From positions 1 to 52,260 of the forward strand of contig JAEUKZ010000155.1 of the NCBI GenBank assembly GCA_016793045.1: DNA of 52,260 nucleotides, read 5' to 3'. Shown here piece by piece: positions 1-52,260 of the stretch. Under the pieces are notes generated by a model. That model saw only the letters and a list, made by a program, of their open reading frames with translations, was not told where the DNA came from and made no database searches. The translations under genes were made by a program, and so were the position numbers. Source of the stretch: Alphaproteobacteria bacterium (GTDB lineage Bacteria > Pseudomonadota > Alphaproteobacteria > CACIAM-22H2). How positions within the stretch are numbered: position 1 is the first letter of the stretch; every line of letters begins with the position of its first letter.

Positions 1-744
1 CCCGATCCGGATGCGCCGCCGCGCCATGCGCCGGAAGGCCGGGTCGTCTACGCGATCGGCGACATCCACGGCCGCGCCGATCTGCTGTCGCGGCTGCTCG
101 ACAAGATCATGACCCATGCGGCGATGCAGACCGTCACCGACCGCGTCGTGGTCTGTCTCGGCGACTATGTCGATCGCGGCTCGGATTCGAAGGGCGTCAT
201 CGACATCCTGCTCGACCGCCACCTGCCGGCGACGACGCTGGTCTGCCTGCTCGGCAACCATGAGCAGCTGATGCTCGACTTCCTCGGCGACCCCGCGGCG
301 ATCGGCCCGATGTGGCTCCGCAATGGCGGCCTCGAGACGCTGGCGAGCTACGGCGTCGGCTTCGACCCGGCGGCGCCGCGCCTCGCCGCGCTCGAAAGCG
401 CGGGCGTGCGGCTCGCCCATCAATTGCCGGCGCGCCACAAGGCCTTCCTGAAGGGGCTCAAGCTGCATCACCGCGAAGGCGACTATCTCTTCGTCCATGC
501 CGGCCTGGTGCCGGAGGTGAAGCTCGAGGACCAGAAGGACTCGGACATGCTGTGGATGCGCGACCCCTTTCTGGAGACGCCCGCGGACTACGGCTGTGTC
601 GTCGTCCACGGCCACACCATCACCGCCGAGCCGGAGTGGCGCGCCTGGAGAATAGGCATCGACACCGGCGCGTTCTCCAGCGGACGGTTGACGGCGCTTG
701 CCCTGATCGGCGAGCGTCAGGAGATCATTCAGGCGGTCGGCTGA
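1..744 (+). CDS. Calcineurin-like metallophosphoesterase (Ser/Thr phosphatase PPP family), 5'-truncated by the window
   Basis: Frame is open from base 1. Motifs GDIHG (58-72), GDYVDRG, GNHE, HAG and HGHT are present. Confidence 0.9.
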
Positions 745-801
745 GGCGCCTCGTCCGAGGCAGCCCGGCACGCCGTCGTTTCGTCAGCACCGGAGTTCTC
801 G

Positions 802-1776
<975 letters not shown>

Positions 1777-1819
1777 CCCTCGCCCCGGCCGCACCTCCGG
1801 CAGCGGCCATGCGGCCTCG

Positions 1820-1844
1820 CCCTCTCCCGCCGTGCGGGGGAGGG
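1820..1844. repeat. Palindromic REP-like element CCCTCTCCCGC-CGT-GCGGGGGAGGG between convergent genes
   Basis: 11-bp stem with one G-U pair. Resembles the CCCTCTCCC...GGGAGAGGG repeats common in GC-rich alphaproteobacteria and may act as a bidirectional terminator. Confidence 0.55.
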
Positions 1845-1872
1845 GTGCAATGCGCGGTGCTGCCGAAGCGCG

Positions 1873-2379
1873 CTATGGGCGCGGGGGCGGCTTCACCGCC
1901 AATACCGTTCCGCCCGTCAGCCGCTGCAACTCCGCGAAGCTCGTCCTGAACACCGCGTGCGGATGGCCGGCCGCGGCCCAGATCGGGTCGAGCGCCGCGA
2001 GATCGGCGTCGAGGAACACGTGGGGCGGTTCGGCGTGGCCGATCGGCGACACGCCGCCGATGACATAGCCGGTCTTCGCGCGCACGAAATCGGCGTCGGC
2101 CTTGCCGATGGCCTGACCGAGCGCGGCGGCCACCGCCTTTTCGTCGACGCGGTTGGCGCCGCTGGTGACGACCAGCACGGCGCGGCCGTCGGCGGCGCGG
2201 AAGACGATCGACTTGGCGATCTGCGCCACCGTGCAGCCGATCGCGGCGGCGGCCTCGGCGGCGCTGCGCGCAGTCGCGGCAAACTGGACTACGGCGGCAG
2301 GCGAGCCGGCGTTGCGCAGCAGCGCCTGCACGCGCGCGGCGGGCGCTGCGAGAGGTTCGTTGGAAGCGGCGTCGTTCAT
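1873..2379 (-). CDS. YbaK/EbsC-family aminoacyl-tRNA trans-editing deacylase (ProXp-like)
   Basis: QIAKSIVF conserved Lys, GGVSPIG loop and WAAAGHP. Start re-picked at MNDAAS. Confidence 0.85.
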   Translation of the reverse strand: MNDAASNEPLAAPAARVQALLRNAGSPAAVVQFAATARSAAEAAAAIGCTVAQIAKSIVFRAADGRAVLVVTSGANRVDEKAVAAALGQAIGKADADFVRAKTGYVIGGVSPIGHAEPPHVFLDADLAALDPIWAAAGHPHAVFRTSFAELQRLTGGTVLAVKPPPRP

Positions 2380-2476
2380 CGTCGGCGGGTTCGTTCCGGG
2401 GTGAAGTGACGCTGCCGAGTGTAGCGCAAGAGCTCCGCCGGCGGGCATACTCGGCCGCGAGGGAGCGCATGCCGAC

Positions 2477-3364
2477 GTGAGTCTCCAGCATCTGCTGTTC
2501 GCCACGATGTGCGTGGTCTGGGGGCTGACCTGGATCGCCATCCGCACCGGGGTCGCCGCCGTGCCGCCGCTGTTCTTCGCCGGCTCGCGCTTCATCGCCG
2601 CCGGGCTGCTCATGCTCGCCTGGCAGGCCGCGCGCGGCGGCCGGCTGACCGTCCCGCGCGCCGAATGGCCGGGCTTCGCCTTCGTTTCGCTGCTGGTGAT
2701 CGTCGCGTCCTACGCCGGTCTGTTCTGGGGCATGCAGTACGTCGCCTCGGGCCTCGCCGCGGTGGTCAATCTCGGTCTGATGCCGATCGCGCTGTTCGGC
2801 TTCGGGCTCGCCCATGGCAGCGAGCGCTTTGCGGCGCGCCCGGCCTTCGCGGCGCTGCTCGGGCTCGCCGGCCTTGTGCTGCTGTTCGATCCCGCGCTGC
2901 GCGGCGACAGCGCCGAGCGCTGGGGCCTCGCTGCGATCGTCGCCGGCACGCTCGCCTACAGCGGCGGTTCGGTGGTCAGCCGGCCGCTGGTGGCGCGCCA
3001 TCCCCCGGTGCTCGTCGCCGGGCTCACCTGCCTGGCGGGCGGAATCGGGCTGACCGGGCTGGCGCTGATCTTCGAGCCGGTCGGCGCGGCCACCTTCGCC
3101 GCCTTCCTCGATCCCGGCGTCGCCGCGGGCTGGCTGTTCCTGCTGGTGTTCGGGTCCTTCGTCGGCTTCACGATCTATCTGCGCCTGGTGCGCGACTGGG
3201 GGGCCTCGCGCGCGGGACTCTACGCCTTCGTCTCGCCGATCATCGCCGTCGCGACCGGCGTCGGGGTTTCGGGAGAACGCTTTCGCGCGCGCGAGCTCGC
3301 CGGCATGGCGGTGATGCTCGCGGCGACCTGGATCGCGCTCTATCGGCCGGCTCCGGCGCGATGA
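2477..3364 (+). CDS. EamA/DMT-family transporter
   Basis: About 10 hydrophobic segments, N-terminal VWGLTW..IR, two EamA repeats, GTG start. Confidence 0.88.
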   Translation: MSLQHLLFATMCVVWGLTWIAIRTGVAAVPPLFFAGSRFIAAGLLMLAWQAARGGRLTVPRAEWPGFAFVSLLVIVASYAGLFWGMQYVASGLAAVVNLGLMPIALFGFGLAHGSERFAARPAFAALLGLAGLVLLFDPALRGDSAERWGLAAIVAGTLAYSGGSVVSRPLVARHPPVLVAGLTCLAGGIGLTGLALIFEPVGAATFAAFLDPGVAAGWLFLLVFGSFVGFTIYLRLVRDWGASRAGLYAFVSPIIAVATGVGVSGERFRARELAGMAVMLAATWIALYRPAPAR

Positions 3365-3508
3365 CGGCACACCCCCGCAAGCCGGCATGGCGGCCATGCG
3401 GCAACCGCGGCCGCGCCGGTTCGTTCTGTGCTACGGTGCGCGCGCGCTCGCGGCCGCGTCCGGCGCCGGTATTGCGACCATGATTCCCGTTCCCCCGATC
3501 CTTGCACC

Positions 3509-4687
3509 ATGACCCCTGTCCGCCTGTCGATCGTCGCCATCGTCCTGTCGGTCGGCTGCATCCAGGGCGGCAACGGCATCCTCGGGACCCTGCTTCCGCT
3601 CGCGCTCGACCAGGCGGGCTATCCGGTGAGCGCGGTCGGCCTGCTCGTCACCGGACACGCGATCGGCTTCATGGCCGGGAGCTTCACCGGCGGCCAGCTG
3701 ATCCGCGAGTTCGGCCTGACGCGGGCCTTCATCGGCTTCGCCGCCCTCGCCGCGGTGTCGACGATCTCGTTCGCGCTCGCCACCGATCCCTGGCTTTGGG
3801 GGGTGCTGCGCGCGGTGGTCGGCTTCGGCCTCGCCGGGCTCTTCGTCATTGCCGAGAGCTGGCTCAACCAGGCGACCGACAACGTCCATCGCGGCAGCCT
3901 GATGGGCTTCTATCAACTGACGCAGAAAGTCGCCTATGCGATCGGCCAGGCCGCGATCGCGACCGATGCATCCGATCTGCTGTTCTTCGCCGTCGCCACC
4001 GCGGCGTTCGCCGCTTCGGCCGTGCCGGTTGCGACCGCGTCGGGCGCGCGGCCGCCGGCGCCGCGGCTCGCGCGCATCAGCATGTGGACGGTGTTCCGCC
4101 GCGTGCCGTCGGCCGCCGCCGGCTGCTTCGCCGCCGGCCTGATCAACAATCCCGTTGCCGGCATGGCGCCGATCTTCGGCACCGGCATCGGGCTGTCGCC
4201 GGCGCGCAGTGCGATCCTGGTCGCGACGATGCAGCTCGGCAGCCTGTTCGTGCAGTGGCCGATGGCGCTCTACAGCGACCGGCTCGACCGGCGCTGGGTG
4301 ATGCTCGGCTGTGCGGCCACGGCCTCCGCCGCGTCGGTCGGCATCGCGACGGTCGGCGTCCACGTCCAGTGGGTGCTCTACGTGCTGTTCGCGCTCTGGG
4401 GCGCCGCCGCGCTGTCGACCTACGCGATCTGCGTTGCCCAGGCCAACGACCGTGCGCCGCGCGGCGCCGCGGTCGCGATTTCGGGCAGCCTGCAGCTGCT
4501 GTGGTCGATGGGGTCGGTCACCGGTCCGCTGCTGGCGACGGCGGTGATCGGCTGGCTCGGCCCGGCCGGTCTCTTCGTCTACGGCGCCGCCCTGGCGGCG
4601 GTACTGGCCCTGTTCATCGGCTGGCGCCTGCATGTCCGGCCACCGTCGCTGCCGGTCCCGACCCACGTCCAGCGCGACCATTTGTGA
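3509..4687 (+). CDS. MFS transporter (YcaD-like)
   Basis: About 12 TM segments, ESWLN and SDRLDRR motifs. Confidence 0.85.
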   Translation: MTPVRLSIVAIVLSVGCIQGGNGILGTLLPLALDQAGYPVSAVGLLVTGHAIGFMAGSFTGGQLIREFGLTRAFIGFAALAAVSTISFALATDPWLWGVLRAVVGFGLAGLFVIAESWLNQATDNVHRGSLMGFYQLTQKVAYAIGQAAIATDASDLLFFAVATAAFAASAVPVATASGARPPAPRLARISMWTVFRRVPSAAAGCFAAGLINNPVAGMAPIFGTGIGLSPARSAILVATMQLGSLFVQWPMALYSDRLDRRWVMLGCAATASAASVGIATVGVHVQWVLYVLFALWGAAALSTYAICVAQANDRAPRGAAVAISGSLQLLWSMGSVTGPLLATAVIGWLGPAGLFVYGAALAAVLALFIGWRLHVRPPSLPVPTHVQRDHL

Positions 4688-4791
4688 TCGGCGCCGCCGC
4701 GATGCGGCCGATTTGCGGTCCGGCGCGTTTGCTATCCTGGATCAATTCCGGACTGCGTCCGCCGGCGCAGCCTTGTCGCCGGTGAAGAATC

Positions 4792-5772
4792 ATGCCGCGC
4801 ACGCTCTATCGCTTCATCTGGACCGTCAGCAGCCGTGACCAGATCTGGCTGTGCGTCCTGACCGGTATCGTCGTCGTCCTGTCGACGGCCCCGCTCGACA
4901 TTCAGCGCCGGATCGTCGACGACGCCGTGGCGGGCGGCGATCCGCGCACCCTGTTCCTGCTCGCCGCCGTGTACGTCGCGCTCATCCTCACGCAGGGCGG
5001 AGTCAAGTACGTGCTCAACGTCGCGCGCGGACGCCTGGTCGAGAAGGTGACGCGCGCGCTCCGCCTGATCATCATCGAACGCCTCGGCGCCGTCGTCTCG
5101 CTGCCGACCAACGACCGCGGCACCGTGGTGTCGATGCTGTCGGCGGAAACCGAGGACGTCGGCGGTTTCGTCGGCGAGAGCATCTCGATCCCGCTGCTCC
5201 AGGGCGGCACCGCGCTCGCGGTGATCGGCTATCTCGTCTGGGTGCAGCCCCTGATCGCGGTGCTCGCGGTGGTGATCTATCTGCCGCAGCTCGTCATCGT
5301 CCCGCGCGTGCAGGGCCGGATCAACCGTTTCGCCCTGCTGCATGCGAAGCTGCGCCGCCGGCTCGGCGACCGCATCGTGCGCGCCGGTGCGATCGAGACG
5401 CAGGCGCAGCCGGCCCCGCGGCGCGTCGCATTCAAAGGCCGCCGGCCGCTCGATCCCCACTACACCCGCATCATCGACTGGGAGTATCTGGCCCGCGTCC
5501 GGCTCTACAAGGCCAAGTTCTTCCTGACGTTCCTCGGCAACCTGCTCGACGCGGTCGGGCCGCTCGTGGTCCTGGTCGTCGGCGGGCTGCTGGTGATGCA
5601 GGGCACGACGCAGGTCAGCACCCTGGTCGTCTTCATCTCCGGCTTCCAGCGCATCTCCGATCCATGGGACCAGCTCGTGACGTTCTATCGGACCGTCGCC
5701 ATCGCGCGCGTGAAGTACCACCTGATCGCGCGGACGATCGACGGGCAGGACGGCGCGCGCCCGGCCATGTGA
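4792..5772 (+). CDS. ABC exporter transmembrane domain only (no nucleotide-binding domain)
   Basis: About 6 TM ABC_membrane pattern (IVDDAV, ETEDVGGF, ISGFQRISDPW). No Walker A/B. Confidence 0.7.
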   Translation: MPRTLYRFIWTVSSRDQIWLCVLTGIVVVLSTAPLDIQRRIVDDAVAGGDPRTLFLLAAVYVALILTQGGVKYVLNVARGRLVEKVTRALRLIIIERLGAVVSLPTNDRGTVVSMLSAETEDVGGFVGESISIPLLQGGTALAVIGYLVWVQPLIAVLAVVIYLPQLVIVPRVQGRINRFALLHAKLRRRLGDRIVRAGAIETQAQPAPRRVAFKGRRPLDPHYTRIIDWEYLARVRLYKAKFFLTFLGNLLDAVGPLVVLVVGGLLVMQGTTQVSTLVVFISGFQRISDPWDQLVTFYRTVAIARVKYHLIARTIDGQDGARPAM

Positions 5773-5791
5773 TCCGCAAAGCCCGGTCCGC

Positions 5792-7768
5792 TCACGGCGT
5801 GCGCGCCTCGGGCGGCAGCGCCGCGACGGCCATGCTCGCCGCCGCGGCGGCCGCCGTCGGCGCGCCGCCGGCGCCCTGGACCGTCACCGCGTTGCTCGCG
5901 AACTCGATGCCCTTGTCTGCGAACGTCTTGACGATGCGCTTGAGGGCCTGGCGCTGCACCCAGGTCGGCTTGACCGGACGCGCGGTGAACTTGAGGCGCA
6001 CGACCAGCGCGTTGTCGGCGATGTCGGCGACGCCCTGCATCTTGAGCGGCTGGATCAGCTCGGCCTTGAGCTCGGGGTCGTCCATCATCTCCTGGCCGAT
6101 CTTCTTCACGGTCTTGCGCACGAGCTCGACGTCGACGTCGCGCACCAGCCGGATGTTGAACTTCATCGTCGCCCAGTCGCGGCTGAAATTGGTGATCGAG
6201 CCGAGCTGCCCGAATGGGATCGTGTGGACCTGCCCGTTCTGGTGCCGCAGCTTGATCGAGCGGATCGAGATCGCCTCCACGGTGCCCTTGAGGCGCCCGG
6301 TGTCGATGTACTCGCCGATGCGAAAGGCGTCGTCGGCGATGAAGAAGATGCCCGAGACGATGTCGCGCACGAGCGCCTGCGAGCCGAAGCTGATCGCGAG
6401 GCCGAAGATGCTTGCGCCCGCGATCAGCGGCGCCGTGTTGACGCCGAGCTCCGAGAGCGCGACGAGCACGGTCAGGACCAGGATCGACACCGCGATCAGC
6501 ACGCGGAACAGCGGCATCAGCGTGGTCAGGCGCGATGCCGGCGAGGCCTGTTCGTCGTCCTCGCCCGGCATCGACGGTCCGCGCGCGGCGCCGATCTTGT
6601 GGTCGATCCAATGGCGCAACGCTTCCCAGGCGACGAAGCCGAAGAGCACGACGCTGCCGGCTGTGAGGATCGAGCGCCGTGCGCTGCGCCAAGCCTCGGG
6701 GCCGATCAGCTCGAGCTGGCCGACGGCCCAGGTCTCGATGACGATCCAGCCGATCGCAAGGATGGACAGCAGCCGGACGGTGCGCCGCAGCGCCCCGGCG
6801 AGCGTGCGCTGCGAGGACAGGCCGAGCAGCGCGTCGGCGAGATAGGCGAGCACGACGACGATGGCGGTTCCGACCAGCGCGTCGAAGGCCGCGAGGTCGA
6901 CGAGCAGCACGCCCAGGGTCCAGGCGATCCACAGCGCGCCGGTCATGACGAGCGCGCCGGTGCGCCACCGCTGCGCGAGCGGCGGCTCCATGCGCAGCAA
7001 CGACGCCGCCGTCCAGCCCGCGACCGCGATACCGATCAGCAGTGCGAGCAGCTGCACGGCGGCGACGGGCGCGCCGGCGGCGATGAACACCGGCAGTGTC
7101 GCCATGGTCAGGACCACGGCAGCAATGACCGCCGCGGCAAGGTGGTGGAGGCGGCGCGCCGTGCCGTCATCGAGAGCGACGAGGCGCAGCGCCGGCAGGC
7201 CCGGGCGCAGGATCGCGCCGACGACGAGCATGGCGATCCAGAATCGCACCGCCGACGGTCCGAGGATCGCGGCTGCGAGGCGGCCCTGGTGTGTCACCGG
7301 CGGGAACAGCAGGCGCACGCCGACCACCGCCACCAGTATTGCGACCACGCGGTCGATCAGCTCGAGTCCGAGCACCATCAATGCGGCGCGCGCGCCGATG
7401 CGGCCTTCCGCCGGCGGCGTGGCGAAGCGCGTGCGCGCACCTGACGTCGCGCGGCGCGTCAGCACGACCAGTGCGGCCATGATCGCCAGTGTCGCGAGAA
7501 GCGCGAGGACGAACCCGGTCGCGGAGCGCGGGCCGCCCGCGGGCGCCGCGAAATCGGCTCGCCCGAGCGCACCGAGGAATTCCGGGCTGATCGCAGCGAT
7601 CGCTTCGACGCTTGCGCGTATCGTCTCCAGCCGCTCTTCGATCAGCGACCCTTCGCGCTCGGCGAAGATCCGTTGCGGCTCGACCGCAAGCGCGGTTCCG
7701 GCTCCGCCGGCGTGGAGAAGCGCGGCGACCGCCACTTGACGGGCACCGCGCAGCCGTGGACGTCGCAT
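5792..7768 (-). CDS. Large MscS-family mechanosensitive channel
   Basis: Multi-TM N-terminus, then GLAISFGSQALVRDIVSG, FRIGEYI and GTVEAISIRS. Confidence 0.9.
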   Translation of the reverse strand: MRRPRLRGARQVAVAALLHAGGAGTALAVEPQRIFAEREGSLIEERLETIRASVEAIAAISPEFLGALGRADFAAPAGGPRSATGFVLALLATLAIMAALVVLTRRATSGARTRFATPPAEGRIGARAALMVLGLELIDRVVAILVAVVGVRLLFPPVTHQGRLAAAILGPSAVRFWIAMLVVGAILRPGLPALRLVALDDGTARRLHHLAAAVIAAVVLTMATLPVFIAAGAPVAAVQLLALLIGIAVAGWTAASLLRMEPPLAQRWRTGALVMTGALWIAWTLGVLLVDLAAFDALVGTAIVVVLAYLADALLGLSSQRTLAGALRRTVRLLSILAIGWIVIETWAVGQLELIGPEAWRSARRSILTAGSVVLFGFVAWEALRHWIDHKIGAARGPSMPGEDDEQASPASRLTTLMPLFRVLIAVSILVLTVLVALSELGVNTAPLIAGASIFGLAISFGSQALVRDIVSGIFFIADDAFRIGEYIDTGRLKGTVEAISIRSIKLRHQNGQVHTIPFGQLGSITNFSRDWATMKFNIRLVRDVDVELVRKTVKKIGQEMMDDPELKAELIQPLKMQGVADIADNALVVRLKFTARPVKPTWVQRQALKRIVKTFADKGIEFASNAVTVQGAGGAPTAAAAAASMAVAALPPEARTP

Positions 7769-7863
7769 GTACTCGCCCCTGTCTTTGACCGACGCGTTAC
7801 CCGGTGCCGATGATCCTTGCCGCCGCGCCGGTGCCGGTCTTGGAATGCCGCGGCGGTCCCCTC

Positions 7864-9282
7864 TCAGCGGTCGAGCCAGGCAATGCGCAGCACGTTGGTG
7901 GCGCCGGGTGTGCCGAAGGGTACGCCGGCGGTGATGACCAGCCGGTCGCCCGGTCCGGCGAACTCCGATGCGCGGGCGACGGTCACGGCACGCTCGACCA
8001 TCTCGTCGAAGCTGCGCACGTCCTGGGCGACCACGGTGTGGACGCCCCAGGCGAGCGCAAGGCGCCGCGCGGTGCCGACGTTCTCGGTCAGGCAGAGGAT
8101 CGGCGGCGCCGGGCGCTCGCGCGCCGCGCGCAGCGTCGTCGACCCCGACGTGGTGAAGGTCACGATCGCCGCCGCGTTGATCGTCTCCGCGACCTGGCGG
8201 GCGGCCGCGGTGATCGCATCGGCGGCGGTCGCCTCGGGAACCGCATGATCGGCGGCGAGAATGCGGCGGAACAGCGGGTCGCGCTCGACGCGCACGATGA
8301 TCCGTTCCATCATCGCCACCGCTTCGACCGGATACTGGCCCGACGCGGTTTCGGCGGAGAGCATCACGGCGTCGGCACCGTCGTAGACTGCGGTCGCGAC
8401 GTCGGACGCCTCGGCGCGTGTCGGCGCGGGGGCGGCGACCATCGAATCGAGCATCTGCGTGGCGACGATCACCGGCTTGCCGGCGAGCCGGCAGGTGCGC
8501 AGGATCCGCTTCTGCAGCGAAGGCACGTCTTCCGGCGGCATCTCGACGCCGAGGTCGCCGCGCGCCACCATGACGGCGTCGGACAGCTCGACGATCTCGT
8601 CGAGGCGCTCGATCGCCGCCGGCTTCTCGAGCTTCGAGAGCACCGCCGCGCGGCCGCCGGCGAGGCGGCGCGCCTCGGCGACGTCGTCGGGCCGCTGCAC
8701 GAAGGACAGTGCGATCCAGTCGACGCCGAGCTCGACCGCGAAGGCGAGGTCGCGGCGGTCCTTCTCGGTCATCGCCGACATCGGCAGCACCGCACCGGGC
8801 ACGTTGACGCCCTTGCGGTCCGACAGCCGGCCGGCGGTCACGACCTCGGTCTGCGCGAAATCGGGGCCGCTCTCGATCACGCGCAGCCGCACGCGGCCGT
8901 CGTCGAGCAGCAGGTCGGACCCGGGACCGATCGCCGCGAAGATCTCCGGATGCGGCATCGGTGCGCGCGTACGGTCGCCCTGCGCCTTGTCGAGATCGAG
9001 ACGGAACCCGTCGCCGGCTGCGAGATCGACTGCGCCCGCGGCGAAGGTGCCGAGGCGCAGCTTGGGCCCCTGCAGGTCCGCCAGGATGCCGACCGGCCGC
9101 TTGGCGCGGCGCTCGAGCGCGCGGATCGCATCGAAGCGTTTCTTGTGGTCGTCGTGCGATCCGTGGCTGAAGTTGAGGCGGAACACGTCGACGCCGGCAG
9201 TGAACAGCGCATCGATGCGTTCGGGCGTCGAACTTGCCGGGCCGAGGGTGGCGACGATCTTGGTGCGGTGAACGCGGCGCAT
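7864..9282 (-). CDS. pyk: Pyruvate kinase
   Basis: TKIVATLGP, FRLNFSHG, DLQGPK, VARGDLGVE, ATQMLDSM, PTRAE and MLSAETA. Confidence 0.97.
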   Translation of the reverse strand: MRRVHRTKIVATLGPASSTPERIDALFTAGVDVFRLNFSHGSHDDHKKRFDAIRALERRAKRPVGILADLQGPKLRLGTFAAGAVDLAAGDGFRLDLDKAQGDRTRAPMPHPEIFAAIGPGSDLLLDDGRVRLRVIESGPDFAQTEVVTAGRLSDRKGVNVPGAVLPMSAMTEKDRRDLAFAVELGVDWIALSFVQRPDDVAEARRLAGGRAAVLSKLEKPAAIERLDEIVELSDAVMVARGDLGVEMPPEDVPSLQKRILRTCRLAGKPVIVATQMLDSMVAAPAPTRAEASDVATAVYDGADAVMLSAETASGQYPVEAVAMMERIIVRVERDPLFRRILAADHAVPEATAADAITAAARQVAETINAAAIVTFTTSGSTTLRAARERPAPPILCLTENVGTARRLALAWGVHTVVAQDVRSFDEMVERAVTVARASEFAGPGDRLVITAGVPFGTPGATNVLRIAWLDR

Positions 9283-9374
9283 CGGGCTTCCTCCGGCCGC
9301 CTGCGCGGCTCTGGCGTCAGAATCGCACGATCCACCGCCGAACGGTCAAGTTTTCCTGGCGGGAACCGGGCCGA

Positions 9375-9740
9375 TCAGCCGCCGGAGCGATGGGGACAGA
9401 TCGCGCCGCTGCCGCGCCCGCCGCTGTCGAAACGCAGCGCGATCCGGCCGTTGCGCTCGCTGGTCAGCGTCGCGGTGCGGCCGGCCAGCGGGCCGGTGGC
9501 GAAGGCGACGGTGCTGCCGCCTTCGACGCGATACTGGCCAGTGCCGCGCAATTCGGGCGCGGCATAGCCGCCGCCGCCGAGATGGATCTCGCCGAGCCCG
9601 CTCGGTGGCGCGCCGCGCCGCGCCGCGCCGCCCGGGCATTGATACGCGCCGGTCGGCACGCTCGCCTGCGCCCAGGCGATGGCGGCGGCAGATAGAAGCG
9701 CCGCGGCGCCGAGCGCGCCCGCGATCCGACCCGTCCACAT
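9375..9740 (-). CDS. Hypothetical secreted protein (121 aa, two Cys)
   Basis: GGAG RBS, signal peptide ending AWA-Q, Gly-rich beta-like body. Confidence 0.65.
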   Translation of the reverse strand: MWTGRIAGALGAAALLSAAAIAWAQASVPTGAYQCPGGAARRGAPPSGLGEIHLGGGGYAAPELRGTGQYRVEGGSTVAFATGPLAGRTATLTSERNGRIALRFDSGGRGSGAICPHRSGG

Positions 9741-9843
9741 GGTTCTGCTCCGATCTCCGTTGCCCGAAACCGCGCGATCACACGATAGACGGGCCCGTCC
9801 GGTCAAGCGTGCCGGCGCTGGGGGAGGTGGGAGGAATGGCCGC

Positions 9844-10047
9844 TCATCGCGGGGCGGGGGCCGGCGCGGGACGGTCGTCGTGACCGTGCTCGTCATGGTC
9901 GTGATCGTGGTGATGCGCCGGCGCGGGCTCCGGGTCCGGCGGCGGCGGCGTGCCAGGCGACGATCGGCCGGCGCCGGCGCAGGCCGCAGCCAAGGGGGCG
10001 ATCCCGATCAGGGCGAGTGTGTGGCGGCGCGTGAAACCCAAAGTCAT
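9844..10047 (-). CDS. Small His/Asp-rich putative Tat lipoprotein (67 aa)
   Basis: AAGGA RBS, TRRHTL twin-arginine motif, LAAAC lipobox, Pro linker and HHHDHDHDEHGHDD tail. Confidence 0.65.
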   Translation of the reverse strand: MTLGFTRRHTLALIGIAPLAAACAGAGRSSPGTPPPPDPEPAPAHHHDHDHDEHGHDDRPAPAPAPR

Positions 10048-10130
10048 CCGGCGATCCTTTCGTCAATCGATGACACGACGGTATCGTACCTGCCGTCAAG
10101 GCGTCCCCAATGGCGGCACGCGCGACCCGG

Positions 10131-10159
10131 TTGACGGCCGCATCTCGCCACTCTAACGT
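10131..10159 (+). promoter_or_regulatory. Sigma70-type promoter TTGACG-N17-TAACGT
   Basis: Exact 17-nt spacer. The expected +1 falls at about 10165-10167. Confidence 0.65.
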
Positions 10160-10166
10160 GTCGACC

Positions 10167-10250
10167 ATGCGGTTTCCGCGCGTTCAACGCTATGCACTTC
10201 AAGGCTCGGCCATGCTCGGTCGGGGCCCGGGGAGTCTGCGTCAGCGCTGA
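10167..10250 (+). CDS. Candidate leader peptide (27 aa, MRFPRVQRYALQGSAMLGRGPGSLRQR)
   Basis: ATG sits at the predicted +1, so it would be leaderless. An alternative ATG at 10212 has AAGG 7 nt upstream. The ORF spans attenuator segments 1 and 2. Confidence 0.45.
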   Translation: MRFPRVQRYALQGSAMLGRGPGSLRQR

Positions 10251-10274
10251 ACGGGCGCGATCGGACGGAACACC

Positions 10275-10310
10275 AGGGCCCCCCGGCGACGGATGGGGCC
10301 CTTCTCATTT
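10275..10310 (+). terminator. Leader terminator-like hairpin
   Basis: AGGGCCCC/GGGGCCCT stem, then CCG/CGG closing a GCGA (GNRA) loop, followed by an imperfect U-tail TTCTCATTT. Confidence 0.55.
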
Positions 10311-10357
10311 CGAGAGCGGCCCCTCACCCGCACGCGGCGGCAGGAGAGGGACGGATC

Positions 10358-10414
10358 ATGATCAACGGGACTTTGGGGCTGCGGACCCGGCGGCCCGGCG
10401 GGTGCGGCACATGA
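10358..10414 (+). CDS. Small ORF (18 aa, MINGTLGLRTRRPGGCGT) coupled to the ABC ATPase
   Basis: AGGAGAGGG upstream. Its stop overlaps the ATPase start (ATGA at 10411-10414). Confidence 0.4.
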   Translation: MINGTLGLRTRRPGGCGT

Positions 10415-11421
10415 GTGCGATCCGCGTCGAAGCCCTCAGCAAGTCGTTCCGTGTCAGGCCGGCGCCGGGGCGGGGCTGGGCGCGTCTGCGCGCGGCGCTG
10501 CGTCCGCCGCCGGCCATCGTCGTACCGGCGGTGCGCGGCGTCTCGTTCGCGATCGCACCGGGCGAGCGCGTCGCCTTCATCGGCCCCAACGGCGCGGGCA
10601 AGTCGACGACGCTGAAGATGCTCACCGGCATCCTTCACCCCACCGGGGGCCACGCCGAGGTCGCCGGCTTCGTGCCGTGGCGGGAGCGGCGGCGCCTCGC
10701 GGGCCGGATCGGCATCGTGTTCGGCCAGCGCTCGCAGCTCTGGTACCAGCTGCCGGTGCGCGCCAGCTTCGACCTGCTGGCGCGCATTTACGGGATCGGC
10801 CGCGCCGCCTACGGCGAGCGCGCCGCGCGCCTCGCCGCGATCTTCGCGATCGGCGACCTGCTCGACCGGCCGGTGTCGGCGCTGTCGCTCGGGCAGCGAC
10901 TGCGCTGCGAGATTGCGGCGGCGCTGCTGCACGCCCCTTCAATCCTGCTGCTCGACGAGCCGACGATCGGCCTCGACGTCACCGCCAAGGCGGCGCTGCG
11001 CGACCACCTCAACGCGCTGTCGCGCGACGAGGGCACGACGGTGCTGCTGACCTCGCACGACACGGGCGACATCGAGCGCATCTGCGAGCGGGTCATCGTC
11101 ATCGACCACGGCAGCCTGCTGCTCGACCGGCCGCTGGCGGCGCTGCGCGACGCCTATCTGCGCCGGCGGATGATCGTGCTGGTGACGGAGGAGGAGCACG
11201 CCGCGATCGATCTGCCCGGCGTCGCCGTTGCCGCGCGCGAGCCGCATCGGCTGACACTCGAGGTGGATACCGAGGTGACTCCGATCGAACGCGTCGTCGG
11301 CGCCGCGCTGACGCGGCACGTGGTGCGCGACCTGGTGATCGAGAACCCGCCCCTTGAGGAGGTCATCAAGGCGATCTATCGCGGCCGTCCGGAGGCCGCG
11401 GCGGGGCCAGGCCATGCGTGA
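10411..11421 (+). CDS. ABC exporter ATP-binding subunit
   Basis: GPNGAGKST, FGQRSQLW, LSLGQ, LLLDEP and SHD motifs. Confidence 0.93.
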   Translation: MSAIRVEALSKSFRVRPAPGRGWARLRAALRPPPAIVVPAVRGVSFAIAPGERVAFIGPNGAGKSTTLKMLTGILHPTGGHAEVAGFVPWRERRRLAGRIGIVFGQRSQLWYQLPVRASFDLLARIYGIGRAAYGERAARLAAIFAIGDLLDRPVSALSLGQRLRCEIAAALLHAPSILLLDEPTIGLDVTAKAALRDHLNALSRDEGTTVLLTSHDTGDIERICERVIVIDHGSLLLDRPLAALRDAYLRRRMIVLVTEEEHAAIDLPGVAVAAREPHRLTLEVDTEVTPIERVVGAALTRHVVRDLVIENPPLEEVIKAIYRGRPEAAAGPGHA

Positions 11422-12202
11422 CGCCGATGCGCTGCACGCCTTCGCGACCCTGGGCTGGCGCAACGCGGCGGCGCAGCGCGCGGCCATCGTTGCGCGCGGC
11501 GGCCTCTACGTCCTGATCCTCGTGATCTGGTGGCAGCTCTGGCAGGCGACGCCGCTCGCGGAGCTCGCGCGCAGCGACGTCACCGCCGTCGGCCTGCTGT
11601 GGTACGTCGCCGTCACGGAATGGATCGTCTTCGCTGCCGGCATGCCCTACCGCGAGGTCGAAGCCGACATCCGCGACGGACGGATCGCCACGGCGTTGAC
11701 GCGTCCTATTCCCTATGGCGCGGCCGTTCTTGCCCAGTGGGCGGGGGAGGCGGCGTACCGCCTGCTCGCGCTCGGTGCGATCGGTTTCGCGGCGGCTTTC
11801 CTGCTGACCGGCACGGTCCCTGTCGCCATGGGCAGGTGGCCGGGCATCGCGCTCGCCGGCATCCTCGGCACCGCGGCGCTGCTGCTGTGCCAGTACGCGG
11901 TGGGCATGGCGGCGGCATGGAGCGGCGTCGCGGCGCCCCTGTACTGGATCTGGCAGAAACTGCTGTTCGTGCTCGGCGGCCTGCTGATGCCGCTCACGCT
12001 CTATCCGCCGGGGCTGCGCGCGCTGGCCGACCTGACGCCGTTCGCCGCCATGCTCTTCGCGCCGGCATCGCTCGCTTTCGATCCGGCGGCGGCGATCGCC
12101 GCGGTGCTGGCCGCGCAGATTGCCTGGCTGGCCGTGCTGGCCGCCGGAGCCGCGCTGATCGATCGCGCCGCGATCGTGCGCCTGCTCGATCGCGGCGGGT
12201 GA
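11414..12202 (+). CDS. ABC-2-type permease (DUF990/ABC2_membrane_6-like) 1
   Basis: About 6 TM, DIRDGRIATALTRP, LMPLTLYP. Overlaps the ATPase stop. Confidence 0.8.
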   Translation: MRDADALHAFATLGWRNAAAQRAAIVARGGLYVLILVIWWQLWQATPLAELARSDVTAVGLLWYVAVTEWIVFAAGMPYREVEADIRDGRIATALTRPIPYGAAVLAQWAGEAAYRLLALGAIGFAAAFLLTGTVPVAMGRWPGIALAGILGTAALLLCQYAVGMAAAWSGVAAPLYWIWQKLLFVLGGLLMPLTLYPPGLRALADLTPFAAMLFAPASLAFDPAAAIAAVLAAQIAWLAVLAAGAALIDRAAIVRLLDRGG

Positions 12203-12213
12203 GCGAGGCATCT

Positions 12214-13005
12214 ATGGGTATCCTGTCGGCCATTCACTACGCCGTTGCGCTCCTGCGGATGAACCTGCGCGCCGCATTCGCCCGGCCGGTCGTCGCGTTG
12301 ACGACTGCCGCGTTCATGTTCGGCAACAACATGATCTGGTACCTGGTCTGGGTGATCTACTTCGCCAATTTCTCGAACCTGCGCGGCTGGGTCGGTGCCG
12401 ATCTGGCGCTGCTGCTCGGCATCGTCGCCTGGGCATTCGGGCTCGCGGTGCTGCTCGCGGGCGGCGGGCGCGAACTCGCACAGGCGGTCGCCGATGGCGG
12501 GCTCGACGTTCATCTCGGCCGGCCGCGCCATCCGCTGCCGAGCCTGCTCGCGAACCGCTCGCTCCCCTCGGGCCTCGGCGACATGGCGAGCGCGTTCGTG
12601 TTCTGGCTGGTCTTTGCCGGGCGCGGCGCGGCCGATCTGCCGTTCCTTCTTCTCGTCGCGACGGCTTCGTCGGTCGTCGTGGTGGCGACGATGGTGGCGA
12701 CGCAGTGCCTGGCCTTCTGGCTGCCGCGTGCGGCGACGCTGTGCGAGGAACTGTTCCAGCAGTTCCTGATGGTCTGCTTCTACCCGCAGCATCCGTTCGG
12801 GTTCATGGCGCGGCTGGTGCTGTTCACCGTGTTTCCCGCGGCGTTCGTCGGGCTGCTGCCCGTCGAGGCCGTACGCGACGGCGACATTGCCAAGGCGCTC
12901 GCCATCGCCGCGGGGGCTCTGGTCTACGCCGCGCTGGCCGCCGCGATCTTCGCGCGCGGACTGCGGCGCTACGCGTCCGGCAACCGGCTCGTCGAATGGC
13001 GCTGA
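12214..13005 (+). CDS. ABC-2-type permease (DUF990-like) 2
   Basis: About 6 TM, GGLDVHLGRP, FYP..F and VFPAAF. Confidence 0.8.
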   Translation: MGILSAIHYAVALLRMNLRAAFARPVVALTTAAFMFGNNMIWYLVWVIYFANFSNLRGWVGADLALLLGIVAWAFGLAVLLAGGGRELAQAVADGGLDVHLGRPRHPLPSLLANRSLPSGLGDMASAFVFWLVFAGRGAADLPFLLLVATASSVVVVATMVATQCLAFWLPRAATLCEELFQQFLMVCFYPQHPFGFMARLVLFTVFPAAFVGLLPVEAVRDGDIAKALAIAAGALVYAALAAAIFARGLRRYASGNRLVEWR

Positions 13006-13008
13006 ACC

Positions 13009-14292
13009 CTAGGGCTCGACTAGGATGGCGCGGAAATCGTTGACGTTGGTCAGCGTCGGCCCGGTGACGACGAGGTCGCCGAGCGCTGCAAAGAAGCCAT
13101 AGGCGTCGTTGTCGGCAAGCCGCGCCTCCGCGTCGATGCGGATCGCCCGTGCGCGCGAAAGCGTGTCCGGCCCGCAGATCGCGCCGGCGTTGTCCTCCGA
13201 TCCGTCGATGCCGTCGGTGTCTCCGGCGAGCGCGTGGATCCCCGGCTCGCCACCGAGCGCGATGGCGAGTGCGAGCAGGTATTCGGCATCGCGCCCGCCG
13301 CGGCCTCTTCCGCGCACCGTGACGGTCGTCTCGCCGCCCGAGAGCACTGCCGCGGGCGCCTTCACCGGCCCCCTGCCAGCCTTGATGTCGAGCGCGAGCC
13401 GCGCATGGGCGGCCGCGATCTCGCGCGATTCGCCCTCGATGTCGTCGCCGAGCACGAGCGGCGCATAGCCATGCGCGTGCGCCAGCCCGGCGGCGGCGTC
13501 GAGCGACTCGCGCGCGCTGGCGACGATCTCGAAGCGCGCGGCGGCGAGGCGGGGATCGCCGGGCTTGGGCGTCTCGCAGCCGGGATCGGCGAGGCGCTGG
13601 GCGATCGAGGCCGTCGGGGCGATCGCATACTTGCTCAGTACCGCCTGCGCATCCTCGCGCGACGTCGGGTCGGCGACGGTCGGCCCGGAGGCGATCGTCG
13701 AGGGATCGTCGCCGGGCACGTCGGAGATCGCGAGTGTGACGATCGGCGCCGGATGCGCCGCGGCGGCGAGCCGGCCGCCGGCGATCGCCGAGAGATGCTT
13801 GCGCACGGCGTTCATCTCGCCGATCGCGGCGCCGGAACGCAGCAGCGCCCTGGTCAAGCCCTGCATCTCGTCGAGCGTGATCGGAGCGGCGGGCAGGGTG
13901 AGCAGCGCCGAGCCGCCGCCGGAGATCAGGCACAGCACATGATCGTCGGCCGTCAGACCGTGCACGAGTTCGAGCAGCCGCCGTGCGCCCATCATGCCGT
14001 GCCGGTCGGGCACCGGATGGCCGGCCTCGATCACGGCGATGCGCCGCGTCGGATGGCCATGGCCGTGGCGCGTCACCACGGCGCCGTCGATGCCGTCGAG
14101 GCCGCGCGGATCGCGGTCGTAGTGGGCCTCGACCGCGGCGGCCATCGCGGCGGCGGCCTTTCCCGCGCCGATGACGATCAACCGGCCGGGCGGCCGCGGC
14201 GGCAGGTGCGGGGGCAGGCAGCGTGCGGGCACGGCCCGCGCCACCGCTTCGTCGAACAGGGCGCGCAGCAGGACTCGGTGCGGAGGGGACAT
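13009..14292 (-). CDS. Glycerate 2-kinase (MOFRL/TtuD family)
   Basis: GAGKAA, AGHPVPD, LISGGGSAL, IASGPT, SGGETTV, DTDGIDG and GPTLTNVND. Confidence 0.92.
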   Translation of the reverse strand: MSPPHRVLLRALFDEAVARAVPARCLPPHLPPRPPGRLIVIGAGKAAAAMAAAVEAHYDRDPRGLDGIDGAVVTRHGHGHPTRRIAVIEAGHPVPDRHGMMGARRLLELVHGLTADDHVLCLISGGGSALLTLPAAPITLDEMQGLTRALLRSGAAIGEMNAVRKHLSAIAGGRLAAAAHPAPIVTLAISDVPGDDPSTIASGPTVADPTSREDAQAVLSKYAIAPTASIAQRLADPGCETPKPGDPRLAAARFEIVASARESLDAAAGLAHAHGYAPLVLGDDIEGESREIAAAHARLALDIKAGRGPVKAPAAVLSGGETTVTVRGRGRGGRDAEYLLALAIALGGEPGIHALAGDTDGIDGSEDNAGAICGPDTLSRARAIRIDAEARLADNDAYGFFAALGDLVVTGPTLTNVNDFRAILVEP

Positions 14293-14359
14293 CGGCGGCG
14301 TCGTCTCGTCGGAGGGCGCGCGAGCATATCGTCGGCCCCGGCGTTTGGACAGCGCCGGA

Positions 14360-15415
14360 CTAGTGCTTGCGCGGCGAGCCGCGCAGGCGGCGGATCGCGC
14401 GCACGAGCGGGCGTTCCAGCGCCGCGAGTCCGAGCCCGTGCAGCAGGTCGCGCGCGAGCAGGCGGCCGCGATAGGGCGCCGGCGTCGAGGCGGCGCGCAG
14501 GCTCTCGCGCAGGCGGTACGCCGGCCCCGCGCCGGGAACGTCGTCGATTGCGAGCAGGGCATCGGCAAGCGCCGCGGCGAAGTCGCGCCGCGCCGCACCC
14601 CAGGACGGATCCGTCCAGTGCGCTTCGAGGATGGTCGGGTTGGTGTTGATCTCGAAGGTGCAGATCCGGCCATCCTTGAGGGCGTAGTCGATCCGGCCAT
14701 AGTCGATGCGCGCGCGCTCGAAGATCGCCATCAGCGCGCCGGCGTGCGGGTTGCTCCGCACATAGTCCTCCTGCGCCGCATAGTGCGCGGCAACCGGGCT
14801 TTCCGGCGCCTCGGGCTTGGCCACCCAGTCGCGGCTGAAATCGAGATCGCCGGCGACGATTCGTGTCCCGACGCGGAAGGCGCTGTACTTGTGATAGAAC
14901 CCGTCGCCGTCGCGCACGTCGACGAACTCGACGATCAGCTTGTCCGCAAGCGCGGCGCCGGACCTCGCAAGAGCGGCGATCGCCGCGTCGAGCGCGCCGG
15001 GCGAATCGAGCAGGCCGCCGATGGCGCCATCATGGTCGGCCTCGCCGCGCAGGAAGACCGGGAAGCGCGACGGCCGTGCGTCCTGGGCGACGCGGTACGC
15101 GCCGAACGGATTGAGCCCCTCCTCGTGGAGCGCGTGCAGAAGGTCGAAGCGGCGCAGCGCGCGTGCCGGATCGTTGAGCAGCCGCGAACGGCCGTCGCGC
15201 GACAGCGCGGCCCACAGGTCGCGCGCCCGGGCCATGGTGTCCGCATCGAGCCGTTCGAGATCGGCGAAGATATAGGTCGCCGGCGCGAGAGCCTGCATCC
15301 GGAACGCGCCGTCGTAGTCGAGGATGCGAAACCGGTCGTTGAGCGCGTGGCCGACCGTCTCCAGGAAAATCAGCGGCGTGTAGCGATGCGCGGTCGTGGT
15401 CAGATAGACGATCAC
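14360..15415 (-). CDS. ATP-grasp-fold hypothetical protein
   Basis: GGAG RBS with GTG start. FPVFLR, IVEFVD, KYSAFRVG and YGRIDY...FEINTNP match the ATP-grasp signature spacing. Confidence 0.65.
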   Translation of the reverse strand: MIVYLTTTAHRYTPLIFLETVGHALNDRFRILDYDGAFRMQALAPATYIFADLERLDADTMARARDLWAALSRDGRSRLLNDPARALRRFDLLHALHEEGLNPFGAYRVAQDARPSRFPVFLRGEADHDGAIGGLLDSPGALDAAIAALARSGAALADKLIVEFVDVRDGDGFYHKYSAFRVGTRIVAGDLDFSRDWVAKPEAPESPVAAHYAAQEDYVRSNPHAGALMAIFERARIDYGRIDYALKDGRICTFEINTNPTILEAHWTDPSWGAARRDFAAALADALLAIDDVPGAGPAYRLRESLRAASTPAPYRGRLLARDLLHGLGLAALERPLVRAIRRLRGSPRKH

Positions 15416-15504
15416 GGCCGTTCTCCAGCCGCGCCCGTCCGCGGCCGCCGGCGAGATGGCTGGCCTCCGTCGCGCGCCCCGTGGATACTGCAACGGGGGA
15501 ATCG

Positions 15505-16227
15505 ATGACGTCGAAGATCGTCAAGTACGGGTCGCTGCTCGCCAATGCCGTGCGCTACGACGGCGCCGCCGTTCTGGCGTGGCGGGTGCTGCGCCAGATC
15601 GTATCGCCGTTCGGCAGTCTCGAAGCGCATGTATTGCTGGAGTGCGATCTCACCCGCGATATCCGCGTGCCGGCGGCGCCGCCCGAGATCACCGTGCGGA
15701 CGGCCCTGCCGGAGGAAATGGCTTCCGTCGTCGCGATCGAGTTCGGCCCCGACGAGCCCGCGGGCGAACGCCGCTTTGATGTCGATGCCGCGGGCATGGC
15801 GGCGCTCGTCGCGACCGCGCGCAGCCGCATGGCCGTGGGCGACATCTGCATCGTGGCGGCAGCGGGATCGGACATCGTCCATTTCAGTTGGCTGCGCTTC
15901 GGCACGCTGCCGCCGGTCCTCGCACGCCCGGTGCACCTGCCGGACCGCGAATGCTACCTGACCGACGGATATACGGTGAGGCGCTGGCGCGGGCGCCGGC
16001 TGTTCGACGTCGTCTCCGCCTGGGCGCTCGAGGAGGCGAAGCGGCGCGGCTACGTGCGCGCCTACGCGATGGCCGATTTCATCAAGGCGCCGTCGCGCCG
16101 CATGGCGCGCCGGGTCGGCTTTTTCGCGCGCGGGCGCGTTCTCGTCTTTCGCCGCCGCGGCCGTGACGACGGGCTCGTGCTGCGCCTGACCGGCCGCGCC
16201 GATCCCCTCTTTCATGCGCTCTGGTAG
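15505..16227 (+). CDS. GNAT-family N-acetyltransferase-like protein
   Basis: YLTDGYTVRRWRGRRLF resembles acetyl-CoA motif A, followed by AKRRGY. Confidence 0.65.
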   Translation: MTSKIVKYGSLLANAVRYDGAAVLAWRVLRQIVSPFGSLEAHVLLECDLTRDIRVPAAPPEITVRTALPEEMASVVAIEFGPDEPAGERRFDVDAAGMAALVATARSRMAVGDICIVAAAGSDIVHFSWLRFGTLPPVLARPVHLPDRECYLTDGYTVRRWRGRRLFDVVSAWALEEAKRRGYVRAYAMADFIKAPSRRMARRVGFFARGRVLVFRRRGRDDGLVLRLTGRADPLFHALW

Positions 16228-16237
16228 CAAGCGGCGT

Positions 16238-17296
16238 TCATGAAAGCGCCGCACGCGCGCCGGCGGACTGCCGGGCCGACAGGCGAAAGCCCTCGCGCAG
16301 TTCGGCGCGGAACAGCAGGTCGAGATGGCGTTGCAGCCACCGCCTCGGCAGCAGCGGAATCGCGACGAACGCCAGGCTCGATACGATGCGCTTCGGGAGG
16401 CGGCTGTGCGGAAACCGCCACGACGCGCCGATCGCCGCGAGCACCAGCTTGATGACTCCGTCGCCGGCGACCGGATGCGCGGCGGGTTCGAGAAGCAGCG
16501 AAAGCAGCCGCGACTTGCAGTGCTGCGGGATCGTCATGCAGAGATCGCGGTCGATCGAGCGGCCGAGGGTGGCGGCATGCGCCTTCAGCGCCGCTTCGCG
16601 ATCAAGTTCGTTGCCGAGCCGGCGGCGCAGCAGCGCCACGGTGATGCCGCCGGTTTCGGACTGGTTGCCGCCGTGGGCGCGATAGAGGCCGAGCGAACGA
16701 TCGATCGAGACGATCGGGCCGTAGAGCGCCGCGAGCGCGACGGTGTAGCCGTCCGCGCCCTTGCGCCAGCGCGCTGCATCCATAGGCAGAATGCGCTCGA
16801 GTACGCGGCGGGCGTAGAGGTTGCCGCTCGCCGCGGGGCTCGGATAGTAGCCGTAGTATCGGACCAGCGACTCCTCCTTGCCGGGGGTGAAGGCCAGGTT
16901 CGGTTTGCGGCGGCCGAGGGGGCGTTCGTCGGCGTCGACGACGTCGAGATAGAACTGGACCTTCGCGACGTCGTCGCGCCACGCGGCCATCGCGGTCGCG
17001 ATGGCGTCGGGATACAGCGCATCGTCGGCGTCGAGAAACAGAACGGCCTCGCCGCGGCTGGCGGCGAAGCCGGCATTGTAGGCGCCGCCCTGGCCGAGAT
17101 TGGGCTGGGTGACGACTTTGCAGCGGCCGTGAAAGGCGGCGAGGATCGCAGCCGAGTTGTCGGTCGAGCCGTCATCGACGACGATCACCTCAACCGCGCG
17201 ATAGGTCTGCCGCAGGGCGCTCGTGACCGACCGCTCGAGAAACCGTCCGTAGTTGTAGTTGTTGATGACGATGGTCACCAAGCGGTCAGCCGTCAT
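16238..17296 (-). CDS. Glycosyltransferase family 2
   Basis: IVINNYNYGRF, VVDDGSTD and FLDADD. Confidence 0.92.
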   Translation of the reverse strand: MTADRLVTIVINNYNYGRFLERSVTSALRQTYRAVEVIVVDDGSTDNSAAILAAFHGRCKVVTQPNLGQGGAYNAGFAASRGEAVLFLDADDALYPDAIATAMAAWRDDVAKVQFYLDVVDADERPLGRRKPNLAFTPGKEESLVRYYGYYPSPAASGNLYARRVLERILPMDAARWRKGADGYTVALAALYGPIVSIDRSLGLYRAHGGNQSETGGITVALLRRRLGNELDREAALKAHAATLGRSIDRDLCMTIPQHCKSRLLSLLLEPAAHPVAGDGVIKLVLAAIGASWRFPHSRLPKRIVSSLAFVAIPLLPRRWLQRHLDLLFRAELREGFRLSARQSAGARAALS

Positions 17297-17363
17297 CGTC
17301 CCTCCCCCTGGAACGTCAGCGGTTGCGCCGTCGGCCCCGTGCCGCGCGTGCCGCCGGACACGG

Positions 17364-19121
<1,758 letters not shown>

Positions 19122-19178
19122 TGGCGCCTATGAAGAGGATTCGCCCCTTAGAATCGGTTAATAGGTAGGCGCTCGGCT

Positions 19179-20720
19179 TCAATCGACCGCCGCCGGAACC
19201 GACTTGACGTTGCCGGTTACCGTGTTCGTGCGCGGACGGCGCAGGAGCAGCAGCATCGGGATCGCGGCCAGCGTCACCCACATCATGAGCCGGAAGTCGT
19301 TGAGGTAGGCGATCGTCGATGCCTGCGCACTTATCGCGGCATCGATCGTGGCGAGGCCGGACGGTTCGGTGAGGCTCCAGCCGTCCGGCAGCCAGGGTGC
19401 GCGGAACATCGGATTGAACGGGTTCACCTGTTCGGCGAGGTTGGCGTGGTTGATCTGCGTCGACTGCGACAGCACGACGGTCACGACCGAAATGCCGACC
19501 GAACTGCCGACATTGCGCACGAGGCTGAACAGGCTGGCGGCTTCGGTGCGCAGATGGGGCGGCAGGGTCGCAAACGTGATCGTGCTCAACGGAACGAAGA
19601 TGAAGCCCAGGCCGAAGCCCTGGGTCATCCCGGTGACCAGGATCGTCGAACGGTCGACCGCGGCGGTGAAGCCGGTCATCTCCCACAGCGAGAATGCGGT
19701 ACAGGACAGGCCGAACAGGATCAGCAGCCGCGGGTCGACCCGACCGATCAGGCGGCCGACGATCGTCATCGCGATCACCGTGCCGATGCCGCGCGGTGCC
19801 AGCACAAGGCCGGTCGTGATGACGGGATATCCGGCCAGGTTCTGCAGGAACGGCGGCAGCAGCGTGAGCGTCGCCAGCAGCACGATGCCGACCAGGAAGA
19901 TGAACAGCAGGCCGGTCGCGAAGTTGCGATCGACGAAGAGATGGGGATCGAGGAACGGCCGTTCCGCGGTGAGCGAGTGGACGACGAACATGTAGAGGCC
20001 GAGCGCCGCCAGGCCGGCCTCGACGATGATCTCCGTGGATGCGAACCAGTCCTTGATCTCGCCGCGGTCGAGCATGAACTGAAAGCAGCCGACCGCGAGG
20101 CTCAACATGCAGAACCCGAAGACGTCGAACCGTCGGGTGCGGTCGATCGCGGTTTCCGGGACGAAGGCAAGGATGCCGAACAGCGCCAGCGCGCCGAATG
20201 GCACGTTGATGTAGAAGACCCAGCGCCAGCTGTAGAACTCCGTCAGATAGCCGCCGAGGGTCGGCCCGAGAATGGGCCCCAGCATCACGCCCATGCCCCA
20301 CATCGCCATCGCCTGGCCGTGGCGTTCGCGCGGAAACGTGTCGAGCAGCACCGCCTGCGAGAGCGGCACCAGTGAAGCGCCGAAGACGCCCTGCAGCAGG
20401 CGGTAGATCACCATCTCCGGCAGCGAGGTCGCGATGCCGCAGAGCATCGAGACCACGGTGAACCCGCCGACCGCCCAGGCGAAGACGCGCCGCCGGCCGA
20501 AACGCAGCGCGAGATAGCCGGTCGGCGGGGTCATGATCGCCGCGGCGATGATGTAGGAGGTGAGGACCCAGGATATCTGGTCCTGCGTCGCCGACAGGCT
20601 GCCCTGCATGTGCGGCAGCGCCACATTGGCGATCGTCGTATCCAGCGCCTGCATGATCGTCGCCAGCATGATCGAGCCGGTGATCAGCCCGCGATGCGGC
20701 GCGCCCGGGCCGGCGTTCAC
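19179..20720 (-). CDS. emrB: DHA2 family efflux MFS permease (EmrB/QacA)
   Basis: LDTTIANVALP, WVLTSY, GPILGPTLGG and WRWVFYINVP. GTG start overlaps the emrA stop. Confidence 0.92.
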   Translation of the reverse strand: MNAGPGAPHRGLITGSIMLATIMQALDTTIANVALPHMQGSLSATQDQISWVLTSYIIAAAIMTPPTGYLALRFGRRRVFAWAVGGFTVVSMLCGIATSLPEMVIYRLLQGVFGASLVPLSQAVLLDTFPRERHGQAMAMWGMGVMLGPILGPTLGGYLTEFYSWRWVFYINVPFGALALFGILAFVPETAIDRTRRFDVFGFCMLSLAVGCFQFMLDRGEIKDWFASTEIIVEAGLAALGLYMFVVHSLTAERPFLDPHLFVDRNFATGLLFIFLVGIVLLATLTLLPPFLQNLAGYPVITTGLVLAPRGIGTVIAMTIVGRLIGRVDPRLLILFGLSCTAFSLWEMTGFTAAVDRSTILVTGMTQGFGLGFIFVPLSTITFATLPPHLRTEAASLFSLVRNVGSSVGISVVTVVLSQSTQINHANLAEQVNPFNPMFRAPWLPDGWSLTEPSGLATIDAAISAQASTIAYLNDFRLMMWVTLAAIPMLLLLRRPRTNTVTGNVKSVPAAVD

Positions 20721-21829
20721 TCCCGGTGTCCTGCCCAGGCAAGCGCCGCCCGGACGAGCGAGGGCAGCGGCCGCCGATGGCCGGTGTCGATTTCGACGAT
20801 CACGCTCATGCCCGCGCGCAACGGCGGCTGATCGGGATGCGGCTCGATCGTGAGCCGTACCGGAATGCGCTGGACGACCTTGACCCAGTTGCCGGTGGCG
20901 TTCTGCGGCGGCAGCACGGCGAACTCGGCGCCGGTCGCCGCGCTGATGCTCGCCACGGTCGCCTGCCATTCGCGGTCGGGATAGGCGTCGATCGTCACCG
21001 TTGCGCGCTGCCCCGGTCGGACATGGGTGAGGTCGGTTTCCTTCAGATTGGCTTCGACCCACAGGCCGTGATTGGCGAGCAGCGCGAAGACCGGCGTGCC
21101 GGCGGTGACGTAGTCGCCGCGGCGGAAGCGGTCGATGCGGCTGACCACGCCCGCCCACGGCGCGGTCACGGCCGTGCGGCGCAGGTCGAGCGCGGCCTGG
21201 TCGCGTTGCGCCTGGGCGTCGCGATAGCGGGGATGGCGCTCGATCGGCAGGTCGGGCTCGCCGCCGAGACCGGCAAGGATCTGCGCCAGGTCCTGGCGCG
21301 CCATATTGAGCTGCTGGCGCGCGACCGCGAGCGCCTGGCGCGAATCGTCGAAGGTGCTCTGCGCGGTGTTGCCGCGCCGCGCGAGCTCGGACTGGCGTTC
21401 GAAATTGCGCTCGGTGTAGCCCACGGTGAATTCGTTGAGCCGCACCTGCTCCTGCTTGCTGCGATAGCTCGCGCGCAGTGCGTCGATGTCGTTGCGCACG
21501 GCCTGCATCTGTGCCTCGGCACGGGCAAGGGCGAGCTGGAACGGCTCTGGATCGACGCGGAACAGCACCGCGCCGGCCTCGACCGCCTGGTTCTCGCGCA
21601 CCTCCACCGCAATGACACGGCCGGAGATGTCGGCGCTGATCGAGACCCGGTCGGCGCGCAGATAGGCATCGTCGGTGCCGACGAAGCGGCCGGAGGTGGC
21701 GTAGAAGTAGCCGCCGACCAGCACCGCGACGATCGGCCCGAGCGCCAGCAGGGCCGCCCGCAGCAGGCGCCGCCCGATCGGCCGGCGCGCGGCGGCGGCG
21801 AGGGAGGGATCGCCTGATGCGTCAGGCAT
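20717..21829 (-). CDS. emrA: HlyD/EmrA periplasmic adaptor
   Basis: TDDAY, ISGRV and GAEFAVLPPQNATGNWVKVVQRIPV. Confidence 0.93.
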   Translation of the reverse strand: MPDASGDPSLAAAARRPIGRRLLRAALLALGPIVAVLVGGYFYATSGRFVGTDDAYLRADRVSISADISGRVIAVEVRENQAVEAGAVLFRVDPEPFQLALARAEAQMQAVRNDIDALRASYRSKQEQVRLNEFTVGYTERNFERQSELARRGNTAQSTFDDSRQALAVARQQLNMARQDLAQILAGLGGEPDLPIERHPRYRDAQAQRDQAALDLRRTAVTAPWAGVVSRIDRFRRGDYVTAGTPVFALLANHGLWVEANLKETDLTHVRPGQRATVTIDAYPDREWQATVASISAATGAEFAVLPPQNATGNWVKVVQRIPVRLTIEPHPDQPPLRAGMSVIVEIDTGHRRPLPSLVRAALAWAGHRE

Positions 21830-22310
21830 CTTGGGCCGCCCTCGGCGCCGGCGCCTGGTCGGGCTCGGGCCGCTCCGACAGATTGGCGCGGATCCTCGCG
21901 AGCAGTTCGACCAGCAGCGCACGATCCGCGGGCGCCACGCCGGCGAGCGCGGTCGCGCGCGTCTCCGCCGCCAGGGCGCGAATCTGGTCGATCACCGGCC
22001 AAGCTTTCGCGGTGATGTAGAGCGTGTAGACGCGGCGGTCGGTCGGGTGCGGGCGGCGTTCGACCCAGCCGGACTCCTCAAGACGGTCGAGCAGACGCAC
22101 GAGCGTGATCGGCTCGATGTCGAGGATGTCGGCGAGCCCGACCTGATTGATCCCTTCGTTGCGCGAAAGATGGGCAAGTACGGACCACTGCGCGCGCGTC
22201 AAGCCGATCGTCCGGGCGCGCCGGTCGAAGTCCCGCCGCAGCAACCGGGCGGCGTCATAGAGCAGAAATCCGAAGCTGCGCTGATAGTCCGAGGGATCGC
22301 CCTGGGGCAT
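21822..22310 (-). CDS. MarR/SlyA-family transcriptional regulator
   Basis: GLTRAQW, LVRLLDRLEESGWVERR and DRRVY. First gene of the emrAB operon. Confidence 0.92.
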   Translation of the reverse strand: MPQGDPSDYQRSFGFLLYDAARLLRRDFDRRARTIGLTRAQWSVLAHLSRNEGINQVGLADILDIEPITLVRLLDRLEESGWVERRPHPTDRRVYTLYITAKAWPVIDQIRALAAETRATALAGVAPADRALLVELLARIRANLSERPEPDQAPAPRAAQDA

Positions 22311-22311
22311 A

Positions 22312-22351
22312 ATAAGCAAGCTTATGATAGTGCCTGCGCACGAGCAAGCTC
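22312..22351. promoter_or_regulatory. Two palindromic MarR-type operators
   Basis: ATAAGC-AA-GCTTAT (22312-22325) and GAGC-AA-GCTC (22342-22351) share the core AGCAAGCT. Confidence 0.6.
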
Positions 22352-22432
22352 ACGCCCATGAATTGGGCGCAAGGCTGCTCCGTTCCCAGCACAAGTGCCC
22401 GCCGGGGCGGGCCCGGCCACCGCGTCAGACGG

Positions 22433-23131
22433 TCAATAGACCCAGCTTCGGGCCGGCCCGGTATCGATGTGGATGAAGTTCGAGCCCTCGTAGAGGCCGA
22501 CGCCGCCGGCGCCGATCTCGCGCGCATGTCGCGCCAGCGTTTCCGGAGCCATCCCCTCGACATAGATGTCGGCGGCCATGCCCCGGGTGTGGAAGCTGTT
22601 GCGCGCGACGTTCGAGCTCGCGCGCGCCATCGCGAAGTTGGTCTGGCGCGAGCGGTAGCCGCTGACGAGGTTGAAGGGCTGACGGATGCGGCCCTGCAGC
22701 CGCGCCAGCAGGTCGTAGAGCCGCACGTCGCAGCGCATCATCGCGCCCGAGCGCGGATCGCGCATGATGCGGTTGAGCTGCGTCACCGACGCCGGGTTGA
22801 ACCGGCCGTTGGCCCAGACCACGCCATTGAAACGCTCGCCGGTATTGACATTGTTCAGCATCAGCCGCCGGCCGGCCTGGCGCGCGGCCTGCGCCTGCGC
22901 GTTCGACTGGCGTGGCGTCGCTGCCTCAGCCGGCACGATCGCGGCGAACGCCGCGAGGCCGGCAAGACCGAGCAGCGCGCGCCGGCCGAGCGCGACGGGG
23001 GCCGAACCGTCGAAGCGGAATCCTTCGGCCGCGTGGCCTTCGACGTAGAGGCGGGGCTTGCGTCCGCCGCCGCAGATCTCGCAGGCGCAGCCAGCCAGCT
23101 CGTCCACGAGAGCGCCGCTGGAACTCGTCAT
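22433..23131 (-). CDS. YcbK/DUF882 family (peptidase M15A-like), Tat-exported
   Basis: GRRALL twin-arginine motif, LVSGYRS, SFHTRGMAAD and FIHIDTG. Confidence 0.88.
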   Translation of the reverse strand: MTSSSGALVDELAGCACEICGGGRKPRLYVEGHAAEGFRFDGSAPVALGRRALLGLAGLAAFAAIVPAEAATPRQSNAQAQAARQAGRRLMLNNVNTGERFNGVVWANGRFNPASVTQLNRIMRDPRSGAMMRCDVRLYDLLARLQGRIRQPFNLVSGYRSRQTNFAMARASSNVARNSFHTRGMAADIYVEGMAPETLARHAREIGAGGVGLYEGSNFIHIDTGPARSWVY

Positions 23132-23141
23132 CGTCGCGGCG

Positions 23142-23744
23142 CTACTTGAGTTCGTCGATCGACTTCACGATGTGCGCGACGATGCCGTACTCCTTCGCCT
23201 CCTCCGCCGACATCCAGAAGTTCCGGTCGGTGTCGCGCTCGACCTTCTCGAAAGGCTGGCCGGTCGCCCGCGAGATCGCCTCGTTGATGCGCTTGCGCAT
23301 CTTGATGATCTCCTTGGCCTCGATGGCGATGTCGCTCGCCGGACCGCCGGCGCCGCCGGCTGGTTGGTGGATCATGAAGCGGGTGTTGGGCAGGCAGTAG
23401 CGGTTCTGCTTCTCCGCCGCGAGGAAGATGTGCACCCCGGCGCTCGCCACCCATCCGGTGCCGATCACCTGGACCTTGGGCCGCACGAAGGCGATGACGT
23501 CGTGGATCGTGTCACCGGCCTCGACGTGCCCGCCCTGCGAATTGATGATCAGGCGGATCGGATCGGCGCTCTCCTCGGCCAGCGCGAAAAGCTGCGCCAC
23601 GATCGACTGCGCGACCTTCTGGTTGATTTCGCCGAACAGCAGCACCGTGCGCGACTTGAAGAGGTTGTCGACGACCTTGCTGCCCGTCGGGACCTGGGGC
23701 TCGGACGGCTTTTCCGAATCGTTGTCCGCACGAAACTTCGCCAT
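23142..23744 (-). CDS. clpP: ATP-dependent Clp protease proteolytic subunit (paralog)
   Basis: INSQGG, VASAG (Ser), FMIHQP (His), ERDTDR (Asp) and AEEAKEYGI. Confidence 0.92.
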   Translation of the reverse strand: MAKFRADNDSEKPSEPQVPTGSKVVDNLFKSRTVLLFGEINQKVAQSIVAQLFALAEESADPIRLIINSQGGHVEAGDTIHDVIAFVRPKVQVIGTGWVASAGVHIFLAAEKQNRYCLPNTRFMIHQPAGGAGGPASDIAIEAKEIIKMRKRINEAISRATGQPFEKVERDTDRNFWMSAEEAKEYGIVAHIVKSIDELK

Positions 23745-23856
23745 CGTGGACCTTTCACTGGAAGGATTGGCCGCGCTGGGCCGGGGCCGCGCGCTCACAT
23801 AGGGGGTGATTAGCCTACCCGGCGGGCCTTGGCAACGCCGATGCATCCGGCTGCAA

Positions 23857-24507
23857 TCAGGCCCGACGGCCGGCCGGCCGAGCCTCGAGATCGGCGACAT
23901 CGAGGCGTTTGAGTTCGAAACGCTCGTTGAGCCGCACATAAGACCCGCCGCCGCCAAGCCGCCCGATCAGGGCGAGCCGGTCCTGGTCGATCCGCAGGCG
24001 ATCGTCGACGATGTCGTCGCGGACATGCAGCTGGACGACCTCGCCCAGGATCAGCTTGCGTGCCGGACCCGGCAGCGCGATGGTCCGCCACGCGCGGCAT
24101 TCGAGCGCCGCCGGCGCGACCGCGATGCGCGGCGGCTTCACCTTCGCGGACCTTGCCATTTCGAGTCCGGCATAGGCGGTCTCGTCCTCGCCGGCCGGCA
24201 GGGCCACGGCACAGACGTTCATCGCCGGCAGCAGCGTCTCGTCGACGAGATTGACCACGAACTCGCCGGTGTCGCCGATGTTGACGGCGGTGTCCTTCGG
24301 AACCGTTTCGTCTTCCTCGCGCGCATCGACGCTGATGATGACCAGGGGGGGCTCGTCGCTCAGAACGTTGAAGAAGCTGAACGGCGCCGCGTTGACCCTG
24401 CCGGCCGACGAGACCGTGGTGACGAGCGCGATCGGCCGTGGCACGACCAGGCCGATCAGCAGCTTGTAGCGGTCCTCGGCGGATAGCGCCGCGAAGTCGA
24501 AATCCAT
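23857..24507 (-). CDS. Flavin reductase-like FMN-binding protein
   Basis: YKLLIGLVVPRPIALVTT, NAAPFSFFN, KDTAVNI and ALECR. Confidence 0.88.
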   Translation of the reverse strand: MDFDFAALSAEDRYKLLIGLVVPRPIALVTTVSSAGRVNAAPFSFFNVLSDEPPLVIISVDAREEDETVPKDTAVNIGDTGEFVVNLVDETLLPAMNVCAVALPAGEDETAYAGLEMARSAKVKPPRIAVAPAALECRAWRTIALPGPARKLILGEVVQLHVRDDIVDDRLRIDQDRLALIGRLGGGGSYVRLNERFELKRLDVADLEARPAGRRA

Positions 24508-25010
24508 GTCGTCAACCTTGCTGTTCGTAACCTCGCGCCCATCGTGGCGCCCTGCCGGCGCAACCGCAATTCGCCTTGCGATACGGCTGCAACTTACCGC
24601 GCCTGCCGTGGTCAAAGGAACTCTCTCGCGACGGCGCGCAATCCCGCCGCGATCCTGTTCATGCCCGGCGCCGGCAACACTCCGGCCTTCGTCTGCCGTC
24701 GCTTTGCGATGGATCGACGGCACACCGACCAGGCTTTCCCGCGCCGACATCGGCGTCCCGCTCGCGGTTGGCGCTCCGCGGATCATCGCCGGGCACAACG
24801 TCGACGGCGTCGGGCAGCCCCGCGCCTTCGGCGCTTGCCCGACAAGGTGTTCAAGCCGCTCTTCCCGGTCGACGTACCTGGCGGGCAAATGCGATGCCAC
24901 CAGGCTGGCGCTTGCCATCGCGGGGGCGCTCGTGACGCTGCCCGGGCTTCCTCGTCAGTCGCGCCGACCGGGGGTGGGATTTGCCGGCGGCTTCGCTATA
25001 GTCGCGTGGC

Positions 25011-25814
25011 ATGTCGAATCGTTCCGATCCCAATCCGCTTCTCGCCGACGACGAACCGCCGCCGGTCGCCACGTTCCGGCTGGAAGGCCGGGCGCCCGTG
25101 CTGCTCCTGTGCGACCATGCAAGCCGCCGCGTGCCACGTGCGCTCGGCGATCTCGGCCTGCCGGCCACGGCGTTCGACCGCCACATCGCGTGGGATATCG
25201 GCGCGTCGGATGTTGCCCACGACCTTGCGCGCGCCTTCGATGCGCCGTTGATTCATTCAGGCTATTCGCGGCTGGTGCTCGATCTCAACCGCGCGCTCGA
25301 CAATCCGGGTTCGATCCCGGTCGAGAGCGACGGGACGGTCGTCCCGGCCAATGTCGGCCTGCCGCCGGCCGAGCGCCTGCGCCGCGTCGCGGCGCTGTTC
25401 GAGCCCTATCACGCCGCGATCGAGGCGGCGGTCGCCGCCGCGCGGCGCAGCGGCGTCGCGCCGGCGATCGTTTCGGTCCACAGCTGCACGCCGGTCTTCA
25501 AGGGCTTTGCGCGCCCCTGGCATGTCGGCGTGCTGTGGAACCGCGACGGCCGGCTTGCTCGCCCGCTGATCGAACGCCTCGCGGCGATGGACGGCGTGAC
25601 GGTCGGCGACAACGAACCCTATTCGGGCCGCGGCGGCGAGGGCTACACGGTGAAGCGCCATGCCGAAGCGCTGGGCCTGCCGCACGTCACCCTCGAGATC
25701 CGCCAGGATCTGATCGATACCCACCATGGCGCCCGCGAGTGGGCGGCGCGGGTCGCCGAGGCGCTTGCACCACTGCTGAGCGATCCCGCGCTGCGTGCCG
25801 CAAGGTCGGGCTGA
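25011..25814 (+). CDS. N-formylglutamate amidohydrolase family
   Basis: CDHAS, HIAWDIGA, SRLVLDLNR, SVHSCTP, DNEPYSG and EIRQDLI. Confidence 0.88.
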   Translation: MSNRSDPNPLLADDEPPPVATFRLEGRAPVLLLCDHASRRVPRALGDLGLPATAFDRHIAWDIGASDVAHDLARAFDAPLIHSGYSRLVLDLNRALDNPGSIPVESDGTVVPANVGLPPAERLRRVAALFEPYHAAIEAAVAAARRSGVAPAIVSVHSCTPVFKGFARPWHVGVLWNRDGRLARPLIERLAAMDGVTVGDNEPYSGRGGEGYTVKRHAEALGLPHVTLEIRQDLIDTHHGAREWAARVAEALAPLLSDPALRAARSG

Positions 25815-26950
25815 TGGCGATCGCCGAACCCACGCTGACGCTCGGCCTCGAAGAGGAGTACTTCCTGGTCGAATGCGCGACCGGCGCACTCGCCGCGGAG
25901 CCGCCGGCTGAACTGCTCGCCGAGTGCGAGAAGCGCCTCGACGGCCGCGCGAGTCCAGAGTTCCTGCGCGCCCAGATCGAGGTCCAGACGCGCGTCTGCC
26001 GCACGATCGCGGAGGCGCGAGCCGACCTCGCCTTCGCACGCAAGACGGTTGCCGAAGTCGCCGCGCGCTACGGCCTCGCACCGATCGCCGCGTCGACCCA
26101 TCCCTTCGCGCGCTGGGAGGCGCAGCGGCCGACGCCGCGCGAGCGCTACGCCTCCCTCGGCCATGACCTCCAGGCGGTCGGCCGGAGGCTGGTCATTTGC
26201 GGCCTGCACGTCCACGCAGGCGTCGAAGACGAGGAACTGCGCGTCGACCTGATGAACCAGGTCACGTATTTCCTGCCGCATCTGCTGGCGCTCTCGACCT
26301 CGTCGCCGTTCTGGCGCGGCGAGGAGACCGGACTGCAAAGCTACCGCCTGTCGGTGTTCAACGAGATCCCGCGTACCGGCCCGCCCGATCATTTCGAGAG
26401 CTGGGGCGAGTATCGCCGCCAGCTCAACCGGCTGGTCGAGGCGGGCCTGATCAGCGACGCGTCGAAGCTGTGGTGGGACCTGCGGCCCTCGGCGTGGTTT
26501 CCGACGCTCGAGATGCGCATCACCGACGTGACGACGCGGCTCGACGACGCGATCGCGATCGCGGCGCTATATCAGGGCCTGCTGTCGATGCTCTGGCGGC
26601 TCCGGCGCGACAACCAGCGTTGGCGCATCTACCCGCATCTGCTGGTGAAGGAGAATCGCTGGCGCGCGCAGCGCTACGGTCTCGACGAAGGGCTGGTCGA
26701 CTTCGGCAAAGGCGAGATCGTGCCGTATGGCCATCTGCTGGAGGAAATCATCACGCTCGTTCGGCCGGATGCGCAGCGCCTCGGCAGCGTCGCCGAGACC
26801 GAGCAGGCGCGCGCGATCCTCGCCCGCGGCACGTCTGCCCACGGCCAGCGCAGGGTCTTCAAGGCGGCGCTCGACGGCGGTGCGAGCCGCGACGCGGCGC
26901 TCAAGGCGGTCGTCGATTGGCTGATCGCGGAAACCGTGGCCGGGCTCTGA
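25814..26950 (+). CDS. Carboxylate-amine ligase (glutamate-cysteine ligase 2, YbdK family)
   Basis: TLGLEEEY, STHPF, CGLHVH, LALSTSSPFW, WWDLRPS and TLEMRITD. TGATG coupling to the upstream gene. Confidence 0.92.
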   Translation: MAIAEPTLTLGLEEEYFLVECATGALAAEPPAELLAECEKRLDGRASPEFLRAQIEVQTRVCRTIAEARADLAFARKTVAEVAARYGLAPIAASTHPFARWEAQRPTPRERYASLGHDLQAVGRRLVICGLHVHAGVEDEELRVDLMNQVTYFLPHLLALSTSSPFWRGEETGLQSYRLSVFNEIPRTGPPDHFESWGEYRRQLNRLVEAGLISDASKLWWDLRPSAWFPTLEMRITDVTTRLDDAIAIAALYQGLLSMLWRLRRDNQRWRIYPHLLVKENRWRAQRYGLDEGLVDFGKGEIVPYGHLLEEIITLVRPDAQRLGSVAETEQARAILARGTSAHGQRRVFKAALDGGASRDAALKAVVDWLIAETVAGL

Positions 26951-26960
26951 GATCTGCCCA

Positions 26961-26988
26961 CTTCCGCAACGCGCCGCGCGGCCTATAT
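26961..26988 (+). promoter_or_regulatory. Possible RpoH-type promoter CTTCCG-N15-CCTATAT
   Basis: The -10 matches the alphaproteobacterial RpoH-type CCTATAT. The -35 is only a partial match to CTTGAA. Confidence 0.35.
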
Positions 26989-27032
26989 TCTGCGTCATTG
27001 CATCAGTCCCGCGAAAGCGCCGGAGACGCCCC

Positions 27033-27332
<300 letters not shown>

Positions 27333-27347
27333 CCGCTGCGTTCGCCG

Positions 27348-27905
27348 CTATTGCCGGATCGAGCTGCCGACGATCTCGTATTCGAGCGGACGGCGAGCCA
27401 CAGGCCGCAGGGTTACCGAAAAAGTGCGGCCCTGGATCGCGGCCTGGTAGAGCTGCATCGCCTGTTCCGCCCGCGCGTCGGCCGGGCGCGCCGCGAGCGT
27501 CACGCGCGGCGACTGGTCGGCTTGAACTTCGACCGCCAGGATCAGCGACTGGCGCGTGCTCATGCGGATCATTGCCGGCGGGGTGCGCTGCCGGCCAGGC
27601 TCGTCGGTCCAGGCGCGCTGGATCGACTCGCGCAGCTTGGTGTCGCCGGTCGCGCATTGCCCGGCCGTCGGCGGCTGATCCGGCGCGACATCCGACATCA
27701 CCGCCCGGAGGACGAGCACGACCTGCGAGGCGTTGTTGAAGGCCGGAGAAACCTCGACGACCATCGAACCGCCGCCCTGACAGATCATGGTCAGGTCACG
27801 GTTCTGGGCGTCGGCGTCAGAGGCGGCGCCCGCCAGCCCCGCGGCCATAAACGCCGCCGGCACGACGCGGCGCGGGGCAAGATAGCGCTTGATTTCGGCG
27901 ATCAC
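27348..27905 (-). CDS. Hypothetical exported protein (185 aa)
   Basis: GGGAGG RBS with GTG start, signal-like N-terminus ending ADA-Q, two Cys. Confidence 0.6.
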   Translation of the reverse strand: MIAEIKRYLAPRRVVPAAFMAAGLAGAASDADAQNRDLTMICQGGGSMVVEVSPAFNNASQVVLVLRAVMSDVAPDQPPTAGQCATGDTKLRESIQRAWTDEPGRQRTPPAMIRMSTRQSLILAVEVQADQSPRVTLAARPADARAEQAMQLYQAAIQGRTFSVTLRPVARRPLEYEIVGSSIRQ

Positions 27906-28004
27906 GGTGTCCGCCTCCCTGGTCTTGGCGACGTTCGATGTCGATCCGCGGGTCGAGCCTGCCCGGGACTGCCGGGCGCCGCAAGAGCCGGCGCGACCGT
28001 TTGG

Positions 28005-28033
28005 TTATCCCCGGCTTATCCACCGAATCCACA
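28005..28033 (+). promoter_or_regulatory. Three tandem DnaA-box-like 9-mers
   Basis: TTATCCCCG, TTATCCACC and GAATCCACA match the consensus TTATCCACA at 7/9, 8/9 and 7/9. Confidence 0.55.
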
Positions 28034-28117
28034 GCCTGGAGGTCTCGCCGGCCTTGAAGGCAAGGGCGCGTGCGTCTTAGATCGCCCTTTCGCGACGAAT
28101 CTCATCTGGAGTCGACC

Positions 28118-28363
28118 ATGGCCGACGGAAGCGGCGCCATCACACCCGGCAAGCTCAAGTCCTTCATCGAGCGGATCGAGCGGCTTGAAGCAGAGAAGGC
28201 AGAGCTGGCGGCCGATATCCGCGAGGTCTACGGGGAGGCCAAGGGCGAGGGCTACGACACCAAGATCATGCGCCAGCTCATCAAGCTGCGAAAGCTCGAC
28301 AAGCAGGAGCTGACCGAGCAGGAAGAGCTGCTCGACACCTACCGCAAAGCGCTGGGAATGTAG
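28118..28363 (+). CDS. gapR: GapR nucleoid-associated protein (DUF2312/UPF0335)
   Basis: LKSFIERIERLEAEK, DIREVYGEAKGEGYDTKIMRQLIKLRK and ALGM. GGAG RBS. Confidence 0.93.
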   Translation: MADGSGAITPGKLKSFIERIERLEAEKAELAADIREVYGEAKGEGYDTKIMRQLIKLRKLDKQELTEQEELLDTYRKALGM

Positions 28364-28467
28364 CGGACTTGGCCGGCGGGGCCGCCCGGATCGGCACGAA
28401 ATCGTCCCGCGATTGACATGATCGCCGTCGTGCGGCGCTATTGGGGGCCATCGCCGTTCGAGGGCCG

Positions 28468-28668
28468 ATGCAGCGCTTCCTGATCGTCCTTGGGCTCGTG
28501 CTCTTTCTGGTCGGGTTGGCCTGGCCGCTGGTCATGCGGCTCGGCCTCGGGCGCCTGCCCGGCGATGTCGTGATCGAACTCGGCAGCCTGAAGCTCTATC
28601 TGCCGATCGCGACATCGCTGCTGCTCAGCCTGCTCCTGTCCGCGCTGCTGTGGCTGTTCGGGCGCTAG
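28468..28668 (+). CDS. DUF2905 small membrane protein
   Basis: LGRLPGD and YLPIATSLLLSLLLS. Confidence 0.88.
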   Translation: MQRFLIVLGLVLFLVGLAWPLVMRLGLGRLPGDVVIELGSLKLYLPIATSLLLSLLLSALLWLFGR

Positions 28669-28678
28669 CGGGGGTGAC

Positions 28679-28870
28679 GTGGTCGAACTGATCATCGAGC
28701 ACTGGAGCAATCCCGACGGCAGCAGCCACTTCCTGTGGTCGGTCTGGCGCGACGGCAAGCGGGTCGAGATGGGCCGGCCGACCGTCGACGCCCAGGCGGC
28801 CGAACAGGCCGGCGGGCAGTGGTGCTGGCGCGTTCTCAAGTCGCCGCCGGATCGCATCACGCGGCTGTAG
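28679..28870 (+). CDS. Small hypothetical protein (63 aa, Trp-rich)
   Basis: GGGGTG RBS with GTG start, coding-like codon usage, 10 bp after DUF2905. Confidence 0.6.
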   Translation: MVELIIEHWSNPDGSSHFLWSVWRDGKRVEMGRPTVDAQAAEQAGGQWCWRVLKSPPDRITRL

Positions 28871-28967
28871 CCGGTCCTTCGCGGAATTGCCCGCGCGGCG
28901 AAGGCGCGAACGGGATCGTGATGCCGCCGGGCGCATGTTAGAGTCGCGCGGATTCGGGGGAACGACG

Positions 28968-29552
28968 ATGCCGGACACCGCCCAGTCAGATCACGCGCTC
29001 GCCGGCTTCATCGGCGAATGCCGGCGCATCGCCGATTCGGTCCACGATGCGGCCGACATCGTCGGCGCGATCGCGCCGCTGATGATGCGTCTCGTCCATG
29101 GCGATCGCAGCTTCCTGCGCGCCGAGCATTTCCGTTCGAACCCCGACCACTATACGCGCAACGCGATCCACATTTCCGACGACGAGAGTCTGTCGCTCTA
29201 TGCGCTGGTCTGGCTGCCGGGGCAGTGGACGCCGGTCCACGATCACGGGAGCTGGGGTGTCGTGGGCGTCGTCCAGGGCATCCTCGAGGAGCGCAGCTAC
29301 ATGGCGGCGGACGGCGAGATCCGGAGCGATTGCGGCATCCGCCTCAAGCGCGGCGGGGTCATCCTGCTCGACCACGGGTCGGTCACGACCTTCGTGCCCA
29401 ATCCGGATCACATCCACATGACCGGCGTGGCGGCCGATCGCGAGCGCGTCGTCAGCCTGCATCTCTACGGCCGCAACATGAACTCCTTCCACGTCTACGA
29501 CGTAGCAGCCGGGACGCGGAAGCTCATCGACGTTCCCCATCAGAAGAGTTGA
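28968..29552 (+). CDS. Cysteine dioxygenase-family cupin
   Basis: YTRN, HDH...HIH 3-His triad and VSLHLY. Confidence 0.85.
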   Translation: MPDTAQSDHALAGFIGECRRIADSVHDAADIVGAIAPLMMRLVHGDRSFLRAEHFRSNPDHYTRNAIHISDDESLSLYALVWLPGQWTPVHDHGSWGVVGVVQGILEERSYMAADGEIRSDCGIRLKRGGVILLDHGSVTTFVPNPDHIHMTGVAADRERVVSLHLYGRNMNSFHVYDVAAGTRKLIDVPHQKS

Positions 29553-29556
29553 CTCC

Positions 29557-30093
29557 GTGCCGGAATTCACCAGCCGGGCCCGCGCGATGGCCCTCGCGGT
29601 CCTCGGCGCCGCCGCCGTCGCATCCTGCTCGCCCCAGCCGCGCTGGAGCGTCGCGCCGGCGGCTGCGAGCGCCCTGTCGCGCGTCGATCGGACCTCGGTG
29701 CTCGGCATCATCTGCCGCGCCGATCGCCAGACCGTCCCGTGCGGCGACTACCTGCTCAACCGTCTCGTGCCGATGCTCGAACGCCGGCCGGAGATTCGCG
29801 ACCTTTCGATCGCGGACGCGAATGCGAATTGTCGGCCCGATGGCCGCGGCACGATCTGCGACCTCACCGCGCGCGTGCGCTTCGTGCAGGACGGGCGAAC
29901 GTGGCCGCTGCGCGTCGACATGCGCTATCGCGCGCCGGAGCATTTCGCCTATGCGGCGAGTGCGCGCGGCGGCAGCAATCCGCTCGCCAACGCCTCGGAC
30001 CCGGCGCTGGCGCCGCTGCGCGACGTGATCGACCGGCTGGTCGCATCGATTGCGCTGGAAAGCGAGCGGGCGTCGCGCATTCGCGGCATCTGA
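29557..30093 (+). CDS. Hypothetical lipoprotein
   Basis: VASC lipobox plus four further Cys. Starts 4 bp after the dioxygenase. Confidence 0.6.
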   Translation: MPEFTSRARAMALAVLGAAAVASCSPQPRWSVAPAAASALSRVDRTSVLGIICRADRQTVPCGDYLLNRLVPMLERRPEIRDLSIADANANCRPDGRGTICDLTARVRFVQDGRTWPLRVDMRYRAPEHFAYAASARGGSNPLANASDPALAPLRDVIDRLVASIALESERASRIRGI

Positions 30094-30177
30094 TCCGCGC
30101 GGACCCCGGATAGAACGCGGATTTCGGCTGCAGCCGGAGAAACGCCACCGGCCCGCGCCGGACGCCGCGTGCCGGCG

Positions 30178-31161
30178 TCAGCGCCGCGTCGACCGTGCGC
30201 GTGGAGGGGCTGCAGGTGGCGGCGGTGCGGGCACCGCTTCGTCCTGACTCGCCGCCGGTACGCCGCCGCCAGCTTCGGCGAGCAGCCACTGGCAGAACAG
30301 CGCGACGTTGGGATTGTCCATCGTCTCCGGCAGGGCGAGCAGGTGATACGAGAAGACCGTCGGCGCCTCGTGCGGCAGCACGCGGACGAGCCGGCTCGAC
30401 GACAGATCGTGGTCGACCAGACTGCGCCGCGCAAGCGCGAGGCCCAGGCCATTGGCCGCCGCCTCGAGCGTCAGCGTTGCGTCGTCGAAGCGCAGTCCGT
30501 CGGAACAGGGCAGGTCGGCGGCGCCGACATGGGCGAGCCAGCTCGCCCACGAGCTGCCGCTGGCGTCGTGCTCTGTCGGCGCGTCGTGCAGCAGCGGAAA
30601 GCGCGTGATCTCTCGCGGACTGTCGATCGGTCCGATCTCGGTCAGCAGGCGAGGACTGCACACCGGAAAGACGGCGTCGGACATCAGGCGGACCGCGTGC
30701 AGACCGGGGTAGGGTCCGCGGCCGAAGCGCACGGCCATGTCGGCCGCGCCGGCCCGCAGGTCGACGAGGTGCGGGTCGGCGATGATGCGCACGTCGACGT
30801 CGGGATAGAGGCGGCGGAAGCGCTTGAGCCGCGGAATGAGCCAGCGGCCCGCGAGCGAGGGCAGCACGCTCACGCGCAGCGGCCCGCTCGCCCGCTCGTG
30901 GTCGAGTGCCGCAACGGCGCGGGCGATCTCCGAAAGGCCGCGGCGCACGCCCTGCGCCAGCATTTCGCCGTCGCGGGTCAGCTCGAGCGCCCGGGTGACG
31001 CGCCGGAAAAGCTCGACCTGAAGCTCGTCCTCCAGCGCCTTGATGCGGTGGCTGAGAGCGCTCTGGGTCACATGCAGCTCGTCACCGGCCTTGGTGAAGC
31101 TGAGGTGGCGGGCCGCCGCTTCGAAGGCACGCAGCGAGTCGAGGGATGGCAGCCGTTTCAT
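30178..31161 (-). CDS. LysR-type regulator (GcvA-like)
   Basis: LPSLDSLRAFEAAARHLSFTKAGDELHVTQSALSHRIKALE and WLIPRL..F. Confidence 0.93.
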   Translation of the reverse strand: MKRLPSLDSLRAFEAAARHLSFTKAGDELHVTQSALSHRIKALEDELQVELFRRVTRALELTRDGEMLAQGVRRGLSEIARAVAALDHERASGPLRVSVLPSLAGRWLIPRLKRFRRLYPDVDVRIIADPHLVDLRAGAADMAVRFGRGPYPGLHAVRLMSDAVFPVCSPRLLTEIGPIDSPREITRFPLLHDAPTEHDASGSSWASWLAHVGAADLPCSDGLRFDDATLTLEAAANGLGLALARRSLVDHDLSSSRLVRVLPHEAPTVFSYHLLALPETMDNPNVALFCQWLLAEAGGGVPAASQDEAVPAPPPPAAPPRARSTRR

Positions 31162-31172
31162 AGGGTGCATCA

Positions 31173-31193
31173 TGCATGAGATCGCCTCATGCA
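31173..31193. promoter_or_regulatory. LysR T-N11-A operator TGCATGAG-N5-CTCATGCA
   Basis: Perfect 8-bp inverted repeat containing T-N11-A, next to the LysR start. Confidence 0.65.
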
Positions 31194-31329
31194 CAACCCC
31201 GCGCAATCTCATTTGCGCCTTGCGGCCGGTTCCGCCATCTATCCGCGCCCCGAAGGACCGGCAGCGCCCGTCCTCGGAGTCCCTGGTCAACACTGCGCCG
31301 CGCGATCGCGGCTGGAAGGAGTAGGTGTC

Positions 31330-31575
31330 ATGTCGGTGCGCTCGCATGCCTTGAAGCCGTTCTTGCTGAGCGGCCATCTGCGCATGCCGTCCGCGTCTGC
31401 GATGGGTGCCGCCCTCGCACATGTCGTGCTCTGGCCCTTGCGGATCCTGGTCCGCTTGCAGGCCCGCGCGTTCGAACGCGAGACCATCGCCCGATTGGAC
31501 GACCGCATGCTCCGCGACGTCGGCCTGACCCGTGCCGATCTTCGTGCCGAGGTCAAGAAGCCGGTCTGGCACTAG
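31330..31575 (+). CDS. DUF1127 (YjiS-like) small protein
   Basis: AAGGAG RBS and RLDDRMLRDVGLTRADL...KPVWH. Confidence 0.88.
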   Translation: MSVRSHALKPFLLSGHLRMPSASAMGAALAHVVLWPLRILVRLQARAFERETIARLDDRMLRDVGLTRADLRAEVKKPVWH

Positions 31576-31585
31576 ATCGCTACCA

Positions 31586-31634
31586 GCCGTCATGTGCGCG
31601 CGATGACGGGTTCGTCATCGCGCGCTACGACGGC
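31586..31634 (+). other. Long stem-loop downstream of DUF1127
   Basis: GCGCGCGATGAC/GTCATCGCGCGC forms 12 perfect bp, with an outer GCCGTC/GACGGC stem and no U-tail. Confidence 0.6.
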
Positions 31635-31665
31635 ACGCTTCAATTCACGAAGGGAAGGGGTCGTG

Positions 31666-31827
31666 ATGGTGAAAAGGTTTCAGTGGATCGCGGGCTTGGC
31701 CATCGCCGCAGCGATGGCGGCCTTTGGAATGGCGCGCACGCTGTCCGGTCGCAATCGCGCCTCATGGCGCTGGGTCCGTCGCGCGCCGGAGCATGACAGC
31801 GTCACCATCGGGGCCGATCTGCGCTGA
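31666..31827 (+). CDS. Small single-TM hypothetical protein (53 aa)
   Basis: Purine-rich AGGGAAGGGG upstream, KRF + hydrophobic helix + basic tail. Confidence 0.45.
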   Translation: MVKRFQWIAGLAIAAAMAAFGMARTLSGRNRASWRWVRRAPEHDSVTIGADLR

Positions 31828-31843
31828 CCCGCGCGGCATCCGA

Positions 31844-32854
31844 TCAGTGCTGGCCGTAGCCGATGTCGCTGCGCACCTTGCCGCGGAACACCCAATAGGA
31901 CCAGCCGGTGTAGCCGAGGATGACCGGCAGCAGGAACAGCGTGCCGACCATCAGGAACGCCTGCGCCTTGGGCGACGACGCGGCGCCCCAGAGGTCCAGC
32001 GTGTGCGGTACGATCATCGGCCACAGGCTGACCGCAAGTCCGAAATAGCCGAGCACGAACAGCGCCATCGCCAGCACGAACGGCAGCAGGTCGCTGGTGC
32101 TCGAGAGAGCCCGCCATAAGCCCCAGCCGGCGAGCAGCGTGAAAAGCGGCACCGGTGCGAGCAGCACGATGTTCGGCCAGCCGAACCAACGCCCGGCGAT
32201 GCGCTCGTGCAGGAACGGCGTCCACAGGCTCACCGCCGCCATGACTGCAAGCACCGCGATCGTGAGCCAGCGCGCATGACGGCGTGCCCACGCCTGCAAC
32301 TCGCCTTCGGTCTTGAGAATCAGCCAGCAGGCGCCAAGCAGGGCGTAGCCGAAGATCAGGCCGACGGCGGTGAGCAGGCAGAACGGGCGCAGCCAATCGA
32401 AGCTGCCGCCGGCAAACTGCCGCCCGGAAATCGGAAAGCCTTCGATGAAACTGCCGAGGACGATCCCCTGCGCAAATGTGGCGACCAGCGAGCCGACATG
32501 GAAACCGCGGTCCCAGAATCGGCGATTGGCGCCCGGAACGTGCCGGAATTCGAAGGCGACGCCGCGGAAGATCAGTCCGACGAGCATCAGCAGGATCGGA
32601 AAGTAGAGCGCCGGCATCAGAACGGCAAATGCCACCGGGAAGGCCGCAAGCAGGGCGATGCCGCCGAGGATCAGCCAGGTCTCGTTGCCGTCCCAGATCG
32701 GCGCAACCGAGCCGATCATCTGCTCGCGGGCCACGTCGTCCGGCGCGCGGCCGAACAGGATGCCGACGCCGAGGTCGAAGCCGTCGAGCAGCACGTACAT
32801 GAACACGCCGAAGCCGAGGATCGCCGCCCACAGCGGCACAAGGTCGAGGCTCAT
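31844..32854 (-). CDS. cydB: Cytochrome bd-type quinol oxidase subunit II (CioB-like)
   Basis: YVLLDGFDLGVG, PIWDGNETW, RGVAFEFR and YWVFRGKV. Confidence 0.95.
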   Translation of the reverse strand: MSLDLVPLWAAILGFGVFMYVLLDGFDLGVGILFGRAPDDVAREQMIGSVAPIWDGNETWLILGGIALLAAFPVAFAVLMPALYFPILLMLVGLIFRGVAFEFRHVPGANRRFWDRGFHVGSLVATFAQGIVLGSFIEGFPISGRQFAGGSFDWLRPFCLLTAVGLIFGYALLGACWLILKTEGELQAWARRHARWLTIAVLAVMAAVSLWTPFLHERIAGRWFGWPNIVLLAPVPLFTLLAGWGLWRALSSTSDLLPFVLAMALFVLGYFGLAVSLWPMIVPHTLDLWGAASSPKAQAFLMVGTLFLLPVILGYTGWSYWVFRGKVRSDIGYGQH

Positions 32855-34242
32855 GGGGTGGTCTCCGGGCCGGGTGTCGCGGCGGAGATCGGACGCGCCG
32901 GACGTGCGCTCGGGGACGGCTCCTCCGCGGCGACGGCTGGTCCGGCGGCGATGAGCCGCAGCAGAAGGCGCAGGCCGGCGCCGAAGACGAGCAGGTAGAC
33001 CGCGACGTAGATGGCAAGCGAGATCGCGACGTCGCCGCCGGTGATCGACGGCGATACCGCGTCGCGCGTGCGCATCAGGCCGTAGACGACCCAGGGCTGC
33101 CGCCCGGCCTCGGTCGTGATCCAGCCGGCGATCACGGCGACAAAGCCGATCGGCGCCGAGTACTGGAGCAGTCGCAGGAACCATGGGCGGTCGAACAGGC
33201 GCTGGCGCAGGCGCAGCCACTGGCCGACCGCGACCACCGCCAGCATCAAGACGCCCATGCCGACCATGACCCGGAAGGCGAAGAAGACGATCGCGACAGG
33301 TGGGCGGTCGTCCGGCGCCCACTCGCGCAGGCCGCGCACGACGCCGTCGAGGTCGTGCGCGAGATACAGGCTGGCGAGACCGGGGATCGCGATTTCGAAG
33401 CGGTTGCGTTCGGCGCTCTCGTCGGGGATGGCGAACAGCACGGCAGGCGCGCGCGTTCGCGTTTCCCACAGGCCCTCCATCGCCGCGATCTTGGCCGGCT
33501 GATGGTGGAACGTGTTCACGCCGTGCAGGTCGCCGATGACGATCTGGGCGGGGACGAGCAGCGTCACGAGCCAGAGCCCCATCGTGAGCATCGTCCGGCT
33601 CTCCGCCACGAAGCGGCCGCGGCGCAGGTGATAGGCCGCAGCCGCCATCACGACGAAAGCCGTGGTGATGAAGAAGGCCGTCAGCGTGTGCGCGAGGCGA
33701 TAGGGGAAGGACGGGCTGAAGATGACCTGCACCCAGTCCTGCGGATAGAAGCGGCCATCGAACAGCGAGTGCCCTGTGGGCGTCTGCATCCAGCTGTTGA
33801 CGGCGAGGATCCAGAACGAAGACGAGAACGTGCCGATCGCGACGAGCACGGCCGAGGCGCAGTGCGCCCAGGGTGGTACCAGCTTGCGCCCGAACAGCAG
33901 CACGCCGAGAAATGCCGCCTCGAGAAAGAATGCGGTCAGACCTTCATACGCCATCAGCGGGCCGACGATGTCGGCGGTCGCGTCGGAGAATCGGCTCCAG
34001 TTGGTGCCGAACTGGAACGGCATGACGATGCCCGAAACGACGCCGAGGCCGAAGGACACCGCGAAGATCTTGATCCAGTACTGCGACAGGCGGAGGTAGA
34101 CGGCGTTGCGCGTTGCCAGATGCAGACTCTCGAGCACTGCGATATAGGACGCCAAACCGACCGTGAAAGCCGGCAGCAGGATATGCAGCGCGATCACCCA
34201 GAAGAATTGGATGCGCGAAAGCAGCACCGCATCGAGTTCCAT
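32851..34242 (-). CDS. cydA: Cytochrome bd-type quinol oxidase subunit I (short Q-loop, CioA-like)
   Basis: HILLP, FQFGTNW, AFFLEA, QPAKIAAMEG and GWITTEAGRQPW. Confidence 0.95.
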   Translation of the reverse strand: MELDAVLLSRIQFFWVIALHILLPAFTVGLASYIAVLESLHLATRNAVYLRLSQYWIKIFAVSFGLGVVSGIVMPFQFGTNWSRFSDATADIVGPLMAYEGLTAFFLEAAFLGVLLFGRKLVPPWAHCASAVLVAIGTFSSSFWILAVNSWMQTPTGHSLFDGRFYPQDWVQVIFSPSFPYRLAHTLTAFFITTAFVVMAAAAYHLRRGRFVAESRTMLTMGLWLVTLLVPAQIVIGDLHGVNTFHHQPAKIAAMEGLWETRTRAPAVLFAIPDESAERNRFEIAIPGLASLYLAHDLDGVVRGLREWAPDDRPPVAIVFFAFRVMVGMGVLMLAVVAVGQWLRLRQRLFDRPWFLRLLQYSAPIGFVAVIAGWITTEAGRQPWVVYGLMRTRDAVSPSITGGDVAISLAIYVAVYLLVFGAGLRLLLRLIAAGPAVAAEEPSPSARPARPISAATPGPETTP

Positions 34243-34369
34243 TCGCCCCTCCAAGCGCCGTCCACGCCCCTTCGCGGCGGCACCGAACAATGCTGGTGTC
34301 GCGCGCGCGCGAAGTCCATGACCCTTGCGCCGGATGATCATGCGGCAAAAAGCCTCTACGATCACGCCG

Positions 34370-34750
34370 ATGACGAATGACGGCGCCAACGACGCGCGGC
34401 TGAGCCTGCGCGTGGATTTCGACGGCGACACGCGGCTCGGCCCCGGCAAGATCCGGCTGCTTGAGTTGGTGGGCGAAACCGGTTCGATCTCCGCCGCCGG
34501 ACGTGCGATGGGCATGTCGTATCGCCGCGCCTGGCTGCTGATCGACACGCTCAACCGGTACTTCCGCCGCCCGGTCGTCGTCGCTCAGCACGGCGGCAAA
34601 CGCGGCGGCGGGGCCACCCTGACCGCCTTCGGTGCCGACCTCGTGAAGCGCTATCGGCAAATGGAGACGGTCGCGGCGCGGTCCCTGCGCACGCATCTGC
34701 GCGCGCTGGCGGCCGAGCGTCCCGGCGGCCCGGGCGCCGGACGCGGCTAG
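34370..34750 (+). CDS. ModE-family winged-helix regulator (DNA-binding domain only)
   Basis: GPGKIRLL, TGSISAAGRAMGMSYRRAW and GGKRGGGA.LT. No Mop domains. Confidence 0.88.
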   Translation: MTNDGANDARLSLRVDFDGDTRLGPGKIRLLELVGETGSISAAGRAMGMSYRRAWLLIDTLNRYFRRPVVVAQHGGKRGGGATLTAFGADLVKRYRQMETVAARSLRTHLRALAAERPGGPGAGRG

Positions 34751-34962
34751 GGATCGGCCGCGGCCCGAACGGCACCGTCGTCACCGGCGCGCGGACCGGG
34801 GGAGCGGGCCGACCTGCCGCACGGCGAAATCATCGACCGCGCGCGAGGCGCAGCATCTCGTCGATGGCATGGCTCGCATGGGCGACCGGCCGCACCCCTT
34901 GCGGAGGTCGAGGTCCCTTCGCTACGGTCGCCCGACATAACGCGCCGTTGCCCAGGACCATC

Positions 34963-35466
34963 ATGACCGATCGTGCCGACATCCTCGCCCGCGAACTCGA
35001 GGCGGCGTTTCGCAGCCGGGCGCTGCTCTATTGGTCGATCTATGACGAACTGAGGCGCGAGGTCGGCGCGGAGCGCGCCGAGGCGATCCTTGGCCGCGCC
35101 ATCGAACGGCGCGGTGCCGCCGCGGGCGCTGCGCTGTTCGCCGGGCTGGCGGAGCGGACGCCTGCCGCCGTCGCTCAGGCTTTTCTGGCGGTGAGCCCGA
35201 ACGGCGGCACGATGTATCCGCACGAGGTGCAGCGCGATCCCGACGGCGCGGTGCATGTGAAGGTGACGCGGTGTCCGCTCAAGGATGCATGGACCGAAGC
35301 GGGCCTCGGCGGCGAGGACCTTCAGACGATCTGCCGAATTGCCGGGCGCTTCGATACCGGCTGCTTCGGGCAGTCCGGAGTTGCGTTCGCTGCGGATACG
35401 TGGGCGCCGGGATCGACAGGCTGCTGCCAGCTCCATCTCCGCGCCGCGCCCGGGGGCGCGCGCTGA
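34963..35466 (+). CDS. L-2-amino-thiazoline-4-carboxylate hydrolase-like protein (ATC_hydrolase family)
   Basis: Helical N-terminus, then VTRCPL..AW...G, ICRIA..FD and CCQL pattern, recognised from memory. Confidence 0.6.
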   Translation: MTDRADILARELEAAFRSRALLYWSIYDELRREVGAERAEAILGRAIERRGAAAGAALFAGLAERTPAAVAQAFLAVSPNGGTMYPHEVQRDPDGAVHVKVTRCPLKDAWTEAGLGGEDLQTICRIAGRFDTGCFGQSGVAFAADTWAPGSTGCCQLHLRAAPGGAR

Positions 35467-35534
35467 ACCGATCCTTGACGCGGCCCACGCGCGCGCGTCG
35501 TACGACGACAATGACAGGCAACGAGGATACGCCC

Positions 35535-37121
35535 ATGAAGGCGCTTGGACTGGCCACGCTCGCCAAAGCGACTGCGATGCTGTTCGTGGCGGCTGTCGCC
35601 GCCGCCGGGCCGCTTGCGGCGCAGGACCTGCGCATCGGGCTCGGCTCGGCCGTCACCTCGACGGACCCGCAGTTCACCGTGCTCGGCAGCAACAGCGCGC
35701 TCGCCCGCAACGTCTTCGACGGCCTGATCAACCAGGACAACCGCCAGCAGCTCGTGCCCGGGCTCGCCACGGCGTGGCGAGCCGTGGACGACACGACCTG
35801 GGAACTCACCCTGCGCCGCGGCGTGAAATTTCATGACGGCAGCGACTTCACGGCCGAGGACGTCGTTGCCTCGATCCGCCGCATCCCTTCCATCCGCAAC
35901 AGCCCGAGCTCTTTTCTGCCCTTCGTGCGCCCGATCAGTGCGGTTACCGCCGTCGATACCCACACCGTACGCATTCAGACCAACGGTCCATACCCGCTGC
36001 TGCCGGCGGCGTTGAGCCGCATCGCCATCGTCACGCGCAGCGCCGAGCAGGCGACGCAGGAGGATTTCAACGCGGCACGGCTCGCCTTCGGCACCGGGCC
36101 GTACAAGCTTGTCGAATTCGTGCCCGGCGATCGCATCGTCCTGCGCCGGAACGATGCCTACTGGGGCGAACGTCCGCGCTGGCAGAACGTCATCTTCCGT
36201 ATCATCACCGGCGACGCGCCGCGCGTTGCCGCGCTGCTCTCCGGCGATCTCGACGTCATCGAGAACGTGCCCACCGGCAGCGTCCAGCGGCTGCGCCAGG
36301 ACGGCCGCGTGCGTCTGACGACCGTGGTCAGCAACCGGATCATGTACATCCATCTCGACAGCGATCGCGCGCAGTCGCCGTTCGTGCGCGATCGCGCCGG
36401 CAACCCGGCCCCCAATCACCTGCGCGACGTGCGCGTGCGCCGCGCAATCAGTACCGCGATCGATCGCCAGGCGCTGGTCCAGCGCATCATGGACGGCGAG
36501 GGCGTGCCTGCCGGCCAGCTCGTGCCGGAAGGCTATTTCGGCTACGTGCCGAGCCTTGCCGCCCCGCGCGGCGACCGCGACGAGGCCCGCCGCCTTCTGG
36601 CGGAGGCCGGCATTCCCGATGGATTCCGCCTGACCTTCCATGCCCCGAACGACCGCTATCCGAACGACGAACAGGTCGCGGTGGCTATCGCATCGATGCT
36701 GTCCCGCGCGGGGATCGAGACGCAAGTTGTCGCGCTGCCGGCATCGGTGTATTTCACCCGCGCTTCGAACCTGGAGTTCAGCTTCATCCTCGGCGGCGCG
36801 GCTGCGGAGACGGGCGAGGCCTCGGGAACTCTGCGGCCGTTGCTGGCGACCTTCAACACCCAGCGCGGGGCCGGGTCGGGCAATCGCGGGCGCTATTCGA
36901 ACGCGCGCTTCGACGCCTTGCTCGACAGGGCGCTGGCGACGGTCGACGATCAGGCGCGCGAGCGCCTGCTGCGCGAGGCGACCGAGATCGGCATCGGCGA
37001 GCTCGGCGTCATCCCGCTGTTTTTCCTCGTCAACACCTGGGCGGCACGTCCCGGCTTCGAGTATGCCGGACGCAGCGACGGCTACACGCTGGTCGAGAAT
37101 GTCACCAATGCCGCGCGCTGA
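35535..37121 (+). CDS. ABC substrate-binding protein, family 5 (DppA-like)
   Basis: GAGGA RBS, signal peptide, PGLATAW, LRRGVKFHDG, GTGPY and RVRRAI. Confidence 0.92.
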   Translation: MKALGLATLAKATAMLFVAAVAAAGPLAAQDLRIGLGSAVTSTDPQFTVLGSNSALARNVFDGLINQDNRQQLVPGLATAWRAVDDTTWELTLRRGVKFHDGSDFTAEDVVASIRRIPSIRNSPSSFLPFVRPISAVTAVDTHTVRIQTNGPYPLLPAALSRIAIVTRSAEQATQEDFNAARLAFGTGPYKLVEFVPGDRIVLRRNDAYWGERPRWQNVIFRIITGDAPRVAALLSGDLDVIENVPTGSVQRLRQDGRVRLTTVVSNRIMYIHLDSDRAQSPFVRDRAGNPAPNHLRDVRVRRAISTAIDRQALVQRIMDGEGVPAGQLVPEGYFGYVPSLAAPRGDRDEARRLLAEAGIPDGFRLTFHAPNDRYPNDEQVAVAIASMLSRAGIETQVVALPASVYFTRASNLEFSFILGGAAAETGEASGTLRPLLATFNTQRGAGSGNRGRYSNARFDALLDRALATVDDQARERLLREATEIGIGELGVIPLFFLVNTWAARPGFEYAGRSDGYTLVENVTNAAR

Positions 37122-38067
37122 CCGCATCCCGGTCGTCATCGACACCGATCCCGGCGTCGACGATGCGGTGACGATCCTGGCGGCGCTCGCGGCGCCCGAG
37201 CTCGACGTGCGCGCAATCAGCGTCGTGCATGGCAACGTCGAGCTCGATCGCGCGATCGAGAACGCGCGGCGCGTCGTCACTTTCGCCGGCCGCGGCGACG
37301 TGCCGATCCATGCCGGCACGACGCGCCCGCTCCTGCGCTCGCCGATGCGCGGAAAGTTCCACGGCAGCAAGGGCCTCGGGCCGCTCGAACTGCCCGAACC
37401 GACGGTGACGCTCCAGACCGAGCACGCGGTCGATGCGATGGCGCGCATGCTGCGCGCGGCTGCGAGCGGCGCGGAGCCGCTGCTGACCATCTGCGCGATC
37501 GGACCGCTGACGAACGTGGCGCTCGTTCTTGCCAAGGAGCCGGCGCTCGTCGCGGGGATTGCGCGCATCGTCCTCATGGGCGGCGCCTTCGCCGAAGGCG
37601 GCAATCGCACCGCGACCGCCGAATTCAATCTGCTCGCGGACCCGCACGCGGCGCAGATCGTGTTTGCCAGCGGGGCTCCGATCGTGATGGCGCCGCTCGA
37701 CGTCACCCATCGCGCAATGGCGACGCCGGAGCGCGTGGCGGAGCTGCGCAGGCGCGGCGGGCGCATGGCCGTCGCCGTCGCCGATCTGCTCGCCTTCTTC
37801 GATCGCAAGGACCCGGCGCGCTATGGCGTGCATGGCGCGCCCGTCCACGACCCGACCGTGATCGCCTATCTGCTGCGGCCGGAGCTCTTCACGATCCGGC
37901 GGACCTATGTGGAAGTCTGCACGTCCGAAGGCCTGGCCTTCGGGCAGAGCGTGGCCGACTGGTGGGGAACCACAGGCAGGCCGGCCAATACGGACGTCAT
38001 GATCGGACTCGATGCCGACGGCTTCTTCGATCTGCTGGGCGGGCTGCTGGCGCGCTATCCCGCCTGA
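37108..38067 (+). CDS. Nucleoside hydrolase (IU-NH family)
   Basis: DTDPGVDDA, GPLTNVA, MGG, AEFN...DP.AA and HDP. Confidence 0.93.
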   Translation: MPRADRIPVVIDTDPGVDDAVTILAALAAPELDVRAISVVHGNVELDRAIENARRVVTFAGRGDVPIHAGTTRPLLRSPMRGKFHGSKGLGPLELPEPTVTLQTEHAVDAMARMLRAAASGAEPLLTICAIGPLTNVALVLAKEPALVAGIARIVLMGGAFAEGGNRTATAEFNLLADPHAAQIVFASGAPIVMAPLDVTHRAMATPERVAELRRRGGRMAVAVADLLAFFDRKDPARYGVHGAPVHDPTVIAYLLRPELFTIRRTYVEVCTSEGLAFGQSVADWWGTTGRPANTDVMIGLDADGFFDLLGGLLARYPA

Positions 38068-38076
38068 CCGTCGCGA

Positions 38077-38520
38077 TCAGCCTGCGGCCAGGGCGTCGCC
38101 TTCGAAGGCGATGATGCCGGCCCGGAACGAATCGGGCAGCGGCGTCGACTTGCGTGTGGTCTGGTCGGTGTAGACCCAGATCATCGTCACCGTAGCCCTG
38201 CAGTCGTCAATCCCGCGCGGATGGATCTCCCCCGCAAAGGTCAGCGAGGAGCGGCCGATGCGCGCGGCGCGCACGCAGATGTCGATCTCCGCGTCGAGCG
38301 GAACCGGCGCGCGGTAGTCGATATCCGCCTTGACGATGTGGAAGTCGGCGCCCGTGTCTCTCGCATGGGTCGCCGGCGCGAAGCCGAACTGGCGGAAATA
38401 GTCGGTCATCGCGTTGTCGAAAAACGTCAGGTAGTTCCCGAAAAAGACGATGCCCTGTGCATCAACCTCCGCGTAGCGGACGCGATGCGGCAACACGAAG
38501 CGGAACGCGGAGCGGGCCAT
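38077..38520 (-). CDS. Hot-dog acyl-CoA thioesterase (YbgC/4HBT family)
   Basis: RVRYAEVDAQGIVFFGNYL. Confidence 0.88.
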   Translation of the reverse strand: MARSAFRFVLPHRVRYAEVDAQGIVFFGNYLTFFDNAMTDYFRQFGFAPATHARDTGADFHIVKADIDYRAPVPLDAEIDICVRAARIGRSSLTFAGEIHPRGIDDCRATVTMIWVYTDQTTRKSTPLPDSFRAGIIAFEGDALAAG

Positions 38521-38639
38521 GGCGGGTGCTCTGGGCTGCGGCGGGGGAGGCGGCACTCTTCGCGGCGCCGCTACCGCTGTCAAGCCGGGGATCGCGCGTG
38601 CGCGGTCGGCTCGCGCGCGACGGGAGCGCGGAGCCCGGA

Positions 38640-39836
38640 TCAGAGCGTGCGCGCGATCCGCGTCAGCGCTTCCTCGGTCGGCTCGATCTCGCCGACCAGG
38701 GCGATGCGGATGTAGCCCTGGTTGGGATTGCGGCCATCGGGGTCGGGCCGGGTCAGATACGCGCCGGGCAGCACGCGCACGCCGGCATCCGCCCACAGCT
38801 TGCGCGTCGCCGCTTCGCCATCGCCGACGTCGAGCCAAAGGTAGAACCCGCCGCCCGGCCGGTAGTAGCCGAACCGCCCGCCGAGCACGCGCTCGGCGAT
38901 GTCGAACTTCTGCCGGTACAGCGCGCGCGTCGCGGCGACGTGGGTCTCGTCCCGCCACAGCGCCGTCGCGGCTTCGAGCGTCGCAAGCGGCGTTGCCGCG
39001 CAGGCATAGGTGCGCAGCCGGTGCAGAAGGGCGATCGTGCGCGGCGCACCGGCGGCGAAGCCCGAGCGCAGCCCGGGCACGCTCGAGCGCTTCGACAGCG
39101 TGTGAAAGACCAGCAGGTTGTCGAGCGAGCCGCCGAGTGCGGCCGCGGCTTCGAGTGCGCCCGGCGGCGGCACGTCGCCGGTGTAGATCTCGGCGTAGCA
39201 CTCGTCGACCACCAGCATGAAGTCGTGCTTGCGCGCCAGCCCGATCGCCTTCTTGAGATAGGCGAGATCGGCCACTGCGCCCTGCGGGTTCGACGGCGTG
39301 CACAGATACATGATCTGCGCGCGGTCGAGCTGGGCTGGTGCGAGCGCGTCGAGATCGGGCAGGAACCCGGTTTCGCGCGTCGTCGGCATGAACACCGGCT
39401 CGGCGCCGGCGAGCAGCGATGCGCCGACATAGACCTGGTAGAGCGGGTTGGGGATGAAGGCGAGCGGACGCGGCCCGCCGTCGTCGCGCCGCGTCACCGA
39501 GACCGTCGCGGCCATGTAGAGGCCTTCGCGGCTGCCGGCGCAGGGCGCGACCATCGTGTCGGCGTCGATCATCGCCGCGGGCAGGCGATAGCGCCGCGTC
39601 AGCCAGTCCGCGCAGGCCTTGCGGAATTCCGGCGTGCCGTTGATGGGGGGATAGCGGTTCCAGGTCTTGGCATTGCCGTCGATGATCGCGCGCACGAAAT
39701 CCGGCGGCTGGTGCTGCGGCTCGCCGACCGAAAGGCTGATCGGCGCCACGTTCGTCCGCGGCGTCAGGCCCTTCAACAGAAGCGTCAGCCGTTCGAAGGG
39801 GTAGTCGCGCAGCGAATCGAGATCGGCATTGAGCAT
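38640..39836 (-). CDS. PLP aminotransferase class I/II (DapC-like)
   Basis: YPFERL, SVGEP, PNPLYQVY, PSNPQG, DECY and HTLSKRSSVPGLRSG. Confidence 0.88.
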   Translation of the reverse strand: MLNADLDSLRDYPFERLTLLLKGLTPRTNVAPISLSVGEPQHQPPDFVRAIIDGNAKTWNRYPPINGTPEFRKACADWLTRRYRLPAAMIDADTMVAPCAGSREGLYMAATVSVTRRDDGGPRPLAFIPNPLYQVYVGASLLAGAEPVFMPTTRETGFLPDLDALAPAQLDRAQIMYLCTPSNPQGAVADLAYLKKAIGLARKHDFMLVVDECYAEIYTGDVPPPGALEAAAALGGSLDNLLVFHTLSKRSSVPGLRSGFAAGAPRTIALLHRLRTYACAATPLATLEAATALWRDETHVAATRALYRQKFDIAERVLGGRFGYYRPGGGFYLWLDVGDGEAATRKLWADAGVRVLPGAYLTRPDPDGRNPNQGYIRIALVGEIEPTEEALTRIARTL

Positions 39837-39929
39837 GGCGTGTCACCGGGCGCAGGCGCTGCGGCCGAGGGGCCGCGCAAGGCGGCGGACGTTAGCAACC
39901 GCTCCGCCGCTTGTCGAGGCGGCGGCCCC

Positions 39930-40346
39930 TCAGCCCGCGAAGCGCGCGGCGACCTCGGCAGGGATCGGCAGCGCCTTGATGCGCTTCGGGTCGTCGGGAT
40001 GGGGCGCGGCCCAGACGCGCGTCTCGATGCCTTCGACCGCGAGTGTCTCGCTCTTGAGGAGCCTGTGGCGGATCTCGAAGCTGCTCCGCCGCCATTCCGC
40101 GACATGCGATTCGATCACGACCTCGTCGCCGTAGCTCGACGGCGCGACGAATTTGGCCCGCGCGTCGACGAGCGGCGTGCCGATGATGCCGTAGCGTTCC
40201 ATCAGCGTGCGCTTGGGAATTCCGGCACGCTCGAACAGTGCGAAGGTTGCTGCGTCGAAGTACGCGAAATATCGTGGGTAGTAGACGATCCCTGCAGGGT
40301 CGCAGTCGCCCCATTCGATCAGGATCGTTTTGCGGTTCACGAGCAT
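39930..40346 (-). CDS. Hot-dog acyl-CoA thioesterase (4HBT family)
   Basis: IEWGDCDPAGIVYYPRYF. Confidence 0.88.
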   Translation of the reverse strand: MLVNRKTILIEWGDCDPAGIVYYPRYFAYFDAATFALFERAGIPKRTLMERYGIIGTPLVDARAKFVAPSSYGDEVVIESHVAEWRRSSFEIRHRLLKSETLAVEGIETRVWAAPHPDDPKRIKALPIPAEVAARFAG

Positions 40347-40575
40347 GGCTCAGGCTCCAGCTGGCGCGGCGCGGAAGCGATACCATAGTGCACGCCTTCC
40401 TGCGCGCACACGCGCGCAGGCGTGACGGCTCGCCGCACCCCGGCGCGGCCACGGCGCCCCTGTGGCCGTTGTGCCGGTGCGGGCGGCGGTCTAAAACGCG
40501 GGACGCGAGGAACGGTCCGGGCGGGTCCAGGAGTCGGCGTGCCGACGGCGTTCAGCGGTGTCGACGGAGAATCCA

Positions 40576-41370
40576 ATGACAGAAGAAAAAGCGGCGAATG
40601 ACGCCGTCGTGGCGACCGAGCGGCCGCGCCCGCATGTCGCGGTGGTGCGGATCGACCGGCCGGCGTCGCGCAACGCGCTCGACATGAACGTGCGGCGCCA
40701 GCTTGCCGAGGCGTTCCGTGGCCTCGGCGCCGATGACGAGGTCCGCGCCGTCGTCGTCACCGGCACGGGCAAGGCCTTTGCCGCGGGCGCCGACCTCCGC
40801 GACATGGCCGAGGCTTCGGCGGTCGAGATCATGGCGCGCCGCACGCATCTTCTTTGGGGCGCCATCGCCGACTGCCCGAAGCCGGTGATCGCCGCGGTCA
40901 ACGGCTTCGCACTCGGCGGCGGCTGCGAGCTGGCGATGCACGCCGACATCATCGTCGCCGGCGAAAGCGCCCGGTTCGGCCAGCCGGAGATCAAGGTCGG
41001 CATCATGCCGGGCGCCGGCGGCACCCAGCGCCTGATCCGCGCGGTCGGCAAGTTCAAGGCCATGAAGCTGCTGCTCACCGGCGCGATCATCACCGCGCGC
41101 GAGGCCGATGCGATGGGGCTGGTCAGCGAAGTCGTGGCCGACGACCAGGTCCTGGCGCGCGCACTGGCGCTGGCGGAGGAGATCGCGGCGCTGCCGCCCC
41201 TGGCCGCCCAGGCGATCAAGGAGGCTGCTCTGGCGAGCGAGGACATGCCGCTGTCCGCCGGCCTCGCGCTCGAGCGCAGGGCCTTCCAGCTCCTGTTCGC
41301 GACCGCCGACCAGAAGGAGGGCATGCGCGCCTTTCTGGAGAAGCGCACGCCGAAATTCGAGGGGCGCTGA
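40576..41370 (+). CDS. Enoyl-CoA hydratase (crotonase)
   Basis: AFAAGADL, ALGGGCEL and GQPEIKVGIMPGAGG, with both catalytic Glu present. Confidence 0.93.
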   Translation: MTEEKAANDAVVATERPRPHVAVVRIDRPASRNALDMNVRRQLAEAFRGLGADDEVRAVVVTGTGKAFAAGADLRDMAEASAVEIMARRTHLLWGAIADCPKPVIAAVNGFALGGGCELAMHADIIVAGESARFGQPEIKVGIMPGAGGTQRLIRAVGKFKAMKLLLTGAIITAREADAMGLVSEVVADDQVLARALALAEEIAALPPLAAQAIKEAALASEDMPLSAGLALERRAFQLLFATADQKEGMRAFLEKRTPKFEGR

Positions 41371-41372
41371 CG

Positions 41373-42896
41373 ATGGCTGATGCGCGGATCGTCAACGTGC
41401 TCGGCGTCGTCGGCACCGGGGCGATGGGGGCGGGCATCGCGCAGATCGCGGCGCAGGCCGGCATCGCGGTGCGCCTGCTCGACGCGCGGCCCGGCGCCGC
41501 GGCGTCGGCGGCGCAGAAACTCGGCGAGGTCTGGGCCGGTCTCGCGGCCAAGGGCCGCATGAATCCCGAAGCCGTCGAGGCCGCGAAGGCGCGGCTGCAT
41601 CCGATTGCATCGGACGCGGAGCTCGCTGGCTGCGACGTGGTGATCGAAGCGATCGTCGAGGATCTCGGCGCCAAGAAGGCGCTGTTCGCGGCGCTCGAGC
41701 CGATTGTCGGCACCGACTGCGTCCTCGCCACCAACACCTCCTCGCTGTCGGTGACGGCGATCGCGGCCTCGTGCACGGCGCCGGGCCGCGTCGGCGGGTT
41801 TCACTTCTTCAATCCCGTGCCGCTGATGAAGGTGGTCGAGGTCATCGATGGCGCGCTCACCGAACCCGCGGTCGGCGCGACCCTGACGGCGCTGGCGACG
41901 CGCATGGGGCACCGTCCGGTGCGCTGCATCGATTCGCCGGGTTTCATCGTCAATCATGCCGGCCGCGGCTTCGGCACCGAGGCGCTGCGCATCGTCGCCG
42001 GCGAGAGCGCCGCGCGGCCCGTCGACGTCGACCGCGCCTTGCGCGATCAGGTCGGCTTCCGCATGGGACCGTTCGAGCTGCTCGACCTCACGGCGCTCGA
42101 CGTATCGCAGCCGGTGATGGAATCGATCTACCGGCAGTATCACGAGGAGCCGCGCTACCGCCCTTCCTGGCTGCTGCGCCAGCGCCTCGATGCCGGTCTG
42201 CTCGGGCGCAAGGTGGGGCGCGGCTTCTACGCCTATCGCGACGGCAAGGCGGAACCGCTGCCGGAGCAATCCGTGCCGGTGGCAGCGCCAAGGCCGGTCT
42301 GGGTCTGGGGCGACGATCCGGACTGGGAAGCGGCGCTCGCGTCGATGGTCCGGGACGCCGGATGGCCGGTTGAGACCGCTTCGCGGCCGTCGGATGCGGC
42401 ACTCTGCCTGCTTGCACCGCTCGGTGACGACGTGACCGCCGCGGCGCAACGCGCTCGCATCGATCCGGCGCGCTGCGTTGCCGTCGACGCGCTGTTCGGC
42501 CTCGCCAAGCGCCGCGTCCTGATGACCAATCCGGCGACTCACGCCGAGTTCGCCGCGGCGGGCCATGCATTGCTGGCTGCCGGCGGGGTGCCGGTCACGC
42601 GAATCAAGGACAGCCCCGGCTTCGTCGCCCAGCGCACGGTGGCGACGATCGTCAACATCGCCTGCGACATCGCACAGCAGGGCGTCGCGACGCCTGCCGA
42701 CATCGACGCAGCGGTGACGCTCGGGCTTGGCTATCCCAAGGGACCACTGGCGCTCGGCGACGCGCTCGGCCCGGCGCGGATCGTCACGATCCTCGCCCGT
42801 TTGTCGGCGCTCACCGGCGACCCGCGCTACCGCGCCAGCCCCTGGCTGCGCCGGCGGGCGGCGTTGGGCCTGTCGCTCCTGCACGTGGAGGCCTGA
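41373..42896 (+). CDS. 3-hydroxyacyl-CoA dehydrogenase (PaaH-like)
   Basis: GTGAMGAGIA, IEAIVE, TNTSSLS, HFFNP, MGPF and duplicated C-terminal domain. Confidence 0.92.
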   Translation: MADARIVNVLGVVGTGAMGAGIAQIAAQAGIAVRLLDARPGAAASAAQKLGEVWAGLAAKGRMNPEAVEAAKARLHPIASDAELAGCDVVIEAIVEDLGAKKALFAALEPIVGTDCVLATNTSSLSVTAIAASCTAPGRVGGFHFFNPVPLMKVVEVIDGALTEPAVGATLTALATRMGHRPVRCIDSPGFIVNHAGRGFGTEALRIVAGESAARPVDVDRALRDQVGFRMGPFELLDLTALDVSQPVMESIYRQYHEEPRYRPSWLLRQRLDAGLLGRKVGRGFYAYRDGKAEPLPEQSVPVAAPRPVWVWGDDPDWEAALASMVRDAGWPVETASRPSDAALCLLAPLGDDVTAAAQRARIDPARCVAVDALFGLAKRRVLMTNPATHAEFAAAGHALLAAGGVPVTRIKDSPGFVAQRTVATIVNIACDIAQQGVATPADIDAAVTLGLGYPKGPLALGDALGPARIVTILARLSALTGDPRYRASPWLRRRAALGLSLLHVEA

Positions 42897-42958
42897 GGAT
42901 TGCGTTCTGCGTTGCGCGAGACGACACTCGGGTGCCAATCGACACGAGGTCCAAGGCA

Positions 42959-43669
42959 ATGACGCAGCGCATCCTGGTGATCAATCCGAACTCGTCGCAG
43001 CGCGTCACCGATGCGATCAGCGCCGCTGTGGCGGCCTTGCGGCTGCCGGGCGGCCCCGCCGTCGATTGCATCTGCCTTCCCGATGGCCCCGCCGGCATCG
43101 AGACGCAAGACCATGTCGACCATGCGGGCCGACTGGTCGCGCGAGCGGTCGCGCAGCACGAACATGCCGCTGATGCCTTCGTCGTCGCCTGCTTTTCCGA
43201 TCCCGGGCTGCACGCGGCACGCGAGGCGACCGCGAAGCCGGTCATGGGAATCGCCGAGAGCGGCCTTCTCACGGCGATGGCGCTTGGCAATCATATCGGC
43301 GTCATCTCGATTCTTGCGGCCTCGTTGCCGCGCCACTGGCGCTATTTCAGGGCGATGGGAATCGACGGCCGCGTGGTCGCCGACCTGCCGGTCGGGCTTG
43401 GTGTCGCTGCGTTGTCCGACGAGACCACGACATTCGCCCGCATGCGCGAGGTTGGGCGCGCCTTGATCGAGGAGCATGGCGCAGACGTGCTGGTGATGGG
43501 CTGCGCCGGCATGGCGCGCTATCGCGCCCCGCTCGAGGACGCACTCGGCCGCCCCGTGGTCGACCCGTCGCAGGCGGCGGTCGGCATGGCGTTGACGGCG
43601 CTGCGTTTCAACATGCGCACGTCCATCGCGCGGCCGGAAAAGCCGCGCGTCGCTGTGGCCGGCGAGTAG
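42959..43669 (+). CDS. Asp/Glu/hydantoin racemase
   Basis: ILVINPNSS, with catalytic Cys pair ACFSDPG and MGCAGM. Confidence 0.9.
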   Translation: MTQRILVINPNSSQRVTDAISAAVAALRLPGGPAVDCICLPDGPAGIETQDHVDHAGRLVARAVAQHEHAADAFVVACFSDPGLHAAREATAKPVMGIAESGLLTAMALGNHIGVISILAASLPRHWRYFRAMGIDGRVVADLPVGLGVAALSDETTTFARMREVGRALIEEHGADVLVMGCAGMARYRAPLEDALGRPVVDPSQAAVGMALTALRFNMRTSIARPEKPRVAVAGE

Positions 43670-43670
43670 T

Positions 43671-45083
43671 TCAGGCCGACGGCAGGGCTGCCGAGCGCTC
43701 GCGGCTGTAGAACCTGCCGCGGCCGCGCTGGCCGAGCACCTTGCCGCCGTCCCATACCACCTCGCCGCGCGAGATCGTCGTCACCGGCCAGCCCGTGACC
43801 TGCCGACCCTCGTATGGGGTGTAGTCCATCGCGTCGTGCAGCATCGACTGGGTGACGGTCAGCCTGCGCTCCGGGTCCCAGATCGCGAGATCGGCATCGC
43901 CGCCGACTACGATGCTGCCCTTGCGCGGATAGAGTCCGTAGAGCTTGGCGTGATTGGTCGCGGTCAGCGCGACGAACTGCTGCAGCGTGATCCGCCCCGT
44001 CCGCACGCCCTCGGAGAACAGCAGCGGCAGACGCAGCTCGAGGCCGGGCACGCCATTGGCGATCTTCTTGAAGTTGGCGTTGAGCCCGAACTTCATCTTG
44101 CCTTCGGGATCGTTGAAGCGGAAAGGCGAGTGGTCGGAGGAGAAGACCTCGAACACGCCGCCGGCGAGCGCTTGCCAGACCTTCTCCTGGTTCGCCTTGT
44201 CGCGCGGCGGCGGGCTGCACATGCACTTCGCGCCTTCGAGGCCGGGCTTGTCGAGATCCTCCTCCGACAGGAAGAGATATTGCGGGCACGTCTCGGCATA
44301 GACCTTGTTGCCGCGTGCCTGCGCCCAGCGGATCTGCTCGATCGCCTCGGCGCCGGAAACGTGGACGATCAGCACTGGCGTGTCGGCGATCTCCGCAAGC
44401 GCGATCGCCCGGTGCGTCGCTTCGCGCTCGACCGGCTGCGGACGCGACACGGCGTGGTATTTCGGCGCGGTCAGCCCTTCGCAGATCAGGCGGTTGGCGC
44501 GCCACATCATCGCGTCGTGGTTCTCGGCGTGGATCATCACCATGGCGCCTTCGCGCCGCGCGACGTCGAGCACCTCGAGAAGCTGCCCGTCGCTCACCTT
44601 GAGCGCGTCGTAGGTGAGGTAGACCTTGAACGAGGTGTAGCCGTCCTTGATCAGCGCCGGCAGCTCCTGGCCGACGACTTGCTCAGTCGGGTCGGAGACG
44701 ATGAGGTGGAACGCGTAGTCGATCACGGCCTTGGGGCCGGCAGCCTCGTGATACTGCTTCACCACCTCGCGCACCGACATGCCGCGATGCTGGCAGGCGA
44801 ACGGTACGATGGTCGTCGTGCCGCCGCACATCGCAGAGACCGTGCCGCTGTAGAAGTCGTCGGCGGACATCAGCCCGGTCGAAGTGCGCTGCTCGATGTG
44901 GCAGTGGCTGTCGATCCCGCCGGGCATGACCAGTCGATCGCGCGCGTCGATTTCCCGCGCGCCCTTGGTCAGACGCTCGCCGATCGCGGCAACGCGCCCG
45001 CCGCGGATCCCTATATCCGCGGTGAACACGTCGGCTGCGGTGGCGATTTTGCCGCCGCGCACCACCAGATCGAATTCGCTCAT
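43671..45083 (-). CDS. hydA: Dihydropyrimidinase / D-hydantoinase
   Basis: PGGIDSHCH, SFKVY (carboxylated Lys), HAE, HVS, ETCPQY and SSDH. Confidence 0.93.
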   Translation of the reverse strand: MSEFDLVVRGGKIATAADVFTADIGIRGGRVAAIGERLTKGAREIDARDRLVMPGGIDSHCHIEQRTSTGLMSADDFYSGTVSAMCGGTTTIVPFACQHRGMSVREVVKQYHEAAGPKAVIDYAFHLIVSDPTEQVVGQELPALIKDGYTSFKVYLTYDALKVSDGQLLEVLDVARREGAMVMIHAENHDAMMWRANRLICEGLTAPKYHAVSRPQPVEREATHRAIALAEIADTPVLIVHVSGAEAIEQIRWAQARGNKVYAETCPQYLFLSEEDLDKPGLEGAKCMCSPPPRDKANQEKVWQALAGGVFEVFSSDHSPFRFNDPEGKMKFGLNANFKKIANGVPGLELRLPLLFSEGVRTGRITLQQFVALTATNHAKLYGLYPRKGSIVVGGDADLAIWDPERRLTVTQSMLHDAMDYTPYEGRQVTGWPVTTISRGEVVWDGGKVLGQRGRGRFYSRERSAALPSA

Positions 45084-45103
45084 CTTGTCTTTCCTCGTTC
45101 GTA

Positions 45104-45787
45104 CTACATGCGCGCGGCGTGGCTCGCGATCATGCGGCGCTCCATCCGGGAAACGACGCGCACCAGCGGCCACAGCAGCACGAAGTAGATCAGCGCCGCG
45201 GCGATCAACGGTGTCGGATTGTAGACCAGTCCCTGGAGGAGTTGCGCCGAGCGCAGCAGCTCGGGCAGCGAGACGGCCGCCGCAATCGACGTGATCTTGA
45301 TCAGCTCGAGCGTGTTGGTGGTGAGCGGGGGCAGGACGTTGCGTACCGCCTGCGGCAGAACGACATGGCGCATGGTCGCGAGCCATCCGAGCCCGGTTGA
45401 TCGGGCGGCGTCACGCTGGCCCTGCGGCACCGCCTCGATGCCGGCACGGAAGATCTCCCCGTAGTAGCTGGCGCCGTTGATGACGAGCGTGAAGACGGCC
45501 GCTTGAAACTCCCCGAGGCGCAAGCCCAGGAACGGCAGTCCGTAGTAGACGAGGATCAGCAGGACGAGCGGCGGGAAGGCGCGCAGCAGGTCGACGTATA
45601 CGATCAGGACCGCGTTCAGCCAGCGCAGGCCCAGCCCCTGCAGCATCGCGACGATCAGCCCTGCCATCACCGAGAGCGGCACGATCACGAGCACGAGCTT
45701 GAACGTCATCCACAGCCCGCTCGCGAGAATCGGCCAGCCCTCGCGCAGGGTCTCGAGATTGGCGAAGTTGTGGAGAAATACTTCCAT
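45104..45787 (-). CDS. Polar amino acid ABC permease
   Basis: SYYGEIFRAGI...QRDAA and VLPQAVR. Confidence 0.92.
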   Translation of the reverse strand: MEVFLHNFANLETLREGWPILASGLWMTFKLVLVIVPLSVMAGLIVAMLQGLGLRWLNAVLIVYVDLLRAFPPLVLLILVYYGLPFLGLRLGEFQAAVFTLVINGASYYGEIFRAGIEAVPQGQRDAARSTGLGWLATMRHVVLPQAVRNVLPPLTTNTLELIKITSIAAAVSLPELLRSAQLLQGLVYNPTPLIAAALIYFVLLWPLVRVVSRMERRMIASHAARM

Positions 45788-46470
45788 CAGCGCCTCCAGC
45801 CGTAGCGCCGCTCGAGCCAGCGCGTGAACATCACCAGGGGCGCGAAGATCACCAGGAAGAGGAACGCGGCGAAAGTGAGCGGCGATGGATTTGCGAGCGA
45901 GGACTGCGCACTGGAGGCCTGCGACAGGATCTCCGGCACGGCGACGAAGCTGCCCAGCGCGGTCGACTTGGTGATCGCGATCACCCAGTTGGTGAGCGGG
46001 GGGATCGCGAGCCGCACCGCCTGCGGCAGGATGATGTAGCCGAGCGTCTCGAGGAATCCGAGCCCGGTCGAGCGTGCGGCCTCCCACTGGCCCCGATCCA
46101 CGGCTGTAATGCCGGCCCAGAAGACCTCTTCGGAGAATCCCGCGAGCACGAGGATGAGGCTGATCGTCGTCGCCCAGAACGGGCTGAACGTCAGTCCGGC
46201 AAAGGGCAGGGCGAAGAACACCACGACGATGATCACGAGCGCCGGCACCGCCCGGAACAGGTCGACGAAGAAGATGATCGCCCAGTTGAGCGGTCGGATC
46301 TGGAACGCCCGGACCACCGCGAGCGCGAGGCCCAGCGCGGTCCCGCCCGTCACCACCAGGGCAGCCATGCCGAGCGTCAGCCAGAACCCCGCCATGATCT
46401 CGGGCGCGGCCTGCGCCATCATGTCGAAATTGAAGAAGTAGTAGAGCAGCCCGTGCGGTTCGGGGTTCAT
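45787..46470 (-). CDS. Polar amino acid ABC permease
   Basis: FRAVP, GQWEAARSTG and ILPQAVR. Confidence 0.92.
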   Translation of the reverse strand: MNPEPHGLLYYFFNFDMMAQAAPEIMAGFWLTLGMAALVVTGGTALGLALAVVRAFQIRPLNWAIIFFVDLFRAVPALVIIVVVFFALPFAGLTFSPFWATTISLILVLAGFSEEVFWAGITAVDRGQWEAARSTGLGFLETLGYIILPQAVRLAIPPLTNWVIAITKSTALGSFVAVPEILSQASSAQSSLANPSPLTFAAFLFLVIFAPLVMFTRWLERRYGWRR

Positions 46471-46492
46471 GTGCGCTCTTCCCGAATCCGCC

Positions 46493-47248
46493 TCACCGGT
46501 GCAGCACCCGCGCGAGGAAGCTCGCGGTTCGCTTGTGCTGGGGCGCGCCGAAGATCTGCGCTGGCGGGCCCTGCTCGACGATCTCGCCTTCGTCCATGAA
46601 GATGACGCGGTCGGCCGCCTCGCGCGCGAAGCCCATCTCGTGGGTCACGACGAGCATCGTCATGCCGCGCTCCCGCATCCGGCGCATAACGTCGAGCACG
46701 CCGCCGACCAGTTCGGGGTCGAGCGCCGAGGTGGGTTCGTCGAAGAGCATCACCTTGGGTTCCAGCGCCAGCGCGCGCGCGATGCCGACGCGCTGCTGCT
46801 GGCCGCCCGAAAGCTGGCCGGGATGGACCGCCGCCTTCTCCGCCAGGCCGACCTCGGCAAGGACGGCCCGGCCGCGCGCCTCAGCCGCTGCTTTGTCCAT
46901 GCCGAGCACGCGGCGCAGAGCCAGCGTCACGTTGTCGAGCGCGGTGAGATGCGGATAGAGATTGAACGACTGGAACACCATCCCGATGTCCTTGCGGACC
47001 TTGTTCATGTCGACGCCGGGATCGGTGATGGTGCGGCCGTCGAACATGATCGTGCCGGCGCTTGGTTCTTCCAGGCGGTTCAGACAGCGCAGCAGCGTCG
47101 ACTTCCCTGAACCCGAAGGCCCGATGACGACGATGACCTCGCGCCGCAGCACGTCAAGATCGACACCCTTGAGAACGTCGAGCTTGCCGAAATGCTTGGT
47201 GAGGCCGCGGATCGTCAGGATCGGCGGCGACGCCCTGTCCACGCTCAC
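46493..47248 (-). CDS. Polar amino acid ABC ATPase (GlnQ-like)
   Basis: [18 protein letters not shown] and [11 protein letters not shown]. Confidence 0.95.
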
Positions 47249-47360
47249 GGCCGCTCAACCACGGAGACAGCGGGGCGCGGAGCCGCGAGGGGAGGCCCCG
47301 CGGCGTGTCCGGGACGCCGCGCCCTGCATTCTCGGTGCTCCGTGCCGCTGCGGCCGGCTC

Positions 47361-48233
47361 TCAAGGCGCCTTGTATCCGGCGAAGTTCGGCTGGCCGCGG
47401 CCCGGTTGCGGCGTGACCATGATCGAGCCCGGCTCGGCCGGTGCGCCGAAATAGGTCTGGTGCGTGCGCGAGTAGAACCCGTCGCTCTTCATGCTCTCGA
47501 CCACCGCGTCCACGGCGTCGCGCATCGCCTCGTCGTCGAGACGGAACGGGTAGCCGAGGAAGGTGCCGGTCGGAATGTTGAAGCCGAACTTGAGTGCCGG
47601 CTGCTGGGTTGAGATGTAGCGCGCCACCGGCGTCTCGGAAATGTTGGCGAAGGCGCGATTCGACAGCACGGCCTGCACCGCATCGGGGTTGCTGTTGTAG
47701 CGCTCGACGGTGAATCCGTACCGCGTCGCGTTCTCGGTCGCCCAGGTGTCGGAGATCGAGCCGCGGTTGACGCCGATCACCTTGCCGCGCAGGTCCTCGA
47801 GCGTGCGCACGTCCGGCGCGTTGCGCGCCATCAGGAAGCCAAGTCCGCTCTCGAAATAGCCTTCGCTGAACAGCATCTGGGTCGCGCGCGCGGCGGTGAT
47901 GTTGACCGGCCCCACGAAGGTCTCGAATCGCCCGGCGAACAGGCCGGCAAAGGCCTCCGCGAAGCGCACGTCGATGATCTCGGTCGATGGCCGCCCGAGT
48001 CGACGGCCGATCTCGCGCGCCGCGTCGATCGAAAATCCGGTCAGCTCGCCGTTCGGTCGGCGAAAGGCGAACGGCACGAAGCCGACCTCGATCCCGACGG
48101 TGAAAGGCTGGCCCGCACGCGGATCGCGCGCCTGCGCCCGCGCCGTACGCAGGCCTGGAATGACGGCGGCCGCAGCCATACCGCCAAGCAGAGTCCGGCG
48201 CGTGAACCGGAAGGCGCCCCGTGCTGTCTTCAT
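47361..48233 (-). CDS. ABC substrate-binding protein family 3, Tat signal
   Basis: AAGGAG RBS, TRRTLL, GFVPF, GFSIDAA and GVNRGS. Confidence 0.9.
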   Translation of the reverse strand: MKTARGAFRFTRRTLLGGMAAAAVIPGLRTARAQARDPRAGQPFTVGIEVGFVPFAFRRPNGELTGFSIDAAREIGRRLGRPSTEIIDVRFAEAFAGLFAGRFETFVGPVNITAARATQMLFSEGYFESGLGFLMARNAPDVRTLEDLRGKVIGVNRGSISDTWATENATRYGFTVERYNSNPDAVQAVLSNRAFANISETPVARYISTQQPALKFGFNIPTGTFLGYPFRLDDEAMRDAVDAVVESMKSDGFYSRTHQTYFGAPAEPGSIMVTPQPGRGQPNFAGYKAP

Positions 48234-48354
48234 ATTTCGCTCCTTGAAACTGGCTTGCGCGAACGCGCGTGGTGCGGAAACTCCGATCAAGTATGATCGC
48301 GGTCCTAGTCACGCGCAATCGCCGTGCCGACACGCGCAGCATCGGGCATACGTC

Positions 48355-49893
48355 ATGGATCTCATACTCAAGGGCCGCTACCTCATCGCCGATCCGCGCA
48401 GCGGGCCGTCCTCCATACAGGCCGACGCGGCCGTCGCGATCAAGGACGGGCTCATTGCAGAGGTCGGATCGGCGGCGGCGCTGATCGCCAGGCATCCCGG
48501 GACCCGCGTGCTGGGCAATGGCAGGCAGCTGCTGATGCCCGGGTTGATCGACGCGCATTCGCACGGCCGCGGCCTGTCGCCGATCCAGAAGGGCGTGCGC
48601 TACGACTTCCTGGAGAACAACCTGCTCGATTGGGCGCACATGGTCGTGCTGCCGCCGGAGCTCTGCGCCGCGGTCTGTGCGGTCAAGCATCTGCGCGCCG
48701 GTGCGACGACAATCCACCACTACGGTTTCAATGACGAAGGCCCGCAGGCTGTCGCGAACGCGGAAGCGGGGATCAAGGCATATCTCGGCACCGGCATCCG
48801 GCTTGCATATTCCCCGGGGGTACGGAACATCAACCGGATCACTCTCGACGACGCGGATTTCGTGCAGTCGTTGCCCGACAATCTGCGCAGCCGCGTGGCG
48901 CCGCTGGCGAACTACGATCCCGATGCGATCGAGGATGCGTATTTCGCGCTGTTCGACCATCTCCACGCGCGATTCAACAGCACCGACACCAGGATCATCC
49001 TCGGCCCGAGCTGGGCGCACGGTTCGACCGCCCGCTTCCTCAGAAACTGCAAGGCCCGGGCCGATGCGCTCGGCAAGATTCCCGTCCACGTTCACACGCT
49101 GCAGACGCCGCACCAGCGCGCCTACGGTGAATGGAAGTACGGCAAGTCGCTGGTCGCTATGCTCGACGACGTCGGGCTCGTCGACAGCAACCTCGTGCTC
49201 GGCCACGCGATCTACTCGACCGAGGCGGACATCGAGCGGCTGGGGGCCGCGCGCGCCACCGTGACGCACCACCCGAGCTGCAACTTCAACATGCGCAACG
49301 GCATCGCGCCGATCCCGCACATGATGGCGGCGGGGGTGACGATCGCGCTTGGTCTCGACGACAAGGGCATCAACGACGACGAGGACGCGATCATGGAGCT
49401 GCGCATGGTGCACAAGATGCACCGCCTCGCCGGCTACGATCTCGCCGCCACGCCGGCGATGGACGCGTTCGACGTGCTGCGCATCGGCACGGTCAACGGC
49501 GCGCGTGCGACCGGATTTGGCGACACGCTCGGGGCGCTCGTTCCGGGCATGAAGGCCGACGCCATCCTGGTCGACCTCGACGAGGTTCTCGAGGACCCCT
49601 GGTGGTCGGGCGACCTCGACATCGCGGAGATGTTCGTCCACCGCGCCAAGGGCCATCACGTGGCGAGCGTTGTCGTCGGCGGCAAGGTCGTGATCGAGGA
49701 TCGCCGATTCAAGACGATCGACGTCGAGGCGCTCTGGCGCGAGGTGCGCGCGGTCTGCGCGCGCGGACTGCCGCCGGCGCAGAAGGAGTACGCCGCGCTG
49801 ATGGACGCGATCAAACCGCATGCGCAGGCGTGGTACGCGCGATGGCAGAGGCCTTTCGGCGAACCCTATTATCGCGTCAACGCGCGCAACTGA
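48355..49893 (+). CDS. Metal-dependent amidohydrolase (AtzA/TrzN/deaminase-like subtype)
   Basis: PGLIDAHSH, HTLQ, GHA, HHPSCN, GLDD, GTVNGA and PGMKAD. Confidence 0.88.
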   Translation: MDLILKGRYLIADPRSGPSSIQADAAVAIKDGLIAEVGSAAALIARHPGTRVLGNGRQLLMPGLIDAHSHGRGLSPIQKGVRYDFLENNLLDWAHMVVLPPELCAAVCAVKHLRAGATTIHHYGFNDEGPQAVANAEAGIKAYLGTGIRLAYSPGVRNINRITLDDADFVQSLPDNLRSRVAPLANYDPDAIEDAYFALFDHLHARFNSTDTRIILGPSWAHGSTARFLRNCKARADALGKIPVHVHTLQTPHQRAYGEWKYGKSLVAMLDDVGLVDSNLVLGHAIYSTEADIERLGAARATVTHHPSCNFNMRNGIAPIPHMMAAGVTIALGLDDKGINDDEDAIMELRMVHKMHRLAGYDLAATPAMDAFDVLRIGTVNGARATGFGDTLGALVPGMKADAILVDLDEVLEDPWWSGDLDIAEMFVHRAKGHHVASVVVGGKVVIEDRRFKTIDVEALWREVRAVCARGLPPAQKEYAALMDAIKPHAQAWYARWQRPFGEPYYRVNARN

Positions 49894-49911
49894 GAGCGGA
49901 GCAGATCCAAG

Positions 49912-50865
49912 ATGGCACGGAATGTGACCGTAGCCGGCTGCCAGATGGGGCCGGTCAGCCGCAATGAAGGCCGGCAGGTTGTCGTCAAGCGCCTGATGGA
50001 CATGATGCGCGCGGCACACGCCAAAGGCGCGCGGCTCTGCGTGTTCCCGGAGACCGCGCTGACGACTTTCTTCCCGCGCTGGTACATGCCGGACTGGAAC
50101 GAGGTCGATACGTTCTTCGAGACGGAGATGCCCGGCCCGGCGACGCGCCCGCTCTTCGATCTCGCGGCCGAACTCGGGGTCGGCTTCTATCTCGGCTATG
50201 CCGAGAAGATCCAGGAGAACGGCGTCTGGCATCGCTACAACACCGCGATCCTGGTCGACCGCCAGGCGAAGATCGTCGGCAAGTACCGCAAGGTCCATCT
50301 TCCGGGCCATTCGGAGCTCGATCCCAAGCGGCCGTGGCAGCATCTCGAGAAGCGCTATTTCGAGGTCGGCAATCTCGGCTTTCCGACCTGGCGCCTGCAT
50401 GATCCCGAGCTCGGCAACGCCGTGATGGGAATGTGCATCTGCAACGACCGGCGCTGGCCGGAAACCTGGCGCGTCATGGGCCTGCGCGGCGTCGAGCTCG
50501 TGATGCTCGGCTACAACACGCCGTCATGGAACGCGCTCGGCGGCGGCGAGGATCCCAAGTTGCGCCTGTTCCACAACCAGCTCTCGCTGCAGGCCGGCTG
50601 CTACCAGAACGGCTGCTACGCCGTCGGCGTCGCGCGTGCAGGGCTGGAGGACGGCGTCGAGATGATGGCCGGCAGCTGCATCGTCGCGCCGTCGGGCGAG
50701 GTGATGGTCGAAACGAGGACGTCGGGCGACGAGGTGATCGCCGCGACGCTCGATCTGGACGTCTGCCAGTTCAACAAGTCGACGATCTTCAACTTCGCCG
50801 CCCATCGCCGAATCGAACACTACGGCATCATCACCAGCCAGACCGCGGCGACGCCGCCGGAGTGA
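49912..50865 (+). CDS. N-carbamoyl-D-amino acid amidohydrolase (nitrilase fold)
   Basis: FPETALTTFFPRW (Glu), YRKVHLPGH (Lys), HLEKRYF and ICNDRRWPE (Cys). Confidence 0.92.
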   Translation: MARNVTVAGCQMGPVSRNEGRQVVVKRLMDMMRAAHAKGARLCVFPETALTTFFPRWYMPDWNEVDTFFETEMPGPATRPLFDLAAELGVGFYLGYAEKIQENGVWHRYNTAILVDRQAKIVGKYRKVHLPGHSELDPKRPWQHLEKRYFEVGNLGFPTWRLHDPELGNAVMGMCICNDRRWPETWRVMGLRGVELVMLGYNTPSWNALGGGEDPKLRLFHNQLSLQAGCYQNGCYAVGVARAGLEDGVEMMAGSCIVAPSGEVMVETRTSGDEVIAATLDLDVCQFNKSTIFNFAAHRRIEHYGIITSQTAATPPE

Positions 50866-50870
50866 TCCGA

Positions 50871-51839
50871 ATGACCAGCCGCATCACCGAGACCGCGAAG
50901 GGCGTCTACATCATCGCAGCGACGCCGTTCACCGACTCCGGGACGCTTGATCTCGAATCGACCGACCGTATGGTGGATTTCTACCTCTCCTGCGGGGTCG
51001 ACGGGCTCACCATCCTCGGCGTGATGGGCGAGGCACCCAAGCTGTCGGCCGAGGAATCGACGGCATTCGCCGACCGGGTTCTGAAGCGCGTCGCCGGCAG
51101 GGTGCCGGTCATCGTCGGCGCGAGTGCGCCCGCCCTCGCCCCGATGCAGGCGCTCACGGCCAAGGTGATGGATCTCGGCGCCGCCGGCGTCATGGTCTCG
51201 CCGATGACCGGCTTGCGCACCGACGAGGCGACCGAGAATTACGTTGCCTCGGTCGTGAAGGCGCTCGGTGCCGACGTGCCGATCGTACTACAGGATTATC
51301 CGGCACTCTCCGCCGTCTACATGTCGGTGCCGCTGGTCGACCGGCTGTTCAAGACGTTCCCCAGCCTCAAGGTGCTCAAGCACGAGGACTGCCCGGGGCA
51401 TCGCAAGCTGACGCGGCTGCGCGCCAGCGAGGCGCGCGGCGAACGCAGGCGCATCTCCATCCTGGTCGGCAATTCCGCACTCTATCTGCCGCAGGAGCTG
51501 CGTCGCGGCGCCGACGGGGCCAACACCGGCTTTGCCTATCCGGAGATGCTCGTCCAAGTCTGCAAGCTGTTCTTCGCCGGTGATGCGGACGCGGCGGAGG
51601 ACCTCTACGACGCCTATCTGCCGCTCGTGCGGCACGAGCAGCAGCCCGGCGTCGGCCTCGCCATCCGCAAGGAGGTGTTGCGCCGCCGCGGCGTCATCGC
51701 TTCGGCGGCTTGCCGGGCTCCCGGCCCGTCACTGGATGCCGACGACCACAAGGAACTCGACGGCCTGGTACGCCGCCTCGATCGCAAGCTTGCCGATCTC
51801 GGCGAAGCATCGCAGCCTGCGCGGCGCGGGGCGAGGTAG
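50871..51839 (+). CDS. DapA/N-acetylneuraminate lyase-family aldolase
   Basis: ATPF, GVMGE, VLQDYP and LKHE (Schiff-base Lys). Confidence 0.85.
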   Translation: MTSRITETAKGVYIIAATPFTDSGTLDLESTDRMVDFYLSCGVDGLTILGVMGEAPKLSAEESTAFADRVLKRVAGRVPVIVGASAPALAPMQALTAKVMDLGAAGVMVSPMTGLRTDEATENYVASVVKALGADVPIVLQDYPALSAVYMSVPLVDRLFKTFPSLKVLKHEDCPGHRKLTRLRASEARGERRRISILVGNSALYLPQELRRGADGANTGFAYPEMLVQVCKLFFAGDADAAEDLYDAYLPLVRHEQQPGVGLAIRKEVLRRRGVIASAACRAPGPSLDADDHKELDGLVRRLDRKLADLGEASQPARRGAR

Positions 51840-51882
51840 GCTCGGCGTCGTCGACGTTCAGGGCCGGCAAGCGGGCTGCGCG

Positions 51883-52215
51883 CTACGCCTTCGCCAGTTC
51901 CCGCTTCAACTCCGCGGCCAGGAAGCCCGGTAGCGCTTCGGGCAGCACCTGCCGCGTCTCGTTGATGTGCAACGGCTCGTAGAGGCCGGCCCGGGTGTAG
52001 GGGTCTTCCGCCAGATAGCGGTCGAGCGCCGCACGGTCAGGCAGATCGAGGACCATCAGGCTGCCGACCATCCTGCCGGCGTCGTCGAGCAGCGCGCCGC
52101 CGTAGCGGAAAATCTCCGTCCGCGAACTGATGAATGCAAGATGCGCGGCACGGGTCCGTCGTCGCACCTCTGCGCCGTCGGGCTTGCGGTCGTAGCCGTG
52201 AATGACGAAAAGCAT
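51883..52215 (-). CDS. YciI-family protein
   Basis: RRRTRAAHL, GGALL, GSLMV and EDPY..AG. Confidence 0.85.
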   Translation of the reverse strand: MLFVIHGYDRKPDGAEVRRRTRAAHLAFISSRTEIFRYGGALLDDAGRMVGSLMVLDLPDRAALDRYLAEDPYTRAGLYEPLHINETRQVLPEALPGFLAAELKRELAKA

Positions 52216-52260
52216 GCGGTTGTCCTCTGCGGTTCGGCGGTGCCAGATCAACCAAGACTG

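Follow-up and report, generated by a model that had tools for sequence, protein, structure and literature searches.

A putative leader-peptide attenuator with a leaderless upstream ORF in front of an uncharacterised EVE/DUF990-type ABC transporter operon

Organisation of the locus

The window, by which we mean the whole stretch of 52,260 nt of alphaproteobacterial DNA that was analysed (GCA_016793045.1, JAEUKZ010000155.1:1-52260; GC content approximately 72%), contains an uncharacterised three-gene ABC transporter operon preceded by a putative promoter, a short ORF and a terminator hairpin. A small His-rich ORF on the minus strand (9844-10047) is divergent from the ABC ATPase gene (10411-11421), and the gap between the two is 364 nt. 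The features of the leader and of the operon are listed below.

10131-10136, plus strand: -35 hexamer TTGACG
10154-10159, plus strand: -10 hexamer TAACGT, with a 17-nt spacer from the -35 hexamer and 7 nt to the ATG at 10167
10167-10250, plus strand: putative leaderless leader ORF (uORF) of 27 codons, MRFPRVQRYALQGSAMLGRGPGSLRQR, stop codon at 10248-10250
10197-10211, plus strand: segment 1, candidate 5' strand of an anti-antiterminator, core GGCTCGGCC at 10203-10211
10217-10231, plus strand: segment 2, predicted 5' strand of the antiterminator, within the uORF, GGTCGGGGCC at 10218-10227, pairing with 10271-10285
10234-10266, plus strand: inner hairpin of the predicted antiterminator rod, whose apex contains the uORF stop codon
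10271-10285, plus strand: segment 3, consisting of the terminator 5' arm (10276-10285) and 5 nt upstream of it, partner either segment 2 or segment 4
10286-10289, plus strand: GCGA tetraloop of the terminator (fold)
10290-10301, plus strand: segment 4, terminator 3' arm (fold)
10302-10310, plus strand: U-tail TTCTCATTT (fold)
10411-11421, plus strand: ABC ATPase, PF00005, annotated 'NatA-like' or EvrA-like
11414-12202, plus strand: permease 1, weak match to PF06182 (DUF990), 20.4 bits, below cut-off
12214-13005, plus strand: permease 2, PF06182 (DUF990), 70.9 bits

The terminator hairpin (10276-10301, GGGCCCCCCG-GCGA-CGG-AT-GGGGCCC; -19.7 kcal/mol) has a GNRA loop and a 2-nt bulge, and is followed by an imperfect U-tail with 6 T in 9. 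The heptamer GGGGCCC is found twice, in segment 2 (10222-10228) and in the terminator 3' arm (10295-10301), and segment 3 contains GGGCCCC (10276-10282). These elements had been proposed, together with the segments, the 27-codon ORF and a TTGACG-N17-TAACGT promoter that puts the ATG at the predicted +1, in an original prediction made by reading this stretch of DNA by itself, and all of them are present at the positions listed. The predicted transcription start falls on the ATG of the uORF or 1 nt 5' of it, and transcription probably begins at 10166-10167. With a start on or next to the ATG, there is no space for a Shine-Dalgarno sequence.

A consensus promoter and terminator scan of the window recovered neither promoter nor terminator, and the 255-nt leader did not fold better than shuffled sequences (z -0.46). 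Consensus scans and whole-leader folding are uninformative in this DNA of 72% GC. The sequence of the window alone is statistically unremarkable; the case beyond chance is a comparative one.

The weak PF06182 call for permease 1 is also obtained with its homologue in close relatives. With one ATPase and two PF06182 proteins, of which permease 1 stays below cut-off, the operon shows the make-up of the EVE/DUF990 family, and some homologues are named 'viologen exporter family' by JGI. The type member of this family is EvrABC of Synechocystis, a viologen exporter (TCDB 3.A.1.141; PMC5417439).

Conservation of the leader across genomes

Relatives of the ATPase were collected from species-representative genomes, public assemblies and metagenomes. 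The same layout precedes the same three-gene ABC operon at 83 loci, 43 from genomes and 40 from metagenomes; the uORF, which the original prediction had expected to recur in orthologues, is part of this shared architecture. The first set of 43 consists of 23 alphaproteobacterial leaders (including the window), 3 closer relatives and 17 leaders from other phyla. In the following, group A denotes the Alphaproteobacteria (26 loci including the window) and group B the loci from Gemmatimonadota, Myxococcota, Acidobacteriota and Steroidobacteraceae (17 loci). The layout, which spans at least four bacterial phyla, comprises a TTGAC promoter, an ATG on the predicted start or a few bases away from it, the short ORF and a GC-rich hairpin with a T-tract; a cultured bacterium, Virgifigura deserti SYSU D60014, is among the carriers. 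As TTGAC and an ATG-started ORF were search criteria, the search passed over leaders that have other promoters, and the counts are minimum values. In the metagenome scan, the strict pattern was found in 40 of the 69 loci that had enough upstream sequence, and several of the misses have a visible terminator and a different -35 element.

TTGAC is present by construction, which does not apply to its constant spacing from the ATG. In every leader of the first set (43/43), TTGAC(N) is found 35-42 nt 5' of the uORF ATG. In group A this distance is 35-38 nt, and the predicted start is on the ATG or at most 3 nt from it. Relative to the ATG, TA at -13/-12 and CC at -2/-1 are kept across the leaders. 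The leader ORFs measure 24-28 codons, and the length of 27 codons is shared by the window and by relatives with ATPase identities of 91, 85, 82 and 72%. In 43/43 leaders of the first set, the stop codon is followed at 18-32 nt by a GC-rich hairpin (-14 to -36 kcal/mol) and its T-tract. Hairpin and T-tract are found 18-33 nt past the stop in 83/83 leaders when the second set is included, for which they were partly a search criterion. Synteny, the ...GCGCTGA end and a near-identical terminator are common to the window and its relatives at 91, 85 and 82% ATPase identity; the terminator hairpin is the same in the 91% relative and nearly so in the 85% relative.

In most alphaproteobacterial loci 16-40 nt lie between the end of the terminator and the start of the ATPase gene, and 109 nt in the window. 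A gap of 16-40 nt leaves no room for a second promoter, and in most group A loci the operon would therefore be transcribed by read-through only.

Two architectures can be distinguished, with the antiterminator strand located either inside the ORF or directly 3' of the stop codon. The latter is found in group B, where a duplicate of the terminator 3' arm, CCGGAAGGG, located right after the stop codon, represents this strand, and where the 5' part of the ORF pairs with it in exact trp order.

Coding signals in the leader ORF

Since open frames are cheap in GC-rich DNA, frame-specific signals were chosen as the coding test, with the other two frames as control. Among 27 non-redundant leaders, internal ATGs of the leader ORFs were counted 37 times in frame versus 5 and 0 times in the other frames (approximately 6 expected per frame). 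In the same leaders, Val is enriched 2.3-fold and Ile 2.1-fold in the ORF frame, and GC at codon positions 1/2/3 amounts to 0.64/0.54/0.77, a GC3 periodicity. The signals were replicated with 15 new non-redundant leaders from metagenomes (ATG 18 versus 1 and 0; Val 2.7-fold; Ile 1.9-fold). Family-wide, the enrichment of Met, Val and Ile is thus confined to the ORF's own frame and held in an independent set. Because the leaders are mutually related, count-based p-values overstate independence, which is mitigated by the second set and by the occurrence of the signals in both architectures. The peptide of the window is itself poor in Met/Val/Ile codons and contains V6 and M16 only.

These sequence-level signs of translation are strong, and the ORF is most probably translated. 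The ATGs in the ORF frame might serve either as back-up starts or as regulatory Met codons. A clustering of Met codons in the 8 codons 5' of the structural switch point (odds ratio 4.5) was seen in the first set and was absent on repeat in the second. A branched-chain amino-acid leader was also considered and rejected, as comparison of the composition with real proteins gave Cys and Met and not Ile/Val/Leu. The Cys excess was gone when the other reading frames served as control, under which Met, Val and Ile stay enriched.

Conservation of the peptide is of a different nature from conservation of the RNA elements. Between the window and the relative with 91% ATPase identity, no alignment is possible over the N-terminal half of the peptide (its first 17 residues), whereas terminator, stop region and ORF length are all kept. 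Such a pattern would be expected for a regulatory ORF and not for a functional small protein. At the C-terminus, R-x-R-stop is kept in the alphaproteobacterial group and missing from the phyla of group B. Within group A, the last Arg is encoded by all four CGN codons and all three stop codons are used. The region coding for R-x-R-stop falls in the inner stem of the antiterminator rod. Its position within an RNA stem and its absence elsewhere therefore make a constraint on the RNA the more likely cause.

Terminator and antiterminator structures

For the antiterminator fold, each leader was folded without its terminator 3' arm. In 22 of 23 alphaproteobacterial leaders a stretch of the ORF from about -36 to -7 relative to the stop codon pairs with the terminator 5' arm; the core of this stretch is at about -31 to -12, and its partner includes a few bases 5' of the terminator arm. 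An intrinsic terminator between leader ORF and first structural gene is hence accompanied in these 22 leaders by a predicted antiterminator that is within reach of the ribosome and shares a strand with the terminator. In the window, the duplex of segments 2 and 3 has -27.0 kcal/mol (z -2.1 versus shuffles), and the antiterminator rod at 10217-10285 has -37.9 kcal/mol. This geometry, in which the stop codon caps the rod, recurs in the other alphaproteobacterial leaders.

Terminator sequences vary among the subfamilies, and segment 2 varies along with them. Cognate duplexes of segments 2 and 3 have a mean of -25.75 kcal/mol compared to -22.74 +/- 0.69 for permuted ones, and none of 20,000 permutations was as good. 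Against shuffles the duplexes have a mean z of -2.3, and a stretch taken as control from the ORF's 5' part gave -9.0. Segment 3 of the window pairs better with its own segment 2 than with segment 2 from any of 20 other leaders. Moreover, within one subfamily an additional T in segment 2 is balanced by an additional A in segment 3, a compensatory indel. RNAalifold recovered the rod with covarying pairs within one subfamily; applied to all alphaproteobacterial leaders together, aligned with MAFFT, it yielded no consensus structure, since subfamilies differ in their pairing register. Likewise, a covariance model built from one subfamily gave good scores for its own members only (window E 0.74). 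As this model is not general, the alignment-free permutation test described above replaced family-wide counting of pairs.

The 1:2 hairpin, in which segment 1 pairs with 10218-10234 in the nascent-RNA fold, has a predicted -12.5 to -15.5 kcal/mol. In the window as well as in its counterparts in other leaders this hairpin is no better than in shuffles, and the pairing is weak in most alphaproteobacterial relatives. Of the pairings put forward in the original prediction, 2:3 co-varies with the terminator, while 1:2 is predicted and gained no statistical support. In the naked leader, the terminator state (-71.2 kcal/mol) is favoured by 8.6 kcal/mol over the antiterminator state (-62.6 kcal/mol). 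The comparison of orthologues supports the prediction, with a conserved uORF layout and a segment 2 that covaries with segment 3.

Ribosome position and proposed mechanism

To model masking by the ribosome, the RNA was removed up to 12 nt beyond the A-site codon and upstream capture of the terminator 5' arm was computed. In this model, the antiterminator of the window has an occupancy of 0.6-0.9 for A-site codons 1-17. Codons 18-19 abolish it (occupancy 0), later codons allow no more than about 0.65, and the value without a ribosome is 0.32. The codons YALQ, near which stalling had been predicted, lie within codons 1-17, where the antiterminator persists in the model. The window would accordingly behave as a four-segment attenuator, off when untranslated, off at full translation and on when the ribosome is held early. 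For the majority of the remaining group A leaders the model predicts an antiterminator in the absence of a ribosome (occupancy 0.6-0.9), and therefore the four-segment trp logic fails for the family as a whole. The leaders of group B are modelled as permissive up to the last 2-3 codons. What the models have in common across the groups is that termination needs a ribosome at the 3' end of the uORF by the time the terminator is synthesised.

We consider a ribosome-dependent (leader-peptide) transcription attenuator, which controls the uncharacterised three-gene EVE/DUF990 ABC operon, to be the best explanation, with a probability of roughly 0.78. Transcription from the TTGACG/TAACGT promoter would begin at or next to the ATG, and a ribosome would load on the 5' end of the transcript without a Shine-Dalgarno sequence. 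Segment 2, located in the 3' third of the ORF, and segment 3 could form the long antiterminator rod, whose tip carries the stop codon. A ribosome that keeps pace with RNA polymerase and resides in codons 18-27 would cover or unwind segment 2. With segment 2 blocked, the terminator at 10276-10301 would form, and transcription would stop at about 10305-10310. A ribosome held in the first approximately 17 codons would break the competing 5' pairing of segment 2; segment 2 would then be free, the antiterminator would form and the pump genes would be transcribed. The core of the original prediction, a leaderless uORF attenuating an ABC exporter, is supported by conservation, co-variation and frame-specific codon bias. 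Regulated read-through is the predicted outcome.

Inducing signal and alternative explanations

A clue to the signal comes from Firmicute orthologues, in which a ykkC-fold aptamer replaces the uORF. It is found in operons of Cohnella sp. REN36 and of a Clostridia MAG; both ATPases are approximately 50% identical to that of the window (Cohnella 50%), and the Cohnella locus has the same three genes. Their aptamers score 31.2 and 50.8 bits compared to a guanidine-I gathering threshold of 63, and from gene association and score they probably belong to subtype 2a. The aptamer occurs in Firmicute orthologues only, and in the window (9900-10600) Rfam gave no match to a ykkC-like aptamer at E<=10. In front of operons composed of 'natA', COG3694 and COG4587, Sherlock et al. 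described (p)ppGpp riboswitches of ykkC subtype 2a, a link between riboswitch and natA operon that they could not explain (PMC6003355). For natA aptamers, including those of Cohnella and Paenibacillus, (p)ppGpp binding has been confirmed (PMC9881157).

Several arguments speak for a drug as signal, i.e. for a specific ribosome-targeting antibiotic or metabolite that arrests the ribosome on the leader peptide and so induces a resistance exporter. The architecture equals that of bmrB-bmrCD, where transcription of an ABC transporter is induced by antibiotics via a leader ORF (PMC4191407), and EvrABC, the only characterised relative of the pump, exports viologens (TCDB 3.A.1.141, PMC5417439). According to the masking model, the element would be switched on by every elongation inhibitor that keeps the ribosome within codons 1-17. 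Among NCBIfam models, the DrrA daunorubicin-resistance subfamily matches the ATPase best, but with 194 versus 312 bits it stays far under the cut-off. The peptide is, however, too variable for a drug-specific arrest peptide. It is unconserved even at 91% ATPase identity, and an NCBIfam search with it returned no match at E<=10, so that no leader-peptide model fits. The leaders do not share a conserved peptide motif as expected of drug-sensing arrest peptides of the ErmCL, CatA86L or BmrB type, and R-x-R-stop, confined to the alphaproteobacterial group and located in the inner stem of the rod, is likelier to be constrained as RNA. Moreover, it is (p)ppGpp, not a drug, that controls the Firmicute orthologues. 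Overall, we regard a drug-sensing attenuator as unlikely.

Slowed translation or amino-acid starvation is favoured over a specific drug as the signal of the proposed attenuator, since the peptide is unconserved and the Firmicute operons are under (p)ppGpp riboswitches. Provided that the attenuator is real, amino-acid limitation, with Met, Val and Ile as the enriched codons, would have not quite an even chance of being the signal, ribosome-targeting compounds would have a markedly smaller one, and any general slowing of translation would account for the rest. By analogy to bmrB-bmrCD a drug trigger is possible, and it would be compatible with a starvation trigger. Lowered leaderless initiation by (p)ppGpp was considered as a signal and dropped, as the opposite sign has been reported in E. 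coli: according to a review, (p)ppGpp may activate leaderless translation in this organism (PMC9031893).

In Firmicutes, (p)ppGpp riboswitches control three gene classes, of which the pump is one. A further switch on the operon, linked to translation and of unrelated mechanism, suggests that the pump is needed, and the operon induced, when translation or amino-acid supply falters. Going further, uORF leader and Firmicute (p)ppGpp riboswitch might be unrelated sensors in front of the same EVE/DUF990 pump, which would make the pump a conserved output of amino-acid starvation in many phyla; this broader reading is tentative, and we hold the odds to be against it. Under it, the uORF would sense the supply of charged Met-, Val- and Ile-tRNA, and being leaderless it may keep loading ribosomes while (p)ppGpp represses canonical initiation.

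It is very improbable that the element is an independent gene with its own terminator, encoding an sRNA or a small exported or membrane peptide, and that the ABC operon is separate or handles the peptide. Promoter, transcript of approximately 140 nt and intrinsic terminator would be the anatomy of an sRNA gene too, and attenuator RNAs can work in trans, rnTrpL being an example (PMC6614838). In addition, the peptides are moderately hydrophobic, and in the window the 109 nt from terminator to ATPase start are in favour of such a gene. In most alphaproteobacterial loci, however, the gap of 16-40 nt leaves read-through as the only evident source of operon mRNA, and co-varying complementarity between segment 2 and the terminator 5' arm would be purposeless in a plain terminator. 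Furthermore, the peptide sequence is without purifying selection, and blastn of the leader against the window's own assembly revealed no second copy. Most improbable of all is a riboswitch or a protein-controlled terminator/antiterminator with an incidental ORF: Firmicute orthologues do use a riboswitch and 25-codon open frames are common by chance at 70% GC, but Rfam gave no match in 9900-10600 of the window at E<=10 and none in 40 loci at gathering threshold, conserved bases sit in helices and form no conserved single-stranded blocks, and ATG/Val/Ile frame bias, GC3 periodicity and constant ORF length are unexpected in a non-coding leader.

As a leader-peptide attenuator, the element would represent a clean natural case of a leaderless regulatory uORF beyond Deinococcus and Actinobacteria. 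The leader family, always located 5' of one ABC transporter family, is absent from Rfam and NCBIfam, and the literature searched contained no paper describing it, which agrees with the original prediction that the leader is not a described one. It offers simple reporter constructs toward the inducing condition and then toward the substrate of the pump. If uORF and riboswitch are indeed two sensors for one pump, the leader would open a genetic route to the unexplained 'natA' class among ppGpp-riboswitch regulons.

Comparison with known systems

Leader-peptide attenuation is a textbook mechanism, and the mechanism proposed here is of this known kind. The trpL, ilvL/ivbL and thrL leaders of E. 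coli likewise consist of a short promoter-proximal ORF, an intrinsic terminator and an overlapping antiterminator, with ribosome position as the signal. The 1-2-3-4 order of trp is matched by the window and by the leaders of other phyla, and the ilv leaders are resembled by hydrophobic Val/Ile-rich runs in Gemmatimonadota, e.g. TIVVAEVL. Classical attenuators control a biosynthetic operon or a tRNA synthetase, whereas here an ABC transporter is controlled. Moreover, no amino acid dominates; the leader ORFs have 1-3 Met plus Val/Ile, with few of these codons in the window. The alphaproteobacterial group differs further from classical attenuators in that the antiterminator strand lies within the ORF and that the ribosome-free default is mostly antiterminated, as modelled.

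EvrABC of Synechocystis PCC 6803 is like the genes of the window in comprising one ATPase and two PF06182 membrane proteins. The evr genes are scattered in the genome of Synechocystis PCC 6803, and to our knowledge no such leader is known for them.

In Deinococcus deserti, leaderless leader peptides are already known (PMC4007540). In bmrB-bmrCD of Bacillus subtilis, as proposed for the present leader, a leader ORF and alternative stem-loops bring about ribosome-mediated attenuation of an ABC exporter (PMC4191407). In bmrB a Shine-Dalgarno sequence is present and the terminator lies inside the ORF, whereas the uORF described here is predicted to be leaderless and has its terminator 3' of the stop codon. 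BmrCD belongs to the heterodimeric type-I exporters, in contrast to the ABC-2/DUF990 system found here, and bmrB and the present leader have no sequence similarity.

The ykkC subtype 2a riboswitch likewise takes a terminator/antiterminator decision in front of an orthologous three-gene ABC operon (PMC6003355, PMC9881157). It is expected to activate the operon under a shortage of amino acids or translation capacity, as we propose for the leader described here. Its sensor is an RNA aptamer for (p)ppGpp, whereas the sensor in the window and its relatives is predicted to be a translated uORF.

Translational start of the ATPase

In the window, the first gene of the ABC operon is preceded by a second small ORF downstream of the leader's terminator, and a further small ORF lies divergently upstream:

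10342-10414, second small ORF of 18 codons, ATG at 10358, Shine-Dalgarno (SD) sequence GGAGAGGG upstream
9844-10047, minus strand, divergent ORF of 67 aa with a His/Asp-rich tail

GGAGAGGG is the sole good SD sequence. It precedes the 18-codon ORF, whose stop codon TGA overlaps the ATG of the ATPase as ATGA. In L086, the locus whose ATPase is 91% identical, SD, small ORF and ATPase are arranged as in the window, but the peptide differs. Since the ATPase of the 85% and 82% relatives starts at the corresponding SD-ATG itself, approximately 50 nt seem to have been gained in the window's lineage, which now seems to rely on translational coupling.

Access to this SD may be linked to the terminator. 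An alternative partner for the terminator 3' arm and tail is found at 10312-10323 (GGGGCC...GGCCCC, TCTC/GAGA; region 10295-10350), and the hairpin is kept in L086 and in L087, an 85% relative. The alternative for CCCCTC (10320-10325) is predicted pairing with the SD, around 10342-10350. The SD might thus be exposed in antiterminated transcripts and would be hidden in those arising from leaky read-through.

The 85% relatives L087 and L088 have predicted genes of 55-57 aa at the position equivalent to the divergent 67-aa ORF, adjoining pyruvate kinase and a conserved 121-aa ORF without a family match.

Leaders at the compared loci

The number of leader carriers, counted by the TTGAC and ATG-started ORF pattern, is a lower bound, because six metagenome loci (L123, L126, L127, L135, L139, L140) have no TTGAC at the expected distance, although the group B terminator (CGCCCTTCCGG...CCGGAAGGGCG TTTT) lies clearly upstream of their ATPase and a post-stop CCGGAAG copy is present. 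Leader ORFs of the Acidobacteriota type (L054, L119, L122, L130, L134, L145, L151, L164) share the C-terminal motif G-(G/E)-E-L-H-x-E-x-x-V/A-stop, which could be a genuine peptide-level motif, perhaps for arrest, or else reflect an RNA constraint.

Six MAG records labelled Acidoferrum, Verrucomicrobiia, Asaia, Rhizobium, Marinimicrobia and Vicinamibacterales are at odds with their leader and ATPase type, which is alphaproteobacterial in L004, L007, L009, L014 and L022 and Gemmatimonadota-like in L069; this mismatch suggests mislabelling or misbinning. Two unrelated loci, L006 (789-1006 and 2587-2661) and L083 (5776-6015), carry group II intron domains beside the ABC operon.

A more distant alphaproteobacterial clade of the operon (L034, L035, L039, L116, L118, L142) is devoid of the uORF leader. 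Upstream, some 100-150 nt from the ATPase match, its members instead have a conserved hairpin, (T/C)CAGCC...GGCTGACAG, without a match in Rfam. This may be a leader of another type.

Follow-up and report, generated by a model that had tools for sequence, protein, structure and literature searches.

The window analysed here, a stretch of 52,260 nucleotides, is a complete contig. Between positions 42959 and 51839 it hosts the genes listed in Table 1; all of those named in the preliminary description are present, and a high third-position GC content indicates that their coding frames are real. Two divergent operons and a convergent racemase gene form a catabolic module whose parts are inherited together, and which would import a small, ring-shaped nitrogen compound and degrade it to an amino acid. 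The minus-strand operon runs in the order binding protein, ATPase, permease, permease and hydantoinase (HYD). HYD, its final gene, lies just 1 nt from the convergent racemase gene (RAC), which has a 3-hydroxyacyl-CoA dehydrogenase gene 62 nt upstream. In the plus-strand operon the D-carbamoylase gene (DCASE) starts 18 nt after that of an amidohydrolase (AMHB), and a gene of the DHDPS family follows DCASE after a further 5 nt.

Table 1. Features of the cluster and the family assignments of their products
Feature	Coordinates	Strand	Length (aa)	Assignment
RAC	42959..43669	+	236	Asp/Glu/hydantoin racemase family, PF01177 (E 2.6e-53)
HYD	43671..45083	-	470	D-hydantoinase/dihydropyrimidinase; NF009941, TIGR02033
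ABC permease 2	45104..45787	-	227	PF00528 and TIGR01726 HEQRo permease domain
ABC permease 1	45787..46470	-	227	PF00528; best NCBIfam matches EhuD and cystine permease, under cut-off
ABC ATPase	46493..47248	-	251	PF00005; GlnQ/EhuA-like, under equivalog cut-offs
Periplasmic binding protein	47361..48233	-	290	Family 3 (SBP_bac_3), PF00497; twin-arginine (Tat) signal T-R-R-T-L-L
Divergent promoter region	48234..48354	.		Intergenic, separating the importer and AMHB operons
AMHB	48355..49893	+	512	COG0402 (TRZ/ATZ-like), Amidohydro_1
DCASE	49912..50865	+	317	N-carbamoyl-D-amino-acid hydrolase, PF00795
DHDPS-family protein	50871..51839	+	322	DHDPS/NAL family, PF00701

The divergent promoter region contains a conserved element, CGATCAAGTATGATCG, at 48284-48299, and AGTATGA is invariant across the window and its relatives L024, L027 and L028. 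A consensus scan of the region gave no sigma-70 promoter match, and the control of these genes as operons is presumed. The cluster had been described as free of regulators, which holds inside its coordinates. However, the end of the window overlaps another contig (C182) by 141 nt, and this contig carries an AraC-family regulator gene approximately 1.5 kb past the DHDPS stop codon.

The three enzymes of the classical hydantoinase process have kept their catalytic residues, as had been noticed earlier. RAC retains both cysteine motifs (ACFSDPG around Cys78 and GCAGM around Cys182), its nearest solved structures are the allantoin/hydantoin racemases 3qvj, 2eq5 and 5lfd, and it is probably a (thio)hydantoin racemase. 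HYD scores well above the cut-offs of NF009941 (798 bits against 647) and of the TIGR02033 D-hydantoinase model (572 against 393), has the D-hydantoinase 1nfg as its nearest solved structure (E 7e-132), and keeps the metal-ligand motifs His60/His62, Lys153, His185, His241 and Asp317. DCASE matches the solved N-carbamoyl-D-amino-acid hydrolases 6lei, 1fo6 and 1erz (E 2e-114, ~58% identity), with the Glu47, Lys127 and Cys177 triad, the Arg-Arg carboxylate clamp and the substrate motifs ICNDRRW and GYNTP all conserved.

Could this set instead belong to standard nucleobase catabolism, i.e. reductive pyrimidine degradation, or an allantoin/purine route with RAC as allantoin racemase and HYD as allantoinase? 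RAC is about equally similar to solved allantoin racemases and to a solved hydantoin racemase, and HYD is a member of the dihydropyrimidinase family. Yet HYD does not reach the cut-offs for allantoinases (264 bits, with 358 required), DCASE lies near the alpha-specific D-carbamoylases, whose carboxylate clamp it keeps, and the cluster has no ureidoglycolate or ureidoglycine enzymes. In addition, the window's genome yielded no dihydropyrimidine dehydrogenase of the PreA/PydA type, which speaks against standard pyrimidine reduction, one of the cases that the preliminary description had named as refuting its reading. We regard a role in nucleobase catabolism as very improbable.

The earlier identification of a polar-amino-acid ABC importer with a Tat-exported binding protein is confirmed by the SBP_bac_3 protein with its twin-arginine motif, the two permeases and the ATPase. 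In the binding protein, the carboxylate-binding arginine (T-x-x-R) is invariant and an acidic residue, Glu, occupies the position of GlnH Asp157 (equivalent to HisJ Asp161).

The informative gene of the cluster is AMHB. An extra amidohydrolase is present, as previously described, but its catalytic set is not fully canonical: AMHB keeps the HxH motif, His284 and Asp335, and has His247-x-x-Gln250 instead of HxxE. A comparison of 20 AMHB homologues showed no variation at His68, His70, His247, Gln250, His284 or Asp335. The deamination step suggested at first is not supported, because the deaminase glutamate is replaced by glutamine throughout the family. AMHB is under all NCBIfam cut-offs and has only distant PDB matches, e.g. 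4dzh, AtzA (4v1x) and the MTA/SAH deaminase 4f0r. Its COG0402 relatives AtzA, TrzN and AtzB catalyse the hydrolytic displacement of substituents from ring carbons, and TrzN accepts -SCH3. We propose that AMHB forms a hydantoin from a 2-substituted precursor. In E. coli the hydantoinase HyuA receives its 5-substituted hydantoin from the AMHB-related protein SsnA (bioRxiv 10.1101/2025.05.19.654654); SsnA shares 24% identity with AMHB but retains HxxE.

Across genomes, AMHB has two kinds of neighbour, an amidase for five-membered rings and a hydrolase of carbamoyl or amide groups, in at least eight gene arrangements with three transporter types. These arrangements are found in the window and L024, in L027, in L028, in the beta-proteobacterial metagenome-assembled genomes (MAGs) of L017, L019 and L020, in L034 and L120, in the Variovorax-type loci L014, L016, L018 and L022, in the metagenome loci L108 and L110 (NCS1 permease, AMHB, D-hydantoinase and M20 carbamoylase), and in L072 and L078. 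In Desulfobacterota loci, creatininase-family and asparaginase-family proteins fill the partner places. RAC orthologues with 50-69% identity occur in all of the arrangements that combine AMHB with hyu genes. Thus the importer, AMHB, the racemase and the pair of ring amidase and carbamoylase are inherited together over many gene orders, even through non-homologous replacements. The same cannot be said for the larger catabolic pathway in which the set was thought to be embedded: the flanking genes for enoyl-CoA hydratase, 3-hydroxyacyl-CoA dehydrogenase, thioesterases and an aminotransferase are kept with the cluster only in a 93%-identical relative.

Another possibility is that two unrelated modules simply lie side by side, with an ordinary hyu set (racemase, D-hydantoinase, D-carbamoylase and importer) acting on racemic 5-monosubstituted hydantoins, and AMHB, with or without the DHDPS-family protein, acting independently on a different heterocycle. 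Hyu sets without AMHB are common, e.g. that of a Sulfitobacter plasmid, which comprises a LysR regulator, D-carbamoylase, racemase, dihydropyrimidinase, TRAP transporter and flavin reductase, and further examples have been described (PMC3546935). The majority of AMHB orthologues are away from hyu genes; most of 80 metagenome AMHB loci have neither a hyu nor an ert neighbour. However, AMHB is a rare gene. Of 401 genomes sampled from the window's own class just one carries it, as does one of 401 sampled from the order to which the Variovorax centre genome belongs, and it is absent from all ~36 genomes of the window's own family. A gene present in about one genome in 400 is unlikely to be placed by chance within a hyu or ert set in so many gene orders, and it often shares an operon with its partners, as with DCASE in the window or between NCS1 permease and hydantoinase in L110. 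We therefore consider two unrelated modules unlikely.

The partners of AMHB also point to a more specific role. In the Variovorax-type loci these are the enzymes that complete ergothioneine breakdown, both scoring above curated equivalog cut-offs: the second-last, ErtD (hydantoin-5-propionate amidohydrolase, 691 bits against 600), and the last, ErtE (N-carbamyl-L-glutamate amidohydrolase, 630 against 520). They share 73% and 65% identity with their counterparts in a canonical ert cluster. The 5-substituent in these loci would therefore be a propionate. In a Burkholderiales MAG (L034), AMHB is divergent from the thiourocanate hydratase gene ertB (1001 bits against 930) and leads an operon with a TRAP transporter, D-hydantoinase, D-carbamoylase and flavin reductase, followed by convergent racemase and ABC-importer genes. 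The window's proteins are 58% (HYD), 52% (DCASE), 59% (RAC) and 55% (AMHB) identical to those of this locus, and the ErtB-UbiD/AMHB junction recurs on the metagenome contig L120. The two ErtB-carrying genomes (G436 and G437) lack both the DUF917/PF06032 thiohydantoin desulfurase and an ErtD that exceeds its cut-off. Each of them has AMHB, RAC, D-hydantoinase and D-carbamoylase, a pattern that suggests a non-orthologous replacement of the canonical enzymes. In the Variovorax loci, other unassigned genes, namely those for the racemase, a 288-aa protein without a family match and a flavin reductase, could supply the missing step instead.

The best explanation of these results is that the module carries out the lower half of the ergothioneine, or 2-thioimidazole, breakdown route in a variant form, built from classical D-selective hydantoinase-process enzymes. 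The compound taken in by the binding protein and ABC importer would be a small 2-substituted imidazolidinone that bears a carboxylate, with 3-(5-oxo-2-thioxoimidazolidin-4-yl)propionate, i.e. 2-thiohydantoin-5-propionate, as the leading candidate and 2-alkylthio or 2-imino analogues as alternatives. AMHB, as a mononuclear-metal hydrolase, would exchange the C2 substituent for oxygen, yielding hydantoin-5-propionate and H2S, or a thiol or amine; glutamine in place of the ring-protonating glutamate would be well matched to a good leaving group, or to a ring that is already polarised. The racemase would then equilibrate C5, the D-hydantoinase would open the ring to N-carbamoyl-D-glutamate, and the D-carbamoylase would release D-glutamate, NH3 and CO2. 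Our confidence in this reading is tentative, a little less than even. The order of import, hydrolysis to a hydantoin, racemisation, ring opening and decarbamoylation had been anticipated in the preliminary description and fits the co-inheritance described above. Among the substrates suggested there, a cyclic amino-acid derivative agrees with our results, and the choice can be restricted further, to imidazolidinones that derive from histidine or ergothioneine. The proximity of relatives to ergothioneine-degradation genes provides a testable natural role for the classic industrial "hydantoinase" enzymes.

Several results count against this reading. HYD scores only 245 and 212 bits against the ErtD models (cut-offs 650 and 600), and the AMHB tree does not resolve the window's clade as sister of the Ert-linked clade. 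ErtB did not exceed its cut-off in any of 21 further genomes that carry AMHB. The AMHB family may have no single function: the 146 neighbouring proteins scanned, which come from about the first 56 of the 80 metagenome loci, are a mixed set of NCS1 permeases, an intradiol dioxygenase domain and ABC permeases, among others. The window's genome has no ErtA and no ErtB (its urocanase reaches 669 bits against a cut-off of 930), so the substrate would need an extracellular origin.

The same architecture might also serve a different leaving group. In that case AMHB would act on a 2-amino or 2-alkylamino imidazol-4-one of the creatinine or glycocyamidine type, including arginine-derived hydroimidazolones such as MG-H1, and displace the C2 ammonia or amine. 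The resulting 5-substituted hydantoin (e.g. 5-methylhydantoin) would be converted by the three enzymes to a D-amino acid (e.g. D-alanine). In favour of this, AMHB has a creatininase-family protein as its neighbour in the Desulfobacterota loci and in two loci from metagenomes, and its AtzB-type relatives displace alkylamines. The binding protein belongs to the Lys/Arg/Orn-His-Gln type, keeps the carboxylate-binding arginine and carries an acidic residue in the alpha-ammonium position. We find this quite unlikely, given that the curated Variovorax partners are specific to hydantoin-5-propionate and N-carbamyl-L-glutamate, ErtB next to AMHB points to a 2-thioxo ring, and the loss of the proton-shuttling glutamate from AMHB speaks against the removal of a poor amine leaving group. 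The NCS1 permeases adjoining AMHB suggest small neutral heterocycles, and a literature search found no enzymatic link between hydroimidazolones and hydantoins.

The DHDPS-family gene is accessory rather than core, a lineage-specific add-on. The preliminary description had called its product a DapA-family aldolase. The family assignment stands; an aldolase role is not supported. The protein scores just 89 bits against the DapA equivalog (cut-off 206), and its closest PDB entry is 3dz1 (E 1e-85), then 3fkk and 7c0c, with whose Schiff-base lysines its Lys170 aligns. The nearest characterised relative is L-2-keto-3-deoxyarabonate dehydratase (3fkk, 7c0c), which is no aldolase. A linear pathway ending in aldol cleavage of the carbon skeleton after decarbamoylation, as first imagined, implies a hydroxylated or sugar-like 5-substituent, and is improbable. 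The gene occurs only in L024 and the Variovorax-type loci, where the orthologues are 41% identical and have Asn in place of the catalytic lysine, and is absent from L027, L028, L017, L019, L020, L034, L108 and L110. Moreover, a D-amino acid needs prior oxidation before a Schiff-base aldolase can act, and the cluster has no such enzyme. On the other side are the close spacing to DCASE, the lysine kept in the window, the related gene in the Variovorax operon, and the sugar-acid-type accessory genes of L028 (PfkB kinase and HpcH/HpaI aldolase) and L027 (FGGY kinase, aldo-keto reductase and epimerase).

The racemase, D-hydantoinase and D-carbamoylase of the cluster had been described from the sequence as having intact catalytic residues, and family models and motifs confirm this. 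The window has a GC content of ~70%, at which long spurious frames are common; genes were called by third-position GC and checked against family models. The racemase matches PF01177 (E 2.6e-53) and contains the motifs of both catalytic cysteines of hydantoin racemases, ACFSDPG and GCAGM, although no NCBIfam equivalog separates hydantoin from allantoin racemases. The hydantoinase exceeds the cut-offs of two D-hydantoinase models, TIGR02033 (572 bits, cut-off 393) and NF009941 (798 bits, cut-off 647). Its nearest solved structure is the D-hydantoinase 1nfg, and the ligands of a binuclear metal site of the carbamylated-lysine type are in place (His60/His62, Lys153, His185, His241 and Asp317). The carbamoylase, a protein of the CN-hydrolase fold, is ~58% identical to 6lei and 1fo6 (E 2e-114) and keeps the Glu-Lys-Cys triad and carboxylate clamp of the N-carbamoyl-D-amino-acid hydrolases. 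Judged by sequence, the three form a set of the known hydantoin-utilisation (hyu) kind.

Features of the window, with strand and position in the operons
Feature	Coordinates	Strand	Remark
Flavin-reductase homologue	23878-24507		45% identity; 19 kb upstream of cluster
ATC_hydrolase-family protein, orphan family-5 binding protein (SBP_bac_5), inosine-uridine nucleoside hydrolase	34864-38067		all in same direction
Racemase	42959-43669	+	Asp/Glu/hydantoin racemase family
D-hydantoinase	45083-43671	-	last gene of minus-strand operon (short gaps)
Two ABC permeases	46470-45787, 45787-45104	-	after ATPase
ABC ATPase	47248-46493	-	second gene of minus-strand operon
Binding protein, family 3	48233-47361	-	first gene of minus-strand operon; twin-arginine signal T-R-R-T-L-L
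CGATCAAGTATGATCG (GATCA-N4-TGATC)	48284-48299		inside divergent promoter region
Amidohydrolase AMHB	48355-49893	+	head of plus-strand operon
D-carbamoylase	49912-50865	+	18 nt downstream of AMHB
DHDPS-family gene	50871-51839	+	5 nt downstream of D-carbamoylase
Overlap with contig C182	52120-52260		last 141 nt; identical to reverse complement of C182 end

Clusters of the hyu kind are known from Agrobacterium, Bradyrhizobium, Arthrobacter and Pseudomonas NS671 (PMC3546935), and a plasmid of Sulfitobacter sp. W027 provides a further example. Like the window, they combine a hydantoin racemase, a D-hydantoinase and a D-carbamoylase with a dedicated transporter, and the catalytic motifs are the same. 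The window adds a COG0402 amidohydrolase of 512 residues (AMHB), which heads the carbamoylase operon, and a DHDPS-family gene. AMHB is absent from the hyu clusters that we inspected after finding them through D-carbamoylase homologues. The importer also differs. In place of an NCS1 or TRAP transporter the window encodes an ABC system, and the earlier claim that its binding protein is Tat-exported is borne out by the signal. This family-3 protein keeps the carboxylate-binding Arg of LAO, HisJ and GlnH and has Glu at the position of GlnH Asp157 (HisJ Asp161), residues that would suit a ligand carrying both N-H donors and a carboxylate group.

The extra amidohydrolase of the preliminary description is indeed present, but it is not a canonical member of its family. 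AMHB has the full COG0402 (TRZ/ATZ) ligand set, HxH/His/His/Asp following strands 1, 5, 6 and 8. These residues (His68, His70, His247, His284 and Asp335) do not vary across 20 homologues and line up with those of 4dzh and AtzA. The HxxE motif, on the other hand, is replaced by His247-Thr-Leu-Gln250. Gln250 is invariant in the same 20 homologues, which come from several phyla, while 4dzh, AtzA and SsnA have Glu at this position. In the deaminases and chlorohydrolases of COG0402 this Glu protonates the ring or the leaving group. It is plausible that Gln in place of a proton-donating Glu fits a substrate with a good leaving group. AMHB reaches none of the NCBIfam equivalog cut-offs.

AMHB is rare but widespread. 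Of 401 genomes sampled evenly from the window's class, one has it; so does one of 401 sampled from the order of the Variovorax centre genome, but none of the ~36 genomes of the window's own family, which have only paralogues of ~33% identity. Scanning species representatives with a pattern gave 23 loci, spread over Pseudomonadota, Thermodesulfobacteriota, Rokubacteria/Methylomirabilota, Spirochaetota and Bacillota, each 47-58% identical to the window's AMHB. A protein search returned more than 700 homologues, mostly from metagenomes. The plasmid collection contained no orthologues, only paralogues of ~30% identity in creatininase or CN-hydrolase contexts. In the tree the orthologues split cleanly from the 33% paralogues. 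This is a widespread family, then, with an invariant Glu-to-Gln exchange in a well-studied catalytic motif. A literature search, which did not cover the primary papers on ergothioneine catabolism (ert), found no description of the AMHB family or its link to hyu or ert genes, no hyu cluster with a TRZ/ATZ hydrolase and no thiohydantoin desulfurase.

Are the genes of the cluster inherited together? We followed AMHB, the most discriminating gene for this question. The 93%-identical relative (L024) keeps the whole arrangement. At 79% (L027) the racemase, hydantoinase, importer, AMHB and carbamoylase are kept, with an epimerase and an acetyltransferase in place of the DHDPS-family gene, and at 66% (L028) a binding-protein gene is divergent from AMHB and the carbamoylase. 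Three beta-proteobacterial MAGs have the racemase, hydantoinase (60%), carbamoylase (51%), AMHB and importer in a different gene order. In Variovorax, Comamonas and Burkholderiaceae the importer, a DHDPS-like gene and AMHB share a single operon, facing genes for a 288-aa protein with no family match, a cyclic amidohydrolase, an M20 hydrolase, a flavin reductase and the racemase.

More distant loci vary further. Two metagenome loci (L108 and L110) have the order NCS1 permease, AMHB, D-hydantoinase and M20 carbamoylase, and in two others (L072 and L078) AMHB is paired with a CN-hydrolase and a hydantoinase-like protein. In Desulfobacterota (L030:6193-9536, L001, L003, L012, L079 and L081) the orthologue follows a creatininase-family gene that scores under the creatininase equivalog cut-off; it is often joined by a gene of the asparaginase family and an IclR-controlled ABC importer of the Liv type. 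What these loci have in common is AMHB together with an amidase for five-membered rings and a hydrolase of carbamoyl or amide groups; different families can take the latter two places. AMHB recurs beside hydantoin-type genes despite its rarity, though not everywhere: most of the 80 metagenome loci are without any neighbour of the hyu or ert type. A Pfam tally of 146 neighbour proteins from the first ~56 of these loci is heterogeneous, with nine ABC permeases, eight intradiol dioxygenase domains, five NCS1 permeases and two creatininases. AMHB proteins may act on more than one substrate.

The relatives point to ergothioneine. The ert route, which is described here after curated family names and was reportedly worked out by Muramatsu et al. 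in Burkholderia sp. HME13, consists of ergothionase, thiourocanate hydratase (ErtB), a DUF917 thiohydantoin desulfurase (NF058529), hydantoin-5-propionate amidohydrolase (ErtD) and N-carbamyl-L-glutamate amidohydrolase (ErtE). AMHB orthologues adjoin true ErtB, or true ErtD and ErtE, in other bacteria. In the Variovorax-type loci the cyclic amidohydrolase is identified as ErtD (691 bits, NCBIfam cut-off 600) and the M20 hydrolase as ErtE (630 bits, cut-off 520). Both have counterparts, at 73% and 65% identity respectively, in a canonical ert cluster on a plasmid of Burkholderia sp. JSH-S8, which also encodes an aromatic amino-acid lyase, a thiourocanate hydratase (1043 bits, cut-off 930) and a DUF917 desulfurase (603 bits, cut-off 440). 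In a Burkholderiales MAG (L034) AMHB is divergent from a thiourocanate hydratase gene (1001 bits). It is the first gene of an operon that also encodes a TRAP transporter, a D-hydantoinase of the window's subfamily, a D-carbamoylase and a flavin reductase; after the operon come ABC-importer genes and a racemase gene in convergent orientation. The window's proteins are 52-59% identical to their counterparts in this locus, and a metagenome contig (L120) has the same ErtB/AMHB junction. As a separate observation, the thiourocanate hydratase gene is always paired with a UbiD-family decarboxylase gene here (L034:6818-9848, L067:8888-11996 and L120), with a TRAP transporter beside the pair in L034 and L067, while canonical ert clusters are without the UbiD gene.

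Two genomes with AMHB clusters orthologous to the window's (G436 and G437) were the only AMHB genomes found with a thiourocanate hydratase above the cut-off, which none of 21 others reached. Neither of the two has a PF06032/DUF917 gene or an ErtD above cut-off, so that their path from thiourocanate to glutamate requires other enzymes for desulfuration, ring opening and decarbamoylation. The linked candidates are AMHB, the racemase with the D-hydantoinase, and the D-carbamoylase.

None of the five ert families scores above its cut-off in the window, and for this reason we do not count the cluster as an ert member. The hydantoinase falls under both ErtD models (245 and 212 bits, against 650 and 600), no M20 gene of the ErtE type lies in the cluster and no DUF917 desulfurase (NF058529/PF06032) lies in the window. 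In the draft genome (G000, 462 contigs, rated 100% complete, with the window as one complete contig) the sole PF06032 gene, on contig C377, shares 27% identity with the canonical enzyme and adjoins a HyuA-like ORF. The best match to the ErtB model (NF058530, cut-off 930) is a HutU-like protein on C409 with 669 bits, and no ergothionase was found. With neither ergothionase nor thiourocanate hydratase in the genome, the substrate would have to come from outside the cell.

We propose that the cluster probably works like the lower half of the ert pathway. The ABC system would import a carboxylated 2-substituted imidazolidinone, and AMHB would exchange the C2 substituent for oxygen by hydrolysis, giving a 5-substituted hydantoin. 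COG0402 members such as AtzA, TrzN and AtzB swap out substituents on ring carbons. On the strength of their family assignments, the racemase would then racemise C5, the hydantoinase open the ring and the carbamoylase free the D-amino acid. As substrate, 2-thiohydantoin-5-propionate is the best candidate; it would be converted to hydantoin-5-propionate and finally to D-glutamate; the 5-substituent in this scheme is inferred. The sequence from 2-thiohydantoin to hydantoin, N-carbamoyl amino acid and amino acid would be that of the ert route. In contrast to that route, a racemase would take part and both ring opening and decarbamoylation would select the D form, yielding D- instead of L-glutamate, and the proposed desulfurising enzyme has an amidohydrolase fold rather than that of DUF917.

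Our most specific suggestion, that AMHB is an unrecognised hydrolytic enzyme that desulfurises or dealkylthiolates 2-thiohydantoins at C2 and is a non-homologous replacement of the DUF917 thiohydantoin desulfurase, is a tentative one, which we consider rather less probable than its failure. In Variovorax the missing step could instead be performed by the racemase, the flavin reductase or the 288-aa protein, and in the AMHB tree the window's clade is not resolved as the sister of the Ert-linked clade. If AMHB does cleave C-S bonds hydrolytically, it would be a second, unrelated solution to the desulfurase step. The trio of racemase, D-hydantoinase and D-carbamoylase, so well known from industry, would also gain a natural job, the salvage as D-glutamate of (thio)hydantoin-5-propionate that is derived from ergothioneine or histidine and cross-fed by other microbes. 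The natural substrates of these three enzymes have been unclear for decades (PMC3546935). The cluster and its relatives offer a concrete candidate, (thio)hydantoin-5-propionate, for which simple and cheap assays suffice, and because cultured Variovorax isolates carry the orthologous cluster, genetics is feasible. The data also connect the hydantoinase-process enzymes with the way microbes process ergothioneine, a dietary antioxidant that currently attracts interest.

Other sources of a hydantoin were considered. The reductive uric-acid pathway of E. coli and C. difficile uses SsnA, HyuA, YgeY/YgeW and YgeX, with SsnA supplying a 5-substituted hydantoin to HyuA (bioRxiv 10.1101/2025.05.19.654654). 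Here, too, a TRZ/ATZ-type enzyme makes the hydantoin, a D-hydantoinase opens it and ureido groups are removed. AMHB, however, is only 24% identical to SsnA, which retains HxxE, and we reject it as an SsnA orthologue; the window is also without the XdhD and YgfK reductases, its setting is aerobic, and it has a racemase and a D-carbamoylase of the CN-hydrolase type. Creatinine deaminase opens a route through N-methylhydantoin and N-carbamoylsarcosine to sarcosine (PMC12623156). The likeness is that an amidohydrolase-superfamily enzyme turns a 2-amino-imidazolone into a hydantoin that is opened and decarbamoylated, but this route needs no racemase, whereas the window has one. Its enzymes are a cytosine/creatinine deaminase of the Glu type, an ATP-dependent N-methylhydantoinase and an isochorismatase-type amidase. 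An ectoine-type substrate was rejected, as all matches to the Ehu transporter fall below cut-off and there are no Doe genes. The literature search found no enzymatic conversion of MG-H1 to 5-methylhydantoin.

The reductive pyrimidine route was rejected as well. PreA/PydA was not found in the genome (no PreA homologue at E 1e-10 and at least 50% coverage), PreT matches are GltD-like only (28-30%), and a hydantoinase paralogue on contig C396 sits among GntR, M24 and GMC genes. The C396 region (18700-28500) encodes this D-hydantoinase paralogue (69% identical to the window's), a GntR regulator, a creatinase/prolidase-type M24 peptidase, a GMC oxidoreductase and an enolase-superfamily protein, and looks like another cyclic-amide cluster. 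On C222 (~3700-7590) a second D-carbamoylase paralogue (56-60%) lies beside an M20 hydrolase and a YgeX-like 2,3-diaminopropionate ammonia-lyase (43% identical to E. coli YgeX); this set is reminiscent of the reductive urate pathway at its albizziin/diaminopropionate end. A 10-kb stretch of C118 (21300-31200) encodes an SsnA-like amidohydrolase together with paralogues of AMHB (33%) and of the racemase (29%).

The DHDPS-family gene had been given the role of a terminal aldolase, which we do not retain. The protein (PF00701) has the fold and strand-6 Schiff-base lysine of class I aldolases, with Lys170 aligning with the lysine of 3dz1, L-KDA dehydratase and DapA. DapA identity is rejected by TIGR00674 (89 bits, cut-off 206), and the nearest solved relatives are 3dz1, an uncharacterised structural genomics protein, and L-2-keto-3-deoxyarabonate dehydratase. 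Asn replaces the lysine in the Variovorax orthologues (L018:9050-9976, L022:9073-9930 and L016:1937-2797; ILNSED or ILNTED against VLKHED), which still lie within the importer-AMHB operon and have the cluster's gene as their best match in the genome (184 against 129 bits). Because it is not DapA, is missing from most cluster variants and has lost the lysine in Variovorax, we treat this gene as an unexplained accessory.

The view that the cluster is embedded in a larger catabolic pathway is not supported either. L024 alone shows synteny of the upstream genes for an enoyl-CoA hydratase, a 3-hydroxyacyl-CoA dehydrogenase, two thioesterases and an aminotransferase, and the flanks, including the genes for the ATC-hydrolase-like protein, SBP_bac_5 and the nucleoside hydrolase, were rejected as part of the pathway since they are kept with the cluster only in this 93% relative.

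No regulator lies within the cluster itself, as reported before, but one is found close by. The overlap with C182 joins the two contigs; beyond the junction come a YciI gene, then an AlaX-like gene, an AraC-family regulator and a SAM methyltransferase. The regulator gene is ~1.5 kb past the DHDPS stop, and the gene order is the same in L024. A consensus scan matched no sigma-70 promoters, and terminators were no more frequent than chance. The core AGTATGA of CGATCAAGTATGATCG does not vary among relatives whose AMHB protein is as little as 66% identical; the element could serve as an operator or a -10 element. Flavin-reductase genes turn up repeatedly in clusters of the hyu type (L018:1440-2093, L034:17131-17742 and L052:15819-16418), where no partner oxygenase is evident, and the window has a homologue as well (see table).
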